From the IMG/VR virus record IMGVR_UViG_3300042445_001170, positions 48,168 to 112,167 of that record: a DNA stretch of 64,000 bases; one strand, written 5' to 3'. The stretch is from a virus. The position numbers were made by a program, and so were the translations under genes. The notes below the pieces were generated by a model. It ran no database searches and was not told where the DNA came from. It saw only the letters and a program-made list of their open reading frames with translations. Shown here piece after piece: positions 1 through 64,000 of the stretch; positions within the stretch are counted from its first letter, which is position 1, and each line of letters opens with the position of its first letter.

Positions 1-1
1 C

Positions 2-1966
2 GGTAGCTTTTTTAGCATCTTCAATTGCTTTATCTTTAGCTGCCTGCTCTGCTTCTTTAGCTGCTTTTTCTGCTGCTATCTTGTCCTCAGCTGCCTGCTT
101 TTTATCTGCTTCTGCTTTAGCGTTAGCTTCTTCTTGTGCTTTCTTTTCTGCTTCTGCCTTTGCTATTGCTTCTTCATTAGCCTTCTTTTCCGCTTCTAGC
201 TTAGCATCAGCCTCTGCTTTTTCTTTTGCAGCCTGCTCTGCAGCTAATTTTTCTGCTTCTGCTTTCTCAGCATCAGCTTTTGCTTGAGCATCTTTTTCTG
301 CTTGAATTCTTGCTTCTTCTTCTGCTTTAGCTTTTGCAGCTTCTGCTTCTTTTGCAGCTTGCTCTGCAGCTATACGTGCATCTTCTGCAGCTTTAGCTTC
401 TGCTGCTGCCTTTTCTTGTGCAGCTTTTTGTGCAGCAATTGCTGCTTCTGCTGCAATTCTATTTGCTTCAGCTTGTGCTGCTAACTCTGCTGCTCTTGCT
501 GCTCTTGCTTCTGCTGCTGCAGCTTCTTGAGCTGCTTGGGCTGCTGCTTCTTCTGCAGCTCTTTGTGCAGCTAACGCTGCTGCTGCAGCTGCTGCTTGCG
601 CTGCTGCTTGTTGCTCTGCATAATAATTTGTAGTAACCTGAGCAGCATTTGTCATTGCAGTTACTGCTTCATCAACCTTTGTTGCTGCTGTATTTGCAAG
701 AGTATTTGCCGCTTGAACTGTTGCTGTTGCAGTTTCTGTTAGCTGAGTTAATGTAACCACCTCAACTGCTTTAACTTCAGTCTTATCAACAACTACTGCC
801 TCTGCTGCAGTTTTTTGAGTAGTTAACGTATTAAGAACTGTAGTGTCATTATTAAGAGTTGTTTGTGCTGTAGCAACCGCTGCAACCAACACTGGATCTT
901 TTGTTATTATTGTAGTTGCAAATGCTCCCTGTGTTGGGGTTGTGAAATATCCAGTTCCATCTGCTCTTGTTATTCCATAACCAAGTATGACCTGTGATCC
1001 TCCACCGTTTTCGTAATACCAGATTACAAAGTCCTGCTGCTTATCTGTAGTTGTATTGTAAGTTGGAGAATACTGACTCCAGCCACCACCCTTATCAATC
1101 CACTCATTTATTGCAAGCTGTCCATCTATATACATCTTTGCGCCATCGTCTGAATGTATGGCATACTTTACTGCCACGGCTTCTTCTGGAACAGTAATAG
1201 TTCCTTCAAATTTAACAATTACATTATCTACCCGTCCAGAGTTAAGAACTTGTCCACTGCCAAAAGTATGAGCAACATATGGAACTGTAGTAGTTGAAAG
1301 CGGTGTAGCATTTTCTGCTGGGATAGCTGGAGATGCACCTCCAGGTGAGGCATAAGTTGTTGCATTAACCCCATTGGTTGTTGTCTCTACAGCTGAATTA
1401 TCTGCAGCAGTTTGAGCTGCAGTTAAATTAACCACGTCTGTGGCAACCACAGCAGTTTGCGATTCAACCTGTTGAGTAACTGTATTTAAATTAGTTTGAG
1501 CAGTATTAAGATTTGTTGTCGCCTGTGCAACTACTGCAGTTTGTGATTCAACTGCTACCTGAGCTGTTGCTGCAACTGTTACAGCTGTTGTGGCAGACTC
1601 TATTGCTGTTGTGGCTTCTTGAACCTTGACTGTAGCATCTGCAACTGCTGTTGCAATAGGTTCTTGTGTTGTAGCAATTGTTGCTGCCTGTTGAGGTGTT
1701 GTGTCAGGAACATTTGCTTGAACTGTTGCTATGATCGCATTGCCTTGAGTCTGAGCTGCTGCCTGCAATGTATCTGCTGCTGCTTCAACCTTATCTGCAA
1801 CTATCTCAACTGTAATAGGAGTGGTTGCTGTGGCGGTATCTGAAGAAGGATTTGCTGGAGTTACTTGAACTGTTGGCTCATCAGCATTTGCTATACTGGG
1901 CCCAAAAAGGAAAAGCCAGCCGATAATAAAAAGGCTGGTTAAAAAATACTGTAACTTTCTAGTCAA
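2..1966 (-). CDS. Secreted/surface protein: signal peptide, Ala/Thr/Gln-rich stalk, PA14 domain, TolA-like Ala/Glu/Lys coiled coil (3' end runs off the window)
   Basis: Not in the ORF track; translated by hand from TTG at 1966 (AGGAG 7 nt upstream). MTRKLQYFLTSLFIIGWLFLFGPSIANA is a signal-peptide-like N-terminus. PA14 motifs: VKFEGTITVP, HSDDGAKMYIDGQLAINEW, WYYENGGG. AAEK/AAQE-type repeats continue to position 2. Confidence 0.8.
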   Translation of the reverse strand, partial: MTRKLQYFLTSLFIIGWLFLFGPSIANADEPTVQVTPANPSSDTATATTPITVEIVADKVEAAADTLQAAAQTQGNAIIATVQANVPDTTPQQAATIATTQEPIATAVADATVKVQEATTAIESATTAVTVAATAQVAVESQTAVVAQATTNLNTAQTNLNTVTQQVESQTAVVATDVVNLTAAQTAADNSAVETTTNGVNATTYASPGGASPAIPAENATPLSTTTVPYVAHTFGSGQVLNSGRVDNVIVKFEGTITVPEEAVAVKYAIHSDDGAKMYIDGQLAINEWIDKGGGWSQYSPTYNTTTDKQQDFVIWYYENGGGSQVILGYGITRADGTGYFTTPTQGAFATTIITKDPVLVAAVATAQTTLNNDTTVLNTLTTQKTAAEAVVVDKTEVKAVEVVTLTQLTETATATVQAANTLANTAATKVDEAVTAMTNAAQVTTNYYAEQQAAAQAAAAAAALAAQRAAEEAAAQAAQEAAAAEARAARAAELAAQAEANRIAAEAAIAAQKAAQEKAAAEAKAAEDARIAAEQAAKEAEAAKAKAEEEARIQAEKDAQAKADAEKAEAEKLAAEQAAKEKAEADAKLEAEKKANEEAIAKAEAEKKAQEEANAKAEADKKQAAEDKIAAEKAAKEAEQAAKDKAIEDAKKAT

Positions 1967-2032
1967 TTAGGATCTCCTAAGTAATGCAATATTTTTGCTT
2001 ACTTAGTAATTATAGCAGAATGTTAGTTTAAA

Positions 2033-2221
2033 CTACTTAGGATTATCTGTTTTATAAAATCCATTACCTTTAAACTGTATGCCAAATGGTGTAAAGTGTC
2101 TAGTCATTTCAGACTCGCATTCTACACATGTATATCCTGGATCGTCATCAACAATAGACCTATGCACTGACATTGTTGCATGTGCATCGTCGTATGAGCA
2201 TTTGTATTCGTATACTGGCAT
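2033..2221 (-). CDS. FmdB-family zinc-ribbon regulatory protein
   Basis: MPVYEYKC...CVEC...IQFKGNGFYKTD is the family signature. Confidence 0.85.
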   Translation of the reverse strand: MPVYEYKCSYDDAHATMSVHRSIVDDDPGYTCVECESEMTRHFTPFGIQFKGNGFYKTDNPK

Positions 2222-2275
2222 AAGATAATCCCTTAATTTTAGTAGGCAGTTTTTGGACGTACCCAGGTCTCAATG

Positions 2276-2692
2276 TTATTTGATCTTTAGTATTTTGGGT
2301 TGTTTTTCTTTAGGTAGATTTCTGATTACACGGATATGTAGCATACCGTCTTTTAGCTCTACACTTGAAACTTCCATGTATTCACTGAGTTCAAAGATCC
2401 TTGTAAACTTACGTGCAGCAATTCCTTTATGGACAACTTCTCCATCTGTTACTGACGTAATTTCTCCTGTTATCCATAGACTTCCGTCCTCAATTGATAC
2501 AGTTAGATCTTCTCTTGTGAATCCAGCAACTGCCAGCGATAGCTGGTAGTTGTCATCGTCTAGTTTTAATAAATCATACGGCGGAAAAGCTGTATTGTTT
2601 ACCTTGCTTAGACTGTTAAAACGTTCCAACTCTCGGTTGAAACCAATAAAAAATGGATCCTTGAAAAGATCCATGGCGAATTGTGTTACCAT
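2276..2692 (-). CDS. hsp20: Small heat-shock protein (Hsp20/IbpA-like)
   Basis: FPPYDL, LAVAGF, HKGIAARKFTRIF, LKDGMLHI motifs; AAGGAG RBS. Confidence 0.92.
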   Translation of the reverse strand: MVTQFAMDLFKDPFFIGFNRELERFNSLSKVNNTAFPPYDLLKLDDDNYQLSLAVAGFTREDLTVSIEDGSLWITGEITSVTDGEVVHKGIAARKFTRIFELSEYMEVSSVELKDGMLHIRVIRNLPKEKQPKILKIK

Positions 2693-2697
2693 TTTTG

Positions 2698-2712
2698 CTC
2701 CTTTTAAGCGAG
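2698..2712 (-). promoter_or_regulatory. ROSE-like RNA thermometer hairpin occluding the hsp20 RBS
   Basis: Minus strand reads CUCGCUUAAAAGGAG: UCGCU pairs with the AGGAG SD with a bulged G, as in ROSE elements. Confidence 0.55.
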
Positions 2713-2747
2713 TTAAATTAGTACCCCCTATAGGCAGGTACTGATCT

Positions 2748-2756
2748 ATTATATCA
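2748..2756 (-). promoter_or_regulatory. Extended -10 promoter for hsp20
   Basis: TGATATAAT in the intergenic region. Confidence 0.6.
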
Positions 2757-2778
2757 TTTAGACAACCAAGATTGCAAG

Positions 2779-3186
2779 TTATTTTTTAGACTTTGCTCTT
2801 GCTTTGGCAAGTGCTTCAAAGTCCTTTACTTTAGTGTCTCCCAAGTATCCCCAAGCATATCCATCTGCAATCATTTGTTCGTTTACTGATACTGTCTGGT
2901 CGTCAATAAATAGCCAACCTAAGATTCTTCCATACTTCTCGGAAGAGTCCATCTTTTCAGTTTTTATTTTTACAGACTTGGAATCCTTTAATTTATACTT
3001 TAAGTATTCCTTTGCTTCAAGCCCTAGCTTTTTTTCTGCCAGATCTTTTGTTCTTGATTCTGGCGTATCGATTCCAGCAAGTCTTACTCTAGATGCAAAT
3101 AGTATGTCAAAGCCTAGATCGATGAGGACATCAATTGTATCCCCATCGACTACACCTTCTACTTTTCTAACATAATATTCGTACAT
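2779..3186 (-). CDS. Thermonuclease (SNase-like)
   Basis: VVDGDTI, RVRLAGIDTPE, KYGRILG motifs. Confidence 0.9.
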   Translation of the reverse strand: MYEYYVRKVEGVVDGDTIDVLIDLGFDILFASRVRLAGIDTPESRTKDLAEKKLGLEAKEYLKYKLKDSKSVKIKTEKMDSSEKYGRILGWLFIDDQTVSVNEQMIADGYAWGYLGDTKVKDFEALAKARAKSKK

Positions 3187-3797
3187 TACTTAATCTTCTT
3201 AGGTGCTACTTTTTTTGCAGCTGGCTTAACTGTTGCTGCTTTCTTTACTGGTGCGGGTGCCAACTTATTTAAAAGAGGTGCATTTTCTTCTCCAGCATAT
3301 ACTGGTCTACCCCAACCAACAACTGCATTAAGTAGTTTCTTCTTGTTGTCCTTCACATACGCACGAGTTTTTTCAACACACATTCCGCCATTGCGCTGAT
3401 CTCCTTTTGCTGTTCCAGAAGTATTTCCTTCAATAACCTGAATTGTTCCGTCTCCATTATTTTTAATGCATAGACCAACATGCGAAATTCGATTTACGCC
3501 ATCATCTGGAAAATCAAAATAGATCCAGTCACCCGCCTGTGGGTCATCATTACGTGCATCTGACCAACGTCCTTCTTTCTTAAACTGATCAGAAGCTGCT
3601 ACTGTTGATGCTGACTTTGGAAACTTTGCTACACCAGCTGTGAAAGCGCACCAAGAAACGAACGATTGACACCATGGCTGGAAGTTAACCTTCATCCATG
3701 CACCATACTTTGTTTCATTGTCTTTTGGACCTTCAATTGTTCCAATTTCTTTTTTTGCAACTTCGATGATTGCCTCTAAACTTCCTTTTGCTGCCAT
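3186..3797 (-). CDS. CHAP-domain peptidoglycan hydrolase (probable endolysin)
   Basis: PWCQSFVSW (catalytic Cys), SHVG (His), IEGNT; basic Lys/Ala/Pro C-terminal tail. Confidence 0.8.
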   Translation of the reverse strand: MAAKGSLEAIIEVAKKEIGTIEGPKDNETKYGAWMKVNFQPWCQSFVSWCAFTAGVAKFPKSASTVAASDQFKKEGRWSDARNDDPQAGDWIYFDFPDDGVNRISHVGLCIKNNGDGTIQVIEGNTSGTAKGDQRNGGMCVEKTRAYVKDNKKKLLNAVVGWGRPVYAGEENAPLLNKLAPAPVKKAATVKPAAKKVAPKKIK

Positions 3798-3810
3798 TTT
3801 ATTTCTCCTA

Positions 3811-4494
3811 TTATCTACTTAGATTATTTACATGTAAAATTGATAGTGTTTCTATATTTACATGCTCTGGTACCATTAAAGCCCATCTAATTGCATCTGC
3901 TACATCTTCTGGGTTTAAACAATTATTCCTATCACGATCACCACGGCTATTTACATTGCCTGGTGCTATCTCTGTTACTCTAATATTCTTGTCAAACAAT
4001 TCAAATCTCAATATCTCTGCAAGCGCTACTTCTGCATGCTTTGCAACTGTGTAGCTGCTTCCTCCACGATAAACAAAGTGGCCTGCCATTGATGTAATTA
4101 ATACAACATTGCCTCCACCATTTTTTATCATTGATGGCGCTACAGTTTTTGTCATATTCATTGCGCCAACAACATTTAAATCATAAGCTTTTTTCCAGTT
4201 GTCAACATCATCATTTAATATGTTGTTAGGCAAATTAAATCCACCACCTGCGTTATTAACCAATGCATCTATTTTTTTGTCGTAGATATATTTACTAAAC
4301 TTTGCTACTTCTATATTATTAGTAATGTCCATTTGATAGACCTCTATATTGTCTGACTCTATGGACTTAAGCTCATCTATACTTCTTGCAATTGCTATAA
4401 CATGAAAATTATTTTCTGCAAGCAGCCTTGCTGTTGCCTTGCCTATGCCAAAGGAGGCTCCAGTCACTACTACGGTCTTCTTTAAATTTTCCAT
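3811..4494 (-). CDS. Short-chain dehydrogenase/reductase (YdfG-like)
   Basis: TGASFGIG, NNAG, YTVAK (YxxxK), IAPG. Confidence 0.9.
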   Translation of the reverse strand: MENLKKTVVVTGASFGIGKATARLLAENNFHVIAIARSIDELKSIESDNIEVYQMDITNNIEVAKFSKYIYDKKIDALVNNAGGGFNLPNNILNDDVDNWKKAYDLNVVGAMNMTKTVAPSMIKNGGGNVVLITSMAGHFVYRGGSSYTVAKHAEVALAEILRFELFDKNIRVTEIAPGNVNSRGDRDRNNCLNPEDVADAIRWALMVPEHVNIETLSILHVNNLSR

Positions 4495-4523
4495 AAATCC
4501 CAGTATACCATTTCTATTAATTA

Positions 4524-5270
4524 TTATATAGTCTTTGCTATATGCTTGACTATCTTTTCATAGTACTTTTGAGTCATATGGTCATTTAATAAAATCTTTA
4601 AAGGTTTTTTAGGCTGCATGTATGGCTCAATCATGTCTGTACCTAGTATTTCGTCTACCCTTATAGGGGCCTCCAGCCCTCTTTCTAAGCATTGTTTTCT
4701 AAGCTCCTCTACAAACACTAGGTGCTGTTCATATCTCCGCTCAAACTCAATGTCTGGGTCACTTGAATTTATTCTCCACCCATTAGTTATGATGCATATA
4801 AACTGTGGCAGTGGTTCCATAAATACTATACGGCATTTATCAAACTTATTTAAAACATTATCCATGTATTGAGATACTACATCTGCAGCAGATTTATAAT
4901 TATTTAGATGTGTTTGTGGTAGCCAATTTCTAATGTCTATGTATCCAAGCCAAGGTATAACAACATTTCCATCCTGATTCCAATTATCAAGAATATATTT
5001 CTGTGTTCCGCTTGCAAAGTTTTCAAAATCATAATTAAGGGCAGATCGTCCTGGATGTGAGGACATCCATATTTTTATATCTGAGTCTTCATACATTCTT
5101 AATGAGTCTCTAAGCCAAACTTCGTTACCGTTTTCTATGTATCTGGTTACGTAATTCTGATCGGAGTCTTTAAACTCCAACGCAACGTTCTCTCTAAGAA
5201 AAACATCTGGCACACAGTTGCCAAGCTTTGCTGTGTGTGAGTCTCCAACTATTAATATATTTCTCATCAT
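4524..5270 (-). CDS. Hypothetical protein, possibly SGNH/GDSL-like
   Basis: N-terminal ILIVGDSH, central GYIDIR, C-terminal NDH. Confidence 0.5.
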   Translation of the reverse strand: MMRNILIVGDSHTAKLGNCVPDVFLRENVALEFKDSDQNYVTRYIENGNEVWLRDSLRMYEDSDIKIWMSSHPGRSALNYDFENFASGTQKYILDNWNQDGNVVIPWLGYIDIRNWLPQTHLNNYKSAADVVSQYMDNVLNKFDKCRIVFMEPLPQFICIITNGWRINSSDPDIEFERRYEQHLVFVEELRKQCLERGLEAPIRVDEILGTDMIEPYMQPKKPLKILLNDHMTQKYYEKIVKHIAKTI

Positions 5271-5290
5271 ATCTCCATTATACTATTTTG

Positions 5291-5363
5291 TGTCCCCAGA
5301 TGGTATCGAACCATCGACCCGCAGATTAAAAGTCTGCTGCTCTACCAGCTGAGCTATAGGAAC
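5291..5363 (-). tRNA. tRNA-Lys(UUU)
   Basis: Acceptor GTTCCTA/TGGGGAC; anticodon arm GCAGA-CTTTTAA-TCTGC; T loop GTTCGA; no encoded CCA. Confidence 0.93.
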
Positions 5364-5364
5364 G

Positions 5365-5436
5365 TACCCCTGGCTGGGATCGAACCAGCGACCTACAGAT
5401 TAGAAGTCTGTTGCTCTTCCGCTGAGCTACAAAGGT
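5365..5436 (-). tRNA. tRNA-Arg(UCU)
   Basis: Acceptor ACCTTTG/CAGGGGT; anticodon arm ACAGA-CTTCTAA-TCTGT; T loop GTTCGA. Confidence 0.92.
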
Positions 5437-5437
5437 G

Positions 5438-5511
5438 TGCAACAGGTAGGACTTGAACCTACGATTACCGAATTATGAGTTCGGGGCTTTAACCAACTAA
5501 GCTACTGTTGC
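5438..5511 (-). tRNA. tRNA with CAU anticodon (probably Ile2, possibly elongator Met)
   Basis: Acceptor GCAACAG/CTGTTGC; anticodon arm CCGAA-CTCATAA-TTCGG. Lacks initiator hallmarks (no three G-C pairs in the anticodon stem; 1:72 is paired). Confidence 0.88.
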
Positions 5512-5536
5512 CTAGTTGAAAGTATACCTAATATAC

Positions 5537-5770
5537 TTAATTTTTGTCAATAGATTGTTCGACTATTTGCTGCACATACTCAGAAAAATGTTTTCTAATT
5601 GATCCCATTGGTCTTGACCCAAAAGACTCCCAGAGTCTTTTATACTCAACAATATTTGAAAATGTTGTTGGGCACACTACAGTTCCATTATACTCCCTAA
5701 GTACGGTTGGTAGCGGAACATGCTTGCTGCAGCACTTACACTCTTTTGCTTTTTCTTGGTATTCGCTCAT
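5537..5770 (-). CDS. Small Cys-rich hypothetical protein
   Basis: Coupled to terL by an ATGA overlap; CKCC...CP. Confidence 0.7.
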   Translation of the reverse strand: MSEYQEKAKECKCCSKHVPLPTVLREYNGTVVCPTTFSNIVEYKRLWESFGSRPMGSIRKHFSEYVQQIVEQSIDKN

Positions 5771-7569
5771 ATTATTTGCATCCTGTCCATTGCTTCTCTT
5801 AAGTCTTCAGGCATTCTTGGCGCCCTAATCATATTATAACTTGTTGTTTCAGGATCATCTTTTGATCCAAAATCATTATCGTAACTCATTGATTCATATG
5901 TATGTATATTTATCTCTTGGTTATTATCAAACTTTGTTCTGCTTATTGAATTAAATATAGCGCCACATGTAGCATCTGCTAAGTCCTTAGAGCCTTTTCT
6001 TGGGTGGTCCACCCTGTCTCTCATAATTCTAAGCTGGCAGAGTTCGTCAATAAGCAAAGGTATATGTGGGCCAATCAATCTTTCTTCCGCAACGATCATA
6101 GCCATATCATCATAATGTTTTTTAGCGACAGACAGAATCTCTGTATTGATGCCATATTGTTTTAGTTGTTGCATCATATCATGAGAGTTCCATCTGTCAA
6201 AGGTACATACTGCTATATTGAATCCCCTTGTTTTAAGAGACAGAATATAGTCTTTTACTTCAGTAAAATCTACAGATTTATCTGGGGTCGGGGTCCAGTA
6301 TCTAACAGCGTCAATCTCCACAATTGGAGCAGGCTGTGAATATGTGTCTGTTACTTTAACATTGACCCACCTATTAACGTGTGCCATAGTAACGGCACAA
6401 TGGTCATGCTTCTGCGCTAAGTCTACATGGATATAATATTTTTTATCTGGGTCTGGAAGAAACCACTCCTCCAGTCTTCCAAATGTATCTACTGCTATTT
6501 GTCCTACGCTAAAAGCTTTTTCTACTTTTTCTCTTGATTTAAAAAATGCATCAACTGCGTCAGGTGGCATGCAAGCAAATCTTGATAAAGCGTCTGTTGG
6601 GTTTGTATAGAAGGCTGTCTTAAAGTCATCAATTTTTCTAACTGGGTTGATCTCCCAAGTCGGGCGCTTAATAGCATATACTTTAGGTATCTTGTAAGAT
6701 ATGATATGGTCTTCTTCCCACTGTATTTCAAACTCATTGCCATCCGTCCCATCAGGAATCTCTTCATACATTTTAAACTTATGTTCCCTGATTACCGTTT
6801 CCTTTTCGCCAATTACAGCATCATATCTTTGCTGAATATAATCATTCTTAAATCTAGGAAATGAAAGCAATATAACTTTGCCAAAATCTGGGAAACGTGA
6901 GTCAACGGATGCCCTGTACATGTCATAAACTGCACTACCAGTTTTTGCTTGATCATGGCCAGTTGTATTTTCAATTGCAAATCCAGATATCTCGTCAAGA
7001 ATAACAACTATAACGTTGTATCCTTCCCACGCCTCTCTTTCCGAGTGCCCAGAGTGAACTGTGATTGCCTTGTCAAACTGTATTTCAGATGCCTTTGCAT
7101 AGTATTTACCAACAAACCATGGAGACTTGTCTATTCGGCTTCTAAAGCCTTTAAAAAACACATTGCTTGCTTGCTGCGAGTTTATAGCAATATTAATTAT
7201 ATCAATTGAGTCACCAGGAGGCTTGCCATAATATGTTGCTGGGTCTTTTAAACATAGTAGTAAATAAACTATGTAGGCTACAGCAATTGTTGAGCAATAA
7301 TCTTTTCCAGAGCCTTTACCTAATTGTGCTACAACTTCATTAGCGGTTTGTTTAAATCTAATAGCACCTTCTTCTTCACCAAATAATTTTTTTAGCGTAG
7401 ACTCTTTATAAATCTGAGAGCTTTTTTCAATTAAAGTATACTGATACTCTGATAGGGGCGGCAAGCCCAAGTAGTTTGGATCATTTACAAATGTCCTTAA
7501 ATCTACTGGCTTTTCTTCAAACTCTTCACCGTCCAGAATATCTATTAAGTCAGAAAAATCAAAGGTCAT
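5767..7569 (-). CDS. terL: Terminase large subunit
   Basis: Walker A-like GKGSGKD, Walker B VILDE, nuclease motifs HVDLA...FDRW...KDLADA. Confidence 0.9.
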   Translation of the reverse strand: MTFDFSDLIDILDGEEFEEKPVDLRTFVNDPNYLGLPPLSEYQYTLIEKSSQIYKESTLKKLFGEEEGAIRFKQTANEVVAQLGKGSGKDYCSTIAVAYIVYLLLCLKDPATYYGKPPGDSIDIINIAINSQQASNVFFKGFRSRIDKSPWFVGKYYAKASEIQFDKAITVHSGHSEREAWEGYNVIVVILDEISGFAIENTTGHDQAKTGSAVYDMYRASVDSRFPDFGKVILLSFPRFKNDYIQQRYDAVIGEKETVIREHKFKMYEEIPDGTDGNEFEIQWEEDHIISYKIPKVYAIKRPTWEINPVRKIDDFKTAFYTNPTDALSRFACMPPDAVDAFFKSREKVEKAFSVGQIAVDTFGRLEEWFLPDPDKKYYIHVDLAQKHDHCAVTMAHVNRWVNVKVTDTYSQPAPIVEIDAVRYWTPTPDKSVDFTEVKDYILSLKTRGFNIAVCTFDRWNSHDMMQQLKQYGINTEILSVAKKHYDDMAMIVAEERLIGPHIPLLIDELCQLRIMRDRVDHPRKGSKDLADATCGAIFNSISRTKFDNNQEINIHTYESMSYDNDFGSKDDPETTSYNMIRAPRMPEDLREAMDRMQII

Positions 7570-8159
7570 TTTACACCCAATGGGACATCAATATATACAA
7601 AAATTTTATTAGAGTGTGTATATCTTATATCACTCTCTAAGGCCAGCACCTCATGAGATATGTCTGATCTATGAATTAGCATATCACCCTTTTCTGGTTT
7701 GTATTGCATTCCAATCTCTGGGTACGATATCTCTGCGCCATCATAATCATTAAAATAAAATATAACGCCATGGGTAGTATATTCAGCTGGGTATACGGTA
7801 TCGCCCTCTTTTACACTTAAGTTAGCTTCAAGCAAATGAATTGAGTCATGGTTATCTTTATGAAGATTCCATGTCTGGCCTTTTATAAATTTTACAAGGC
7901 TAAGGTTTTCTCCAAGATAAAAATCTTTTTTTAAAATAGATTTTAAATGGTTGTGCACTGGGAGTAAATGGCTTATTTGTTTCTTGGTAGATTTATACCA
8001 ATCTCTTTCAAACCACATGTTGTCTGGGACGCTACTTGCAACACCAGTAATAGAATCACAATCCTGATCAGAAATAAATTTTTTATACACCCATATGCCA
8101 TCACTTAATTTTTTAAAATTGTCTACGCTTGCAGAAAATGGAAATGTATTAGACAGCAT
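7566..8159 (-). CDS. 2OG-Fe(II) oxygenase (P4H-like), between the terminase genes
   Basis: HKD...YFNDYDGAEI...HEV...RY. Confidence 0.8.
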   Translation of the reverse strand: MLSNTFPFSASVDNFKKLSDGIWVYKKFISDQDCDSITGVASSVPDNMWFERDWYKSTKKQISHLLPVHNHLKSILKKDFYLGENLSLVKFIKGQTWNLHKDNHDSIHLLEANLSVKEGDTVYPAEYTTHGVIFYFNDYDGAEISYPEIGMQYKPEKGDMLIHRSDISHEVLALESDIRYTHSNKIFVYIDVPLGVK

Positions 8160-8685
8160 CTGACTCGTGAATCAGAACGCTCTCAACAATACCTGTTATT
8201 TGAGATAATCTTTTTGCAACATCTAGTTTGCATTTAGGGCACCCAGCAGTCACTTCTTTTAGGATTCCAACAAGGATGTCTTGCTTCCTTTCAGTTTCGG
8301 CAATTTGAGATGCAATCTGAGTATTCTCAAGAACTCCGACTGACTGTAGCATTGCTATTCTTTTTGTTTCAATGTCTGCAATTAATTTAAGGGCGCCAGC
8401 CTTTACACTAAGCTGTCCCTGTGTATCAGCATCTTCTACTGTTTTCCAGGCTTCTTTAATTAACATTGCATAATGCTCATCCGCACCAGATATTGCCTCT
8501 CTTGCACGGTCTCTTAAGTTGGTATCATTATGGACCACGGACTTCCATTCATCAACATACTCAAGAACCTCTTTTCTAGAGAATCCAGTAAGTGTTGCTA
8601 TTTGTGTTGCCGAGTTACCCTTTAATAATTCCTGAACAACCTTGTTCATTCTGTCAAAGTGTACGGCAGGCTCTAATTCGCTCAT
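8149..8685 (-). CDS. HTH protein, probable terminase small subunit
   Basis: N-terminal HTH (SATQIATLTGFSRKEV), helical body, position upstream of terL. Confidence 0.6.
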   Translation of the reverse strand: MSELEPAVHFDRMNKVVQELLKGNSATQIATLTGFSRKEVLEYVDEWKSVVHNDTNLRDRAREAISGADEHYAMLIKEAWKTVEDADTQGQLSVKAGALKLIADIETKRIAMLQSVGVLENTQIASQIAETERKQDILVGILKEVTAGCPKCKLDVAKRLSQITGIVESVLIHESDAV

Positions 8686-8691
8686 ATATAA

Positions 8692-8700
8692 ATTATACCA
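8692..8700 (-). promoter_or_regulatory. Extended -10 promoter, leaderless
   Basis: TGGTATAAT 6 nt upstream of the ATG at 8685. Confidence 0.7.
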
Positions 8701-8712
8701 TGTTTTAGTTGA

Positions 8713-9039
8713 CTAAGACTTATTGGCAATTTTAAGAAGAATCAGATACCCAATTAAATCATCTATGTCATTATCTCCTGGAAAAGCTTGATCATTTTGA
8801 ATCCTATTTAGCTTATCATCAATACGAACTCTAATCTGCTCTGTTGAATCCGCCTTTGAAAATATACGGATTGGATCAAGAGCAGAGTTGCCATAGGACA
8901 CATTTTTTTTAATTAGCATTTCTGCCATCTCTAAGCACTCTACAATTATCTTATGTCCAGAAGGAGCATCTGTTGCTATTAGCTGTAGGTCTGTTATCCA
9001 AGCCTGGTATCCGCCAGCCTTGTTTGGATAATCTGTCAT
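8713..9039 (-). CDS. DUF1599/Nmad1-like nucleotide-modification-associated protein
   Basis: KKNVSYGNS...RIDDKLNRI...DLIGY pattern. Confidence 0.65.
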   Translation of the reverse strand: MTDYPNKAGGYQAWITDLQLIATDAPSGHKIIVECLEMAEMLIKKNVSYGNSALDPIRIFSKADSTEQIRVRIDDKLNRIQNDQAFPGDNDIDDLIGYLILLKIANKS

Positions 9040-9040
9040 T

Positions 9041-9574
9041 TTATTCCTTTGGCTTTAATACTGCAATGAACTGCTCATTATTGTTTAGATCAGTATTTGT
9101 AGTTAGTATGTCAATGATAAAATATCTTTCGAGAATTGTCAAGATGTCTTTATTTCCATCATCCATGAGTCTGCGTCCGTGAACCACAAATCTGTTTGAC
9201 ATATTAACAATATCTTCTAGGTATGGAACTAGGTACTCTTCTTCAATATGGTCTAGTACAGAAAGAGCAAGTATCGCATCAAACTTTTTTGTCTTTAAGC
9301 TATCCCAGTCAGATGTGTATTTTACCCTAGATTTATCAAATAGTCCATCAAAGTTGTCTACAAGATCTACAACATTGGGTATATCGTATGCTGTTACATG
9401 GTTGAATGTCTGAAGAATAGAGTCTAGGTTTCTTCCAACTCCCGCACCAAATTCAAGAGCAGATTTTCCTTCTCTCATTGCATCAATAACTTCATTGTAT
9501 ACAGAGGTTTTGTTTAGCTCAGTAAAATAATCTATGCCATTTTGCCCAACAAGAGCATCCCAAAAATCTTTCAT
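9041..9574 (-). CDS. Class I SAM-dependent methyltransferase
   Basis: ALEFGAGVGRN motif I, AYDI, FDAILALSVLDHI. Confidence 0.8.
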   Translation of the reverse strand: MKDFWDALVGQNGIDYFTELNKTSVYNEVIDAMREGKSALEFGAGVGRNLDSILQTFNHVTAYDIPNVVDLVDNFDGLFDKSRVKYTSDWDSLKTKKFDAILALSVLDHIEEEYLVPYLEDIVNMSNRFVVHGRRLMDDGNKDILTILERYFIIDILTTNTDLNNNEQFIAVLKPKE

Positions 9575-9717
9575 TTTTTTCTAACCAACCCGAATTCCTG
9601 TAAATATCTCTGTATAGTCATAGCAGAGACCCCGCATTCTTTTCCTATTTCAGTAACAGTTTTCTTTTGAACAATATATTTTCTATACAGCCAATCTTTA
9701 CTTTGATATAATTTCAT
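9571..9717 (-). CDS. 48-aa HTH DNA-binding protein (below the ORF-track cutoff)
   Basis: MKLYQSKDWLYRKYIVQKKTVTEIGKECGVSAMTIQRYLQEFGLVRKK; ATGA overlaps at both ends. Confidence 0.8.
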   Translation of the reverse strand: MKLYQSKDWLYRKYIVQKKTVTEIGKECGVSAMTIQRYLQEFGLVRKK

Positions 9718-10280
9718 CTTTTTGTAAGCACCTGGTTGCTGTAGTGTGCTATGCCAAAACTATCTGCAACATCAAAATCTGAAATCTGTAGGGAATACTT
9801 TTTATTAAAGTAGTCTACAGTTCTTTGCTTACGCATATTCCTTAATTGATTCTTGTACCATGAGTCTGCATACCCTGGGTTTGCCAACCTTATTGCAGAC
9901 TTTTCATCTTTTGTAGGATTTTTGTTGCCAATGTAGGCCTGCCATGCGGATGGGCTAATGGTGATAACCTTAGCGCCAGTAGACATTAGCTCAGCAATAA
10001 CAACTCCATAGACATATGATAATTTTATCACAGCATCAGGTGATCTGACAAGTATGGCACCTTCAACTACTATATAATCACTCTTAAGCTCATCTAACAT
10101 CATTGCCATTTTATTTTTTGCATCGTAAATTTTTTCATATATGTCTTCACCGACTAGGTTGATCTTACCCCACTTAAGAGGTACATCGCCTTCCATTAAA
10201 CAAAAGGCTATAGAGTTTGTTGAAGCATCTATGCCCAAAACCCTATTTGCTTTTGTTTTTACAAGGCTAGCTAATTTCAT
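9714..10280 (-). CDS. RuvC-like Holliday junction resolvase
   Basis: VLGIDAST, IVVE, DVADSFGIA acidic catalytic residues. Confidence 0.8.
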   Translation of the reverse strand: MKLASLVKTKANRVLGIDASTNSIAFCLMEGDVPLKWGKINLVGEDIYEKIYDAKNKMAMMLDELKSDYIVVEGAILVRSPDAVIKLSYVYGVVIAELMSTGAKVITISPSAWQAYIGNKNPTKDEKSAIRLANPGYADSWYKNQLRNMRKQRTVDYFNKKYSLQISDFDVADSFGIAHYSNQVLTKR

Positions 10281-10545
10281 CGAGGATGTCCTGCAATAAC
10301 TTTCTGGCCTTGGAGTTAGTCTCTTTTAGACATGAAGAGCAAATGTCGTCTGAATTATATCTGCTTAGCTGCGATTTACATTTTTTGCAAAGTCTTACTG
10401 CGCCCTTTTTGATAGCCTTTTTCTCATAATACTTTTGCATAATTCTTTTATTAGTTGCAACTCGGCAACATTCGTCAGAACAATACTTTTGATTATGTGT
10501 TTTTGAATCAAACTCTTTGGCACATTCGGTATTAGCGCAAATCAT
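10267..10545 (-). CDS. Cys-rich zinc-binding hypothetical protein
   Basis: CANTEC...QKYCSDEC...CKKC...CSSC. Confidence 0.7.
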   Translation of the reverse strand: MICANTECAKEFDSKTHNQKYCSDECCRVATNKRIMQKYYEKKAIKKGAVRLCKKCKSQLSRYNSDDICSSCLKETNSKARKLLQDILDEIS

Positions 10546-11333
10546 ATTTTGGGCACCTTATATAAATCTATTTCAACTGTACCGACTGGACCAGACTTGT
10601 CATAGCAAGCTTTTTTAACTGGGCAATACGTGCAAGGCATCTTAGACTTTGTAGATCCTGCTGGCCTTACTGGAAGTTCTCCATTTTTAAAGTTATCCCA
10701 GACTTGCTCCATCCATGCGAAAGCTTCTTCAATTATTGCCTTGTTCTTTTCATTCATTGAAATTGGAATAATTAATATCTCTTGGGTGTTCTTGTTTTCA
10801 TATAGAAAGAACCCCTCTTTAGCATTCTTTAGCTTCATATAGGTTAACAGCTGAAGCATGTGGTTAGCTGATGACTTCATCTCCGACTGTCTGGTATCCC
10901 AAACCTCTTGCTTTGCCGTTTTAATTTCACCAATTACAGTTTCGCCATCATACTCCATAATTAGATCGATAAACCCTCTGATAGGTGGATATTCGTTAAC
11001 AATCTCTTCTTCCTCAGCTTTCCACTCAGGCATTGTGCTGATGAGCTTCTGGAGTCTTTCGTGGGCCTGTGTGCCTTGAGCCATGTTTGCAACTGCTACG
11101 GCGTCATTATCATCAATAAATACAGCACCAGAAAAAGCCATGTACCAATATCTTGGGCATGTGCCATGACCGTATCCAAGGGAGCTTGGGCTAAATGACT
11201 TCTTGGTCATCTCTCCATCTGCTCTTTTGGTATTGCGATAAGACTCATCAAGTAATGCAGCAAATTTTTCTGGGTCGAAGAATTTTCCAGTGTGCTTTTT
11301 AAACTTAAGGTTCTTTACAATATCTCTAGCCAT
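10542..11333 (-). CDS. Cas4-like PD-(D/E)xK exonuclease
   Basis: CPR, GTQAH, GFID...EIKT, QLLTY and C-terminal CTYCPVKKAC (4-Cys Fe-S pattern). Confidence 0.85.
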   Translation of the reverse strand: MARDIVKNLKFKKHTGKFFDPEKFAALLDESYRNTKRADGEMTKKSFSPSSLGYGHGTCPRYWYMAFSGAVFIDDNDAVAVANMAQGTQAHERLQKLISTMPEWKAEEEEIVNEYPPIRGFIDLIMEYDGETVIGEIKTAKQEVWDTRQSEMKSSANHMLQLLTYMKLKNAKEGFFLYENKNTQEILIIPISMNEKNKAIIEEAFAWMEQVWDNFKNGELPVRPAGSTKSKMPCTYCPVKKACYDKSGPVGTVEIDLYKVPKI

Positions 11334-11672
11334 TTATGAGTTATACCTAACGACATACTTAAGTGCATCTACAAGTTTGTCTATGGACTCCTTTACTGAG
11401 TAATATACATTTTTCTTATTGTTATTTACGGTTCCTGCTTTGTCCTTAGCAATTGTTGAATATACTGAAGACATCACTGCAAACTTAGTAGACATAGCCT
11501 GAAGCTCCATTATAAGCATTGGGGCCTTTGCTGATGGTACATCTGGAGTCATTAGTAGCTTAACAACAATAGCAAGTGCCTTATCAAGATGCTCATCTTG
11601 CATATATTCATGCAGATCATTGAACTCAGTGATATCACTAATTAGTTGAAGTGTATTTTTATCTTCCGCCAT
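11334..11672 (-). CDS. Hypothetical helical protein (start moved to MAEDK)
   Basis: In-operon ORF abutting the Cas4-like gene. Confidence 0.7.
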   Translation of the reverse strand: MAEDKNTLQLISDITEFNDLHEYMQDEHLDKALAIVVKLLMTPDVPSAKAPMLIMELQAMSTKFAVMSSVYSTIAKDKAGTVNNNKKNVYYSVKESIDKLVDALKYVVRYNS

Positions 11673-11763
11673 CTTTAATCCTTTTGTCCCACTTGTCAAT
11701 GAATAGCCCAATTGGGTACCCTAATGTAAATCCTACCATTAATCCTAAAAGAAAGATAGTCAT
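11659..11763 (-). CDS. 34-aa single-pass membrane protein (below the ORF-track cutoff)
   Basis: MTIFLLGLMVGFTLGYPIGLFIDKWDKRIKDGGR; fills the gap with an ATGA overlap. Confidence 0.6.
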   Translation of the reverse strand: MTIFLLGLMVGFTLGYPIGLFIDKWDKRIKDGGR

Positions 11764-12731
11764 CTTAATCTTCCGTCAACATATATATGATTTTCTTTTG
11801 CAACTTCAACTTTAATTGAAGGGTTTACATCTTGCCACACGGTTCCTTCAATACGAACTTCACGGTCATATATTCCAGTAGAAACCTTTGCCTGCACATC
11901 TTCATCTACTAAACGCAGCCATTCTTCTTCACCATACTTGGCAATACCATCTGCCCATTCTTGTGATCCTGGGTAGTCCCACTGTGCAAAAACTCTTACA
12001 AAAACTTTTTTGTTTCCTTCGGTTACTGCTTTTGCTGAATGGAAATATGGTATTCCTGATGGGAATACTGTGACGTCGCCTACACCTGGCTTATATGTAA
12101 CAACATTTGGGATCTCATCAATTTCATTTAAGAATTCCACTTCTCCACCAGTATAGTCATCATTCACGTATATCGTGATTGTGATAATCTGCTGGGCTCT
12201 TGGCTGACCAACTCTGTGCTTATGTGCGTCAGTGTGAAACGTAATTGCAAGATTTTTCTCTGCATGTATGTCGTGCTTTAAAACCTCAATGACTGAGTAG
12301 TGCATTCTTGTTGAGCCAGGTCCATTAAGCTCCCAATTATCAATATACTCTGGCCAGTATCCAGACTCTGACCACTCATTAATATAGTCATCAAAAACTA
12401 TTTTAAATATAGAATACAGCTTTTCTCTGAAGTCATATAGAAACTTAATGTTTTCATCTTCAATTACATTTGGTCTATGCTTAAAATTAAAAAATGTCTT
12501 TTTGCCAAATGTATGCCATGGGACCCATTTATTTATAGGCGAATTATCTCTTTGCTCTATCGGTAGAGTTCCATGATTGTCTCCTCTTGTCGAGTCTTCC
12601 TCATGCACAATCTCAAACTCACTAGTATCATTTTCATATAAGTCCATTAAGTCATAAAACCTCTTTAGCTCATTTTTATCAAAAAGATCTCTATATATAA
12701 CAACCTGCGGCATAACCTGATATTTATTCAT
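11760..12731 (-). CDS. 2OG-Fe(II) oxygenase (P4H-like)
   Basis: FHTD...YVNDDYTGGE...FPS..PYFHSA. Confidence 0.85.
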   Translation of the reverse strand: MNKYQVMPQVVIYRDLFDKNELKRFYDLMDLYENDTSEFEIVHEEDSTRGDNHGTLPIEQRDNSPINKWVPWHTFGKKTFFNFKHRPNVIEDENIKFLYDFREKLYSIFKIVFDDYINEWSESGYWPEYIDNWELNGPGSTRMHYSVIEVLKHDIHAEKNLAITFHTDAHKHRVGQPRAQQIITITIYVNDDYTGGEVEFLNEIDEIPNVVTYKPGVGDVTVFPSGIPYFHSAKAVTEGNKKVFVRVFAQWDYPGSQEWADGIAKYGEEEWLRLVDEDVQAKVSTGIYDREVRIEGTVWQDVNPSIKVEVAKENHIYVDGRLR

Positions 12732-13029
12732 TGTGTTCCTCCCAGAACTGTATTAACTCTTCTAAAACCGACCACTCTATTATTCCCAGCCTAACCTTAG
12801 ACTCAGAACCAATAATAATTTTTAGCGCTGGGTGCATGTCCCTGTTTACCTTAAAGGTATCTGTGCATATCTTTGCCCAGTTATCTTTATTCAAAGTAAA
12901 AGAAACGCCAGCTTCTTTATAGTCTACAAGGAATTGCTTCCACTGTGCATCACCCTTTTGATAGTCACCTCTACCAGAATTTTTTTGTGCTTTTGCGCCA
13001 TCTCTTTTAACTTCAGCTCTCTCAGACAT
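12724..13029 (-). CDS. Small PD-(D/E)xK nuclease/resolvase-like protein
   Basis: NSGRG..KGDA....LVDYK. Confidence 0.55.
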   Translation of the reverse strand: MSERAEVKRDGAKAQKNSGRGDYQKGDAQWKQFLVDYKEAGVSFTLNKDNWAKICTDTFKVNRDMHPALKIIIGSESKVRLGIIEWSVLEELIQFWEEHNE

Positions 13030-13238
13030 TATCCAACCGAATACCTTGTCTCATGTCCATCTTTACATTTCCAATACATTTCCATTGTTTGATTATTAAA
13101 TTGATATGTATCAACATATAAATCACACTTAGAACAGGGTCTCATTTGTTCTATAACTTCAACCCTTTCATCAAGAGGCACTGTTTCAATAGTAGATTTG
13201 CTTAAAAACTCATCAAGATTTGGCACTGATATCCTCAA
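13029..13238 (-). CDS. Small zinc-binding hypothetical protein
   Basis: CSKC...CKDGH. Confidence 0.6.
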   Translation of the reverse strand: MRISVPNLDEFLSKSTIETVPLDERVEVIEQMRPCSKCDLYVDTYQFNNQTMEMYWKCKDGHETRYSVG

Positions 13239-14217
13239 TTAGACTGTCAACAACCTCTGGGTTATCACGTAAATATTGAACTGCCTTTGCACGTCCTTGA
13301 AGTCTTTCTCCATTAACAGTATACCAAGCGCCGCCCTTTTCAATTGCTCCGACCATTTCTGCAACATCAAGAGTTTCCCCAACTAAGTCTACTCCTAGTG
13401 AGTCTCCTTGGTAGTAGAAATCGTATTGTCCAGATAAGTTAGGGGGGCCGAGCTTGTTGTAATCAATAATCCAATTGACTGGTCTGCCAACCCTTTGTTC
13501 AATAATTTTGTCACCGACCCTAATGCCAGCTTTGATAGCATTAGCCTCAGCCTCAGAAGACCAAAGCTTAATGACGGTGGAAGAGAAGAACTTGACTGCC
13601 ATTCCTCCTGTCGGTATATGGGAGGCATGCATAGATCCAAACTGATTTCTCTGTTGTGAGATGAGTACCAATAATGTGTTCTTGTTTGCATAGTTTAACA
13701 TTTTGACTGCGTGAGTCATATCCTTTGCTTCAGCGCCGATTTGCTTTGTGTCTTGCAAATCTTTCATTTCATTTCCATCTTTTTCAAAATAAATAGCTGG
13801 CAAGAGTGCTGAAATAGAATCAACAACAATAATATCTACACCAGCATCCATTAGCTTTGTTGCTACATCGACCATATCGTTAACGGTTTTTGCTGGTGAG
13901 TAAATAAGGGAAGAAGAATCTACTCCAAGCATTTCTGCCCATGACTGATCGTACGATGCCTCTGCATCAATCCACGCACAAGTTTTACCTTCTTTTTGTG
14001 CGAGGGCAATCATCTGCAAACAAAATGAAGACTTTCCTGCAGATTTGTTTCCCCAAACAAGAACTTGTCTACCATAGCCTAATCCACCTTTGAGGGCCAT
14101 GTTTAAGCCAATGCTAGGTGTCTTTTGCTTTTCAACTTTTACATCTTGTGCTGCTTTTACTCTTGCTCTTGTTTTTGGATCTAATCCCGCTAGGATGTCA
14201 TCAATCGCTATAGTCAT
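13213..14217 (-). CDS. recA: RecA-family recombinase
   Basis: GNKSAGKS, WIDAE, VVDSISAL, TGGMAVKF, KGGAWY. Confidence 0.93.
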   Translation of the reverse strand: MTIAIDDILAGLDPKTRARVKAAQDVKVEKQKTPSIGLNMALKGGLGYGRQVLVWGNKSAGKSSFCLQMIALAQKEGKTCAWIDAEASYDQSWAEMLGVDSSSLIYSPAKTVNDMVDVATKLMDAGVDIIVVDSISALLPAIYFEKDGNEMKDLQDTKQIGAEAKDMTHAVKMLNYANKNTLLVLISQQRNQFGSMHASHIPTGGMAVKFFSSTVIKLWSSEAEANAIKAGIRVGDKIIEQRVGRPVNWIIDYNKLGPPNLSGQYDFYYQGDSLGVDLVGETLDVAEMVGAIEKGGAWYTVNGERLQGRAKAVQYLRDNPEVVDSLIEDISAKS

Positions 14218-14249
14218 TTATTGTCTCTCTCTTTGATACAATTATATCA

Positions 14250-14639
14250 TTAAAATAAATTGCCGTGAAGCTTTGGTCTAGCCTTATTTTTTTCCATTTT
14301 TTTAAACAAAACTTCGTCAAGGCTGTGTTCTACGAATCCGCCATTTCTCATTGATGCATAAAGATCAAGAGTTCTAATTAAGATGTCAACCATCTCTTCT
14401 ACAATTTCTTCCGACCCTTTATTTTTTCTAATAGCCTCCAGCACCTCTGTTACTTCAGAATGCACTAATGCCAACTTATTCCCAAACACATCAAAGTTTT
14501 TTGGTTGATCCCAAAAACCTTTTTCAATTGCAGTTTCATGAAGCAGCGCAGAAAGAACATCAAGTCCATAATCTGTTGCTAGCTCTATTTCTTTATTCGA
14601 AACTTTCAATGAGCTGGTTGTTATTAAACCCTGATCCAT
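14250..14639 (-). CDS. MazG-like NTP pyrophosphohydrolase
   Basis: LALVHSEVTEVLEAIRK...EEMVD..IR.LD...KMEKNKAR. Confidence 0.8.
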   Translation of the reverse strand: MDQGLITTSSLKVSNKEIELATDYGLDVLSALLHETAIEKGFWDQPKNFDVFGNKLALVHSEVTEVLEAIRKNKGSEEIVEEMVDILIRTLDLYASMRNGGFVEHSLDEVLFKKMEKNKARPKLHGNLF

Positions 14640-14826
14640 CTTTATCCTTTAGTTTAAATTTAAAAGATTGACTATCTGAATCGTAATCAACCTGCAACTC
14701 CTTATCTTCTGTTGCTGCATCAATAAATGATGCTGAGGGAATAGATATTTCTTTTTGAACTTCTAAAATTGCCACTAAAATCTTTGAAACATTTAGAGAT
14801 GCAAAAATATCCTGCTCTTCTGTCAT
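14593..14826 (-). CDS. Hypothetical protein (paralogue A of a 3-gene tandem family)
   Basis: LNVSKILVAIL...FKFKL. Confidence 0.65.
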   Translation of the reverse strand: MTEEQDIFASLNVSKILVAILEVQKEISIPSASFIDAATEDKELQVDYDSDSQSFKFKLKDKDGSGFNNNQLIESFE

Positions 14827-15251
14827 TTAATTTCTCCTTGAACTGGCTTAATGCTATGGACGTTCCATGGCCTTCTAATTGAAAAGAAACCCATTGTTTC
14901 TCTTTTTTTCTGAGCCTCGATGCCATCTTCATGGCTGACTAGGTTCATTGAAACTTTATCTGTTTGGGGGTCAAACTTAACAACAACGTGTCCGCCTAGA
15001 TCTTTGATGTAATCAAAAAAATCTGGGTCGTATGGGTTTACTGCTGTGTCATTAGGAGGCAAGTCATACTTATTTAAATGAGTAACCTGATCTCTATCAA
15101 AAACAACCTCTCCAAAATTTTGAAATATCAAGGTTAGCAATGAAGATGCGTTCAGTCTATGAAAGAAATCTTCAACCTCATTGCTTCTTCTTTCGCATTC
15201 TTCTCTGCTTACTGTTACTCCGTCATCCATAAAGACATCATGAGTGTGCAT
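14823..15251 (-). CDS. Hypothetical protein (paralogue B); likely start at MHTHD
   Basis: RLNASSLLTLIF...FFDYIKDLGG...LVSHEDG. Confidence 0.65.
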   Translation of the reverse strand: MHTHDVFMDDGVTVSREECERRSNEVEDFFHRLNASSLLTLIFQNFGEVVFDRDQVTHLNKYDLPPNDTAVNPYDPDFFDYIKDLGGHVVVKFDPQTDKVSMNLVSHEDGIEAQKKRETMGFFSIRRPWNVHSIKPVQGEIK

Positions 15252-15597
15252 ATTGGTTCCACCTAGCTCTCGTACAAACATAACCCATGTCACCTATTTG
15301 ACCAAGGGTTCTTTCTCCTTCTTCTTTTGACACTAACTTTAATTTAAATTTATCTCCATCAACAATAGTTACATTTACGTAACCACCATTTTCTTTAATG
15401 TAGTCCATAAATGTATCTACATAAGTTGACTCTGCATTTAGATCCATTAGATCTTCTGGCTTTTGATACTTTAGAATTCCTTCAAGCTCTGCAATTGGGA
15501 TCTCTACTGGACCAGCGGTTTTTAAAATTGCAGTAAGCATGTTAGAGGCATTAAGCCTACCCATTACTTGCTGCAGTAAATTTTGTTCTTCTACCAT
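15238..15597 (-). CDS. Hypothetical protein (paralogue C)
   Basis: RLNASNMLTAIL...FMDYIKENGG...LVSKEEG. Confidence 0.65.
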   Translation of the reverse strand: MVEEQNLLQQVMGRLNASNMLTAILKTAGPVEIPIAELEGILKYQKPEDLMDLNAESTYVDTFMDYIKENGGYVNVTIVDGDKFKLKLVSKEEGERTLGQIGDMGYVCTRARWNQYAHS

Positions 15598-15959
15598 TTT
15601 TTTATAACACCTTCATCTTGAACCCATTTTTCATTTGGATCGTTTCTTATAAAATATTGCAATACATCGTTTGTAATGCAAGCATGACAACTGCACTTAT
15701 CGCTATGCGAACCAATATGTGGAATTATTCTAGATAGCACATCCTTGATTAAAATTTCAGAAGTATATTCATGAAAATTAGTATCCATTCTTCCAGCAAG
15801 TACAAATTTTAATGCAGAAATATAACCATCTAAATAATGCCATTCTGCTATTTGAGAATCTTCAAGCGGCATGTGATCAAGATAATTCATCTCCATATTT
15901 TTTTTATTTTCAATTGCTTTTAATAATTGATCTTCTATAAAATACTTTGTACTTGTCAT
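15591..15959 (-). CDS. Hypothetical protein
   Basis: ATGA-coupled to dnaE; HSDKCSCHAC. Confidence 0.6.
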   Translation of the reverse strand: MTSTKYFIEDQLLKAIENKKNMEMNYLDHMPLEDSQIAEWHYLDGYISALKFVLAGRMDTNFHEYTSEILIKDVLSRIIPHIGSHSDKCSCHACITNDVLQYFIRNDPNEKWVQDEGVIKKW

Positions 15960-18900
15960 AGCACTTCCTTAATATTCAAGGTCCCATCATCAAGTTTTGC
16001 TAATGTAACCCTGCATTTCATTCCTTCACGCATTTTGGCCAATGTCATTTTATACATAGCTGGGAATGCGATGGCTCTAGTTAAATTCTTATCTTTATCT
16101 GAGAGAACGATGTGACTCATTTGCTTGCCAGCCTTTGTTGTGTATGGAGTAAAGTTTACCACAATGTACTCGTCTTCTTCAAGGTCATACTTCTTCCTAT
16201 ACAGGTAGTCTACAAATAGGTCGCTAGAGTCTGGATTGATATCTGAAACCTTAATATACCTTGCAATTCTATTATCTCCGACAAGAATAAAATACATTTG
16301 ACCTGTTTCAATCTGTGTCTGCTCTGTATGGAATAAGCCTATCGATCCAGTCTCATCTACTAGTTCTACTCTGGCCCACCCATTTCCACGCTTAATAGAC
16401 TTAACCATTCCAAACATTACAAATGAGCCCAAGTCATCAAACTCTTCAATTGGTCTCGCCTGAGCTTTAATTCTTGGAGGAATTCCTTCAAGATTAAATG
16501 TCGGTATACCTAGGTATTCGTAGTAATTGTCTTTTTCATTTCCTTGCCTTTTGTTATCAGTAAACGCAGCACCGCCGATGGAGTTAAGAGCAGCAATAGC
16601 ACGGCTATTAATGCCAGAACCCTTTTTCGATGCCTTATCAATAAAGTCAGCATAGTCACTGAACGGTCTTCTTTCTATGATCTTGTTTGCAATACTATCT
16701 GAAATAAATTTTACTTCAGCTAGACCAAATCTAATTGCATTTTCTTGTAATGAAAAATATACCTGAGACTCATTAATGTGTGGTAGCAGCACCTTTAGAC
16801 CAAGTCTCTTAGACTCAATTAAATATTCTGTTCTCGCATCTTTATCATTTTCATTTTTAAGAATTGAAAACATGAACTCAAGTGGGTAATAGAACTTAAG
16901 CCAAGCAGTATAATAACTAAGCATAGAGTAAGCAACAGCATGGGAGCGGTTAAAAGAATAACCAGCATGCGCTTCAAAATCATGCCATAGTGCTTCTGCC
17001 TTTTTCTTAGTAATGTGTTCTGAAGCCCCAGCAATAAACTTATCCTTGAACTGGTCAAATTCTTTTGCATCTTTTTTCTTTCCAATAATCTTGCGGACCT
17101 TATCAGCCTCTGCCCAAGTCATACCGCCCAAGTGTACACATGCCTGCATAACCTGCTCTTGATATATAATAACACCGTATGTGTTCTCGGTAAACGGCTT
17201 CATGATTGTATGCATATAGTCTACCGCCTCATTACCATTTTTACGATTAATGTAAGCTGCACCGACTGTATTCATTGCTCCAGGACGAACAAGGGCATTG
17301 GATGCAGCAAGATCTTCAAACTTGTCTATACCCATTTTAATCAAAAGGTTTGTATAAGGCGTTGCTTCTGCCTGGAACACACCCTTTGTATACCCGTCGT
17401 TCAACATCTTGTAAACATTGGCATCGTCCAGGGTCATTTCAGAAAGATTAATTGTCTTTCCATGCCTATCTTTAATAGACCTTATAGTGTCAGAGATCAC
17501 AGATAAAGTCTTAAGACCTAGTGCATCTAGCTTAATAAGACCTATATCTGCAACCGTATCCATGTCGTATGCGACGACTGGAATTCTTCCTGAAACTTTA
17601 TCTTGAGAATCTTCACGAGATTCAACTGGCGCAAATTTTCTTAAATCATCTTTTGCGACAACCACGCCAGCGGCGTGTACGCCAACTGATCTTATTCTTC
17701 CACGAAGCCTGTCGGCAAGCCAAACAACTTCTGGATAGCGCATTCTAAATTCTTTTGTATTTGGTGAATCAATAAAGTCCTCAAAAGTATCTACGGATTT
17801 TAGTGCACGGTTAACTTCTTGCAGAGGAACCATGAAAACACGAGAAGCATCTCTAACTACACCCTTGTCTTTAAAGTATGTATATGTTGAAATGGATGCA
17901 ACGTGCTTAAACTTCTTCTTCAAATAATCTTTAACTTCTTTTCTACGGCGGTCTTCAAAGTCGGTATCGATATCTGGAAAGTCGTTGCGCTCTTCATTAA
18001 TAAATCTAAAGAACAGAAGATCGTATTTAATAGGGTCAACATCAGTAATTCCTAATGTATAACAAACTAAAGATCCAGCAGCCGAACCACGGCCTGGACC
18101 AACCATAATATTATTTTCTTTAGCCCAATTAATCATGTCTCCAACAACAAGGAAGTATGAGGCAAAATTTTTCTTGGCAATAATCCCAAGCTCTTCGTTA
18201 AGCCTATCGATATAAATAGGGTCTGAAGCCTTCTGAAGCCTCTCTAAGCCCTTTTCAGCCAACTCCCTTAGTCTTTCATCAGCATCGGTCTTTGGAACTG
18301 GCAGGAGGTCTAGGCCCTGATAGAAGTCATATTCCCCAACCTTATCAGCAATTTCCATTGTATTCTCATAGATGTCTGTTCGATTAATGCCAGCCTTATT
18401 AAAGTCTGCTTCTATTTCGGAACGGCTCTGAATAAATAAATTCATATCTTGAAATGATATTCTTCTATCAGGATAAAGATAGTTAAATCTATCTAACATA
18501 TCCTTCATGTTTCTAGACATATCAAAATCCATATCCTTATCAGCCTTTGGAGATGTTGATAGGATTAGCAATGCTTCTTCTAGTATTCTATCTTCTTCTT
18601 TAGCAAAGTGAGCATCTCCTGTTGCCACCGCCTTAATTTTAAGTTCATCTGCAAGCCTTAGTAGCGCTGAGTTAATTTCCATAGGGTTATGTGATTGGAC
18701 TTCCACATAAAAATCATCCCCAAACATTTGCTTAAAGCTTTTGAGCAAAATCTTAGCCTCATCATCATTGCCCTTTTCAATAGCCTTACTAATAAGACCG
18801 TTAAGACATCCACTGAGTACGATAATGCCTTCTTTATAATCATTAAGAATTTCCCTATCAATACGTGGCTTATGATAAAAACCTTCATTCCAAGCAAGCT

Positions 18901-19225
18901 CTTGCAAAGCATTAATATTTTCCAACCCCTTTTTATTTTTCGCTAGCAAAATAATATGGTTATAGGCCTGAATAGATTTGTCTGTTTTAGATGATCTGTC
19001 AAACCTATCGGTTGGAGAAATGTACGCCTCAACACCAAGAATTGGCTTAATGCCAGTTTCCTTTGCGGCAATCTGCATATCTCTGTGTGAAGAGAGAGTA
19101 CCATGGTCTGTAATTGCAATCGCAGTTTGCCCAGCATCTAACGCTGCTTGGCATAATTCTTTAGGTGAATTTAGTCCATCCATTAATGAATAGTAGGAGT
19201 GAACATGTAGGTGTGTAAAGCTCAT
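15956..19225 (-). CDS. dnaE: DNA polymerase III alpha subunit (likely start MSFTHLH)
   Basis: PHP motifs HLHVHSYYSLMDG and TDHG; GRGSAAGSL; PDIDTD; IIYQEQVM; YSFNRSHAVAY. Confidence 0.96.
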   Translation of the reverse strand: MSFTHLHVHSYYSLMDGLNSPKELCQAALDAGQTAIAITDHGTLSSHRDMQIAAKETGIKPILGVEAYISPTDRFDRSSKTDKSIQAYNHIILLAKNKKGLENINALQELAWNEGFYHKPRIDREILNDYKEGIIVLSGCLNGLISKAIEKGNDDEAKILLKSFKQMFGDDFYVEVQSHNPMEINSALLRLADELKIKAVATGDAHFAKEEDRILEEALLILSTSPKADKDMDFDMSRNMKDMLDRFNYLYPDRRISFQDMNLFIQSRSEIEADFNKAGINRTDIYENTMEIADKVGEYDFYQGLDLLPVPKTDADERLRELAEKGLERLQKASDPIYIDRLNEELGIIAKKNFASYFLVVGDMINWAKENNIMVGPGRGSAAGSLVCYTLGITDVDPIKYDLLFFRFINEERNDFPDIDTDFEDRRRKEVKDYLKKKFKHVASISTYTYFKDKGVVRDASRVFMVPLQEVNRALKSVDTFEDFIDSPNTKEFRMRYPEVVWLADRLRGRIRSVGVHAAGVVVAKDDLRKFAPVESREDSQDKVSGRIPVVAYDMDTVADIGLIKLDALGLKTLSVISDTIRSIKDRHGKTINLSEMTLDDANVYKMLNDGYTKGVFQAEATPYTNLLIKMGIDKFEDLAASNALVRPGAMNTVGAAYINRKNGNEAVDYMHTIMKPFTENTYGVIIYQEQVMQACVHLGGMTWAEADKVRKIIGKKKDAKEFDQFKDKFIAGASEHITKKKAEALWHDFEAHAGYSFNRSHAVAYSMLSYYTAWLKFYYPLEFMFSILKNENDKDARTEYLIESKRLGLKVLLPHINESQVYFSLQENAIRFGLAEVKFISDSIANKIIERRPFSDYADFIDKASKKGSGINSRAIAALNSIGGAAFTDNKRQGNEKDNYYEYLGIPTFNLEGIPPRIKAQARPIEEFDDLGSFVMFGMVKSIKRGNGWARVELVDETGSIGLFHTEQTQIETGQMYFILVGDNRIARYIKVSDINPDSSDLFVDYLYRKKYDLEEDEYIVVNFTPYTTKAGKQMSHIVLSDKDKNLTRAIAFPAMYKMTLAKMREGMKCRVTLAKLDDGTLNIKEVL

Positions 19226-19431
19226 TAGTATCCGCCTGTGCATTCATTTCTAGTATGATATAACCTAATTTTAGTTAATATCTTTTTTGTTGGTGCATAT
19301 AAATCTTCTTCACAGCATCCACATTTCATATGCCATTCTCTAGCAAAGAAATCGTATACTGCACCTACATAATTTTTATACTTATTTGAAACAAATGTCT
19401 CAAATGGATCTGGTATCTCGTAGGTAATCAT
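19225..19431 (-). CDS. Small zinc-binding hypothetical protein
   Basis: CGCC...H....C; TAGTAGAAT 6 nt upstream (leaderless). Confidence 0.65.
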   Translation of the reverse strand: MITYEIPDPFETFVSNKYKNYVGAVYDFFAREWHMKCGCCEEDLYAPTKKILTKIRLYHTRNECTGGY

Positions 19432-19453
19432 GTTGTCATTCTACTAAATAACA

Positions 19454-19479
19454 CAGGGGCAGTCAATAGACTGCCCCTG
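19454..19479 (-). terminator. Intrinsic terminator-like hairpin after the SSB gene
   Basis: 11-bp perfect stem CAGGGGCAGTC/GACTGCCCCTG, 4-nt loop, T-rich tail. Confidence 0.7.
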
Positions 19480-19491
19480 CTATTTAATTAT

Positions 19492-20163
19492 TTACCAGTC
19501 TAAGTTGCTGCTTGTGGCTGAAGGCTCATCTGCATGAGTACTTTCTCCAGCAAAGAAAGCTTCTTGTTCCGTGTAAGGCATGTCACGAACTGCTGCAGTT
19601 TCAAGTTCAAACAGTTCTAACGCTGAGGCGTCGAATGGCGCTTCATCTTTTGCTAGTGGAATGATTGTATAGCTTGTATCTGTTTTTGTTCCAGAGCGCT
19701 TAACACGCCACATCAGATTAGTGATGCTTCCCATTTCGCCAGCATATTCAATAAGTGTTGGTGTAATTGTCTTGCCGCTTGACCCCTGAGAAAGAATGGC
19801 CACATATGGATCTTCCTTGCCATCGTCAACAAGAACATTAATGTAAAGTCGTGAACGACCCTTCCATCCCGCCTTGTAATCCTTACGATGTTGCTCGCAT
19901 CCGTAGCACTTGCCTTGATCTTCCATTGTGCAAAGACCCTTACGGCGATAATCTTTTGGATTTGTATGCTCTACAGCAATAAATCCAAGTCCAGCCTTTT
20001 CGCTGTATGTCGGTGAGTCTGGATCCAGTTCCTGCAAGAAACGAATCTTTACGCTCTCTGTATCCTCTAGCTTTACCCAGCGACCCTTTGTACCTTCGCC
20101 ACCAGTTGACTGTGGCTTGTCCATAACTTTATTAAGATCTTTTAGACCTTTTACTATTCCCAT
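19492..20163 (-). CDS. Single-stranded DNA-binding protein (gp32-like)
   Basis: VKIRFL, H...C...CYGC zinc site, KRSGTKTDTSY, acidic tail ending in W; lies between primase and polymerase. Confidence 0.7.
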   Translation of the reverse strand: MGIVKGLKDLNKVMDKPQSTGGEGTKGRWVKLEDTESVKIRFLQELDPDSPTYSEKAGLGFIAVEHTNPKDYRRKGLCTMEDQGKCYGCEQHRKDYKAGWKGRSRLYINVLVDDGKEDPYVAILSQGSSGKTITPTLIEYAGEMGSITNLMWRVKRSGTKTDTSYTIIPLAKDEAPFDASALELFELETAAVRDMPYTEQEAFFAGESTHADEPSATSSNLDW

Positions 20164-20205
20164 ATATTTCTCCTTTATAGTTGATGGTATAAATCCATCT
20201 GTTTA

Positions 20206-21210
20206 TTATTTTTGATGGGTCCAAGATTGATATTCAATATTGGAAACTGCGTTTTTAATACAGGCTTTAATTTCCTCTTCGGTCATGTCGCCAGCATCTT
20301 TTGCATCATGTGGATATATCTTACCATATTCGTACGAAGCCCACAAGAGGTCTTTATTCTTTAGTCTAGAGGCTATGCTGTTAGCAAGCTCACGCCCAGC
20401 GTGGTCAGCGTCTGTCATTAAAGTGACTTTATTAAAATATCTATTTATTAGTGCTAGGTTTTCTGTAGATATATGTCCTCCAAGTGTTGCAATAACATTG
20501 GGGAATCCAGCCTGATGCACACGGATTGCATCAAAGCTAGACTCTACAATAATAACATTATCTCCTATTTTTTTAGCACGGTGAATGTTAAACATAGTTT
20601 TGCTTCTGGGAAGGTTGGTGCTATTCTTAAATTTCTTTTCCGATATTGATCTGCCAACAATTCCTACTGGTAGTCCATCTGGACTATGCACTGGAACCGT
20701 AACCATGTCCTGCTTAGGTGAATATCCTAGAGAAAAGTGTGCTATTGCAGACATATCGATTCCTCTAGATTTAAAATAGTTTTGTGCTTCTTGACTTGCA
20801 ACTAGGTCATTATGTAAATTCTTTAGTATCTCTTCTGGAAACTCTACGAACTCTGGCTTATCTTCTAGCATATCGTTTAAAAGGTCGTCAAAGTTTTCTA
20901 GGGTCTCCGCTTCTTTTGAGTAAACATATCTCATAGCTTCAAAGTCATTCTTATGTAAAACTCTTTTAACTAATTCTATTAGCGATCCAGTTTCGCCACA
21001 TGATGGATTAAAGCATAGCCATGCCCCAGTTGTTTTACTTATGCTACAACTTGCGCTGTGTCTGTTGGAATGAAATGGGCAGTAGAAAGAGATCTCTATA
21101 TCTGTTTCACCAGCTACCTGTAAGCCAAGGCTTTTTACTATTGCCTTTATATGTTGCTTAGAGTATTGCGTGGTATCAGCTTTCCTTGCGTAATTGCTTC
21201 GTGCCGCCAT
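20206..21210 (-). CDS. dnaG: DNA primase (CHC2 zinc finger + TOPRIM)
   Basis: CPFH...CFNPSC, IVESSFDA, DADHAG; start uncertain (21210 vs 21261). Confidence 0.88.
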   Translation of the reverse strand: MAARSNYARKADTTQYSKQHIKAIVKSLGLQVAGETDIEISFYCPFHSNRHSASCSISKTTGAWLCFNPSCGETGSLIELVKRVLHKNDFEAMRYVYSKEAETLENFDDLLNDMLEDKPEFVEFPEEILKNLHNDLVASQEAQNYFKSRGIDMSAIAHFSLGYSPKQDMVTVPVHSPDGLPVGIVGRSISEKKFKNSTNLPRSKTMFNIHRAKKIGDNVIIVESSFDAIRVHQAGFPNVIATLGGHISTENLALINRYFNKVTLMTDADHAGRELANSIASRLKNKDLLWASYEYGKIYPHDAKDAGDMTEEEIKACIKNAVSNIEYQSWTHQK

Positions 21211-21437
21211 GCCATCTTCTTTCCTACGTAAGTCCCATAGAGTGTCATTAGGAACATCCATGTTGTACCGTCAAATTCTACCGAAAAGTTAGTATCTATG
21301 TCAAGTACCCTAAGATAACCTTTGTCTCTCATCTGGTGAGTAAGCATACTTTCATATTGATGCTTAATGCGAACCATATCAGAGTCGTCTAAAAATTCAA
21401 CTCTAACCTGAAATCTTTTTATCGGTTTGTGATTCAT
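21147..21437 (-). CDS. Hypothetical protein
   Basis: ORF bridging helicase and primase; start uncertain. Confidence 0.6.
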   Translation of the reverse strand: MNHKPIKRFQVRVEFLDDSDMVRIKHQYESMLTHQMRDKGYLRVLDIDTNFSVEFDGTTWMFLMTLYGTYVGKKMAWRHEAITQGKLIPRNTLSNI

Positions 21438-22665
21438 TATTCTGGAATGGATTCTCATAAATCTCTTTTACGATACCTCTGTTGATATCCCAATCTAAGT
21501 ATAAACCAAATTCGTGTCCATGTCGATTCTTACGTGAAACAATCTCAATCATATTAGTTCCTGGGTATCTGTGCACAGCCATAGCCATATCTGCATCGTA
21601 CTCGATAGCCTTTGACCATGCCACCTGCGACATCATTGGTGGGTTATCTTGGTCGGATACATCATCTGCGGTTGCTGCAGTGATATCAATAATAGGAATG
21701 TTGTTAGAGACCGCTAGCATTTTAAATTCACGAGAAACGTTTCTATTTCTTTCTACTTCAGAGTTGCTGCGCTTGTTATCATTAAACAACTGATGGTAGT
21801 CAAGGATAACTAGGTCTGGCTTATGCTGGTCAATCTTACCCTGAATAGTTGCTGGTGTGACTTCTGTATTGCCCTCATTTGAAATAAGGATAAAGCTATT
21901 CTTGTCAGCAAACTTCTTTGTAGACCATGAACGGAAGTCGTCAATATTAATATCTCCCTTTGAAAAGTCAGAAGCCTTAAATAGTCCAGAGCCAAGCATT
22001 GTATAAATACGATCACGCATATTCTCTGGTGACATTTCAAGAGAAACAATCATTGGCTTAAACCCTTGCTCCCATGCCTTACATGCAAGGTAGGAAGTAA
22101 ACCATGTCTTACCACGCCCTGGCCAGCCGATAGCAACGATAAGGTGTCCTGGAGCCATACCTGTTGGGTATGCCAAGTCTATGGCCTCAAAACCCGTCTT
22201 GATGCCTGGAGAACCGCCCATCTCGGCAGAGCGTACTCTCAACAACTCCATATGTCTAATTGCTGCTTCGGCATCTGTAATGTCTAGATCTCGAACATTG
22301 TTAGTAAATCTACTTAGGCCTGCTAGTTGTGACTGCATGTTTTCAAGAACTCTAGATGCAGCATCTTCTTTAAGTGATGATCCTGCACGAAGAATAATAG
22401 TCTTAAGTTTATTTGAAATAAATTCATTCTTAAGTGTATCAAGGTAGTAACCAGTTTGACCCTTGACATCAACTGGCTCGAAGTCCTTAAACTTCTCCTG
22501 CAAGATTCCAGCCTCTGGCACAGCTTTAAATTTATAGTAATAGGATTTTAGCCCATCCCAAATATCTTTATGTGATGTAAATAGGTCGTCTACGTTGTCT
22601 GCAAGTAGTGTGCTTATGTCCTTATTCTTACATACTGCTGAGATTAGTTCCGCTTCTGTATTCAC
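21403..22665 (-). CDS. dnaB: DnaB-like replicative helicase
   Basis: GWPGRGKT, SLEMS, ILDYHQL, IEYDAD, KNRHG. Confidence 0.92.
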   Translation of the reverse strand: MNTEAELISAVCKNKDISTLLADNVDDLFTSHKDIWDGLKSYYYKFKAVPEAGILQEKFKDFEPVDVKGQTGYYLDTLKNEFISNKLKTIILRAGSSLKEDAASRVLENMQSQLAGLSRFTNNVRDLDITDAEAAIRHMELLRVRSAEMGGSPGIKTGFEAIDLAYPTGMAPGHLIVAIGWPGRGKTWFTSYLACKAWEQGFKPMIVSLEMSPENMRDRIYTMLGSGLFKASDFSKGDINIDDFRSWSTKKFADKNSFILISNEGNTEVTPATIQGKIDQHKPDLVILDYHQLFNDNKRSNSEVERNRNVSREFKMLAVSNNIPIIDITAATADDVSDQDNPPMMSQVAWSKAIEYDADMAMAVHRYPGTNMIEIVSRKNRHGHEFGLYLDWDINRGIVKEIYENPFQNNESQTDKKISG

Positions 22666-22985
22666 TCTACTCCGCCTTGCTCTACCATCTTCTTCGTTTC
22701 TTCTAGTAACAAACGACGCTTCTCTTTATCTTTTTCAATCTCAGTCCTTACTGTATCCATTTTATCAAAGTTATATAGGAAGAACTGTATCGTGTGGCCG
22801 TGTTTTGTTAAATGGAAATAGTATTCCAGCAACTCTTTTGCACGGTTAAATCCTACACTATCAATGACGTCTTGCATAGCCCACTTCTCACGGAATTTAT
22901 TAATCGATGCCTCTTTGCCATATTTCTCTTTATACAAATTTTGAAATAGGCTAAGAAGGATGTAGGGCTCTTTATTATTTGCCAC
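22662..22985 (-). CDS. Hypothetical protein (possible helicase partner)
   Basis: Coupled to the helicase gene. Confidence 0.65.
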   Translation of the reverse strand: MANNKEPYILLSLFQNLYKEKYGKEASINKFREKWAMQDVIDSVGFNRAKELLEYYFHLTKHGHTIQFFLYNFDKMDTVRTEIEKDKEKRRLLLEETKKMVEQGGVE

Positions 22986-23178
22986 GCTTTAGCTCTTCCT
23001 CGACCTCTTCTGTTTTTTGAATTAGCTTATTCTCAACAAAAGCATATACTCGTTCCGTGGCAGCATCTACTGTTTCGCCTTGCCTTACGTCATCTTCAAT
23101 GCCCACGCCAATTTTAATACTCTCATAGTTACCAAGGTTTCTAGTAAATGAAAGATCTACCTTTACTCTCGTTGTCAT
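22975..23178 (-). CDS. Hypothetical protein
   Basis: TRNLGNYESIKI; in-operon ORF. Confidence 0.7.
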   Translation of the reverse strand: MTTRVKVDLSFTRNLGNYESIKIGVGIEDDVRQGETVDAATERVYAFVENKLIQKTEEVEEELKRGK

Positions 23179-23288
23179 TTATGTTCCGCCTTCTTGTGTC
23201 TACTCAATGTATCGCTGGCAAAAATGCCCCAACGAACTTCTATGTCCCGCTTACAGATATCGCAAGTAACAACCCTACTTTTTTCCAT
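23175..23288 (-). CDS. 37-aa C2H2-type zinc-finger protein (below the ORF-track cutoff)
   Basis: MEKSRVVTCDICKRDIEVRWGIFASDTLSRHKKAEHK. Confidence 0.6.
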   Translation of the reverse strand: MEKSRVVTCDICKRDIEVRWGIFASDTLSRHKKAEHK

Positions 23289-23406
23289 CTTCCACTCTTT
23301 TCACAGTCACGGGGCCGTTCTTAGAATTCCAATTCTCAACTTCTTTTTCTCTTTTTCTTTTCTTTGCAGCGCCAGTTTCAAGTTTATATATTGCAATATA
23401 GCTCAT
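23275..23406 (-). CDS. 43-aa basic hypothetical protein (below the ORF-track cutoff)
   Basis: MSYIAIYKLETGAAKKRKREKEVENWNSKNGPVTVKRVEDGKK; TAATG coupling. Confidence 0.5.
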   Translation of the reverse strand: MSYIAIYKLETGAAKKRKREKEVENWNSKNGPVTVKRVEDGKK

Positions 23407-23891
23407 TACTCCGCCTTCCATACTGGTACAAACTTTCCATCTTCTGTCTTAGTATACAATACTAAGTTGTTTTTGAGAAGGGCCTGGACCTCTGCTTTTG
23501 AAGGAATTTCTTTTGAGTGTCCTGAATCTAATATATGTTGGTGTATATCCAATATGTTCTTTTGATTAAACATATACTGAGACCAATTTTCGCTATCTGG
23601 TTGTCCTATTGGATATATCTTTTGAGGGGTGGCAACCTTTTCATTTAATATATATTCTTGTATAGTTACCCTATGCTTGTTAAGCATAGAGGCAACTTCT
23701 ACAACAGTATAGGCTGTTTCCATATTCTTTTTAACTTGAGAATATGAATACATGACTCTCTTCTTGTCTGGGTAACACCAAGCAATCATTTCATCCTTTG
23801 ATCTGGATGCCTTTAAAACTTTATGTATCTTATCGTTTAAGAAGAAATACCGTAAGCTTTTTGATTTGCCGTCTCTTTTGATTCCAGCCAT
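23406..23891 (-). CDS. HTH (MerR/Xis-like) DNA-binding protein
   Basis: AYTVVEVASMLNKHRVTIQEYI. Confidence 0.6.
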   Translation of the reverse strand: MAGIKRDGKSKSLRYFFLNDKIHKVLKASRSKDEMIAWCYPDKKRVMYSYSQVKKNMETAYTVVEVASMLNKHRVTIQEYILNEKVATPQKIYPIGQPDSENWSQYMFNQKNILDIHQHILDSGHSKEIPSKAEVQALLKNNLVLYTKTEDGKFVPVWKAE

Positions 23892-24022
23892 TTTCCGAAA
23901 GCACTCGTTTCTTTATTGCACATCCAGCGTTTGCCGCACATGATACAGAATAATTCCATATGTAGTTTTTGAGAGAAAACTCTATCTACAAAAACTCGTC
24001 CATTACATTTTCCGCACCACAT
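23837..24022 (-). CDS. Zinc-ribbon protein
   Basis: CGKCNG...CIMCG. Confidence 0.7.
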   Translation of the reverse strand: MWCGKCNGRVFVDRVFSQKLHMELFCIMCGKRWMCNKETSAFGKWLESKETANQKAYGISS

Positions 24023-24822
24023 TATAGTGTAAACAACTTCCCGTCAACAACACATGAATAGTCAGGAGCCACATGGATCATCTGAATATGCGGGTAGTCG
24101 TTAACAATGTGAGCAATTGCAAATCCCTTTTGCCAGTCATGGTGTTGCATATATTTCATTCCTGGGCCCTTCTCATCACACATATGCCCAAGCTCGTAGC
24201 CACGAAGTGTTTCTCCCTCACCATTATTTCTTAGTTCATAAGTAACTAGGTGTGAGGCAATTCTATGAGAGTGTCCTCTAATCAATGAAATCTGAAGGTC
24301 TTCCATGTCTTTACGAACAGATCCAGTTGCTGCAATAGAGAGTCCATGGTGTACGTGAATATCTCCAAAGCGACGCTTTGGCAATTCGTTATAGTGAATA
24401 TATTCATATCCTAGTGAGTCAAGTCCCCATAAAGCTTCTGGTGTTACTTCATTTATGTAGTCTGGAAGTTTTGCATCGACATAATTGAAGATTCTTACAT
24501 CATGATTACCAAGCGCTGAAAATAATTGAGCCTCTGGTAGCATGTCTCTTGTCTTTGCATAAAAATCTCTTGCGCCTTTTGCTTCGTGACGCATCATTGG
24601 AACAATAAGATCCCTGCTATCTGTTTTATGAAGGTTTAAAAACTCTGCTGATCGACCTTCTGTGTACTTGCTGTAGCAAGCCTGATCGTCTGTGTCACCA
24701 AGGTAGTCAACGACATCTGGCTTAAACCACTTCATTACCTTAAACCAAAGTGCAATCATTTTATCATCCTGATATGGGAACTGCTGGTCGGATGAAATCA
24801 TCCACTTTAAATCGTTACTCAT
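24022..24822 (-). CDS. Calcineurin-like metallophosphoesterase
   Basis: SDQQ, LGDTDD, LGNHD, HHG, GHSH. Confidence 0.85.
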   Translation of the reverse strand: MSNDLKWMISSDQQFPYQDDKMIALWFKVMKWFKPDVVDYLGDTDDQACYSKYTEGRSAEFLNLHKTDSRDLIVPMMRHEAKGARDFYAKTRDMLPEAQLFSALGNHDVRIFNYVDAKLPDYINEVTPEALWGLDSLGYEYIHYNELPKRRFGDIHVHHGLSIAATGSVRKDMEDLQISLIRGHSHRIASHLVTYELRNNGEGETLRGYELGHMCDEKGPGMKYMQHHDWQKGFAIAHIVNDYPHIQMIHVAPDYSCVVDGKLFTL

Positions 24823-24839
24823 TGTCTACCTTAATATGT

Positions 24840-24864
24840 AAAAAAGTCACGGGTACGTGACTTT
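24840..24864 (-). terminator. Hairpin followed by a U-tract
   Basis: AAAGTCACG-TACC-CGTGACTTTTTT on the minus strand. Confidence 0.55.
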
Positions 24865-24865
24865 G

Positions 24866-24904
24866 ATGTTACAGTAATTGTAACATATTGATATGGCTTG
24901 TCAA
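24866..24904 (-). promoter_or_regulatory. Sigma70-type promoter for the replication module, with an overlapping palindrome
   Basis: TTGACA (24899-24904), 16 nt, TACAAT (24877-24882) with extended TG; ATGTTACA-N5-TGTAACAT inverted repeat at 24866-24886. Confidence 0.6.
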
Positions 24905-24912
24905 TAGGCTAT

Positions 24913-25359
24913 TTAAGCCTGTGTGTTGTTATCTACGTTTCCTACTGCTATCCATCTTATAACCAGTCCGTCGGTTCCTGTTGCAATCGACGATGGGATC
25001 AGCAAGCACTTAAAACCAAGCTTTGTTGATTCTGTCAAACATACTGTATGCAAAGCCTTTACGCCAGCATTAGGATTTTCAATTTGTAGCGATACTGAAG
25101 GAATGTCGGTGAATGTAACATTACCGTATTCGACTGTATATGGGACAGCTTTCTTTGGCTCTGCCTTTGCTGGAAATGAGCTATGTATTGTAGTATTTGC
25201 AGACCTCAGACTAGGAGCTCCAGTTGTATTTGTAATATTAATTACAGTAATTTTTTCACCAAGAGCAACCTTAGCAATATTTGAATTCATTCTTTGGATG
25301 ACTTCAGCAGATACTGGGTCTCCATCATTTATTACTACTGGGTCTATGTTGATAGCCAT
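24913..25359 (-). CDS. Putative virion/tail accessory protein (possibly H-type-lectin-like C-terminus)
   Basis: End of the tail operon; FTDIPSV...GFK...IRWIAVG. Confidence 0.55.
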   Translation of the reverse strand: MAINIDPVVINDGDPVSAEVIQRMNSNIAKVALGEKITVINITNTTGAPSLRSANTTIHSSFPAKAEPKKAVPYTVEYGNVTFTDIPSVSLQIENPNAGVKALHTVCLTESTKLGFKCLLIPSSIATGTDGLVIRWIAVGNVDNNTQA

Positions 25360-25361
25360 TA

Positions 25362-25505
25362 TTACTCCTTAGCGTCTTCCGCATTCTTTGTATCTGTTAG
25401 CGTAGTCATTTCTGCACGTAGTATAGCGATATGTGTCTCATATTGTGAGACAATTTCTCCAATGCGCTGTTGTAGTGCTTGAACTACAAGTTCTAATTTT
25501 TCCAT
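25362..25505 (-). CDS. 47-aa coiled-coil protein (below the ORF-track cutoff)
   Basis: MEKLELVVQALQQRIGEIVSQYETHIAILRAEMTTLTDTKNAEDAKE. Confidence 0.6.
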   Translation of the reverse strand: MEKLELVVQALQQRIGEIVSQYETHIAILRAEMTTLTDTKNAEDAKE

Positions 25506-25538
25506 TATTTTTCCATTCTATTCATATAAAGAATACCA

Positions 25539-28322
25539 TTAAGCCTGGATTCCGTCAAGTCTTTCCTTAAGTGTATCTACTTCATCTTTTAATTCTTGTA
25601 TTGCTAATACCAATAGGGCAGACATTCTGTCATAGCCTATGCTTATTGGATCCCCCTGTAAATTGTAGTTTACAACTCCCCTAAATTCTGGAATTAGGGC
25701 GAGATCTTCTGCTATAAGTCCAGATTGTATTGGCTCAATGGCAAGCACATCATCGTTTATATAATTAAAGTTAACTGGCTTAACTCTTAAAGTCGCATCC
25801 AAATATCCAGACTTAGGTATTTCAACTATATTTTCCTTAAGGGTTCTGCTAGAACCCAGTACTTTTAGGTAGCCGCTTGAATTTTGAACAACAGATGTTC
25901 CAGAAGTATTTCCAGATCCAGTTGCTGAGTTCAATGAATTGGCAAATATTCTTCCGTCTGACCAGATTTTGGTAAGATCACCAGCATTAAATGAAAGAGT
26001 GCTTGTGCTTGCATATCCAAGAAAAACTGATCTATTTGCGTAGATAGTTCCGCTTCCCTGATTTTGCATATATAAATGTATTTGACCTGTGTCTGTTGAT
26101 AAAACTAAAGAGCCATCATTTATTCCACCCGCAGAGCTTCCAGAATAGATATATGATGTTCCGCCTCCAGTGCTCATTGTCAAGCTTCCAGCGTACAGAT
26201 AAGATTTTTGCATTTGATTGAATAGGTTGGAAGACTCTATCTTTACTCCTGGGCTATTAAACCAATCATTTCCGCTTGAGACTAGCTCAACATTTCCTTT
26301 AAATGTTCCGCTTGCTCCTGTTATATTACCCTTAAAATAACCATTATCTGCATACACATCGCCTCTAAATATTGCAGTTCCAGTAGATGCATCTAGTAGT
26401 ATTGAGTATAGTCCAGTAGATGGATTTGTCATGTATAAACCAGTGTCATCTAAATAGACTGGCCTGGTTCCGCCAGAACTTATTTTCATATTGTTGCTTG
26501 CTTGCAAAGCATTAATAACTCTTGTAGTTGGATCTACGCTTAGCCCATTACCAGATTGAACTGCTGTCGCACCTTTAGCAGCATTTCCTCTTACAGTTGA
26601 TGCTGCAACTCCGTCTACAGTTCCGCTAACATTACCAGTCAATGTTCCATTTGGCTGTAGCGCATTATCGGCAGCAGTTTTTGCTGCAATAGTGTCATCT
26701 AAAATTTGTTGTGCTGTTTTTGATGTACCGAATGTACTTCCAAGGCCAATGCTTCCACTAATAATCGCATTGGTTGCTCTTAGTACTCCAGAGGAGTCAA
26801 CGCTGAAAGATGCATTTGCTGGATTATTGTTTCCAGACCATAGCTTATAATATGTTCCAGGCATTCCAGCAACACCCCAAGTTGTAGTTCCATCTATATA
26901 AACACTTGTAGCTAAAGAAGATCCAGCACGAATTTGTCCAGCGCTATCTAGGGATATATTATTTTTTGAAAGGGTTGTAGGCGACAGGGTCCATCCGCCA
27001 ATAGTTCCTGCATTTGCAGTTATTGTTCCGTCTGCTGCATTTAATGTCACAGAGTTGGTGCCATTAGCAATTTTGAGTCCTGTTGAGTTTAAAGCAAAAC
27101 CGTTCCCAGTTAATGTTCCTGCCGTATTGATTGTTCCATTATAAATAGATGCGCCAGATGTAGAAAGATTTATATTTCCGCCAATTGTTGCAGTTCCTGT
27201 TGCACCGATATTTCCATCTATGTTTAAGGTTGAGCCATCCCATTTAATGTAATTGCTGGTTGGTCCACCTACTTTAAATTCTGCTGTGCTGCCTGAGTTT
27301 ATATACCAGTAGTTGCTTGAGTTAAAAAGTAAACCACGTTTTCCAGAAACAACTCCATCCCCAAATTTAAACGCTCCAGCAGATATATATCCATTCATGA
27401 CTGGTGTTCCTGGTATTGCTAATGTGCCACCAGAGACATATCCAGAAGTTGTATTGTTGTATTGATCATATGTCGCTACTGCAAACTCGTATGTTACTCC
27501 AACGCCAAGCCCTTCTAATTTGTATGATGTACCAGAACCAGGAGAATCGGCATATGAATATACAGAGTCTCCAACAGGCTTAAACCTTATCCTGTATCCT
27601 CGAATGTCTCCAGATGTTACTGCGCTCCATTGTATTGTGGCATAGCCATTAAATCCAAGATAGGCAGATGGATCAATTCCACCACTTACTGTTGCTGAGC
27701 CAACCGCAGGTGGCCCATCAATATCAACAATAACTGGGTCTGTGGGTTTTATAACTCCACTTATGTAGTATTTGTTTGCACTTGTTGTATCGGCATGAAA
27801 AAATTTATCTCTGTGTAAAACCTTTATATATCTATCTGCTGTAGTTGATGTAAGAATATTTGCCTGTGTGGAATTTCCAACCCACACAACTGGCTCTGAT
27901 CCAGTAAATGTTGAGGAGGTTCCTTCCCATATGATTGTATCTACATAGTTTTCCCAGGTTGGCTTATCCCATTTAACTTGATAAGAAAGGAGGCCAGAGG
28001 TAACAACAACATTTGCTGGCGGCTGTGTGTAATCTGGAACAGCTGCGGCAATCTGCTGTCTAGTTACAATAAATCTTGGTGATGGTGGACCAAATACAAC
28101 AGTTTTATCTGCTGGGTCGTCGTTAGTTAATATGTATGAAAATATAAATGCGTAGTCTTTAAATAAGTTTAAGTCTATATTTTCTATGACTAAATCATAG
28201 GAGCTCTGGCTAGTAGATGATACAGCTTTAGCAGCAGCTGCTGCATCGGAAGATAGGTCTGGTGCTGCATCTTGTGGTGAAGGTTGATACCCACCAGAAT
28301 CTAGGTAGTCAGCTTTTGCCAT
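25539..28322 (-). CDS. Tail fibre/spike with Fn3 domains and a C-terminal intramolecular chaperone (peptidase S74)
   Basis: Fn3 (W...GYRIRFK...GLGVGVTYEFAVATYD), Gly/Thr-rich beta repeats, SSRTLKENI...GLIAED...LAIQEL. Confidence 0.8.
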   Translation of the reverse strand: MAKADYLDSGGYQPSPQDAAPDLSSDAAAAAKAVSSTSQSSYDLVIENIDLNLFKDYAFIFSYILTNDDPADKTVVFGPPSPRFIVTRQQIAAAVPDYTQPPANVVVTSGLLSYQVKWDKPTWENYVDTIIWEGTSSTFTGSEPVVWVGNSTQANILTSTTADRYIKVLHRDKFFHADTTSANKYYISGVIKPTDPVIVDIDGPPAVGSATVSGGIDPSAYLGFNGYATIQWSAVTSGDIRGYRIRFKPVGDSVYSYADSPGSGTSYKLEGLGVGVTYEFAVATYDQYNNTTSGYVSGGTLAIPGTPVMNGYISAGAFKFGDGVVSGKRGLLFNSSNYWYINSGSTAEFKVGGPTSNYIKWDGSTLNIDGNIGATGTATIGGNINLSTSGASIYNGTINTAGTLTGNGFALNSTGLKIANGTNSVTLNAADGTITANAGTIGGWTLSPTTLSKNNISLDSAGQIRAGSSLATSVYIDGTTTWGVAGMPGTYYKLWSGNNNPANASFSVDSSGVLRATNAIISGSIGLGSTFGTSKTAQQILDDTIAAKTAADNALQPNGTLTGNVSGTVDGVAASTVRGNAAKGATAVQSGNGLSVDPTTRVINALQASNNMKISSGGTRPVYLDDTGLYMTNPSTGLYSILLDASTGTAIFRGDVYADNGYFKGNITGASGTFKGNVELVSSGNDWFNSPGVKIESSNLFNQMQKSYLYAGSLTMSTGGGTSYIYSGSSAGGINDGSLVLSTDTGQIHLYMQNQGSGTIYANRSVFLGYASTSTLSFNAGDLTKIWSDGRIFANSLNSATGSGNTSGTSVVQNSSGYLKVLGSSRTLKENIVEIPKSGYLDATLRVKPVNFNYINDDVLAIEPIQSGLIAEDLALIPEFRGVVNYNLQGDPISIGYDRMSALLVLAIQELKDEVDTLKERLDGIQA

Positions 28323-29300
28323 TTAAAAACTAAGTCCTAGTCTATATTCTATATCCATTTGCTTACCAGCAACCTTAACAATTTCAGAAGACAAAACAGA
28401 TCGACTTATCAATCCGTATATTGGATCAAATGAATCCTCATCATTAATTCTTAAACCATCCATATATACTGTTGTGCCAGATGTTGTTTTTGACTTAGCC
28501 CCAACAAGTATTTTATTTATTGAGCTAGCGTCTGGCGTTCCAGATTTATACGAAGACCCTAGAAGCTCAGAAAGCGTTTTACTTTTAATTTTATCTGGTG
28601 TCTGCGGTGATGTTATTGATACGTCACCTGTAATTCTAGTTTCAAAATAATCAGTATCTCCGCTATAGAACCTTATGTACACATAGTCAAGATTAGTGTC
28701 TGCCTGTCTGAACGCAAGTGTTAGGCTGTCGTATATGCTGTAGCCAGACAAATCAAATGTGGCATTAAACCAATATTCTTTTGTAGAGTAAGTCGCTGGT
28801 GATGTTACTGCTGGTGCAGTTACTTGAAATAAGTATGATCCAAGCCTTGGTGTTGGAGTAGAAACAAGTGTTGGATTATTGCCAGATGAGTCTACCCATG
28901 GCAAAGCATTTTCAAAAGAGCTTATGTATCTATTAGAATAGTCTGACTTGCTTGTTGATTGTGATGGAAACAGTCCAACTTCCTTTATTGATCCAGCCAC
29001 GTCATTAGGTAGTGAAGTCTTGTATATGACAGAGTATGTTGATATTCCAGTAACTGGGTCTGTTTCAATATTAGGCGAGTTCAGATCAACTGGGACTTTA
29101 TAAAATTCAAAACCAAGTCTTGTATCATCGACTGTTGGGGTTTCAGACCCTATGCCAATAGCTATCGCCTTGCTGCTAAAACCTAGGGTGCCAGCTAAAT
29201 AGTTTGTTAAGAATCTTTTTCCAAACTTAGTTAAAATATTATCCTGTCTATGAAGCTCTACGCCATCTTGATAAAAGATATAAGTGCCTTTCATCTCCAT
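28323..29300 (-). CDS. Tail tip/baseplate protein
   Basis: NILTKFG..AIGIG...IKEVGLF pattern; position in the tail operon. Confidence 0.6.
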   Translation of the reverse strand: MEMKGTYIFYQDGVELHRQDNILTKFGKRFLTNYLAGTLGFSSKAIAIGIGSETPTVDDTRLGFEFYKVPVDLNSPNIETDPVTGISTYSVIYKTSLPNDVAGSIKEVGLFPSQSTSKSDYSNRYISSFENALPWVDSSGNNPTLVSTPTPRLGSYLFQVTAPAVTSPATYSTKEYWFNATFDLSGYSIYDSLTLAFRQADTNLDYVYIRFYSGDTDYFETRITGDVSITSPQTPDKIKSKTLSELLGSSYKSGTPDASSINKILVGAKSKTTSGTTVYMDGLRINDEDSFDPIYGLISRSVLSSEIVKVAGKQMDIEYRLGLSF

Positions 29301-29680
29301 TATCCACCACCCCCTTGTACGCCACGAACGGCATCTCCTGAATTATTTTTTACATTAAAATTAAATTTTAATTTAGCATTTCCATTAATATCATTAACTA
29401 CATCTATTTTCTTTAATGTTATATCTGCTAATGTTGGAAATGGCTTCTGACCAGTTCCATCATCTGGTATTGTGTACTCTTCGCCTTTTTTATAATTGCT
29501 GGTTGGTGGCTTTGAGTTTGGCAGTGTTAGTATTACACTTCCATCTAGTTGTGCTGTCACAACCAGGTCGTAATATTGACTTTTAAGAATGTCTACAAGC
29601 GGATCATCTGCTGGTAGCTGAATTTTCTGCTTAGTAGTAAAACCACTAAACTTTATCTTATTATTATCTACAGTTGCCAT
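29300..29680 (-). CDS. Hypothetical virion protein
   Basis: Position; TGGTAGAAT 6 nt upstream (leaderless). Confidence 0.6.
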   Translation of the reverse strand: MATVDNNKIKFSGFTTKQKIQLPADDPLVDILKSQYYDLVVTAQLDGSVILTLPNSKPPTSNYKKGEEYTIPDDGTGQKPFPTLADITLKKIDVVNDINGNAKLKFNFNVKNNSGDAVRGVQGGGG

Positions 29681-29697
29681 TTTATCATTCTACCATT

Positions 29698-32600
29698 TTA
29701 TCCAGTATAAATCGACCTGCATTTTACTGAGGTTGATAGCCCATTGTCCCAGGAATGACCTATATCTAATACAACATATTTGCTTGCAGATTTGCCAGAT
29801 GGAATTGTATCGTCTGAAGCATATACTGAGTTTAGGGGATATGATATCTCAACCATATCTCCTACTTGAATTAGAGGGTTTGGAAAGCATTGTATATCTA
29901 TTGATGTCTGTTGTCTAGACCATTGGTCTTTCATCCATGTAGATAGCTCTTTTGCTTCCCGCTCTTTTTGTATCCAGGTTGAATCAAATCCAATAATTTC
30001 AATATCTTTTAACTTTGCTATTTCTGGGTCTATGTATTCAAATGGATCCGTTGCAACTATTTGATCTCCTACTACTTGAAAGCTTCTTGTCTGACCATCG
30101 GCAAGTGGAACAAAGGTTCCAGCATTATTTAAAACATATGCCTCTATGCCAAAAGAATTTACCGATGATCCAATAAGTGTAACAAATGGATTTAAAGTTA
30201 TTTGTGCAAATCTTGGCTGGCCTGGTCTTTGTGCATACTTAGCACTTATATATTTTAGCTCTCTGGCTACTGGACCAAACTCTTTAAAGAAGGTTGGAGA
30301 TGAAACCTTCGACCCCTTTGTTAAAACAAAGTCTCCAAAAGATTGAGATAGGTATGACTGTGAACCAAGCATTCCGCTATACGGATTATAAGGTGTAGTA
30401 GAAGCAAACTGAGATTCTGAAATTGCATTACTGTACAGGTAGTCGTAGCTAATTGAGCCCTTCTGTGAAAATAGGCCAACTTTTTCTGTTATAGGCAACA
30501 CATAGCTAGCGCCGTTGTCTGTGGCTACAATTGTAGTGTTATCAAATTTAATTTTAAAGGTTCTTCTTGTTGTATCATAATTAACCTTAACGTCTAGGTT
30601 ATATAGCTGACCACCAGAAACACCAGTTACAGTTGTTGTGTCTCCCTTTTGAGAATCTGTTATTGCAACTTGATAGGGCTTGGAGCCCTTTTTAAATCTC
30701 CACAATCTTATATTCTTGTCAGTCAATTTACCCGTGGCGGTTGTCTGTTCTGTTTTAATTTCAATGTAGTAACCAGTAGCTCCATTGTCCGATAGGCATA
30801 TTGCAAGTCCACCTATTACCTGATCTGCGCCAGTTAATCGTCCAGCAGAGTCTTTCATTAGTGGAAAGTAGAAGCTCGTTCCAACAGAAAAGTTTTTTGT
30901 AGTTGAATCTATAAATTTTGCATCTATAGTTGCAACTGTATAGTTTTTATTTAATGACACGGTGCCTGGCTGTGATACTGTAAGCATAGATCTTGGCACA
31001 CTTTTGCCAAAGCTATCAGAAGCCTCTATAGATATTTTAGAGTTGTCTATAGAAGGAGTGCCAGTAGACTGTGTGGCCTCTGTTAACAACCTTACCTCAA
31101 AGTCATCTTTGTAGTCCGCTATATCTACACTGTGTGAAGATACGGGAGTGCCGAATGCTCCTCTAGTTTTAATTCTATATTCTCCAGTTGGCTTAAAACT
31201 ATTTACTTGACCTAGAGCCTGATACTTTTGAAGGTCTATGTCTGACTCTATCCATTGGCTCTGAGGGGAGCCAGCAAGGTCTGTATACGAATACCTGATT
31301 GCATCATACTCTATAACTTCATCATTTAAAACTAGGTACCCAGTTTTATTTAAAGCTCTTAGATCAAGCCCGTCCATTGTTGTTATTAAATTTATCCACA
31401 GAGAGGATCCAGCCAAAGAAGATGCTGCTAAATTCTTTACCAATGCGCCTGCTCCAAGAGAATACACTGGTGATTGCCATAGTAGATCAGCACCAGCATT
31501 ATAAGAAGAACTCATTTGTGGTCTATAAAGAATTTTAACTCCCTGCACTGACGGCAAATCTTCTTTAGACATTGATATAATATTTGCTTCTTCTTGAGTA
31601 ACTCCACTAGAAACAAGCGGGTTGTATCTAAAAGTAAAAGATTTAGTTTTATTTTTGTTATAAATCCATTCTCTTGTATAGAACTGAAGGATATTATTCT
31701 CATCAAATGTAGCTACCATTTGTGTGTCTTTACATAAGTCCTGTATACACTCCCAAACAGTTTTTGTATCGTCTGTATACCAGTAGTACGGAGTTATTGC
31801 AGATTTATCATTACCGTCTGGCGATAGGTTAAAGTTATAATTTGTAAACCCTATCCCATCCAGCAGTCTTTTAATAATAGCAGGTGACGGGGCATCTTTT
31901 ATCAAAATATCTGGCGCTACTATTTTTTGCAATAACAAAGCCTGATCTAGTGCTTGCAAATCAACTTGACCAAATTCATCTACTGTCCAAGAATCTGCAT
32001 AGAAGTATCCTTGCTGAATCTTTTCAATAGTGTTGTCTGATTTAGTTATATTGTAGTATGGTTTAAAAAGAACATTGTTATAAAAATATGACTTGGTTTT
32101 ATCAAAAACAAATGTTTTGTCGTAAGAAATTCCAGACCTATCTTCAAAAAACAACCTAGCATTTAAAGAATTTGCAGTAACATTTCCTACTGGGGTTAGG
32201 CCGTTAGATGAATCAGATGCTTTTTTTTGTGTGCTAAATGACATTATCTTATCTGACATATCCTTTACATATCTAGCGGATATCTCAATTACACCCAAGT
32301 ATGTGTCTGATACATTTATTGAATTGATCTCAACTACAATAGAGTCTATGTCTACTGGCTCCGTAGGAGATGTTGTCCATTCTGTTGTGGACCAGGTTGT
32401 TCCACCCTGATAGTATAGGTTAACAACACCAGTTGAATCAACGCTACCATTTGTTAAAACAGTTGTTGTTGTTCCGCCTTTTGTAATTTTTACTGTCCAC
32501 GTTACTGGCTTTACATATGTCATGTCAGACCAGACTTTAGAAGTTCCATTGTCTGACACTAGGCTTCTTATTCCGTATGATGTTTCAAACTTAATAGATA

Positions 32601-33057
32601 TCTTATTTGTAACTGTATTCTTGCCAGATGGATAGGAAACTGTTAATTTACAATTTGATAGAGATGTACCGCTTGATTTTGGCGTTACCCAATACTGATA
32701 CTTATTCTTTGATCCAGCGTAATACATTCTGTATGGCTCTTTAATTAGTGTGTTGTACGGCAACAAAGCGTTATAAGTTATACCAGAATTACTTGTACTA
32801 TTAGATATAAAGTATTTAATTCCAGCAGAAGATGGTCTCTTGGGGCTTATAATACTTGCAAGCGGGAATAGCTTTAAAAATGGTTTGTACTCTACGCCAG
32901 CAGAGTCTTTTAGCGTTACTGTTTCCCCACCAAGATTTTCAACAGTCACTCCAGCAATAAGGTCGTTCATGTTATATTCAGCCCACAGCCCTGGTGACAT
33001 TGATAAAGTTGAAGACTTTTTAATTTGATTTAAAATGTCTGTTGATGAGCTTAACAT
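29698..33057 (-). CDS. Large minor tail protein (tail tip/hub)
   Basis: Second gene after the TMP; NPLIQVGDMVEI C-terminal motif. Confidence 0.7.
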   Translation of the reverse strand: MLSSSTDILNQIKKSSTLSMSPGLWAEYNMNDLIAGVTVENLGGETVTLKDSAGVEYKPFLKLFPLASIISPKRPSSAGIKYFISNSTSNSGITYNALLPYNTLIKEPYRMYYAGSKNKYQYWVTPKSSGTSLSNCKLTVSYPSGKNTVTNKISIKFETSYGIRSLVSDNGTSKVWSDMTYVKPVTWTVKITKGGTTTTVLTNGSVDSTGVVNLYYQGGTTWSTTEWTTSPTEPVDIDSIVVEINSINVSDTYLGVIEISARYVKDMSDKIMSFSTQKKASDSSNGLTPVGNVTANSLNARLFFEDRSGISYDKTFVFDKTKSYFYNNVLFKPYYNITKSDNTIEKIQQGYFYADSWTVDEFGQVDLQALDQALLLQKIVAPDILIKDAPSPAIIKRLLDGIGFTNYNFNLSPDGNDKSAITPYYWYTDDTKTVWECIQDLCKDTQMVATFDENNILQFYTREWIYNKNKTKSFTFRYNPLVSSGVTQEEANIISMSKEDLPSVQGVKILYRPQMSSSYNAGADLLWQSPVYSLGAGALVKNLAASSLAGSSLWINLITTMDGLDLRALNKTGYLVLNDEVIEYDAIRYSYTDLAGSPQSQWIESDIDLQKYQALGQVNSFKPTGEYRIKTRGAFGTPVSSHSVDIADYKDDFEVRLLTEATQSTGTPSIDNSKISIEASDSFGKSVPRSMLTVSQPGTVSLNKNYTVATIDAKFIDSTTKNFSVGTSFYFPLMKDSAGRLTGADQVIGGLAICLSDNGATGYYIEIKTEQTTATGKLTDKNIRLWRFKKGSKPYQVAITDSQKGDTTTVTGVSGGQLYNLDVKVNYDTTRRTFKIKFDNTTIVATDNGASYVLPITEKVGLFSQKGSISYDYLYSNAISESQFASTTPYNPYSGMLGSQSYLSQSFGDFVLTKGSKVSSPTFFKEFGPVARELKYISAKYAQRPGQPRFAQITLNPFVTLIGSSVNSFGIEAYVLNNAGTFVPLADGQTRSFQVVGDQIVATDPFEYIDPEIAKLKDIEIIGFDSTWIQKEREAKELSTWMKDQWSRQQTSIDIQCFPNPLIQVGDMVEISYPLNSVYASDDTIPSGKSASKYVVLDIGHSWDNGLSTSVKCRSIYTG

Positions 33058-33518
33058 TATACTTGTTCCAGTGTTAGGCTAACATCCCAAAATTCTTGTG
33101 GATCTACTCCGCTTACCATTTTGACATTTCTTTTATTTAGGCTAAAGCTGCAATTGGTAAACATGACTGTTATTATTTCATCTCTTGCTGAGACTCCGTT
33201 GTAAGATATTTTTAATTTAAATGAGCCTATTCCTTTTGCTTTATAGAATGCTCTAATTTGTTCTGCGCCGTAGCCGCCATCGACAGTCATTGTGCTTGTT
33301 GAAGGCAATGTATTCCATGAGCACTGAATAGAATACTTATCCGCAATAAATATTTTACGCATAGTTCCATTAGCCATACGCTCTGCTCTTTCAATTCTAT
33401 TTGTATCTAAGGATACTGGCTGCCTATTGTGCTCGGACAGCTTAGTCCAGGTAGGGGTAGTTGCATCTGTTCCAGTGTCAATAAACAGTAGTGATCCTAC
33501 AGGTAAAGTTAGCGCCAT
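33057..33518 (-). CDS. Distal-tail-like minor tail protein
   Basis: Directly after the TMP; RMANGTMR, VSLTLEQV. Confidence 0.65.
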   Translation of the reverse strand: MALTLPVGSLLFIDTGTDATTPTWTKLSEHNRQPVSLDTNRIERAERMANGTMRKIFIADKYSIQCSWNTLPSTSTMTVDGGYGAEQIRAFYKAKGIGSFKLKISYNGVSARDEIITVMFTNCSFSLNKRNVKMVSGVDPQEFWDVSLTLEQV

Positions 33519-36500
33519 TATGTCCTCTTTGTTCCTACCATTTTAGCATTAAGCTTTGCATCTTGTCCAATAGCTTGCTTTGTCATTGTTACAACCTGTC
33601 TTACAAACGATTCCGTATTCATTCCATCAGATGGATAAATGTTTTGTGTTAAATTAATTGTGCTTCCTGATCCAACATTGAATGCCGCTGCTTGGAAATT
33701 AGACTGTGGAACAGAATACTGCATGTTGTTAATTCTTTCAAGAAGTGGAAGTATTCCTGGTTGTCTTACAGCTTGGGCGTTTACAACAAACTCTCCATTT
33801 GAAACATATGCTCCAGAAGCATACTTGCCTTTTGGCATCATTGGCATATAAATAGAATCAGATGTACCAGTTCCTGGTCCAGAAAGTAGACCGCCATCTT
33901 TATAGGACTTAACCCTTCCACTCTGATCTCCCATGGCTGCAAGCCATGAACCAATTATTTTTCCATCTTGCATTACCATTCCATTAGAAGTATAAGTAGT
34001 GTCACCCTGTAGCCAGGAAGATTTATGAGCCTTATAAAATGCTCTCATTGCTGCATCTCTGCTTGCGAACTCTTTACCGCTTAGCTTAGAATCTGGGATT
34101 ATATATGACTGGGTCTGGGACGGAGATCCTACTGGCATAGATTCATATTCTTTTTTAGTGACCTTCTTGCCAGACTGTGTAAAGTATTGGATAGGGTCTC
34201 CAGTTGCTCCTGTACCAGTTTTCTTTCCAGCAATTTTTCCAGGATCTGCCAGTGTTGCTGTCTTTGAGCCAGCGTTACCAAGATCTATTTTCTTGCCATT
34301 AATAATTACATCACCGTTTACAACAATTCCTTGTTCTTTTAGCGATGCCTCAAGGCCAGATGATACTGAATCGAATAGAGCCTGCCCTGCAGCAATTCCA
34401 ACATTTCCATCTTTATCTTTTGGAAGCCCAGACATATCTACCTTTGCATCTGTCGCTGCTTGAGTAATTGCTGCAAGCATTCCCTTAGCTTCATCTGTTG
34501 TCTTCCACTTCTTAAGGTCATCCTTATGAATCTCAATGGCCAGTCTATATGTAGTCATGGCTTTATTTAAGGCTTCAATTTTACCTTCATTAGTTTCAAT
34601 TTCTTTAGTTACGTCGCCAAGCTTTTCTCCTGCGTATGCAGCTGCATCGCCAAGATCTTGCTGCTTTTTAGCCATGGCTTCTGCCGCTTTTTTAAGAGGG
34701 GCATTTGCTTTTTCTGTTGCTGCGTCGATGGCCTTAATCTGTGCGTCATACTGCTGTGTAGCAACCAGGCCTTCAAGATCAAGTCTTGCTTGCTGTGCAC
34801 CAGCTGTGTTTCCAGTAGCCTCTGCATTTTGAAGCTCAAGTTTTTTAGCCTCAATTGCTCTTCCAGAATCTTGCTCATTCTTTTTATCCTGGAGTGCTTT
34901 CTTTCTTGCATCCGCTAATTTATTGTTGGCATCAATTTGCTTGTTAATTGCAGCAAGTCTATCTCTATCAGATATTTGTTGTGCTACTGACTGTCCCTTT
35001 AATGCCTTTTGATATTTTTCTTGCAATCCCTTAAGTTTATCTAATGCAACATATTGCGCCTTTAGTATTCCGCCTCTGTTTGTTGTTTCAACGCCCTTTG
35101 CAACGGCGCTTTGCAAAGCATACAGAGCATTTGTTTGTGCAGCAGAAAGTCCAGATAGATCTCCAATAAATCCTCTTGCTTCAATTCTAGTTTTTTTCCA
35201 AAGAGTTAGCGCAGTATCTTGCTCAGAGGCAATCTTTCTTAATGCAGGATTTTGTTTTTCCATTTCATCAAGTGTTTCTTTGCTAAGTCTTTTCTGTCCT
35301 TCTAGCTTACTTGAGATCTGATCTAGTGCCTGTTTTTCTGCATCCCATTTAATCTTATCTGACTCGGCTGTACTAATAAATGAAGGCTTGCTCTTATCTT
35401 TTTTACGTGCCTTCATTGCATCAGACTCTTTATCTGCAATTGCAGTATCAATTCCCATTGCTGCAGTGTTAAGAGCATTTGCTTGTTCAGTTGGGTCTAA
35501 ATCTTTTCTAACTGCATCGCTGTACGTGTTAAGTGCTTCACGGGCTGCATCAACAGAAGTTTTAATATTCATAAAGGCTTTAGATGAAGTTGTAAAAGCT
35601 GATGTGTTATTTGATTGATTGGAGGCTTTATACATTGCATAAATTTTTGCTGTGGCGTCCTCTGCAGACATACCCATAGCCATAAGTTGCTCTTTTAATC
35701 TTATAGCAAGGTCTGCCTGATCATCATAGCTTGTCTTATTGATAAGCGCTATCTGATCTTTATATACAGAATTAACTTCTTTCTTTAATTTTTTGTATTG
35801 CTCTATAGTTAATTTTAGTGGCGTTCCAGATGTAGTCATGCTCTCATACATCATTTGATTTCTTTCTTTAACAGCTTGAGCATCCGCTACAGTTTCTTTT
35901 AATTTTTTATTAAAGTCGGTAAATCTAAGCCCAGCCTTCTTTGCTGCCTCCGCTGTCATTCCATAGCCTAGTGCATTTAATCTCATGCTTTCTTGATGAT
36001 TTTTCCATAGTTTAATTCCAAGAGTTACCGCTGTAACAGCTCCGAAAGCGATTAGATTAAATCTAGTCATTGCAAGTCCAAGCTTTCCAATAACTGCCTG
36101 GAACTTCTTGCCGCTGGTTGCCATCTCTGTTATTGCAGTTCCATACTTAGTTAGGCCACCAGTTTTTCCAGATATAACTCCTACTGGTGTCGTCATCGAT
36201 GCAGGAACTTTTGACATTAGCTTGCCCTTACCTCCGCCGCCCATCATCGCAGCAGATTGCATCATCATGGGTAGCATAAAGCCAACTTGTTGAATTATCA
36301 TAGATATGATTGGGTTTGCAACCTTGCTAGCAATAAATTGTGCTCCTGCTGCGACTGCCATACCTCCAGCAATCTGTCCGCCAATTCCGTATTTATTATT
36401 TGGAACTATGCCACCAGAAACTCTAGGAACAAAAAGTTCAGGTCCTTTTTCTCCAACAATATAGGCCTGTCCTCCATTAACTGGGCCGCCCTTTTCTCTT

Positions 36501-39500
36501 CCCTCTAGACCAAATATGATCTTCTTTAAAGATTCTGTAAGCGGGGTATCTTTTTTAGATTCCCAGTTTAAATACTTTTGTCTTAAAATATCTTTATCTA
36601 TTGGCGATAGTTGTTTTAATACAGACCTATCTCCAATCAAATCTGATGCGGCTGATCTTACTACTGCGTCTAAAACGTCTGGTTCCAGTGCATTCTTTAA
36701 AGATCCTTTTGCATCCTTGACATATCCATAAGGCTTTTCTTTAGCAAGAGCTGCTGCAAATTTATCATAGAATAATTTTTGAGTATGCTTTCTTAATCCA
36801 GTATTTGCAAATAAGGTGTTAGCCATTTCAATAGATAATGAGTTTACGCCCCATGGCGCTGACTCATACATGCTTGGCTTTGGTGCACCTGTTGGTCCAA
36901 AGCCTGCACCGATTCTATGCATTGCTTTGCCTTTTAATACATTACCAATCATTCCGCCAATAGCAAATCCATTTGCTGAGGATTTAAATCCAGCATCCGA
37001 TAGGCTAACAATATGTCCAGACTGTCTTCTCTTTAGTTCTTCTGCTGCTGCAATCTTAGCAAGTGCCGCTGGTGTAAGGTTAGTTTCTTTTGAAGGAACT
37101 ACTGCAGAGTGTACTCCGTGAAGTTCTCTCCACTTTACATCTCTTGCATCTTCAAGTCTTTTAATCATTTTTGCATAGACAACTTTTTCTTGCTGATTTA
37201 GATCAAAGCTTCCAATAGTTTTTTTCAGTCTTGGCAAAGTTGCTTCAATTTCTTCAAGCATTCTTGAATTATAAGCGTCTGGGGTCATACCCTTTGGAAT
37301 GTCCATTGTAGACTCAGCAAAAAACTTCTTTGCTCCGCTTCCCTTAATTCCAAGCAAATTAACCATTGCCTGATCTCCAACTGAAGGCATGAATCCAGCA
37401 TAATCTCTTAAGCCAGATGCTGTTGAGAATACTCCAGCAGTTCCTACATCTGATAATACATTTCCAGATAAGTTTCCTCTGCCTAAATCTTTATCTCCAC
37501 GAAGAGATGACGCAAGAAGCTGTCTAAAATACTCATCTGTAGTAAATTTACCATCTTGCACAGTAAGGGCTTTATCGAATGGTGATTCGAGAACTAGTAG
37601 CTTTCTCAATCCCTTTGGATCGGTTGGATCACGCATTACATTAAGAGTTTGTTTTGGAGCCTTTAGTCCATGTGCTTCACGAGCAATTTGTGTTGCTCTC
37701 ATTTCAGCAAGTGCTGCCTTTTCATCAAGCATTGGTTTAACAAAAACCTTTTCGCCGTTTCTTGTATATACGCCACCAATACCAGGAACTGGGAAGCTTC
37801 TTCCAGATGTTGGCTCTAGCAAATCTCCATATTCTGTTACTGGATGCTTTGCAAATCTAGAATCTTTAACTGCAATGTCTGCCTTTTCCATTGCTGCTTT
37901 CATTGCTCTTTGTTGTTCTACCTGCTTAATTGTTTTAGGCATACCAAGGAACATTGCTTTTCCTCCGCCAAATAATCTTTGTGCAAACTGTCCTGGAATT
38001 TCTCCGCCTGAATTTGCTGCAATTTCCTTTGTTAGCGGAAGAGCTCTGCCTCTTGTAAGGAGAAGTCTCATCATCTGAGTAATCATGTGACCTCTTTGAA
38101 TTACAGGCATTCTCTTAATAAGGTTTTGTGCATTTCCATACTTAAGCTCTTTTGCTAATAGATCTGCAGTTTCTCTTGCAGCGTTACCAGTCAATGGGAC
38201 TCTGTCTACAAATTTACCCTGCGTCATAGAAGCCAGCCAGTTTGTAAAGTTATTAACCTTACTGCTTCCAGCCATAGCTAAGTATGCGTTTCCTCTTGTT
38301 CTGTTACTCTTTATGTTTCCATTCTCTTCAGTAAAGAAATTTCTATCTTGATCTAGGTGCTCTGATGCGTAGTCAAGCTTTCCATTTGCTGTAAATGTAT
38401 TCATCACTCTCTGTAGAGAAACTTGGTCTATATCTGCTCTAGCCATCAGCGCAGCAACTAGGCTTCTAGTTGGTTGAATTCTTGCATTAGCAGATGGTCT
38501 TCCTCCAGGCTTTAGCTCTTCGGCTTTGTCCTGCCATAATAGGTCTTTGTATTTTGCTTTTGAAGTTGACCCATCTTTATTTACTACTGTTCGCCCCATG
38601 CCTTGCATGTCAATATACTCTTGCATACGTCTGGACTGTTGTATTCTAAATCTATTAAAAGCTTTTCTATCTACCTGACCAGTTTTTGGATCTTTAGTTC
38701 TTTGCATAGCTTCTTCAAAATCTCTTTTTGCCATAGAGACTGCTTCGTCTTCACTAAATCCTAAATGATTTAATACTGCTGCATCGTGTAATATGACTCT
38801 ATTTTTTAAAGATGCGTCATAGCTAGGATCTGAATTTCTTGTTAGCCAGCCCTTTAATCCAGTAAATAAGTTTTCTGAAAGCCCTCCTCCAAGATTTCTT
38901 CCAAGGCCAGATGTATTTCCAGGCCCACCATTTAATGCATGCATTAGTGGCATATTGTCCTGTGCAATATCTGCTGGAATGACTGCTTCGCCAGGTGTTA
39001 GAACTACTGGTACTTGCCCTCCATCTGCAAATGCTGGGGTTCCGCCAAGAAGATTGCTTATGATTGGCATATTTTCTTGTGTTGATTTTTTATTAATTAC
39101 AAATGATCCAGCCTCAGCTGTTGTATGGTATGTATCGCTATTTCCTGTTCCAGGGACTATTCCGCCATCTGCAAACTTAGGTTTTGTTGTTTGAATATTA
39201 TATCCTGCGCCCGATGTTCTAACTCCACCAAGTGCTCTTGCAATCTTGTCAACAATATCTTTTGTTGTTCCTTTATGGAACATTTCCTTCATGTTTGATT
39301 TTCCAGTTAAAGGATCTACAACTGGTTGTGACGTCAATGGGACTGTAGTTAGATTTGCAACTCTTCCCATACCAGCTGCAGTTGCTGCTGCAGTTTCGGC
39401 AAGCATTGCCTCTACTGTCGCATTCATCTGCATAACTTTTGCTCTCGCTTGATCTACAGTTATCTTGCTAGCCTGCAGCTGTGCAACTATTGCTTCTGTT

Positions 39501-41878
39501 TCGGCAGCAGCTAATTGTGTTATTTCAGAAAATTGTGGTAGTAATGCTTGATAAGAATCTGCTAGGCTTGATGTAACTGTGCCAGTTGCCATTACTTCTG
39601 CCTTTAATATCTTTATTTCTGCTTCGGACTGCATCGCTATTGCTGCTGTCATTGCATGCCATTTTGCTGCCTCTTGTGCAACGATACCAGTTGAAGTTCC
39701 GTTAACAGATGTAACTCCTGGAATCTTTGGCATATCTTGATTCATGTATGCTTGTGGATTTTTTCCAATTCTTACATTTACTGGACCAGCTCCAGGAACT
39801 GTTCCAAATATTGTTCCCATCTGCTGGCTCTGTGCTGGTATAAGGTGGGACATATCTCTTGAATATGGTGCTCCAATTAATGGATTATCTTTATCTACAA
39901 TTCGTTGTCCTGCTCCGCCTGCAGCAATTACTCCACCTGCAATTGTTGATATAGCTGGCTGAACTGCAACTTTTGCTGCATTCGCTTTTAGCTCAAGGTT
40001 ATTAAAAGACTGTGTTAATGTATTTACTGCATTTGATAAAACAATTGTTGCTTCTGAGTCTGAATAGAACGAAGTTGCTAATCCTTTTGCTGCTGCTTCT
40101 GCAGCCATGATTTCTGGGGTAAGTAGCTTGAATCCTTGGCCACCTTTAGCAAGTTGTCTTAAATGGAATATACCCTTTACAACATATCCAATAAAGTTGC
40201 CCATCACACCAGCCATCATAATAAGAGGACCAGCAATTGCTGTTAGGCCTCCTAATGCATTCAAGAATGTTTTAACTGGGCCTGGAAGGTGCTGGAAGAA
40301 CTTGATGATTGAATCTACAACTTTTAATACTTGTGTGCTTATTCTTAAGAACTGCTCACCTGTTTGTGCTAAATCTGCCTGTACTGATGCCCATGCTCTT
40401 TTAAATTGTCCAGATGCTGACTCTGTCATCATCTTTAATTCTCGCTCAGATATCTGTGCAAGATCTACTGCGCTTGCCTTCATTAAGTCCATGACTTGAA
40501 GTGTCTGCGATCCTTGCTTTCCTAGGTTTTCAAATAGTGCAGACATTCTTGCAAACTGGAACTTACCAAATAGCTGCTCAATTGCTCTTGACTTATCTAA
40601 TGGGTTTAGTTTGTCTAGCGCTGCCTGCAACGCCATAATAGTTCCTGTTAAGTCACCAGCGTTACTATTTACAATACCCTTTAAATCGATTCCAAATCCT
40701 GCAAACTGCTCGGTTGCAACTTTAGTTGGGTTAATAAGAGAAGCCATTGCTGACTTAATTGCGTTAGCGCCTTCAGCAGCATTTACTCCACCTTCTTTCA
40801 TGGCAGTAAGGTAAAGTGCTAAATCTTTTACATCTCCGCCAAGCGATTTAATTACTGGTCCTGCTTTAGGGATTGCTTCAGTTAAATCTGCAAGGCTTGT
40901 TGATGTCTGGTTTTCAACTGCGTTGAGGAAGTCGATTGACTGTGTAAGCTCTTCTGTATTTTGCTTAAATGCATTTTGAATAGCAAGCGTTGCTTTCATA
41001 GCATCTTGTCTATCTACTTCACCAAGAACTGCAAGTCTTGTTGTTTGCTGGGTAGCTTGAATTAAATCATTTCCCTGCTGACCAGTTGCTGCAAGGTCAG
41101 CTGCTAATGCAATTGTTTCTTTGTATGCAACTCCGTATGAGCTAGCAATCTCTTTTGCTGTAGCCTTTACGTCTTTTCTAACCTGAGCTAAGTCTGCTGA
41201 AGATGTCGCTGCAAGACCGCCATAAACTTTTGTAAGTCTTACTAGCTCTGCATCTGCTTCTCTAAATGCTTTTTGTGCAGCCATTCCAAATGCTGCAAGA
41301 GGTACAGTTAAACCAACAGTTAACTGACGACCAGCCCACTGTGTATTCTTACCCCAGTTAATAAGCTGATTAGATCCATCAAGCATAACCTTGTTCATGA
41401 TTGCTGCTTCTTGGCGAGCAAGTGCCATCTTGTTCTTTACTTCATCTAAGCCTTTTGCAACCATTACGTTGTACTGCATTAGGCCTTGTGCATTTTTACC
41501 AACTGGCTGAACTATTGCTTGCTGAAGCATTACTTGCTGCTTTGCAAGATCTCTAATTAAGTTGCTAGTTTTCTTTGTGTGGCCGTTCCAAGCATTATAG
41601 TAATCGTTGAGCTTTAAACGGCCTCTATCTAAGTTCTTGCCGAACTTGTCTACGTCTGAAGATAGTGATACAAAGTGTGAAGAGAACTGGCCAGTTGAAC
41701 GCATCGTTTCTGCAAACGACTTGTTCATCACTGCAATTTGATTTGCAAGCTTGGCGTTAGTTCCCGCTGTTGTTTCTTGTAATTTTACGAGTTGGGCAGT
41801 AACCGCAGCTAGTTGAGTTCTTAAACTCGTGAAGTCTGCGTGGGCGGTAATATTGGTCGTGATTAAATTATCTGCCAT
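33518..41878 (-). CDS. Tape measure protein (2786 aa) with inserted globular domains
   Basis: TP901-like TMP core (GRQLTVGLTVPL; LTEAIPKAGPV; EGANAIKS), long helical regions, ADGG/GEFVV motifs, position after the tail chaperones. Confidence 0.92.
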   Translation of the reverse strand: MADNLITTNITAHADFTSLRTQLAAVTAQLVKLQETTAGTNAKLANQIAVMNKSFAETMRSTGQFSSHFVSLSSDVDKFGKNLDRGRLKLNDYYNAWNGHTKKTSNLIRDLAKQQVMLQQAIVQPVGKNAQGLMQYNVMVAKGLDEVKNKMALARQEAAIMNKVMLDGSNQLINWGKNTQWAGRQLTVGLTVPLAAFGMAAQKAFREADAELVRLTKVYGGLAATSSADLAQVRKDVKATAKEIASSYGVAYKETIALAADLAATGQQGNDLIQATQQTTRLAVLGEVDRQDAMKATLAIQNAFKQNTEELTQSIDFLNAVENQTSTSLADLTEAIPKAGPVIKSLGGDVKDLALYLTAMKEGGVNAAEGANAIKSAMASLINPTKVATEQFAGFGIDLKGIVNSNAGDLTGTIMALQAALDKLNPLDKSRAIEQLFGKFQFARMSALFENLGKQGSQTLQVMDLMKASAVDLAQISERELKMMTESASGQFKRAWASVQADLAQTGEQFLRISTQVLKVVDSIIKFFQHLPGPVKTFLNALGGLTAIAGPLIMMAGVMGNFIGYVVKGIFHLRQLAKGGQGFKLLTPEIMAAEAAAKGLATSFYSDSEATIVLSNAVNTLTQSFNNLELKANAAKVAVQPAISTIAGGVIAAGGAGQRIVDKDNPLIGAPYSRDMSHLIPAQSQQMGTIFGTVPGAGPVNVRIGKNPQAYMNQDMPKIPGVTSVNGTSTGIVAQEAAKWHAMTAAIAMQSEAEIKILKAEVMATGTVTSSLADSYQALLPQFSEITQLAAAETEAIVAQLQASKITVDQARAKVMQMNATVEAMLAETAAATAAGMGRVANLTTVPLTSQPVVDPLTGKSNMKEMFHKGTTKDIVDKIARALGGVRTSGAGYNIQTTKPKFADGGIVPGTGNSDTYHTTAEAGSFVINKKSTQENMPIISNLLGGTPAFADGGQVPVVLTPGEAVIPADIAQDNMPLMHALNGGPGNTSGLGRNLGGGLSENLFTGLKGWLTRNSDPSYDASLKNRVILHDAAVLNHLGFSEDEAVSMAKRDFEEAMQRTKDPKTGQVDRKAFNRFRIQQSRRMQEYIDMQGMGRTVVNKDGSTSKAKYKDLLWQDKAEELKPGGRPSANARIQPTRSLVAALMARADIDQVSLQRVMNTFTANGKLDYASEHLDQDRNFFTEENGNIKSNRTRGNAYLAMAGSSKVNNFTNWLASMTQGKFVDRVPLTGNAARETADLLAKELKYGNAQNLIKRMPVIQRGHMITQMMRLLLTRGRALPLTKEIAANSGGEIPGQFAQRLFGGGKAMFLGMPKTIKQVEQQRAMKAAMEKADIAVKDSRFAKHPVTEYGDLLEPTSGRSFPVPGIGGVYTRNGEKVFVKPMLDEKAALAEMRATQIAREAHGLKAPKQTLNVMRDPTDPKGLRKLLVLESPFDKALTVQDGKFTTDEYFRQLLASSLRGDKDLGRGNLSGNVLSDVGTAGVFSTASGLRDYAGFMPSVGDQAMVNLLGIKGSGAKKFFAESTMDIPKGMTPDAYNSRMLEEIEATLPRLKKTIGSFDLNQQEKVVYAKMIKRLEDARDVKWRELHGVHSAVVPSKETNLTPAALAKIAAAEELKRRQSGHIVSLSDAGFKSSANGFAIGGMIGNVLKGKAMHRIGAGFGPTGAPKPSMYESAPWGVNSLSIEMANTLFANTGLRKHTQKLFYDKFAAALAKEKPYGYVKDAKGSLKNALEPDVLDAVVRSAASDLIGDRSVLKQLSPIDKDILRQKYLNWESKKDTPLTESLKKIIFGLEGREKGGPVNGGQAYIVGEKGPELFVPRVSGGIVPNNKYGIGGQIAGGMAVAAGAQFIASKVANPIISMIIQQVGFMLPMMMQSAAMMGGGGKGKLMSKVPASMTTPVGVISGKTGGLTKYGTAITEMATSGKKFQAVIGKLGLAMTRFNLIAFGAVTAVTLGIKLWKNHQESMRLNALGYGMTAEAAKKAGLRFTDFNKKLKETVADAQAVKERNQMMYESMTTSGTPLKLTIEQYKKLKKEVNSVYKDQIALINKTSYDDQADLAIRLKEQLMAMGMSAEDATAKIYAMYKASNQSNNTSAFTTSSKAFMNIKTSVDAAREALNTYSDAVRKDLDPTEQANALNTAAMGIDTAIADKESDAMKARKKDKSKPSFISTAESDKIKWDAEKQALDQISSKLEGQKRLSKETLDEMEKQNPALRKIASEQDTALTLWKKTRIEARGFIGDLSGLSAAQTNALYALQSAVAKGVETTNRGGILKAQYVALDKLKGLQEKYQKALKGQSVAQQISDRDRLAAINKQIDANNKLADARKKALQDKKNEQDSGRAIEAKKLELQNAEATGNTAGAQQARLDLEGLVATQQYDAQIKAIDAATEKANAPLKKAAEAMAKKQQDLGDAAAYAGEKLGDVTKEIETNEGKIEALNKAMTTYRLAIEIHKDDLKKWKTTDEAKGMLAAITQAATDAKVDMSGLPKDKDGNVGIAAGQALFDSVSSGLEASLKEQGIVVNGDVIINGKKIDLGNAGSKTATLADPGKIAGKKTGTGATGDPIQYFTQSGKKVTKKEYESMPVGSPSQTQSYIIPDSKLSGKEFASRDAAMRAFYKAHKSSWLQGDTTYTSNGMVMQDGKIIGSWLAAMGDQSGRVKSYKDGGLLSGPGTGTSDSIYMPMMPKGKYASGAYVSNGEFVVNAQAVRQPGILPLLERINNMQYSVPQSNFQAAAFNVGSGSTINLTQNIYPSDGMNTESFVRQVVTMTKQAIGQDAKLNAKMVGTKRT

Positions 41879-41887
41879 ATACTTATA

Positions 41888-42552
41888 TTACTCTATTCGG
41901 TATCCTAATCCTGCTCCGACGCCAAAACCAGCTTCGCTGGCAAAAGATCCTTGTAATGAAACAACATCATCTGCTGCTGCATTTATACCAAGCGCTCTTC
42001 TTCTAACATCTTCGAAGGAGGAACCCTCCTCATTTTCATTACTGCTTTCATTTAAATCTACTCCCTGAATTGAAGCTAAGAATCTTCTTTTCTCCGATTC
42101 AGTCTTTTGCATTGATTTAAAAGTCTGGATTAACTCTGGCATTGAAAGATTATCTTCTAATTGTTCGTAATTTATCCAATTACCAAGAAGAAAAACTTCC
42201 CCTTCTAAAGCGGCTAGATCTAGTTCTGACCAGCCAGTACTGCTGCCGCTAGTAGGTTTGGGTCGTCCATCTTAATTCCTCCGCAAACTTCTAGAATGCG
42301 ATTGATAGTTGGAACGTCAAGTGTGTCTTCAAATGCGTCTTTATCTGCTACTAGGTCTGGGAGTTGCTTTTGTAGTGCCACTCCGCATGCCTCAATAAGA
42401 ATTGTCAATGTCTCATCTTCTGATGTTACTTCTTGTGTTCTCTGAATGACTTTCATAAACTCACGAAGCTCTTTAATTGTTAAAGGCTTGAGTTTAACTG
42501 TTGCGCCATTTTGTAGTTGAATTTCTTCAACATCATATACTGTAGTTGCCAA
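41888..42552 (-). CDS. Tail assembly chaperone, long (GT) form made by -1 frameshift
   Basis: Slippery heptamer C-CCA-AAC at 42256-42262; the -1 frame is open (PTSGSSTGWSELDLAALEGEVFLLGNW...) into ORF 41888..42142. Confidence 0.8.
42220..42552 (-). CDS. Tail assembly chaperone, short (G) form
   Basis: Between the major tail gene and the TMP; TTG start with AGGAGG RBS. Confidence 0.85.
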   Translation of the reverse strand: MATTVYDVEEIQLQNGATVKLKPLTIKELREFMKVIQRTQEVTSEDETLTILIEACGVALQKQLPDLVADKDAFEDTLDVPTINRILEVCGGIKMDDPNLLAAAVLAGQN

Positions 42553-42617
42553 TTTAATCCTCCTAGGATTTCGTCTTAATTATTGTATCATATCGGAAAT
42601 ATCATAGCAATAGAAAA

Positions 42618-42637
42618 CCCCCTAATTTCTTAGGGGG
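42618..42637 (-). terminator. Intrinsic terminator after the major tail gene
   Basis: CCCCCTAA-GAAA-TTAGGGGG followed by TTTT. Confidence 0.75.
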
Positions 42638-42661
42638 CAATCTATTAATTAATTATATTAA

Positions 42662-43375
42662 TTAGGCTGTCTTGTTAAGAACACGGTCTACGATGAAACC
42701 ATATTCCTGACCTGACTTTGAGCCGTCTGGAAGCAAACGGAATGTAACTGGGAATGTTGATGCTGCGTTACGAGCCAAAGAGAACTGTGACTGTTGTACA
42801 GAAAGAACACGACGTGCATAGTATACACGCTCTGCCTTTGATACACCTGCTCCAGAAGTTGGAGCCTGACCTACTGCAACAAGCTGACGCTCTGTTGGAG
42901 CCTCGCCGAGAGCACCACCAGCAAGACCAAGCTTGTCTACTGTTGCTCCTTCTGTGAGTGTGCTTGAGCTCTGGCCGAATACTGTAAGAACATTCTCTAG
43001 AGTACCTTCTGCCATTTCTGTAGCGATCATAACTTCCATTGACTCCTTGAAAAGCTTTGCTGTATCAAGAAGCTGATCTACTGTAACTGAACCGTATGAA
43101 GGGTTGTATGTTACCTGAAGACCATTGTTTGTGTAACCAACGTTTCTGTAATAGAATGCTGGTGTAGTTGTGCTAGTTACCTCATTCAAGGTATCTGTGT
43201 AAGACTTTCCGTCTGCTGATGCTGTTGGTGCTGAAAATGCTGGTGCTGTTGAACCAACTTCTCCAGGTGCAAAATTCTCGACGTATCCTGATGTTGTAAC
43301 GTCTAAGTTTGTGATAAATAGTGGTGAAGCACCAACTAGAATATTCTTAGCATTACCTGCAATTTGATTTGCCAT
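42662..43375 (-). CDS. Major tail (tube) protein
   Basis: VGYTNNGLQVTY, VTVDQ, FPVTFRLLPD; strong RBS, terminator and position. Confidence 0.85.
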   Translation of the reverse strand: MANQIAGNAKNILVGASPLFITNLDVTTSGYVENFAPGEVGSTAPAFSAPTASADGKSYTDTLNEVTSTTTPAFYYRNVGYTNNGLQVTYNPSYGSVTVDQLLDTAKLFKESMEVMIATEMAEGTLENVLTVFGQSSSTLTEGATVDKLGLAGGALGEAPTERQLVAVGQAPTSGAGVSKAERVYYARRVLSVQQSQFSLARNAASTFPVTFRLLPDGSKSGQEYGFIVDRVLNKTA

Positions 43376-43498
43376 TTGTAAAACCTCCTGTTAAATAAAC
43401 ATATATATATATTGACTTACATTTTAAATCTAATCAAAGCTGGCTAGGCTCTCTTTTTCCTCTTAGCTAATTTTACTGGATAACTAGACTAAAAGCAA

Positions 43499-44008
43499 CT
43501 AGTTGAATCTGCCCTTGGAATCGGTGGTCCTTGAATACTTGACCTCTAGGATGACATCTGTGGATATAAAACCCTGAAGTTCTGCTGAAGGCTCTATGGG
43601 TGATGTCTCGACCACATGAATGCTGTGGAATATTAATTTATCTGTATCTCTGGCATTATTGGCATCCCTGGCTGACTCATCCATTCTGCGGAATAGGTCC
43701 ATCATGAGGTTTCTTATTTCATATACCTCTGTGATATCTGTAGAGTAAATTGTAAATAGGACCTTTTCGCAGGCTATTAGCCAGATGTCCTCAAATGACA
43801 TTCCGATCTTATCGTACACAATATGTTTTTTGCCATTTAGGAATTGATCCATTTCTGGTGACTGCTGAACGGGGATAATAGGAATTATTTCTCTTCCTAG
43901 ATTATCTGAATAGTAGTCATACGGATCAAATATTCCAGCGTCTTTTAATTCTTTCCACAAAAATTTACGAAGCTCAAACATTGCGTCTATTTTATAGTCT
44001 ACCGTCAT
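43499..44008 (-). CDS. Putative tail terminator/completion protein
   Basis: Position and size. Confidence 0.55.
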   Translation of the reverse strand: MTVDYKIDAMFELRKFLWKELKDAGIFDPYDYYSDNLGREIIPIIPVQQSPEMDQFLNGKKHIVYDKIGMSFEDIWLIACEKVLFTIYSTDITEVYEIRNLMMDLFRRMDESARDANNARDTDKLIFHSIHVVETSPIEPSAELQGFISTDVILEVKYSRTTDSKGRFN

Positions 44009-44793
44009 AGTGAGCCTCCAAATGCTGCCTGTAGTGATGCGTCCGCCTGTGTTCTTATTTTACCAGGACTGAAGCTATATTGCACCTTCTTTATACTAAT
44101 TGGAATATTTAATGCTTTTGTCATTTTTGAGTTAAATATTCTTTGTAGTCCTGATGACTTTATGGATGAATTTACTAGCTGCCCGCCAAAAAATCTTCCG
44201 TAAGATAATGCGAATTGATTTGTTACCTGTGCTCCTCCTGGCCTCTTGACGGTCACTGACGTGCCTTTAGGCATAAACACTGTTTCACCATCTAGTTCAA
44301 ATACTAGGCGCTCAGCGGACCTTGGGCGGATTACTACGGGCATCCCAGTCTCCATCACAAGAGCTTTATTTGCAAATATGTATTTCTTCTTTTGTTTTTT
44401 ATTTTTAGATGGGACTGAAGATTTAGATAATTTAAAATCATAATTGATTCTAAAAGAAAGTCCGTCAGTATCAAATCTAGATAGCCTAAATAGTCTCGAT
44501 GTTGGAACGCCAACCTTGTTCCATTCATAAACGTGATGCAATGATCTTGGTCTTACCCTTGCCTGTGAATCAATATATTCGCCAAAATCTTTTTCTATTT
44601 GATTAAATATTGTTGTTTTAAATAAATTCTTAAACTCAGCATTTGTTGTTAGCTTTGAAAGCACCGCTGCTTCATAATACAAGAATGCAGATACTTGTGC
44701 CACTGTACTATCCCTAAGAACTCCTGGGGCTGAACCTGCCATTAATCTTTCAAGTCCGCTGGCAGTTTGAATTAAGGCTACGCTAGAATCCAA
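44005..44793 (-). CDS. Putative neck/tail completion protein (likely TTG start at 44793)
   Basis: Position; VVIRPRSAERLVF motif. Confidence 0.55.
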   Translation of the reverse strand: MDSSVALIQTASGLERLMAGSAPGVLRDSTVAQVSAFLYYEAAVLSKLTTNAEFKNLFKTTIFNQIEKDFGEYIDSQARVRPRSLHHVYEWNKVGVPTSRLFRLSRFDTDGLSFRINYDFKLSKSSVPSKNKKQKKKYIFANKALVMETGMPVVIRPRSAERLVFELDGETVFMPKGTSVTVKRPGGAQVTNQFALSYGRFFGGQLVNSSIKSSGLQRIFNSKMTKALNIPISIKKVQYSFSPGKIRTQADASLQAAFGGSL

Positions 44794-45208
44794 TTTCCTG
44801 GTTCTCCGATCTCTTTGCAACAGAGTTGTATGCAAGAACATTACCAAATGGATCGGTAATCGGGGTAGAGCTTATTACCTCAAATACTGTTGGTGTATTG
44901 TTTGGATAATTTATTTCTTTCCATATTACATTGCCAGACATATCTCTAACATTAGTAATCTTTTCTCTATATGTTATCTGGTCTGGTGTTCTGATTTCAA
45001 GCATTTGTTCATTTATGTATCTATTGTTAAATATCTGTTTATCTCCGCCTCGACCAGAACCAGAATTTGAAATTATTCCTTTTGCCGCACATGGCACGGA
45101 CCTAGTAAATATCCATTCCTTTTTAATAGCCCCAGTATTCTCATCCTGAGTGTCTAATTGAAGATAGATGTCTAGCTTCATTGGCATTAATGAAGTTGCT
45201 AGGCTCAT
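44783..45208 (-). CDS. Putative head-closure (stopper) protein
   Basis: Position, size, beta-rich sequence. Confidence 0.55.
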   Translation of the reverse strand: MSLATSLMPMKLDIYLQLDTQDENTGAIKKEWIFTRSVPCAAKGIISNSGSGRGGDKQIFNNRYINEQMLEIRTPDQITYREKITNVRDMSGNVIWKEINYPNNTPTVFEVISSTPITDPFGNVLAYNSVAKRSENQEIGF

Positions 45209-46186
45209 TTAAATTATAACCATGCCGTTTGTGACATATGGTGCAAGTAATTGATCTGCATATAGACTTCCAGTTCCTTTATGTGCACTATCCATAAATT
45301 CAAACTTCCAGTCAAATGTACTTATGTTTTTTACGTATCTATCTTTCCAAGTACGATCTTTTTCAAAGTACTGCTGCATTAATGTCAGGCAAGCTTCAGA
45401 CACATTATCTGGCACACGCTCCCAACCGTACCATCCAGTAACAACATATTTATAATCTTTTTTAAAAGCTCCAAAGTAGGATCTATCATTAATGCTTGGA
45501 GGAACTAGCCCATTAGCTGTGTATACTAAATTGTCATACATATCTTGTTTATTTACTGCAAGACCATAATTTGATTCAGATATCTTTAAATCATAGGGCC
45601 AATTATTAATTTGTGACGGATAATCTTTTAGCACAATGTCTTCTTCTTTAAGAACGGTAATCCCAATAATTCTTGTTTTTAATGGAAGTATGTCTGTTCC
45701 ATTGCCATACTGCGTCTCTGTCATATATCTTTGTGAAAAGAATTGATTTGTATAAGCATCAATTAGTTTTCTTGCATATCGTTCTGCATTTTTTAATTCA
45801 TTATATGACCTATAGTTTGGATCAGATACGTCTGTTCCAACATTTAGTCTATCAAGAGATTCAGAAATGCTGACGTATGGTCTAACAACATCTAGTATTT
45901 GCTTGTGTGTTGTTGGTGTTCCATTTACAGAATAGCTCCATGTAATTTCTAATGTTGGCTCATTAAAATTAGATGCGGCTTGTGGAATTATAATTTCATA
46001 AGTTCCAAAATCTGAATCCAACTTTGTTGCAGTGTAGGAGGCTGACGGCAGGCTACCAAACGGTGCTCCGTCTGGGTTTGATCTTTTAACTAATGCAGTG
46101 ACTGTTCCATCTGCATCGGTTATTTCACCTGCCCAGTAAATTTTAGTTATTACTCTTGAGGCTTGATCTTTATATATTTCTGCCAT
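45209..46186 (-). CDS. Head-tail adaptor protein
   Basis: ARKLIDAYTNQFF...GWERVPDNVSEAC...DQLLAPY pattern. Confidence 0.65.
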   Translation of the reverse strand: MAEIYKDQASRVITKIYWAGEITDADGTVTALVKRSNPDGAPFGSLPSASYTATKLDSDFGTYEIIIPQAASNFNEPTLEITWSYSVNGTPTTHKQILDVVRPYVSISESLDRLNVGTDVSDPNYRSYNELKNAERYARKLIDAYTNQFFSQRYMTETQYGNGTDILPLKTRIIGITVLKEEDIVLKDYPSQINNWPYDLKISESNYGLAVNKQDMYDNLVYTANGLVPPSINDRSYFGAFKKDYKYVVTGWYGWERVPDNVSEACLTLMQQYFEKDRTWKDRYVKNISTFDWKFEFMDSAHKGTGSLYADQLLAPYVTNGMVII

Positions 46187-46202
46187 TAACTTATGTTAAC
46201 GT

Positions 46203-46595
46203 TTAGTTATAGAAGTCTTGAACTTCCTTTGGTGTCGCTAAACGAAAACCCTCCTCTGTATCAAAGATTTTTTGAGCATCTTCTTCTGACATAGCCACAA
46301 AAGGATGGTCCTTTGTAAAAGTTTTTCCATGAATATCGTATCTCATGTTCTCTCTTGTCATTCTAACTAAGATTGTATCTTCAGCCTGTGCCTTTGGGTC
46401 AAACTTTGGAAGAATTTCAATTTCTTCTGTGTCCTTCTCAATTGCATCTAATGTGCTTTGATATACGCTCCAAGTAACGCCTTCTTCTGCTAGAGCAGCA
46501 ATAATGTCTTTTTTATTCTTTAGGCCTTCTGTATCAACCGCAAAATCTGTTGCAATTATTTTTAATTCAGCTACCTTTAATGTGTCAAACGACAT
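46203..46595 (-). CDS. Hypothetical protein with an N-terminal Rho-N/HeH-like motif
   Basis: LKVAELKIIA....EGLKNKKDIIAAL. Confidence 0.6.
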   Translation of the reverse strand: MSFDTLKVAELKIIATDFAVDTEGLKNKKDIIAALAEEGVTWSVYQSTLDAIEKDTEEIEILPKFDPKAQAEDTILVRMTRENMRYDIHGKTFTKDHPFVAMSEEDAQKIFDTEEGFRLATPKEVQDFYN

Positions 46596-46654
46596 ATTCT
46601 ATTTCTCCTTTTTCTAGGTCCTTTAATTATAGCATTGTTAAATTTAAATGAAAA

Positions 46655-46676
46655 GCCCCCAAAATTAATTGGGGGC
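46655..46676 (-). terminator. Intrinsic terminator after the capsid gene
   Basis: GCCCCCAA/TTGGGGGC stem followed by TTTT. Confidence 0.75.
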
Positions 46677-46702
46677 CTTTCGGTAGTTTAATTCTTAATT
46701 AA

Positions 46703-47752
46703 TTAAGAAGCAACCTTAACGTTCTTTACAACTACCCAAGCGTCTGCCTGCTCGATTTGAACGCCAACACGAGTATACATTGTGTACTCGATTGAGTCCT
46801 TACGTGGCCAGAAGAAGCGGTAAACAGTAACATCACGCTTGATACCAATAACAACGTTATTTGGGAATGTCAAGTGGATATCTCCGTGTGAACCTGATGG
46901 GCTTGCGTATGTACCTGTCTGTGTCTCAGGAAGCAATGGAACTTCAACGATTGGAATACCAAATGCGTATGGAGCGACATAACCTGCTGGACCACCAAGA
47001 ACTGGAACATCTCCACGGATGATGCCTGAAGCAATGTCCTGTGGGTTAACATTCTGAATGTTTGTTGATGTTGAGTATAGGTAATCTTGGATCAAGTTTG
47101 ATCCTGCAAGGAAGCGAAGGTCTGTACGACGTTGCTTGTACTTACGTGGAAGAGCCTTAAGAGCTGAGTTAAATACTGCACGAGAAACTGCAGCACCTGC
47201 AGCATCGACAACGTGACCGCTTGTCTTTGCCTTCTTAACTACACCGTCAAAAGACTTGTATAGTGCATCGCTTGAAAGTGATGTATCACCGTTAAGAATA
47301 ACATCTTCGATGTCATTTCCTGCCTGTGTTGCCATCATACGTGCAATGTGATCTTCTAGATCTGCACCTTCAATGTTGTCTTCTAGAGACTCTGTTGAAA
47401 GCTCCCAGTCCATGCGAAGCTTCTTAGTTGTGAGAGAAATTTTTGAGAAAGTAACACCTGAGTTAGCTCCTGTGTTTTCGCCTTCAGATGCAAGCTTTAC
47501 AAGCTTCTCTCCTACGGACATACGATCAATTTCTGTTGTGTCAGCTTTCATGCGGACTGTACGTGCAACCTTACCAATTACGGTAGCATCGAACATATAG
47601 TCCAAGAATCGTGCTGATTGTTCTGGGTTTAGAAGTCCACCGTTGCCATTTTCTGAAGCAACATGAACGCCTGAACCACCTGTTGAAGAACCGAACCCAG
47701 TTGATACTGTTGCACCAGCTGCTGCGGCCTTTTCTAATAATTCATTACTCAT
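46703..47752 (-). CDS. Major capsid protein (HK97 fold)
   Basis: GGLLNPEQSARF, ESLEDNIEG, NGD, GIPIVEVP; follows the protease gene and precedes a terminator. Confidence 0.9.
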   Translation of the reverse strand: MSNELLEKAAAAGATVSTGFGSSTGGSGVHVASENGNGGLLNPEQSARFLDYMFDATVIGKVARTVRMKADTTEIDRMSVGEKLVKLASEGENTGANSGVTFSKISLTTKKLRMDWELSTESLEDNIEGADLEDHIARMMATQAGNDIEDVILNGDTSLSSDALYKSFDGVVKKAKTSGHVVDAAGAAVSRAVFNSALKALPRKYKQRRTDLRFLAGSNLIQDYLYSTSTNIQNVNPQDIASGIIRGDVPVLGGPAGYVAPYAFGIPIVEVPLLPETQTGTYASPSGSHGDIHLTFPNNVVIGIKRDVTVYRFFWPRKDSIEYTMYTRVGVQIEQADAWVVVKNVKVAS

Positions 47753-47773
47753 TTTTATTTCACCTACCTTATT

Positions 47774-48352
47774 TTAGTTAAAGATTTCATTTACGGAACC
47801 GAGGAAAGCTCCAGACCATTTTGATTTTGATTTGGTAAATACCTCAGACCCGCCAAGGTCAGAGGACTTCTTAATTGCGGTATCGCCTTCTACGGCATCA
47901 ACCTGCTTTTGAACACCATCAATGGTGCCCTTTATTTCTGTCACAGCTGCACTAAGTGCACTGTGCTTTTCTGCCAACTCAGAAATTCTATCATCGACGC
48001 TCTTGCTGAAAGCTTCAACAGATGTTTTAATTTCTGTAACTTGTGCAGCATTTGCTTCTGTAGCTTTTGTGAGTGTCTCTGCGAAAAAGCCTTTGAGATC
48101 GCCTAACATTTTTGCAAAATCAGGTTCATCAACCATAACTTCTACTGTATCGGCTGCTTTTTCAACGTTGTCGGCAGAGGTATCTTCAGCTGTAACTTCT
48201 ACAGCTTCCAATGATTTGTCAAAAAGATTGACATTTGATTCATCGTTAGCTTCCGCTACGACTTCCTCAACTTCTGGAGTAACTTCGGCTGGCGCTTCAA
48301 CAATTGCTTCTGCAACTACTTCTGCATCATTACCTACATTAAGTTTTTCCAT
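47774..48352 (-). CDS. Nested in-frame scaffolding protein (internal start)
   Basis: AAGGAGGT (48359-48366) 6 nt before the in-frame ATG at 48352 (MEKLNVG...). Confidence 0.6.
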   Translation of the reverse strand: MEKLNVGNDAEVVAEAIVEAPAEVTPEVEEVVAEANDESNVNLFDKSLEAVEVTAEDTSADNVEKAADTVEVMVDEPDFAKMLGDLKGFFAETLTKATEANAAQVTEIKTSVEAFSKSVDDRISELAEKHSALSAAVTEIKGTIDGVQKQVDAVEGDTAIKKSSDLGGSEVFTKSKSKWSGAFLGSVNEIFN

Positions 48353-49138
48353 GTCATTACCTCCTTCTACGTTTGCCTGTTTTGCTAATTGTGTTTCAGG
48401 CAACGGTAATCTTGACTTCTTAAATGAAGCAAGAATTTTATCTATTTCTTTTGACTTGTTAATGTCTGAACTTTCTACCCAACCGATTAGCGCAGCTGGT
48501 TTTCCAGATATTGGTGAATCAAAAGTTTTTTCTGTAGACATAAACACTGAGTCGCTGTCTTCGCAATAAAAAATATTTTCTGTTACTACATTTGTAGCAA
48601 GGCCTTTGTAAATCATTTGTCCATTAACCTTTTCGATTGATAGAATGTTACATAGCTCATTTGCTGGTGAGTCAACAATTGAAAGTTCAACAAGATCATA
48701 GTCTTTAATAAATCTTACTGCCTCTCCTGTTGCTTTGTTAACTTCATTGTCAGACTCTTTAATTTTTCCGCCGATTGAAAAACCAGAAAGAGTGCCGTCA
48801 AGAACTTTTTCCCAAGTATCTTGTGCACCCTTTGAAATGTATGAAGTTACATAAACGCCATTGTAAAAAGTTTGAGACTTTTGGTCATAGTATGTTTCTG
48901 GCTTAAATGAAACAACTTTACCAACTGCAATTGACTGATGCATCTCACGAAGATTTCCTCTGAAATTTTCAAAAGCTTTTACGCTTGCTTCTGCTGTGAC
49001 TACATCGCCTGTCTGGTCAACATTGTCTAATGTTGCAAAACCAGATACAGTTCTATTTTCTCGGTTGACCTTAGTAAATGGAATCGACAAATGTAAGTTG
49101 TCGCCATTACTAGACCAATGGCCTTTTTCAATGTTCAT
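47774..49138 (-). CDS. Prohead protease fused to scaffold
   Basis: VSGFA..VDQTGD..REMH..GFSIGG..ELSIVDSPAN; acidic coiled-coil C-terminal half. Confidence 0.85.
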   Translation of the reverse strand: MNIEKGHWSSNGDNLHLSIPFTKVNRENRTVSGFATLDNVDQTGDVVTAEASVKAFENFRGNLREMHQSIAVGKVVSFKPETYYDQKSQTFYNGVYVTSYISKGAQDTWEKVLDGTLSGFSIGGKIKESDNEVNKATGEAVRFIKDYDLVELSIVDSPANELCNILSIEKVNGQMIYKGLATNVVTENIFYCEDSDSVFMSTEKTFDSPISGKPAALIGWVESSDINKSKEIDKILASFKKSRLPLPETQLAKQANVEGGNDMEKLNVGNDAEVVAEAIVEAPAEVTPEVEEVVAEANDESNVNLFDKSLEAVEVTAEDTSADNVEKAADTVEVMVDEPDFAKMLGDLKGFFAETLTKATEANAAQVTEIKTSVEAFSKSVDDRISELAEKHSALSAAVTEIKGTIDGVQKQVDAVEGDTAIKKSSDLGGSEVFTKSKSKWSGAFLGSVNEIFN

Positions 49139-49191
49139 ATGCTTAATTTTAGTGGTTTATCTACTATAACGCAAATAACAGTTGATTAAAC

Positions 49192-50784
49192 TTATTTGAC
49201 TTTTGGACCATCGCCTTTGGGGTTTCTGGCCTCTCCGCTTTTATCTGGGGCATTTGCGGATCTTTGCTGATCTCGCAATCTATTGCCAGTAGACTTGGCA
49301 TTTTGATCAGCCACTTGCTGTGGCTTTAAATCTACCATTTCGTCCCCGCCGTCGACGGTTGTCATATTTTTTCTAATACGGACTTCGTTAGGGGTAATTA
49401 CCTGCATTCTCAAATAGATTTCATCAATACGGCTTTGAGTCTCTTCGTCTGTGAGACTGAGCTCGTTAAACTTTAATTGAACAACATCTGTTTTTTCTGC
49501 AATTAAATAATTTAATTTCTTTTCAAGTCTATCTTGCGCTGGGCGGCAAACTTGCTCTTTAAATGTCTTATCCGCATCCCTAGCAGCGGCCAAGTTGATT
49601 CCTTCTGGGATACCTATTTTGCTAATTGGAACACGATGAGCCAAAAGGATTTCATCTCTATTAGACTTACGATAGATATTAAATGAAGACTCTTGCTCCC
49701 CTGCTTCAATTGGCTCCATCTTAAATTCGGTCTTTGAGTCTGGGGTATCTGCTGGAAGCGGGATATACAATGATCTGTGGTTCTTACCCTTTAATCCAAC
49801 CTGGAAAAATTCAAGAAGTTTTCTTTCTGATTCTGGTGAGAGCTTTGCTCCCTTTACTGTAATAATGTATCTTGGGACCGCCTTGTTTTCAAAGTAGTCT
49901 AGGTTATATCTTCCAGCAAATTCATTTCCTGCCAGTGCTTGCTGCGCTGCAATGATGTCTGGGACTCCGTAGTAGTTGTTCATTGGAGTGTATTTCTTTA
50001 AGTGGATAATTTCATTTGGTCGATCTTCTTGTCCTGCAATTGGGCTTGGTGTTTCTAAGTCTCCAAAATTACGGAAGAATACAGCCTTGCCGTAAAGTAG
50101 CTGAATGAATCCGTCACGGAATCTACGCACACGCATTGTTTTAGCTGGTATATGGCCGATATAGCCTATGTCTCCTGCTGTTGTGCGTCCTACCTCTATG
50201 TAGCCATTTCCAGTTGCCTCAAGGTCTGTGTAGGCCTTTATAAGGGTCTCTGTAAAAGACTCTTCTTCATTACAATCGTCAAGCCATTTGTCTAGCTGTG
50301 TTTTAATTCTATCAATTTTTGCACGGGCCCTGTCTAATTGTTTGTCATCATTAATGGCATCCATTGCATCTTTAGCCTTTGATGTTTCTGCGAACATATA
50401 TCCAAGACCAACAATATTCGAAACCTTTGCATTAATTGCTGCGTAGTTATATGTTGAAACTTCATAAATTTTTGACAGATACTCTAGATTATAGGTTGGC
50501 TCTACAAGATCAAATAATGCATACCCGCTAATTGCTTGCTGCAAAAGGTTTTGCTGTGTGCCGACGCCAGAAGTTCCTACAAAGGCTTTTGAAAAATCAC
50601 GGTTAATTTTACGTTTAAAATTTGTTCCAAGACCTCTTAACTTTTTAATCTCATCTAGGCCTATCTTGAATGGATCTTCGTGCTCCTCGGATTTTTGAAA
50701 ATGGAACCAGTCTGAGGTGTTGGATATATCGATAGTGTTTCCATTATCAATCTCGTCTTCTAAAAATTCTACTTTTCTATTCAT
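49192..50784 (-). CDS. Portal protein
   Basis: TGNGYIEV, HIPA, EIIHLK..YYGVPDI, YFENKAVP, ILLAHRVP, TPNEVR. Confidence 0.92.
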   Translation of the reverse strand: MNRKVEFLEDEIDNGNTIDISNTSDWFHFQKSEEHEDPFKIGLDEIKKLRGLGTNFKRKINRDFSKAFVGTSGVGTQQNLLQQAISGYALFDLVEPTYNLEYLSKIYEVSTYNYAAINAKVSNIVGLGYMFAETSKAKDAMDAINDDKQLDRARAKIDRIKTQLDKWLDDCNEEESFTETLIKAYTDLEATGNGYIEVGRTTAGDIGYIGHIPAKTMRVRRFRDGFIQLLYGKAVFFRNFGDLETPSPIAGQEDRPNEIIHLKKYTPMNNYYGVPDIIAAQQALAGNEFAGRYNLDYFENKAVPRYIITVKGAKLSPESERKLLEFFQVGLKGKNHRSLYIPLPADTPDSKTEFKMEPIEAGEQESSFNIYRKSNRDEILLAHRVPISKIGIPEGINLAAARDADKTFKEQVCRPAQDRLEKKLNYLIAEKTDVVQLKFNELSLTDEETQSRIDEIYLRMQVITPNEVRIRKNMTTVDGGDEMVDLKPQQVADQNAKSTGNRLRDQQRSANAPDKSGEARNPKGDGPKVK

Positions 50785-51118
50785 GAACTTTACCGCCTCT
50801 TAGTACTGAGTCTTTGTAGACTCCGATATCGTATGGGTCTGGTGGGAGTCCCCACTTAAGTCTTTGTTCTTGCTCTGCAAGCTCTTCGTCATTAATTTTT
50901 CTGCGGCCAGATAGGAACTTGGGTTGGCCTTCGTCAATACCGAATGAGCGAACTTCTCTAGCCAAAGCATCGATTCTGGATTTATTGCCTTTGATTGATG
51001 TGATCGAAAGAAAATTGCCATCGTCGTCTCCAATCCATCTGCCATCTGGCATTTCCCAGACATAGATTCCTAGGGTCGTCTCTTCAACAATTTTAGTGTT
51101 TTTCTTTAAGATATCCAT
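50777..51118 (-). CDS. Conserved-looking hypothetical protein upstream of portal
   Basis: GIYVWEMPDG..DDDGNFL; likely start MDILKK. Confidence 0.65.
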   Translation of the reverse strand: MDILKKNTKIVEETTLGIYVWEMPDGRWIGDDDGNFLSITSIKGNKSRIDALAREVRSFGIDEGQPKFLSGRRKINDEELAEQEQRLKWGLPPDPYDIGVYKDSVLRGGKVHE

Positions 51119-51176
51119 AGACCACAATCATACCATTATCTGGTGCCAAAGTCCATATTTTGTAACAGAGAATGCA

Positions 51177-53006
51177 CTAAATTACAATATTTGAACTAGC
51201 AAATTCAATAGAGTAAACCGAGTACGGGGTTAAGTCATTCCCTGATGTAGATTCTGATATGGAGAGCTGTTCTGATCCAACAGAATTTGACCAATTGCCA
51301 ATATAATAGTTATAATGCCTTAATATTTGTCCAGATGTCAATACTGATTGGTAGATGGCTATATTGTTATACTTGGATCCTACCCCATATACAGTCCCGC
51401 CAACATTCTGATTGATCTTAATTATGCCAGAAGTGGCACTTGATAGGGTGATGACTATGTGATGTGGAAACCCAACCGTAAAGTAATTTGAGACATTTGT
51501 CTGGCTTGTCACATTTTGTCCGTTTACATATATTTCAGACACTCCGCTTTTATTTATAGTGCCATCAGATGACCATTCAAATATCTTAGATCCATTTGAG
51601 AATAAAACATTTCTGCCAGAGCCAGGGGTATATATCATTTCAATGCTTCTTGTTGCTACTGTAGAGTCTACATTAAACCCGCCAATATCATGCATGGAGA
51701 GCCCATTGTTTTTGTTATAAGACAGGATTCTTTCGTTATATCTAGATAGGTCATAGTCTTGATCTGAATATATTCTATCTCCAGAATTGTCTGCATAGTA
51801 GTCTAAGTTATTAAAGAAATCAATTGAAAGAGATTCAATTTTTGGAATGTCAAAAGACGTGTCGTCAGATGACATTGTTGTCTTGATATATACACGCTCA
51901 TTTGTTGTTAAATCATTTTTGCTGAAGTAGGGCAAGGACTTGTTGTTTTGACAAGGCTGCCAATCAGTAAGGCCATCTAAACTAATTTCAACAGATATGT
52001 TGTCGTAGTCTGGGGAGTAGGTTAGCTGTGAGCTATTTATTCCAATTCCTGAAGGCACTAATATTTCTTGGGTAAAGCTAAAGCTGGCTGACTGGGCTGT
52101 ATCTGTTTTTGCAAATGTTATGTAGTCGTGGTCTATAGACAGTATGGCATCGCCACTGGTTAATTCTGACCATTTGATTGCAGATGGATAGTAGTACTGT
52201 TTAACTGGCATTATTTTTGAATGATTTAGCGTGAACAAAACTCCGCCGTCTGGCTCTACTATTTGCAAATGATTTAGCTCATATGAACCAGAGTCATAAT
52301 GATTTTGTATTTTGCTTTCTGATAGGGCATATCTATAGAATGCAACACAGTCTATCACAAATGGCTCGACTTCATCCGATGGCCCAGACATAAAAGAAAC
52401 TGTCTGGCTATCAAAGGGATACTCTTCTGAGACACTCTTTGTTGATTTATTGATTCCATTTACATATAATAAAATTGAAGATCCGTTATACACTGCAGAT
52501 ATATACGATGCAGAAGTTTTTTCTATTTTAGCTATTGCAATTGCCGACCCTATATAAAATAATACGTTGCCGTCTTTATAGGTTAGTCCAATTAAATTAG
52601 ATGTATCGAATGCCAATGGTATTTCATTTGTAGAATTTTGTGGTGGCTTAAACCACAAGTCTATGGAAAATGGATTATTCTTATATATAGACGTTGCCAT
52701 TCCTGGCGTATCATATATTATTTTTGTATCTGAGTTCATCTTAGTTCCAGATATAGATCCTGGCACAAGTGGCATCAGTATTGAATTTGATGAGTTAAAT
52801 GAGACTCCGTTGTTGCCGCTTCCTGAATAGTCATAAACTACTGCTCCGCCTAAGTTTGCATAAGATATGCCATTATCTCTTAAGTCTGCGTATGTGGAGT
52901 ATTGAGTTCTAAGTGCATCGTAGGATACTGTTGTTCCAGATATAACTTCGTCTAGCAGGTAGAATGATGTTGGGTGGTCATTTAAGACTACGCTTTTGTA
53001 TGACAT
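51177..53006 (-). CDS. Virion protein with LamG/concanavalin-like domains
   Basis: DYSGSGNNG, FSIDLWF, LYVNG, VAFYRYALS..I..HY; similar motif repeated at the C-terminus. Confidence 0.7.
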   Translation of the reverse strand: MSYKSVVLNDHPTSFYLLDEVISGTTVSYDALRTQYSTYADLRDNGISYANLGGAVVYDYSGSGNNGVSFNSSNSILMPLVPGSISGTKMNSDTKIIYDTPGMATSIYKNNPFSIDLWFKPPQNSTNEIPLAFDTSNLIGLTYKDGNVLFYIGSAIAIAKIEKTSASYISAVYNGSSILLYVNGINKSTKSVSEEYPFDSQTVSFMSGPSDEVEPFVIDCVAFYRYALSESKIQNHYDSGSYELNHLQIVEPDGGVLFTLNHSKIMPVKQYYYPSAIKWSELTSGDAILSIDHDYITFAKTDTAQSASFSFTQEILVPSGIGINSSQLTYSPDYDNISVEISLDGLTDWQPCQNNKSLPYFSKNDLTTNERVYIKTTMSSDDTSFDIPKIESLSIDFFNNLDYYADNSGDRIYSDQDYDLSRYNERILSYNKNNGLSMHDIGGFNVDSTVATRSIEMIYTPGSGRNVLFSNGSKIFEWSSDGTINKSGVSEIYVNGQNVTSQTNVSNYFTVGFPHHIVITLSSATSGIIKINQNVGGTVYGVGSKYNNIAIYQSVLTSGQILRHYNYYIGNWSNSVGSEQLSISESTSGNDLTPYSVYSIEFASSNIVI

Positions 53007-53013
53007 CCCGAAC

Positions 53014-54114
53014 CTACTTTTCTTCTAGTAATTTTACTCTTGCTGTAAGTTCTTGGACTGCTTTAATTAGCGGAGAAATAAATTCTTCGTATCTTAATGC
53101 TTGCTGTCCTTCTGGATCATTCACATCAGAAATTACCCAACCGCCAAAGTCTGCAATGTTAGCTTCATCTAATACAGACTTAACCTGTTGTGCAATTAAT
53201 CCGTAATGTGTTCTGTCCCCGTCAATTTTATTATACTTAACTGGGCTAAGATTATTGATGAAACTTAATCCTAAATCTGATGCCGCTACATTCTCTTTTG
53301 TTCTTTCGTCAGAAATTACTGTTGCTGCTGTATTTAAATATATATTTTTCCAAGCTCTTGTAACGTTATCTGGGCCAGAGTTAATAGGTCCTAGTAGGCC
53401 TAAAGAAAATGAATTTGTTACGAATGGATACCACGATGAGTTTACTCCAGTTGATGAAGTTGCTGTTGTTTGCAAAGCAATTCTTGTTGCAATCGGATCT
53501 ATAACCGCATTTGATCCTGCTGGACCAGCTGGGCCTGTTGCACCTTGTGCGCCATCTGCTCCACGAGGAATTACAAAATCTAATAAAACTGCACTAGACG
53601 TTCCACTATTTGTAACTGTTGCGCTAGTTCCTGCTGCTGACGTGGTTGTTGAATTTACTGATATGGTTGCTGCAGCATCCCCCTTGGGGCCTGTTGCACC
53701 TGTAGCACCAGTTGATCCAGTATCTCCTTTTGGCAGAACTAAATTTAAAACTTGAGACGGAGATGTACCAGTTATAGTTGCAGATGCCGTTACTCCTGCT
53801 GTGACTGTTCCGATAGATAAAACATTAGAAGGTCCAGGGCCTCCCAAAATTCCATCTTGTCCTCTTGGAATATTAAAAATTAAAGATTGTGATGGAGATG
53901 TTCCAGTAATAGTTACAGATGCATCTTGACCAGCACTAAGTGTATTTGTTGCAGATACAGTTAAAACATTTGACGGGCCAGTTAGTCCTTGAGGACCAGG
54001 ATGTGCTGCTATGTACGTTGCAATATCTTCGCCTAAAATACCAAGATCCCTAGGTACATCGGGTGAATCCGAGTAACTTGGGAAATGCCATCCATTAACG
54101 CCTACTGTTGCCAT
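53014..54114 (-). CDS. Collagen-like fibre protein with a C-terminal S74 chaperone
   Basis: Gly-X-Y runs (GPQGLTGP, GDTGSTGATGATGPKGD, GADGAQGATGPAGPAG) alternating with LxFxIPRG modules; SDERTKEN...GLIAQ...LIKAVQEL. Confidence 0.82.
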   Translation of the reverse strand: MATVGVNGWHFPSYSDSPDVPRDLGILGEDIATYIAAHPGPQGLTGPSNVLTVSATNTLSAGQDASVTITGTSPSQSLIFNIPRGQDGILGGPGPSNVLSIGTVTAGVTASATITGTSPSQVLNLVLPKGDTGSTGATGATGPKGDAAATISVNSTTTSAAGTSATVTNSGTSSAVLLDFVIPRGADGAQGATGPAGPAGSNAVIDPIATRIALQTTATSSTGVNSSWYPFVTNSFSLGLLGPINSGPDNVTRAWKNIYLNTAATVISDERTKENVAASDLGLSFINNLSPVKYNKIDGDRTHYGLIAQQVKSVLDEANIADFGGWVISDVNDPEGQQALRYEEFISPLIKAVQELTARVKLLEEK

Positions 54115-54120
54115 TTTTTA

Positions 54121-54129
54121 ATTATACCA
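54121..54129 (-). promoter_or_regulatory. Extended -10 promoter, leaderless
   Basis: TGGTATAAT 6 nt before the ATG at 54114. Confidence 0.7.
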
Positions 54130-54130
54130 C

Positions 54131-54748
54131 CTATGAAATTATCTTACTTCTTTTAAACATGAAAGCTGGGCACATGTACTTATTGCCAGAAACAAGTGGA
54201 GTTGAGGCATGAAAATATGGTTTTACTGAAGGGAATATGACAAGGCTGCCAGCTTCTGGCTTAATCTTTATGTCCTGTTCTGGGAATGCTAGGTCTCCTC
54301 CAACGTAGTCATCGTTTAAATAAAGAACAATTGAGGCAGTTAGTCTTGCCTCATCGTCATCTTCTTCACAATCTATGTGGGGCCCCATTTGAGCTGGTGG
54401 GAAATACTTTCTTATTGTAACTTCATTCGGCAAAAACCCTAAATCTTTATTTAAAGATTCGGAATAGTCTGCTACGCACAAATTAATTGCATTAAGTATT
54501 GTAGCCACAATTAAAGCATATCTTTTATCTACATCGTTGTTTGACTGTGGGGCAGTGAAGGCACCAGACTTGTATTCTCCAAAAATATCATTTGGGTTAT
54601 TGCTTGATGTCCATCTCATCCATTTTGTTAAATGAGCATTTTCTTGAGATAGGACATCTAGCCTTTCAATTTCTTTTACAAACTCGTTTGGGTTGGCAAT
54701 AACATTTTTATAATAATAAATGTTATTATCAAGAAGTTCTTTTATCAT
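54131..54748 (-). CDS. 2OG-Fe(II) oxygenase, P4H-like (start moved to MIKELL)
   Basis: HID...YLNDDYVGG...FPS..PYFHAS...KY. Confidence 0.88.
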   Translation of the reverse strand: MIKELLDNNIYYYKNVIANPNEFVKEIERLDVLSQENAHLTKWMRWTSSNNPNDIFGEYKSGAFTAPQSNNDVDKRYALIVATILNAINLCVADYSESLNKDLGFLPNEVTIRKYFPPAQMGPHIDCEEDDDEARLTASIVLYLNDDYVGGDLAFPEQDIKIKPEAGSLVIFPSVKPYFHASTPLVSGNKYMCPAFMFKRSKIIS

Positions 54749-55443
54749 TCTCTGCCTTCTGGCATTACTGGTTTGCCTTCTGGTGTTGCCCACTTTTTAT
54801 AAATCTTTTCTTGTTCTGCTCTTACTGCCTTTAATTCTGTTGCCCAAGCTTCTCTCTGCTCTTCAGTATATTCTATGCTAGCATCATCCCAAAATGAACC
54901 GATTGTATATCTTATGCCACCCTTTACTGTAGTAACCATATGCTCTCGTGTATGTCCACCAGCAAATATTGCAGTTAGACCAACCTTTGGCTTTATGTCG
55001 ATATCGCTATCCTTAAACTTTAGGTGACCACCTTCAAAATCATCATTTAAATAAATAAATACCGCATACTTACTTCTTTCAAATGCTGTAGGGTTTCCAA
55101 GTTCATCTGAGTTGTCGGAATGATAGTCTGCAAAAGCGCCCTCAATCCATCTCTGTGCATGGTAGCTAACTTCAGAAACTTCAAACCCTAAAAGCTCTTC
55201 AGTCTTTGCTTTTATTTTTTCTTTGAGCTGATTAAAGAAATCTTCTGGCAAACCAAAAAGTTTTAAATTAGGGTCTGAAGGCCAGTATCCCATAGCTTCT
55301 GATCCATAAAATGATATCTCGTTCCACTTTAATATCTTGTTTTCAACCAAAAAATCAAAATAATTTATAATAGCAGAACAGGTTTTTTGATCTACAAAAT
55401 TTTCTACTATAAAGAATTCATCTCTTATTTTTGGAATTGGCAT
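54745..55443 (-). CDS. 2OG-Fe(II) oxygenase, P4H-like
   Basis: HSD...YLNDDFEGG...HMV...RY. Confidence 0.88.
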   Translation of the reverse strand: MPIPKIRDEFFIVENFVDQKTCSAIINYFDFLVENKILKWNEISFYGSEAMGYWPSDPNLKLFGLPEDFFNQLKEKIKAKTEELLGFEVSEVSYHAQRWIEGAFADYHSDNSDELGNPTAFERSKYAVFIYLNDDFEGGHLKFKDSDIDIKPKVGLTAIFAGGHTREHMVTTVKGGIRYTIGSFWDDASIEYTEEQREAWATELKAVRAEQEKIYKKWATPEGKPVMPEGRE

Positions 55444-55444
55444 G

Positions 55445-56227
55445 TCAGTATCCTAAATTCTTTCTTTCAGAATATCTCATGTTTGCTGGGTTTTCTCTTT
55501 CAATTCTTTTTTGCTCCATCTTGGCCCATGTATAAGCTCCATAGTGCTTTTGATTTGCAATCCATTGTGGGTGACCATCATAATAGTATTGGATAAAGTT
55601 TCTTATAAAGAACTTGTTGCCATTTCTAATTGTTCTTACTCCATGGAAATAAGGGTCTTGTGAAGGGAATACAAGGATGTCTCCAGCTTTTGGCTTATAT
55701 GGGAAATATTCTTCTCCTATATAAAACTCAATGTCTCCGCCCTCATAATCATCATTGATGTATGTTGTACATGTAAGCAAAAACTTTGGACCAGGCATAT
55801 CTCTTTCTGAAATAATAAAGTCTGTGTGGTACTGCATTGACATTTCGTTTCCCATTGTATCAACATTTGCATCATATTTTGAAAAAGATGATGTCATTAA
55901 TTTAGCTGATTCTGGCAATACAATCCCGTATGTATTTTTGTAATCTTCAATAGCAGTATTATAAGCCTCATAGACTCTATCTGAAAGCATCTTTTCTTCA
56001 TCGTATCTTGGGCCGAATTCTCTAGGCTCATCCTCATTATGTTTTTGTTGAGAGTATGTTCCAAATATTGACCACTCGTCCCAATTTCTTAAATAGTATC
56101 TGCCTTCTGCATCGTGATCTGACTCTTTCATGATTCTATACAACTCGTCAGCATCTGGGAGAAGCCCCTGGTATATTCTTACATTTGGCAAAAGCTCAAA
56201 AGATGTATACTCATAATTATTTGTCAT
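55445..56227 (-). CDS. 2OG-Fe(II) oxygenase, P4H-like
   Basis: HTD...YINDDYEGG...YFHGV...KF. Confidence 0.88.
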   Translation of the reverse strand: MTNNYEYTSFELLPNVRIYQGLLPDADELYRIMKESDHDAEGRYYLRNWDEWSIFGTYSQQKHNEDEPREFGPRYDEEKMLSDRVYEAYNTAIEDYKNTYGIVLPESAKLMTSSFSKYDANVDTMGNEMSMQYHTDFIISERDMPGPKFLLTCTTYINDDYEGGDIEFYIGEEYFPYKPKAGDILVFPSQDPYFHGVRTIRNGNKFFIRNFIQYYYDGHPQWIANQKHYGAYTWAKMEQKRIERENPANMRYSERKNLGY

Positions 56228-56891
56228 TGTCTACTCTACCTAATCTAGTTATTGTCCAAAAGAATGGTGCGGTGTATCTTGTTCCGCTTGTTACTTTTGT
56301 TACCCCATGAATATAGTTCTTATCTCCTGGGAAAAAATATGCAGCCCTTGGCTTTGGTTTAAACTTTATATTTTGCAATGGGAAGAACAGCTCTCCACCT
56401 TCATAATCGTCATTCAGATAGAATACAGTTCCTATGTCATACCAAGGAAACTCATTCTCTGTTCCAGCATCTGGGCCTTCGTGAAGCTCTTTATCCGCAT
56501 GTGGGAATTGCATTGCTCCTACTGGCCACCTTACTATAGCTGCGTCAGTAGGTGAAACCTCTACATCAAACTTCTCTCTAATGTGAGGAGTCATTCTTTT
56601 CACAACAAGATTTAATATTCTAACAACTTCTGGGTCAGCTTTCATTAAGGAGTCTTTAGTTGCAACTCTATCTTCCCATACTCTGTGGTCATAAATAATA
56701 TTTCCGTTTTCGTTCCACTGTGACTCTGTGACGTCCCAAATTTTATTGTTTCTTGCAAAATTTAAAAGATATTCTTGTTCTTCTAGCGTGACCATGTCCT
56801 CTAGCTCTACTACATTATCTGGTGAGTTGCCGAAATGACCAGATGGGGTAATTGACATTCTTGCAAACCTAGCTCTTTTTGTATATTCCAT
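56217..56891 (-). CDS. 2OG-Fe(II) oxygenase, P4H-like
   Basis: HAD...YLNDDYEGG...HGV...RY. Confidence 0.88.
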   Translation of the reverse strand: MEYTKRARFARMSITPSGHFGNSPDNVVELEDMVTLEEQEYLLNFARNNKIWDVTESQWNENGNIIYDHRVWEDRVATKDSLMKADPEVVRILNLVVKRMTPHIREKFDVEVSPTDAAIVRWPVGAMQFPHADKELHEGPDAGTENEFPWYDIGTVFYLNDDYEGGELFFPLQNIKFKPKPRAAYFFPGDKNYIHGVTKVTSGTRYTAPFFWTITRLGRVDNDK

Positions 56892-56898
56892 TTTTCAC

Positions 56899-57627
56899 CT
56901 ATTCATATTTCTTTAAAGACCTGACGTTGAGCTTATACGCTCCACCATCTTTTGTTCTAAACTTTTTTGCCTGCTGGTTGTGCCTTTTTTCTATTTCATC
57001 TTTAGAATAGAATTTTTTTTCCATCTTCCAGTCTTCTCTTTTATATGGTATTAATTGCATGTAAGGTGTTCCTGCTGGAATGGTGCCCTCAAAATCTTTT
57101 TTAAGAAAAAATGGCATTAGGCCAGGAGTATCCATCTTATCATTATCTATTATAGCAGAAGTGGTAATAAATGGTAAATCAAATCTATTTATTGGATGAA
57201 TGTACATTACGCTATATCCATCTGGAACGGATGGCGCCCAGTTTGGATACCAGTGAAAATGATAGTCATCGCATCCAATTGGTGTTGGGAAACTTTTCAT
57301 TGGCTGTCTCACTCCTATAAAATCCTCATAGCCAGCTTCCGTTTTTACAAAAGTAGTTCCATCTGTATTCTTTTTAAAAGTTATATTACATGGTGTTACG
57401 TAAACATATCCGCTTATAAATATATCAAGTAGTCCTGGACATGATCTAAATGTTCTTACTGGACCGCCCTCTGTATTTAAATATGGCTCCTGGGTATTTG
57501 GGTCAATTTCAAATTTTGGAGCATCCTTAAACCATTCTGGCATTAAAGACTTTGTGGTCTGCGGAGCATACGAATCAGAAATAATGTTATATAGCCTATT
57601 AGAATGAAATGTTATTTTATTTGTCAT
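56899..57627 (-). CDS. DUF6065-related hypothetical protein
   Basis: PEWFK..CPG..SGY..PDGYS..HPINR..GTPYMQLIP; no HxD...H triad. Confidence 0.6.
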   Translation of the reverse strand: MTNKITFHSNRLYNIISDSYAPQTTKSLMPEWFKDAPKFEIDPNTQEPYLNTEGGPVRTFRSCPGLLDIFISGYVYVTPCNITFKKNTDGTTFVKTEAGYEDFIGVRQPMKSFPTPIGCDDYHFHWYPNWAPSVPDGYSVMYIHPINRFDLPFITTSAIIDNDKMDTPGLMPFFLKKDFEGTIPAGTPYMQLIPYKREDWKMEKKFYSKDEIEKRHNQQAKKFRTKDGGAYKLNVRSLKKYE

Positions 57628-58321
57628 TTACCCGTAGCCTCAAAGTCTTGGTCTCGTGTTCACCGACAACTTTTCCCTTATGATCCGTTGCGTTCCTATA
57701 GAAACCCGCCCACTTACCAGACTGATTAATTTTATCTACTGTCATTCCGTATTCTCTTCCATCGTAGGCCGATCCGACATAGCCCTTGCCATCATAAAGA
57801 TCTACCTCATATCCATTAATTTCTTTTAGTGATATTGGAAGTATTACGGCAACGGGTGTGCCAGCTTTTATGGTTATAACTTTTCCTGGTGAAGTAACTC
57901 TCCATACGACTGGAACTTCCCCAGAAAAAAATGATGTTGTTAATAAAGTTGTAAATGCTTGTGCTCCATCTATAAAAAAGTTGGGGGCTGGCATTGTTAG
58001 GATTGTTGTGTTTTTATCAGTCTTAAATGTAAGTCCAGTTATAAAGCTTATTGTTGCATTAGACCTATTTGTATGAACATATTTTTCTCCAGAAAGTACT
58101 TTAATGTGTATGGGCTGGCTGTCTGATATTCCGTCCCAAATAAAGGAGATGTCTTCTGGGAAGGATATTCCCCATCCTAAAGTATTAGATAGGCTGACTG
58201 GAAAACAGTTATATGCATGTCTGTCTGCAGTCTCATCCATCCATTCTCTATTTACTTTTATTTGTTCTATTTTTGCTGGGTTGTCGCCAGTCTTAAAAAC
58301 ATTTATTTTACGCATATCCAT
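57617..58321 (-). CDS. DUF6065-like protein
   Basis: REWMD...AYNCFPV..SN..GW...GTPVAVILP. Confidence 0.65.
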   Translation of the reverse strand: MDMRKINVFKTGDNPAKIEQIKVNREWMDETADRHAYNCFPVSLSNTLGWGISFPEDISFIWDGISDSQPIHIKVLSGEKYVHTNRSNATISFITGLTFKTDKNTTILTMPAPNFFIDGAQAFTTLLTTSFFSGEVPVVWRVTSPGKVITIKAGTPVAVILPISLKEINGYEVDLYDGKGYVGSAYDGREYGMTVDKINQSGKWAGFYRNATDHKGKVVGEHETKTLRLRVNDK

Positions 58322-59006
58322 CTGTATACTTTTTCTCTATCTCTCGATATGCTGGTGTGTGTGGTGCTTCTAGGTAATCAAGCATTGTTACTATAGAATA
58401 CTTTGTTCCGCTTGTTACTGGAAGTGAGGCGTGAGAGAATAAGTATGAAGAAGGGAATAGATAAAGGTCTCCCGCCTGTGGCTTTATTTTTAAATTAAAC
58501 TTATCAAAAAATAACTCCCCGCCTTCGTAATCATCGTTAATATACCCAACTGAAGATAGCACACAGATATAGGAGTATCCGTGGTCAGAGTGTACTTGAA
58601 AATGCTGCCCTGGTCCATATTTAACAAAGTTAAAAGACTCCCAGTAATTTAGTGGTGCAAGGTTAAACTTTTGTCTATAGTCTTCTACTGGGCCTAGCTG
58701 TGCATCTTTAGCATTTTCCCATATTGATTCTAGTTTAATTTGATCTGCGCTTTTGCCATCATCATCCTGTTTGTTTTTCTTAATTTTAAAATCAAATGCG
58801 TCTCTATACTTTAAATCGCTCAAAGCATAACCAGTTGTGGCCTGCTTCCATTTATAAGTTGCATGTGGTGAGTCTGAGTATCCAACACCTTCGGCATCTG
58901 GGTCTCTGGATAAACATTCTTCAAGCCTGTTAATCAAATTCATTTCTTTTGGAAATACATTTCTATATACAAGAACTCCTGGCGCTAACATCTCTGGCTG
59001 ATTCAT
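58308..59006 (-). CDS. 2OG-Fe(II) oxygenase, P4H-like
   Basis: HSD...YINDDYEGG...FPS..FSHAS...KY. Confidence 0.88.
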   Translation of the reverse strand: MNQPEMLAPGVLVYRNVFPKEMNLINRLEECLSRDPDAEGVGYSDSPHATYKWKQATTGYALSDLKYRDAFDFKIKKNKQDDDGKSADQIKLESIWENAKDAQLGPVEDYRQKFNLAPLNYWESFNFVKYGPGQHFQVHSDHGYSYICVLSSVGYINDDYEGGELFFDKFNLKIKPQAGDLYLFPSSYLFSHASLPVTSGTKYSIVTMLDYLEAPHTPAYREIEKKYTDGYA

Positions 59007-59007
59007 A

Positions 59008-59715
59008 CTACCCTCCCATATTCAATTTAGTTTTATTTTTTAGTCTAACAAAGCTGTCAAACTCATCTCCGTGAGAATTATCGTTATAGTCTGTCATTGT
59101 TACTACAGAGTATTTTATGCCATCAGAAACTGGCATAGCTGCGTGTGAAAATAAATATGTTGAAGGGAAGATGTAAAGATCCCCAGCTTTAGGTTTAATT
59201 TGTAAACCAAGTTTTGGGAAAACAATTTCTCCGCCAACATAGTCATCGTTTATATAGCCAACTAATGAAACTGTTGACACATAAGAAAACCCATGATCTG
59301 CATGCTCTTTAAAGTAATTGCCTGGACCATATTTAACAAAGTTCATTTTTTCCCAGAAATTCATTTGTATGCTATACATGTTGCAATAGTCTTGAAGAGC
59401 TGGGTTTTGTGCGTCATATGAGTCTTGCCATATTTTTTCAAATACAATTTGATGCTTGTCTTTTTCGGGGAAGCTTGTTTTTTCAATTTTAAAATCAAAG
59501 CAGTCTCTATAGTCTATAGATTTCTTACTGCCGCCGACGGTAGCTCGTTGCCACCTGTAACCTTTAGACAAAGAAAGCTCTTCCTCTAGTCTTTGGGAAA
59601 GATTTAAATCTTTTTTAATTACATCTCTGTAAACCCAAAGTCCAGGGAAAAGCTGTTCTTTTGAAGACCATGTCTCCGATAAATCATTTTGCATTTCTGC
59701 CATTAAGCCTATCAT
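59008..59715 (-). CDS. 2OG-Fe(II) oxygenase, P4H-like
   Basis: HAD...YINDDYVGG...FPS..FSHAA...KY. Confidence 0.88.
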   Translation of the reverse strand: MIGLMAEMQNDLSETWSSKEQLFPGLWVYRDVIKKDLNLSQRLEEELSLSKGYRWQRATVGGSKKSIDYRDCFDFKIEKTSFPEKDKHQIVFEKIWQDSYDAQNPALQDYCNMYSIQMNFWEKMNFVKYGPGNYFKEHADHGFSYVSTVSLVGYINDDYVGGEIVFPKLGLQIKPKAGDLYIFPSTYLFSHAAMPVSDGIKYSVVTMTDYNDNSHGDEFDSFVRLKNKTKLNMGG

Positions 59716-59721
59716 TTATTC

Positions 59722-59750
59722 ATTATGACATTTAAGTATATAAATGTCAA
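59722..59750 (-). promoter_or_regulatory. Promoter for the oxygenase operon, leaderless
   Basis: TTGACA (59745-59750), 17 nt, CATAAT with extended TG; 6 nt before the ATG at 59715. Confidence 0.65.
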
Positions 59751-59776
59751 TTATTAAAATAAACAGCTTTTGTATA

Positions 59777-61105
59777 TTAGATCTTTAAGTTGTGTAGCAG
59801 AATTCCATCTGCAACGAACCAGTCTTGTGGCTCTGTATTTAATCTATATACTGTTGCTACTCCATCAACCATTGTGATTGATTCGATTAGCTCGTCTGTA
59901 AGAGATCCATCTTCATTTACATGAACAAGGTAGTCTCCTTCAACTATATCTGCTGAAACTTGAACCTGGTACATGCCTTCTCTTTTAATGAATACATGCT
60001 GTACTAGAGATACTTTCTTTGACTCATTGCCATTGAAATACATTACCTGCGGTACAATTTTACCAATTTTTGAAGTTACTGTTGCTTCAACATTTCCTGA
60101 AGAAACTAGGCTGTCTGAATTCCATAGTGCTAGATCAAACTCTGACTCTTCTTGTGAGCCAACTAATGGGATTCCAGCCAAATCTACTGAGACGATTGTA
60201 TCTCCGACTGCTAGATCTTTAATAGCTTTCATTCCTGTTGTTGTTTTAATAAGTGTGTTTTCTTCTATGCATCCGCCAAACCCTGGAGGAGAGAAGAACC
60301 CTGGTGGTGCAAAGAACCCTGGAGGACCGAAGAACCCTGGTGGTGCAAAGAACCCTGGAGGACCGAAGAACCCTGGTGGTGCAAAGAACCCTGGAGGAGA
60401 AAAGAACCCTGGAGGGGAAAAGAACCCTGGAGGGGAAAAGAACCCTGGAGGTGCAAAGAACCCTGGAGGAGAAAAGAACCCTGGAGGGGAAAAGAAGCTT
60501 GGTGGTGAGAAGAATGTAGTTATGCTATTAGACGCACCTGAAGTCTGTCCTGAACCAATTGCATTTGTTGCATATACTGTGTAGGTCTGAGCAGTTCCTT
60601 GCTCTTGTGATACTGAAACTGATGTGGAGGTTGTGTTACCAGTCTTTCCATCAGATGATGCCCAGTAATAGGCACCTAGTGGTGATCCTCCGTTTGCTGG
60701 AGTAGACCATGAAACTACGTCCACTCCTGCTGAAGATGATGAAGCCGAAACTCCTGTTACTTGAGCTGGAACAGTAGCTGAAAGCGGTGTCAATGTTGCT
60801 TGTGTTGAAGGACCATTACCAACTGCATTAGATGGAGTTATTGTAAATGTATAGTTTGTTCCACCAGCAAGGCCTGTAAAAGACTTTGTAGTAGAGGTTG
60901 ATGTTTGTGTTGTTGTTGCTGGATTTGACACTATTGTATATAGTGTTGCTGCTGGTGAATCGGATGGAAGCGTCCAAGACAAGTTCGCTGAACCGTTATT
61001 GAACGCCCCTCCGTTAACACCAGTGGCAGTAAATCCAGTAACCGCCTTTGGCTCCAGGAAGTTGTCCTGTGCTGAAGACTTAATACCGATTTTCTTATTT
61101 GCCAT
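59777..61105 (-). CDS. Fn3-Fn3-(FFxPPG)13-Hint autoprocessing protein
   Basis: Two Fn3 repeats (LSWTLP..GLAGGTNYTFTITPSNAVG; VSWSTP..YTVYATNAIG), 13 hexapeptide repeats, then a Hint domain GG|CIEENTLI..IKDLAVGD..VYRL..FVADGILLHN-LKI. Confidence 0.85.
   Translation of the reverse strand: MANKKIGIKSSAQDNFLEPKAVTGFTATGVNGGAFNNGSANLSWTLPSDSPAATLYTIVSNPATTTQTSTSTTKSFTGLAGGTNYTFTITPSNAVGNGPSTQATLTPLSATVPAQVTGVSASSSSAGVDVVSWSTPANGGSPLGAYYWASSDGKTGNTTSTSVSVSQEQGTAQTYTVYATNAIGSGQTSGASNSITTFFSPPSFFSPPGFFSPPGFFAPPGFFSPPGFFSPPGFFSPPGFFAPPGFFGPPGFFAPPGFFGPPGFFAPPGFFSPPGFGGCIEENTLIKTTTGMKAIKDLAVGDTIVSVDLAGIPLVGSQEESEFDLALWNSDSLVSSGNVEATVTSKIGKIVPQVMYFNGNESKKVSLVQHVFIKREGMYQVQVSADIVEGDYLVHVNEDGSLTDELIESITMVDGVATVYRLNTEPQDWFVADGILLHNLKI
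60281..60514 (-). repeat. 13 x 18-bp coding tandem repeat, FF[S/A/G]PP[G/S]
   Basis: Directly visible (gaaccctgg(a/t)gg...); includes an exact 36-bp higher-order duplication. Confidence 0.97.
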
Positions 61106-61133
61106 TTTTTATCTCCTATTATTTTTAATCTAA

Positions 61134-62936
61134 TTAAGCTGACAGATCGCCAACAAGTACCCAAGTATTTGCTGCTCTCTTTATTAATGTTGCTGATGAC
61201 CATTGTGCACGAAGCTTTAAGCCTGGAGTTGCATTTACTGTAACTCCACCTGCTGCTGCGATGTCTACTGCTCCTGCTCCCACTCTTAGAACATCTAGCG
61301 ATGTGCCGACTGGGAATGCAACTGCTGCATCTGTTGGAATTGTGACTGTTGTTGCAGAAGCTGAGTTCATTTCAATCATTGAGTCTTTTTCGTTAATTGA
61401 TGAAAGTGTGTAGCTTGCTGTCTTCTGTGAAATTGGTGTAGCAGATGGGACCTTGCCTGCAAGTGCTGTTGTTACAGTAGTTGCATAGTTTGCATCGTCT
61501 CCAAGTGCTGCAGCTAGTTCATCAAGTGTATTCAATGCTGCTGGTGCTGCTGCGATAACTGCATTTACCTGTGCTGTTGCATCTGCAATAGCTTCTGACT
61601 TAGCAGTTGCAATTGCTGAAGCCTGTGCTGTAGATACTGGCTTATTTGCATCTGATGTATTATTTACATTTCCAAGACCTAGGGTGGCTGCTGTTACTGC
61701 TGCAACCTCTGACTTAAGTGCTAGGAGTGATGTATCTGAAATTCCGTGAACATTTGTTGTATCAGCGTTGTGGTCTGATACCTTTGTATCTGCTGCAGAG
61801 GCTGCTGCTGAAATAGCTGCTGCCTGTGCATTGGAAGCCTTAGTTGTAGCGTCTGCTGCAGCTGCTGTAATTGCACCAGCTACCGCTGTGTCTGCTGCTG
61901 CTCCTGCTGCGGCAATTGCTTCTGTTTTAGCAATTGCAGTTGTATTTGCTGCTGATGTGATGGCTGCTGCTTGAGCTGCTGCTGCTTTAGCTGTAGCGTC
62001 TTCTGCTGCAGTTGTTGTTGCTGCATTAGCCTTAGTTGTAGCGTCTGCTGCTGCTGCAGAAATTGCTGCTGCTTGAGCGGCGTTAGCCTTAGTTGTAGCG
62101 TCTGCTGCTGCAGTTGTAATTGCACCTGAAACTGCAGTTGTACGATCTGAAACTAAATCGTAGTCAGCAATTATTGCACCTGCTGGGATTGTTACTGTTC
62201 CAGTAAATGTAGGTGAAGCAATTGGAGCCTTTGTAGCCAAACTGTTTGTTACAGTTGTAGAAAAGTTTGCATCTGATCCCAGTGCATTTGAAAGCTCTAG
62301 AAGAGTGTCTAGCGCACCTGGTGCGCTATTAACAATGTTTGAAAGCTGTGTAGCTACATAGCCTTGGCTTGCTACAGATGTTGGTGAATTTGAAAAATCA
62401 ATATTCAAATCTCCAGTTGTAGAGTTATAGTTAAGACCATTTCCAGAAACACTTATCTTATTTCTAACAGAAGAGTCGCTAATTTGAGCTGCTGGAATTG
62501 TAGCGGCTGAATCAAGTGAAGCAACTCCGTAAGCAACTCCCTTGTCTGACTCTGGGACATATGTTGCATCTGATGTGCTTTGAAGTCCTGCTACGCCTGC
62601 TGCTACAGCTGTTGATATAGCTGATGCTACGTATGTCTTGTTTGCCCATATTGTGTCATCAATTGCTACTGTGATTGTGTTAGCACCGTCATTATATGTC
62701 TTTGTAAGACCTGTTCCAACTGCAAGAGCTGAATTTATTGCATCTTGTGCAATTTCTGTAACGCCAGGTGTATCTGATGCACCATATGCAAGTGTGCTCC
62801 AAGCTCCTGTACCGTTACCAAACTTAAACTTATTTGTGTCTGTTTCGTATCCCATTTCTCCTGCTGCTAGAATTGGGTTTACTGAGGTCCAGTCTGCTGC
62901 GACGCCTCTTCTTACTTGAATTCTTACTGTTGACAT
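61134..62936 (-). CDS. Tail fibre with an Mtd-N/hyaluronidase-type N-terminus and an Ala-rich shaft
   Basis: IQVRRG..W..NPILAAGEMGYETDT.KFK.G.G..W; two APxALxTLxELxxALGxDAN modules; AAADATTKA repeats; WVLVGDL C-terminus. Confidence 0.8.
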   Translation of the reverse strand: MSTVRIQVRRGVAADWTSVNPILAAGEMGYETDTNKFKFGNGTGAWSTLAYGASDTPGVTEIAQDAINSALAVGTGLTKTYNDGANTITVAIDDTIWANKTYVASAISTAVAAGVAGLQSTSDATYVPESDKGVAYGVASLDSAATIPAAQISDSSVRNKISVSGNGLNYNSTTGDLNIDFSNSPTSVASQGYVATQLSNIVNSAPGALDTLLELSNALGSDANFSTTVTNSLATKAPIASPTFTGTVTIPAGAIIADYDLVSDRTTAVSGAITTAAADATTKANAAQAAAISAAAADATTKANAATTTAAEDATAKAAAAQAAAITSAANTTAIAKTEAIAAAGAAADTAVAGAITAAAADATTKASNAQAAAISAAASAADTKVSDHNADTTNVHGISDTSLLALKSEVAAVTAATLGLGNVNNTSDANKPVSTAQASAIATAKSEAIADATAQVNAVIAAAPAALNTLDELAAALGDDANYATTVTTALAGKVPSATPISQKTASYTLSSINEKDSMIEMNSASATTVTIPTDAAVAFPVGTSLDVLRVGAGAVDIAAAGGVTVNATPGLKLRAQWSSATLIKRAANTWVLVGDLSA

Positions 62937-62967
62937 TATGCCACCCCTTATTTTATATTATTTGTAA

Positions 62968-62976
62968 ATTATACCA
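62968..62976 (-). promoter_or_regulatory. Extended -10 promoter
   Basis: TGGTATAAT in the intergenic region. Confidence 0.6.
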
Positions 62977-62991
62977 CTGAGCCCATTACAA

Positions 62992-63351
62992 TTAAGCGTT
63001 AATTGTGCTGGAGTCAAAGGATAGATCGTATGAAGTTGTTGAAGGGGTTCCGCCGTCAGCGAATTTAGTCGCTGTTGTTACAACCCCGTTTGCCTGAACT
63101 GTATAGACTGGATTGCCATCGTAATCGATTGCTAATCCAATATCCATAAAGCTAATTGCTCCAGATGTATCTACTACATCTGTTGTATGTGCTAAAGAGA
63201 CCCAAGTTCCATTAATCTGAACCTGTAGTCTCCCTGTTGTTTCATCAAATGCTATCGGGGCGGTGCCTAATACAATATTAGAATCAAACGTAGCTGTACC
63301 AGCCACATTCAATCCATTCTTTACTCTAAAATTCTTATTTACTGTTGCCAT
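62992..63351 (-). CDS. Putative virion structural protein
   Basis: NFRVKNGL N-terminus; lies among fibre genes. Confidence 0.6.
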   Translation of the reverse strand: MATVNKNFRVKNGLNVAGTATFDSNIVLGTAPIAFDETTGRLQVQINGTWVSLAHTTDVVDTSGAISFMDIGLAIDYDGNPVYTVQANGVVTTATKFADGGTPSTTSYDLSFDSSTINA

Positions 63352-63384
63352 TTAAGTTCACATATCCCCTAATTGTTATTTGGT

Positions 63385-63407
63385 GGGGGATTTTTAAGGA
63401 ATCCCCC
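63385..63407. terminator. Intergenic hairpin (terminator or processing site)
   Basis: GGGGGATT/AATCCCCC stem; weak U-tract. Confidence 0.45.
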
Positions 63408-63422
63408 AAAACCTTTATTTAA

Positions 63423-63998
63423 TTACTTAAGTAGTGTTCCAGATACTTTAACTGTTGAGTTGTCTGTTGGTGTAACCTTTACAAGAACATTTGCACCAGA
63501 TACTTCTGCTGTAATTGTTCCTCTTGATCCATTAGTTCCAACAATTGCATATTCTGTAATTGCTACGTTATCTGATGCATCTAGTGTTAATAGGATTTCA
63601 GATATTTCATTGTGTGTTGCGTTATCAATCTTAACAAGAAGCTTGGCTGAACGGTAGTCTGCCTTTGCCCACTGGTAAGCTGTTCCAGCAACTGATGCTG
63701 TTCCAGTTGATGAGGCTGCAATCTGCTTTGCCTGATCATTTACATTTAACGCTGTGAAAGATGTTGTTCCTTCTTGCTGAGCTGTGTTAGCTGCTGCTGC
63801 TGTAGCTTCGGCTGCTGCTTGAGCGGCGTTAGCCTTAGATGTGGCGTCTGCTGCTGCTGTAGCTTCGGCTGCTGCTTGAGCGGCGTTAGCCTTAGATGTT
63901 GCGTCTGCTGCTGCAGTTGAAACTGAAGCTGCGTCGCCTGATACTCTAAGTGCTGCTTCTGCTGCTACCTTAGATGTGGCGTCTGCTGCTGCTGTAGC
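63423..63998 (-). CDS. 3' part of a fibre-like virion protein (starts beyond the window)
   Basis: Translated by hand: (AAADATSKANAAQAAAEAT)n, then DYRSAKLLVK...EILL..D...ITEYA...VSGTLLK*. Confidence 0.75.
   Translation of the reverse strand, partial: ATAAADATSKVAAEAALRVSGDAASVSTAAADATSKANAAQAAAEATAAADATSKANAAQAAAEATAAAANTAQQEGTTSFTALNVNDQAKQIAASSTGTASVAGTAYQWAKADYRSAKLLVKIDNATHNEISEILLTLDASDNVAITEYAIVGTNGSRGTITAEVSGANVLVKVTPTDNSTVKVSGTLLK
63792..63914 (-). repeat. 57-bp (19-aa) coding tandem repeat
   Basis: Two near-identical copies with a 57-nt period, plus a partial third near 63970-64000. Confidence 0.85.
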
Positions 63999-64000
63999 TT

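Follow-up and report, generated by a model that had tools for sequence, protein, structure and literature searches.

A phage fibre module in which the oxygenase genes beside an aromatic/proline repeat gene change with the type of repeat

Across about 200 related contigs, the family of enzymes encoded directly downstream of a phage aromatic/proline repeat gene tracks the type of repeat. In the 64,000-nucleotide stretch of viral DNA analysed here (the window), the repeat gene is followed by a block containing six prolyl 4-hydroxylase (P4H)-type oxygenases, which are old paralogues that stand in a fixed order across relatives. The explanation favoured here, tentatively and from sequence, is a substrate-plus-enzymes cassette of the fibre module, in which the repeat tract would be the oxygenase substrate.

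The source is an uncultured lake phage, and the locus lies within a fibre module. On the minus strand, the order is repeat-Hint gene, promoter-like site, eight abutting genes and a Peptidase_S74 fibre gene; every part of the cassette described in an earlier note on this DNA was found at the positions given there, and the interpretation in that note holds up in part. The block consists of six PF13640 P4H-type 2OG/Fe(II) oxygenases and two DUF6065-type proteins (D1 and D2), with junctions from 14-nt overlaps up to a 16-nt gap. The features, in the direction of transcription, are as follows.

61134..62936, minus: upstream fibre protein with Mtd_N domain (PF18454, 49.5 bits; synteny)
59777..61105, minus: repeat protein, 442 aa, with conserved N-terminus, Fn3, second Fn3-like region, (FFxPPG)13, FGG and Hint-like domain (ORF; Pfam Fn3; homologues)
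60279..60514, minus: 13 x 18-bp repeat coding for FF[S/A/G]PP[G/S] (TRF and unit-by-unit codons)
59777..60280, minus: C-terminal Hint/intein-like domain, starting at the Cys after FGG and ending HN-LKI-stop (alignment, profile matches)
59722..59750, minus: TTGACA-17-TGnCATAAT, a sigma-70-like promoter match between the repeat gene and ox1 (consensus match only)
59008..59715, minus: ox1, P4H-type 2OG/Fe(II) oxygenase, 235 aa (PF13640, 44 bits; motifs; orthologues)
58308..59006, minus: ox2, P4H-type oxygenase, 232 aa, 51% identical to ox1 (PF13640; motifs; orthologues)
57617..58321, minus: D1, DUF6065 protein, predicted dUTPase-like beta-barrel with an invariant Cys (PF19541, 105 bits; structure model)
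56899..57627, minus: D2, DUF6065-like protein, 242 aa (phrog_7084; hhalign; atlas; HMM match to Syn9 gp43)
56217..56891, minus: ox3, P4H-type oxygenase, 224 aa (PF13640; motifs)
55445..56227, minus: ox4, P4H-type oxygenase, 260 aa (PF13640; motifs; orthologues)
54745..55443, minus: ox5, P4H-type oxygenase, 232 aa (PF13640; motifs; orthologues)
54131..54793, minus: ox6, P4H-type oxygenase, likely true start ATG 54748 (205 aa) (PF13640; motifs; relatives' ORF)
53014..54114, minus: tail-fibre-like protein with short Gly-X-Y runs and C-terminal Peptidase_S74 chaperone domain (PF13884, 45 bits; tail-fibre PHROGs)

The repeat protein belongs to a set of more than 239 homologues, with 525 relatives in IMG/VR. 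Of the two Fn3 domains proposed earlier, the first scores in Pfam (aa 36-103, 31 bits), whereas the stretch after it is Fn3-like but falls below scoring. The tract (TRF period 18 bp, 13.1 copies, 84% matches) encodes 13 units of FF[S/A/G]PP[G/S], followed by FGG-Cys. The codons differ between units (TTT/TTC, CCT/CCA), while FF and PP never vary. P4H enzymes classically act on Pro-Pro-Gly and Ser-Pro-Pro. Xaa-Pro-Gly is not the conserved feature, contrary to the first reading: position 6 is G, S, L, Q, A, V, N, T, R or H in relatives, and even repeats of the YFPFFPP type, which have no Gly, are found where the arrays are retained.

The C-terminal domain gives profile matches to the Pho RadA mini-intein (E 1e-5) and to the BIL domain 2lwy (1.5e-3), while the Pfam Intein_splicing match is weak and under the cut-off (22.7 bits). 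In the Hint alignment (A5), Cys1, Thr, Asn, Asp and His-Asn are invariant, and the +1 residue after the terminal HN is Leu. The domain has neither a +1 nucleophile nor an endonuclease, and is therefore expected to perform cleavage or transfer and not splicing. The profile matches uphold the assignment as Hint, but the first reading is weakened in that the catalytic residues are intact in only about 52 of 115 relatives. Half of the relatives lack Cys1 and/or the terminal HN, and some repeat proteins stop directly after the tract. In one relative (L219), the N-terminal Fn3 is exchanged for a PASTA-like domain while the aromatic tract and Hint are kept, which points to the tract as the element that constantly accompanies the enzyme block.

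All six oxygenases pass the PF13640 cut-off. H138, D140, Y154, N156, D157, D158, G161, G162 and H191 are invariant among them, and each has K/R ten residues past the second His. The full HxD...H...K/R motif reported earlier is therefore intact in all six, as is the strand motif YxNDD[Y/F]xGG, with Phe in ox5. The closest solved structures to the oxygenase profile are those of Bacillus anthracis P4H (3itq/5hv0, E 1.6e-9), PKHD hydroxylases, the P4H of chlorella virus PBCV-1 (5c5t), P3H1 and LH3, with 8k0e also matched. This places the enzymes in the P4H family, as first read, with peptidyl-prolyl and lysyl hydroxylases as their best solved relatives. For ox6, ATG 54748 is a more probable start than the upstream GTG; it gives an ATGA overlap with ox5, and relatives have a 205-aa ORF with the same 4-nt overlap.

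The order ox1-(ox2)-D1-(D2)-ox3-ox4-ox5-ox6 is fixed across relatives. Orthologues of ox1 (38-60% identity) come first after the repeat gene in loci of the Pro-Pro type, and ox3 is the best-conserved paralogue (51-73%). Since orthologues that are only 35-70% identical keep the same order, the paralogues must be old and each of them maintained.

The two DUF6065-like genes proposed earlier were both recovered, although by different routes. D1 is a member of PF19541. D2 has no Pfam match, but is related to D1 by hhalign (E 5e-4), by a common Cys-Pro motif and in its language-model features, where the atlas scores it 0.98 against clusters that bear PF19541. The model of D1 (pLDDT 85) finds dUTPases in Foldseek at E 5e-5. 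VIA (Z 9.9) fills its top 12 rows, and 19 of its first 22, with dUTPases, dCTP deaminases or a related viral enzyme; herpesvirus pp71, ORF10 and a single thermostable dUTPase stand in between. The invariant Cys is C39. Judging from this model, the dUTPase-like fold is not an obvious one for protein tailoring.

The block was thought to have its own promoter. A TTGACA-17-(TG)CATAAT match (11/12) does lie at 59750-59722 within the 61-bp gap before ox1, and matches of 11-12/12 recur in the same gap of close and distant relatives (L009, L012, L016, L019, L022, L027, L037 and L055); however, sigma-70-like matches are not enriched over the region as a whole.

The survey of related phages called for in the earlier note covered about 200 contigs, with about 110 loci found starting from the repeat gene. 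Within this phage clade it came out in favour of that note: the repeat gene and the block are always adjacent, and loci that differ in repeat chemistry differ in enzyme family. Tracts of the FFxPPx and [FY]FP[FY]FPP types have four to nine P4H-like (OX) genes and D1 directly downstream. Single-Pro tracts, FG(x)F[ST]P, are accompanied by one to four copies of U1, a different, Pfam-less family with a conserved HDH...H motif and a modelled 2OG-oxygenase fold (Foldseek 3bvc/2rg4 at E 1e-6, TM 0.64-0.68; also FtmOx1, AsqJ and PHD2). YSFTP, FGAFGA and GFYH tracts have the DUF6065-type D2 next door and no P4H-like array. In 48 non-redundant complete loci, the number of PP correlates with the number of OX genes (rho 0.83); within the Pro-Pro class, Pro content and the number of enzymes do not go together (rho 0.27, p 0.17). 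A reverse search from D1 found a repeat gene of the Pro-Pro type in 39/39 loci where 4 kb or more of sequence lay upstream, and from U1, 49 of the 50 repeat genes found were Pro-Pro-poor. In trees built from the Fn3 part, p116 and p119, possession of three or more OX genes switches together with the repeat class at each of the 2-5 changes, never oppositely.

This co-variation may have another origin. The oxygenases and DUF6065 proteins could form a self-contained module acting on a small molecule, a peptide-derived metabolite or a host protein, in an accessory hot spot flanked by the fibre genes and the portal gene. Because the repeat gene and the enzymes are adjacent, descent and linkage alone could carry both together. 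The class switches are few (2-5 independent ones), with p 0.25-1 in independent-pair sign tests. An unrelated class II RNR occupies the enzyme slot in many relatives, as expected of such a hot spot, and the same genome carries another six scattered OX-like genes away from the repeat gene. The putative sigma-70-like promoter of the block may also allow expression apart from the late fibre genes.

The closest parallel for such a module is the tandem dioxygenase array of cyanophage Syn9 (gp41-gp54), for which Iyer, Abhiman, de Souza and Aravind (2010, NAR, PMC2938197) proposed secondary-metabolite synthesis, by analogy with cephamycin and with no substrate named. The same trio of gene types is present there: D2 finds gp43 (E 8.5e-14), U1 finds gp47 (3.5e-10), and OX finds gp50/gp60 weakly. 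No aromatic/Pro repeat protein lies within 10 kb of the Syn9 array, and the same is true of contigs L232/233, L255/256 and L278. The two tryptophan halogenases and the JmjC (MINA-type) member of Syn9 have no counterpart at this locus by Pfam, whereas the phage described here has a ribosomal candidate substrate directly upstream that co-varies with the enzymes. A target other than the repeat protein is the less probable reading. In this clade, the block is never apart from the repeat-Hint gene (39/39 loci searched from D1), and three enzyme sets fit three repeat chemistries, which would not be expected of random hot-spot cargo. Moreover, genes for small-molecule chemistry, such as a peptide synthetase, halogenase or transporter, are absent from the block by Pfam, and the closest solved relatives of its oxygenases work on protein-bound Pro and Lys.

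Other virion proteins of the module (the Gly-X-Y/S74 fibre, the Mtd_N fibre or the LamG protein) are improbable targets of the enzymes, whether instead of the tract or besides it. Fibre-type genes do flank the block on both sides, the Syn9 array likewise follows tail-fibre and fibre-assembly genes, and in FG-type loci (L041/043/045) two OX genes come just before a collagen-like S74 fibre. Collagen-like and tail-collar proteins have also been suggested as substrates of bacterial hydroxylases (Iyer et al., PMC2938197). However, the earlier collagen-like fibre is an S74 fibre whose Gly-X-Y runs are short, with Pro mostly at X. Many loci with full arrays lack it (L019, L022, L026, L055 and L058, for example), so it is not an obligatory partner of the array. 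The Mtd_N fibre gene, always 5' of the repeat gene, occurs in all classes, with or without P4H-like genes.

2OG oxygenases of other families (AlkB, TET/JBP) act on nucleic acids, but it is very improbable that this block acts on nucleotides or on phage DNA or RNA, with a nucleotide bound by the dUTPase-fold proteins and a base oxidised by the oxygenases. The D1 fold, the RNR in the same slot and 'DNA endonuclease' labels on some matching PHROG families speak for it, yet the oxygenases are PF13640 P4H-type, the labels are database names on 2OG-oxygenase-like phage proteins, viruses also use the dUTPase fold non-enzymatically (pp71, ORF10), and such a reading does not account for why the enzyme family fits the repeat chemistry.

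Under the substrate-plus-enzymes explanation, the Fn3-(FFxPPG)13-Hint protein would be made within the infected cell and its Pro-Pro-rich tract hydroxylated by six different P4H-type oxygenases, each probably with its own position or stereochemistry (Pro, possibly Phe or Ser). D1 and D2 would be accessory enzymes or partners. The Hint domain is predicted to form a thioester at the Gly-Cys junction and then cut itself off, which would make the modified tract the C-terminus of a virion-associated appendage, either left free or transferred to another nucleophile. The RiPP-like release of hexapeptides, glycosylation and cross-linking that were proposed earlier found no support.

Parts of this scheme have parallels elsewhere. 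The P4H of PBCV-1, reported in 1999 by Eriksson and colleagues to act on viral Pro-rich repeats, likewise pairs a viral P4H-family enzyme (profile match E 3e-7) with such repeats. It differs in being one enzyme, as opposed to six paralogues with DUF6065 proteins, in a eukaryotic algal host, with PAPK-type repeats in place of Phe-Phe-x-Pro-Pro and no Hint domain. Bacillus anthracis P4H and PKHD-type enzymes (PiuC, Sbal_3634; E 1.6e-9 to 3e-7) have the HxD...H...K core and a YLND..GG strand in common with the phage enzymes, but only about 100 core residues; their N-terminal halves are unlike, and they are single genes with other substrates where these have been assigned. As in Hedgehog/Hog and BIL proteins, the C-terminal Hint begins with Cys after Gly. 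In contrast to those, the block B His is unconserved (SLVQH here, whereas relatives have TQP or EQT), a phage Fn3 protein carries an aromatic/Pro polymer as the cargo, and cleavage is a prediction. Plant extensins (Ser-Pro-Pro-Pro-Pro) and mussel foot protein 1 have short Pro/aromatic-rich tandem repeats hydroxylated by dedicated P4Hs. They are functional analogies with no sequence relation, being eukaryotic and secreted, and their Tyr/DOPA or arabinosylation chemistry is not indicated in the phage.

Given that the neighbouring enzyme family changes with repeat chemistry, the repeat offers a testable candidate substrate for phage oxygenases.

The window forms the final 64 kb of a 112,167-base IMG/VR record, and the genes of the region considered here all lie on the minus strand. 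The earlier note had observed a repeat gene accompanied by an oxygenase array, and this gene content was confirmed. In transcription order, the region reads as follows.

Genes of the region around the repeat gene, in transcription order
Gene 1 (-): Ala-rich fibre-like protein
Gene 2 (-): 119-aa protein
Gene 3, 61134-62936 (-): 600-aa fibre with an Mtd_N domain at its start and long Ala-rich repeats, directly upstream of the repeat gene
Gene 4, 59777-61105 (-): repeat protein, 442 aa
Genes 5-12, 54131-59715 (-): eight abutting genes, comprising six prolyl 4-hydroxylase (P4H)-like genes, ox1 to ox6, and, inside their block, D1 (57617-58321, DUF6065 protein) and D2 (56899-57627, DUF6065-like protein)
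Gene 13, 53014-54114 (-): Peptidase_S74 fibre
Genes 14 and 15 (-): LamG-domain protein, then a 116-aa protein
After the 116-aa protein: portal, prohead protease and capsid

The Mtd_N domain of the 61134-62936 fibre is of the major tropism determinant type. Large Streptomyces siphoviruses have portals sharing about 57% identity with the one encoded here. Among cultured phages, no match was found for the repeat protein, the 7.9-kb DNA or D1, and the sole matches of ox2 there are distant cyanophage oxygenases (~30% identity). Literature searches covering DUF6065, phage hydroxyproline and phage Hint-repeat proteins turned up no paper on the present system. Bases 1-50 of the record are repeated near its end, at genome positions 111993-112042, with no exact match over 100 bases; it looks as if the assembled ends of a circular or terminally redundant genome overlap here. 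An ORF at window positions 63423-63998 runs past the record end. The class II (B12-type) RNR of this genome lies outside the window, upstream of the fibre module (8747-10681 in genome coordinates).

In the repeat protein, Pfam recognises one Fn3 domain. The tract is encoded by 13.1 copies of an 18-bp unit (60279-60514; Tandem Repeats Finder), read as FF[S/A/G]PP[G/S]; FF and PP are the same in every unit, and synonymous codons vary. It ends in FGG, followed by a Cys and a 165-residue Hint-like domain that closes on His-Asn-Leu-Lys-Ile. The Cys at the FGG junction, in the position of the Hint N-terminal nucleophile, is invariant in the alignment of the domain (A5), and in the aligned Hint subset neither Cys1 nor the block-F Asp nor the closing His-Asn varies. 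A Hint profile built from 23 relatives matches archaeal mini-inteins in the PDB at E 1e-5 and the bacterial intein-like (BIL) domain 2lwy at 1.5e-3, and the single sequence scores 22.7 bits against Pfam Intein_splicing, below the cut-off of 35.8. At the block B Thr-x-x-His position the window has S-L-V-Q-H and relatives have TLEHP, SLEQT or TQP, the His not being conserved. A splicing intein is ruled out because the His-Asn precedes Leu-Lys-Ile-stop; a Leu at +1 followed so closely by a stop leaves neither the +1 Cys/Ser/Thr nor the C-extein of splicing inteins. The sequence thus points to a domain unable to splice, for which cleavage of the Hog/BIL type could be possible. Only ~52 of 115 relatives retain both Cys1 and His-Asn, and some stop immediately past the tract or have a Cys-rich tail in place of the Hint domain.

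All six ox genes score above the curated PF13640 cut-off of 27 (31-49 bits). The iron-binding HxD...H triad (H138, D140, H191) is invariant in all six, as is the basic residue that binds the 2OG C5-carboxylate, a K/R in a G-x-K/R-Y/F motif ten residues past the second His; a YxNDD[Y/F]xGG strand is also common to the set. The claim that six genes keep the full HxD...H...R/K motif therefore stands in 6/6. The nearest solved structures by profile are Bacillus anthracis P4H, PKHD-type hydroxylases, PBCV-1 P4H, P3H1 and lysyl hydroxylase LH3. By family, the products are P4H-type 2OG/Fe(II) oxygenases, with peptidyl-proline hydroxylation as the predicted activity. Identity between ox1 and ox2 is 51%, and the remaining four are 19-33% identical to ox1. 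The order ox1-(ox2)-D1-(D2)-ox3-ox4-ox5-ox6 recurs in relatives, with orthologues 35-70% identical; the ox genes are old paralogues that have each been retained, in the manner of a multi-step pathway.

Six more P4H-like or OX-like genes (OX being the family of ox1 to ox6) lie outside the array, at window positions 11760-12731 and 7566-8159 and at genome positions 12420-13244 (+), 14500-15402, 16223-16921 and 39659-40477. Over the whole record, Pfam locates PF13640 at 10 places, and our own family profile matches at 12.

Starting from the repeat protein, 117 IMG/VR loci were collected, and profiles derived from the window and from these loci were used to label their genes; homologues in the protein database (P0069 and P0063, for example) were placed in context through IMG/VR. 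Altogether, roughly 1,500 relatives in IMG/VR came up (525 + 573 + 411 hits). The synteny is constant in relatives: fibre, repeat gene, variable slot, 116-aa gene, portal. The first genes in the slot depend on the repeat type. Firstly, FFxPPx and [FY]FP[FY]FPP repeats have directly downstream four to nine P4H-like genes and D1, with or without D2. Secondly, FG(x)F[S/T]P repeats are followed by one to four tandem copies of a further family, U1; behind these come a class II RNR, a single P4H-like gene and a protein of 1,200 aa. Thirdly, YSFTP and FGAFGA repeats are followed by D2 only. A class II RNR lies between the repeat and portal genes in many relatives (L032, L042, L046 and others among the related loci). 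In the FG-type phages, the protein of ~1,200 aa (L042:16042-19647 and relatives), which is without a Pfam hit, occupies the position of the LamG protein, ahead of the 116-aa gene and the portal.

U1 proteins are ~215 aa long and have no Pfam hit (L042:11279-11926 and 76+ paralogues in related loci; alignment A4). They conserve WHDHGG...GHPH...RITIAYD, so that an HDH...H pattern is kept. A structural model (pLDDT 88) best matches 3bvc and 2rg4 (E 1e-6, TM 0.64-0.68), then FtmOx1, AsqJ, ThoJ and PHD2, and suggests a 2OG/Fe(II) oxygenase fold. No sequence link from U1 to the other families was detected with hhalign (probabilities ~1% or less).

The sixth position of the hexapeptide may be G, S, L, Q, A, V, N, T, R or H in relatives. 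Since this position is free, the conserved feature is Phe-Phe plus Pro-Pro, not Xaa-Pro-Gly. Xaa-Pro-Gly, which the earlier note named as a classic substrate of prolyl 4-hydroxylases, had to be abandoned as recognition motif, as arrays persist with a variable position 6 and also with the Gly-less YFPFFPP repeats.

Reverse searches from D1 and U1 served as a guard against ascertainment bias. From D1, a Pro-Pro-type repeat gene was present in all 39 loci having at least 4 kb upstream; from U1, 50 repeat genes were found, 49 of them poor in Pro-Pro. The repeat gene seemed to be absent from 22 U1-bearing loci. The one inspected, L219, has it as a variant (4125-4943) in which a PASTA-like N-terminus replaces Fn3, the tract is a Pro-free (GFYH)n and the Hint domain is degenerate; D2-D2-U1 come next, and P4H-like genes are absent. 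The apparent absences are mostly false negatives of the single-sequence profile. The variant shows that the N-terminal domain can be exchanged, and that the aromatic tract with its Hint domain is what stays constant beside the enzyme block. In many relatives a second, longer gene, lying a few kb upstream after another fibre gene, also matches the profile of the repeat protein (for example, L017:1298-3955, L018:1623-4382 and L060:1634-4144); it sometimes precedes one or two OX genes (L168, L258, L268).

Adjacency of repeat gene and array and co-variation of repeat and enzymes, both of which the earlier note had envisaged, were thus found across the 117 loci and in the reverse searches. On trees of the Fn3 part and of two small neighbouring proteins (p116, p119), the Pro-Pro class switches 2-5 times, and the presence of at least three OX genes switches along each time, never against. 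These trees hold only 2-3 independent pairs (sign tests, p 0.25-1). Across 48 non-redundant complete loci, the numbers of PP and OX correlate with rho 0.83; inside the Pro-Pro class, they show no relation (rho 0.27). The link between repeat and enzymes is categorical, and linkage of adjacent genes could account for part of it; the RNR in the slot and the six OX-like genes elsewhere in the genome are further caveats.

The leading candidate explanation is that the Pro-Pro tract is the substrate of the neighbouring P4H-like paralogues, which would hydroxylate it, and that the Hint domain would trim or transfer the modified product. We favour this reading tentatively, at somewhat short of even confidence. 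A complex prediction for the ox1 family (A6) with the tract (A1, residues 196-284) gave a score of 0.00, which counts neither way.

Alternatively, the enzymes may be a self-contained module acting on another substrate, which we consider less likely. Tandem 2OG/Fe(II) oxygenase arrays with a dUTPase-fold partner were described in cyanophage Syn9 in 2010 and interpreted as serving secondary-metabolite synthesis (Iyer et al., PMC2938197). In our comparison, Syn9 gp43 resembles D2 (profile E 8.5e-14), gp47 resembles U1 (3.5e-10) and gp50/gp60 resemble OX weakly, and the array likewise comes after tail-fibre genes; however, no aromatic-repeat protein is present in the 30 kb examined. Two annotated tryptophan halogenases lie between the tail-fibre assembly genes and gp43 in Syn9 (L126 12966-16071), whereas the block in the window shows none. 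D2, U1 and OX also occur without an aromatic-repeat protein in contigs L232/233, L255/256 and L278. It follows that this set of enzymes has a longer history and a wider distribution than its association with the repeat protein, and this is the main argument for a self-contained module.

That other fibre proteins are the targets is improbable. The 53014-54114 fibre has a Peptidase_S74 domain (PF13884, 45.4 bits, cut-off 22, aa 268-318) and four short Gly-X-Y runs of ~3-6 triplets, with Pro mainly in X. Its description as a collagen-like fibre holds only loosely, given that a long uninterrupted Gly-X-Y tract is missing, and as an obligatory substrate it is ruled out by its absence from many array-bearing loci. 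As to the proposed RiPP-like reading, the logic may resemble that of a RiPP, but membership in such clusters is unsupported, the precursor being a 442-aa Fn3 protein and the ten genes containing no protease, RRE or transporter families (Pfam, PHROG).

D1 belongs to DUF6065 by profile (PF19541, 105 bits, cut-off 26.6). The relation of D2 to DUF6065 is indirect (hhalign E 5e-4; atlas 0.98; D2 HMM to Syn9 gp43, 8.5e-14), and D2 is a distant relative of D1; the count of two DUF6065-like genes is borne out. The D1 model (pLDDT 85) is a dUTPase-like beta-barrel (Foldseek E 5e-5 and VIA Z 9.9 to dUTPases), and nearly all leading VIA rows are dUTPases and dCTP deaminases. Identity to dUTPases in structural alignments is 8-15%, and the likeness claimed is one of fold alone; a cysteine, C39, is invariant in 29 sequences. 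Nucleotides or DNA as targets of the enzymes are very improbable.

A bolder extension, which we regard as a long shot, is that virions of this clade carry a chemically tailored aromatic polymer, with an enzyme set matched to each repeat chemistry and the Hint thioester linking the completed polymer covalently to a further molecule of the virion or of the host surface. The chemistries would be Phe-Phe-x-Pro-Pro, FG-x-F-Ser/Thr-Pro, Tyr-Ser-Phe-Thr-Pro and Gly-Phe-Tyr-His, each with matched oxygenase-fold and dUTPase-fold enzymes. If true, these phages would have their own equivalent of extensin or mussel-glue chemistry, and the orphan dioxygenase arrays of aquatic phages would gain a first function.

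Tandem 2OG/Fe(II) oxygenase arrays are among the commonest unexplained gene sets in aquatic phages, and we know of no substrate assigned to them. What is new here, compared with the known phage arrays, is a candidate substrate beside the enzymes: this lake-phage clade supplies a ribosomally made one adjoining them, and its three or four repeat chemistries, paired with different enzyme sets, amount to natural 'swap experiments'. If hydroxylation of the tract were confirmed, it would mean that phages hydroxylate their own structural proteins post-translationally, would give functions to DUF6065 and the Pfam-less U1, and would provide six peptide hydroxylases, orthogonal to one another, that recognise a short and defined motif.
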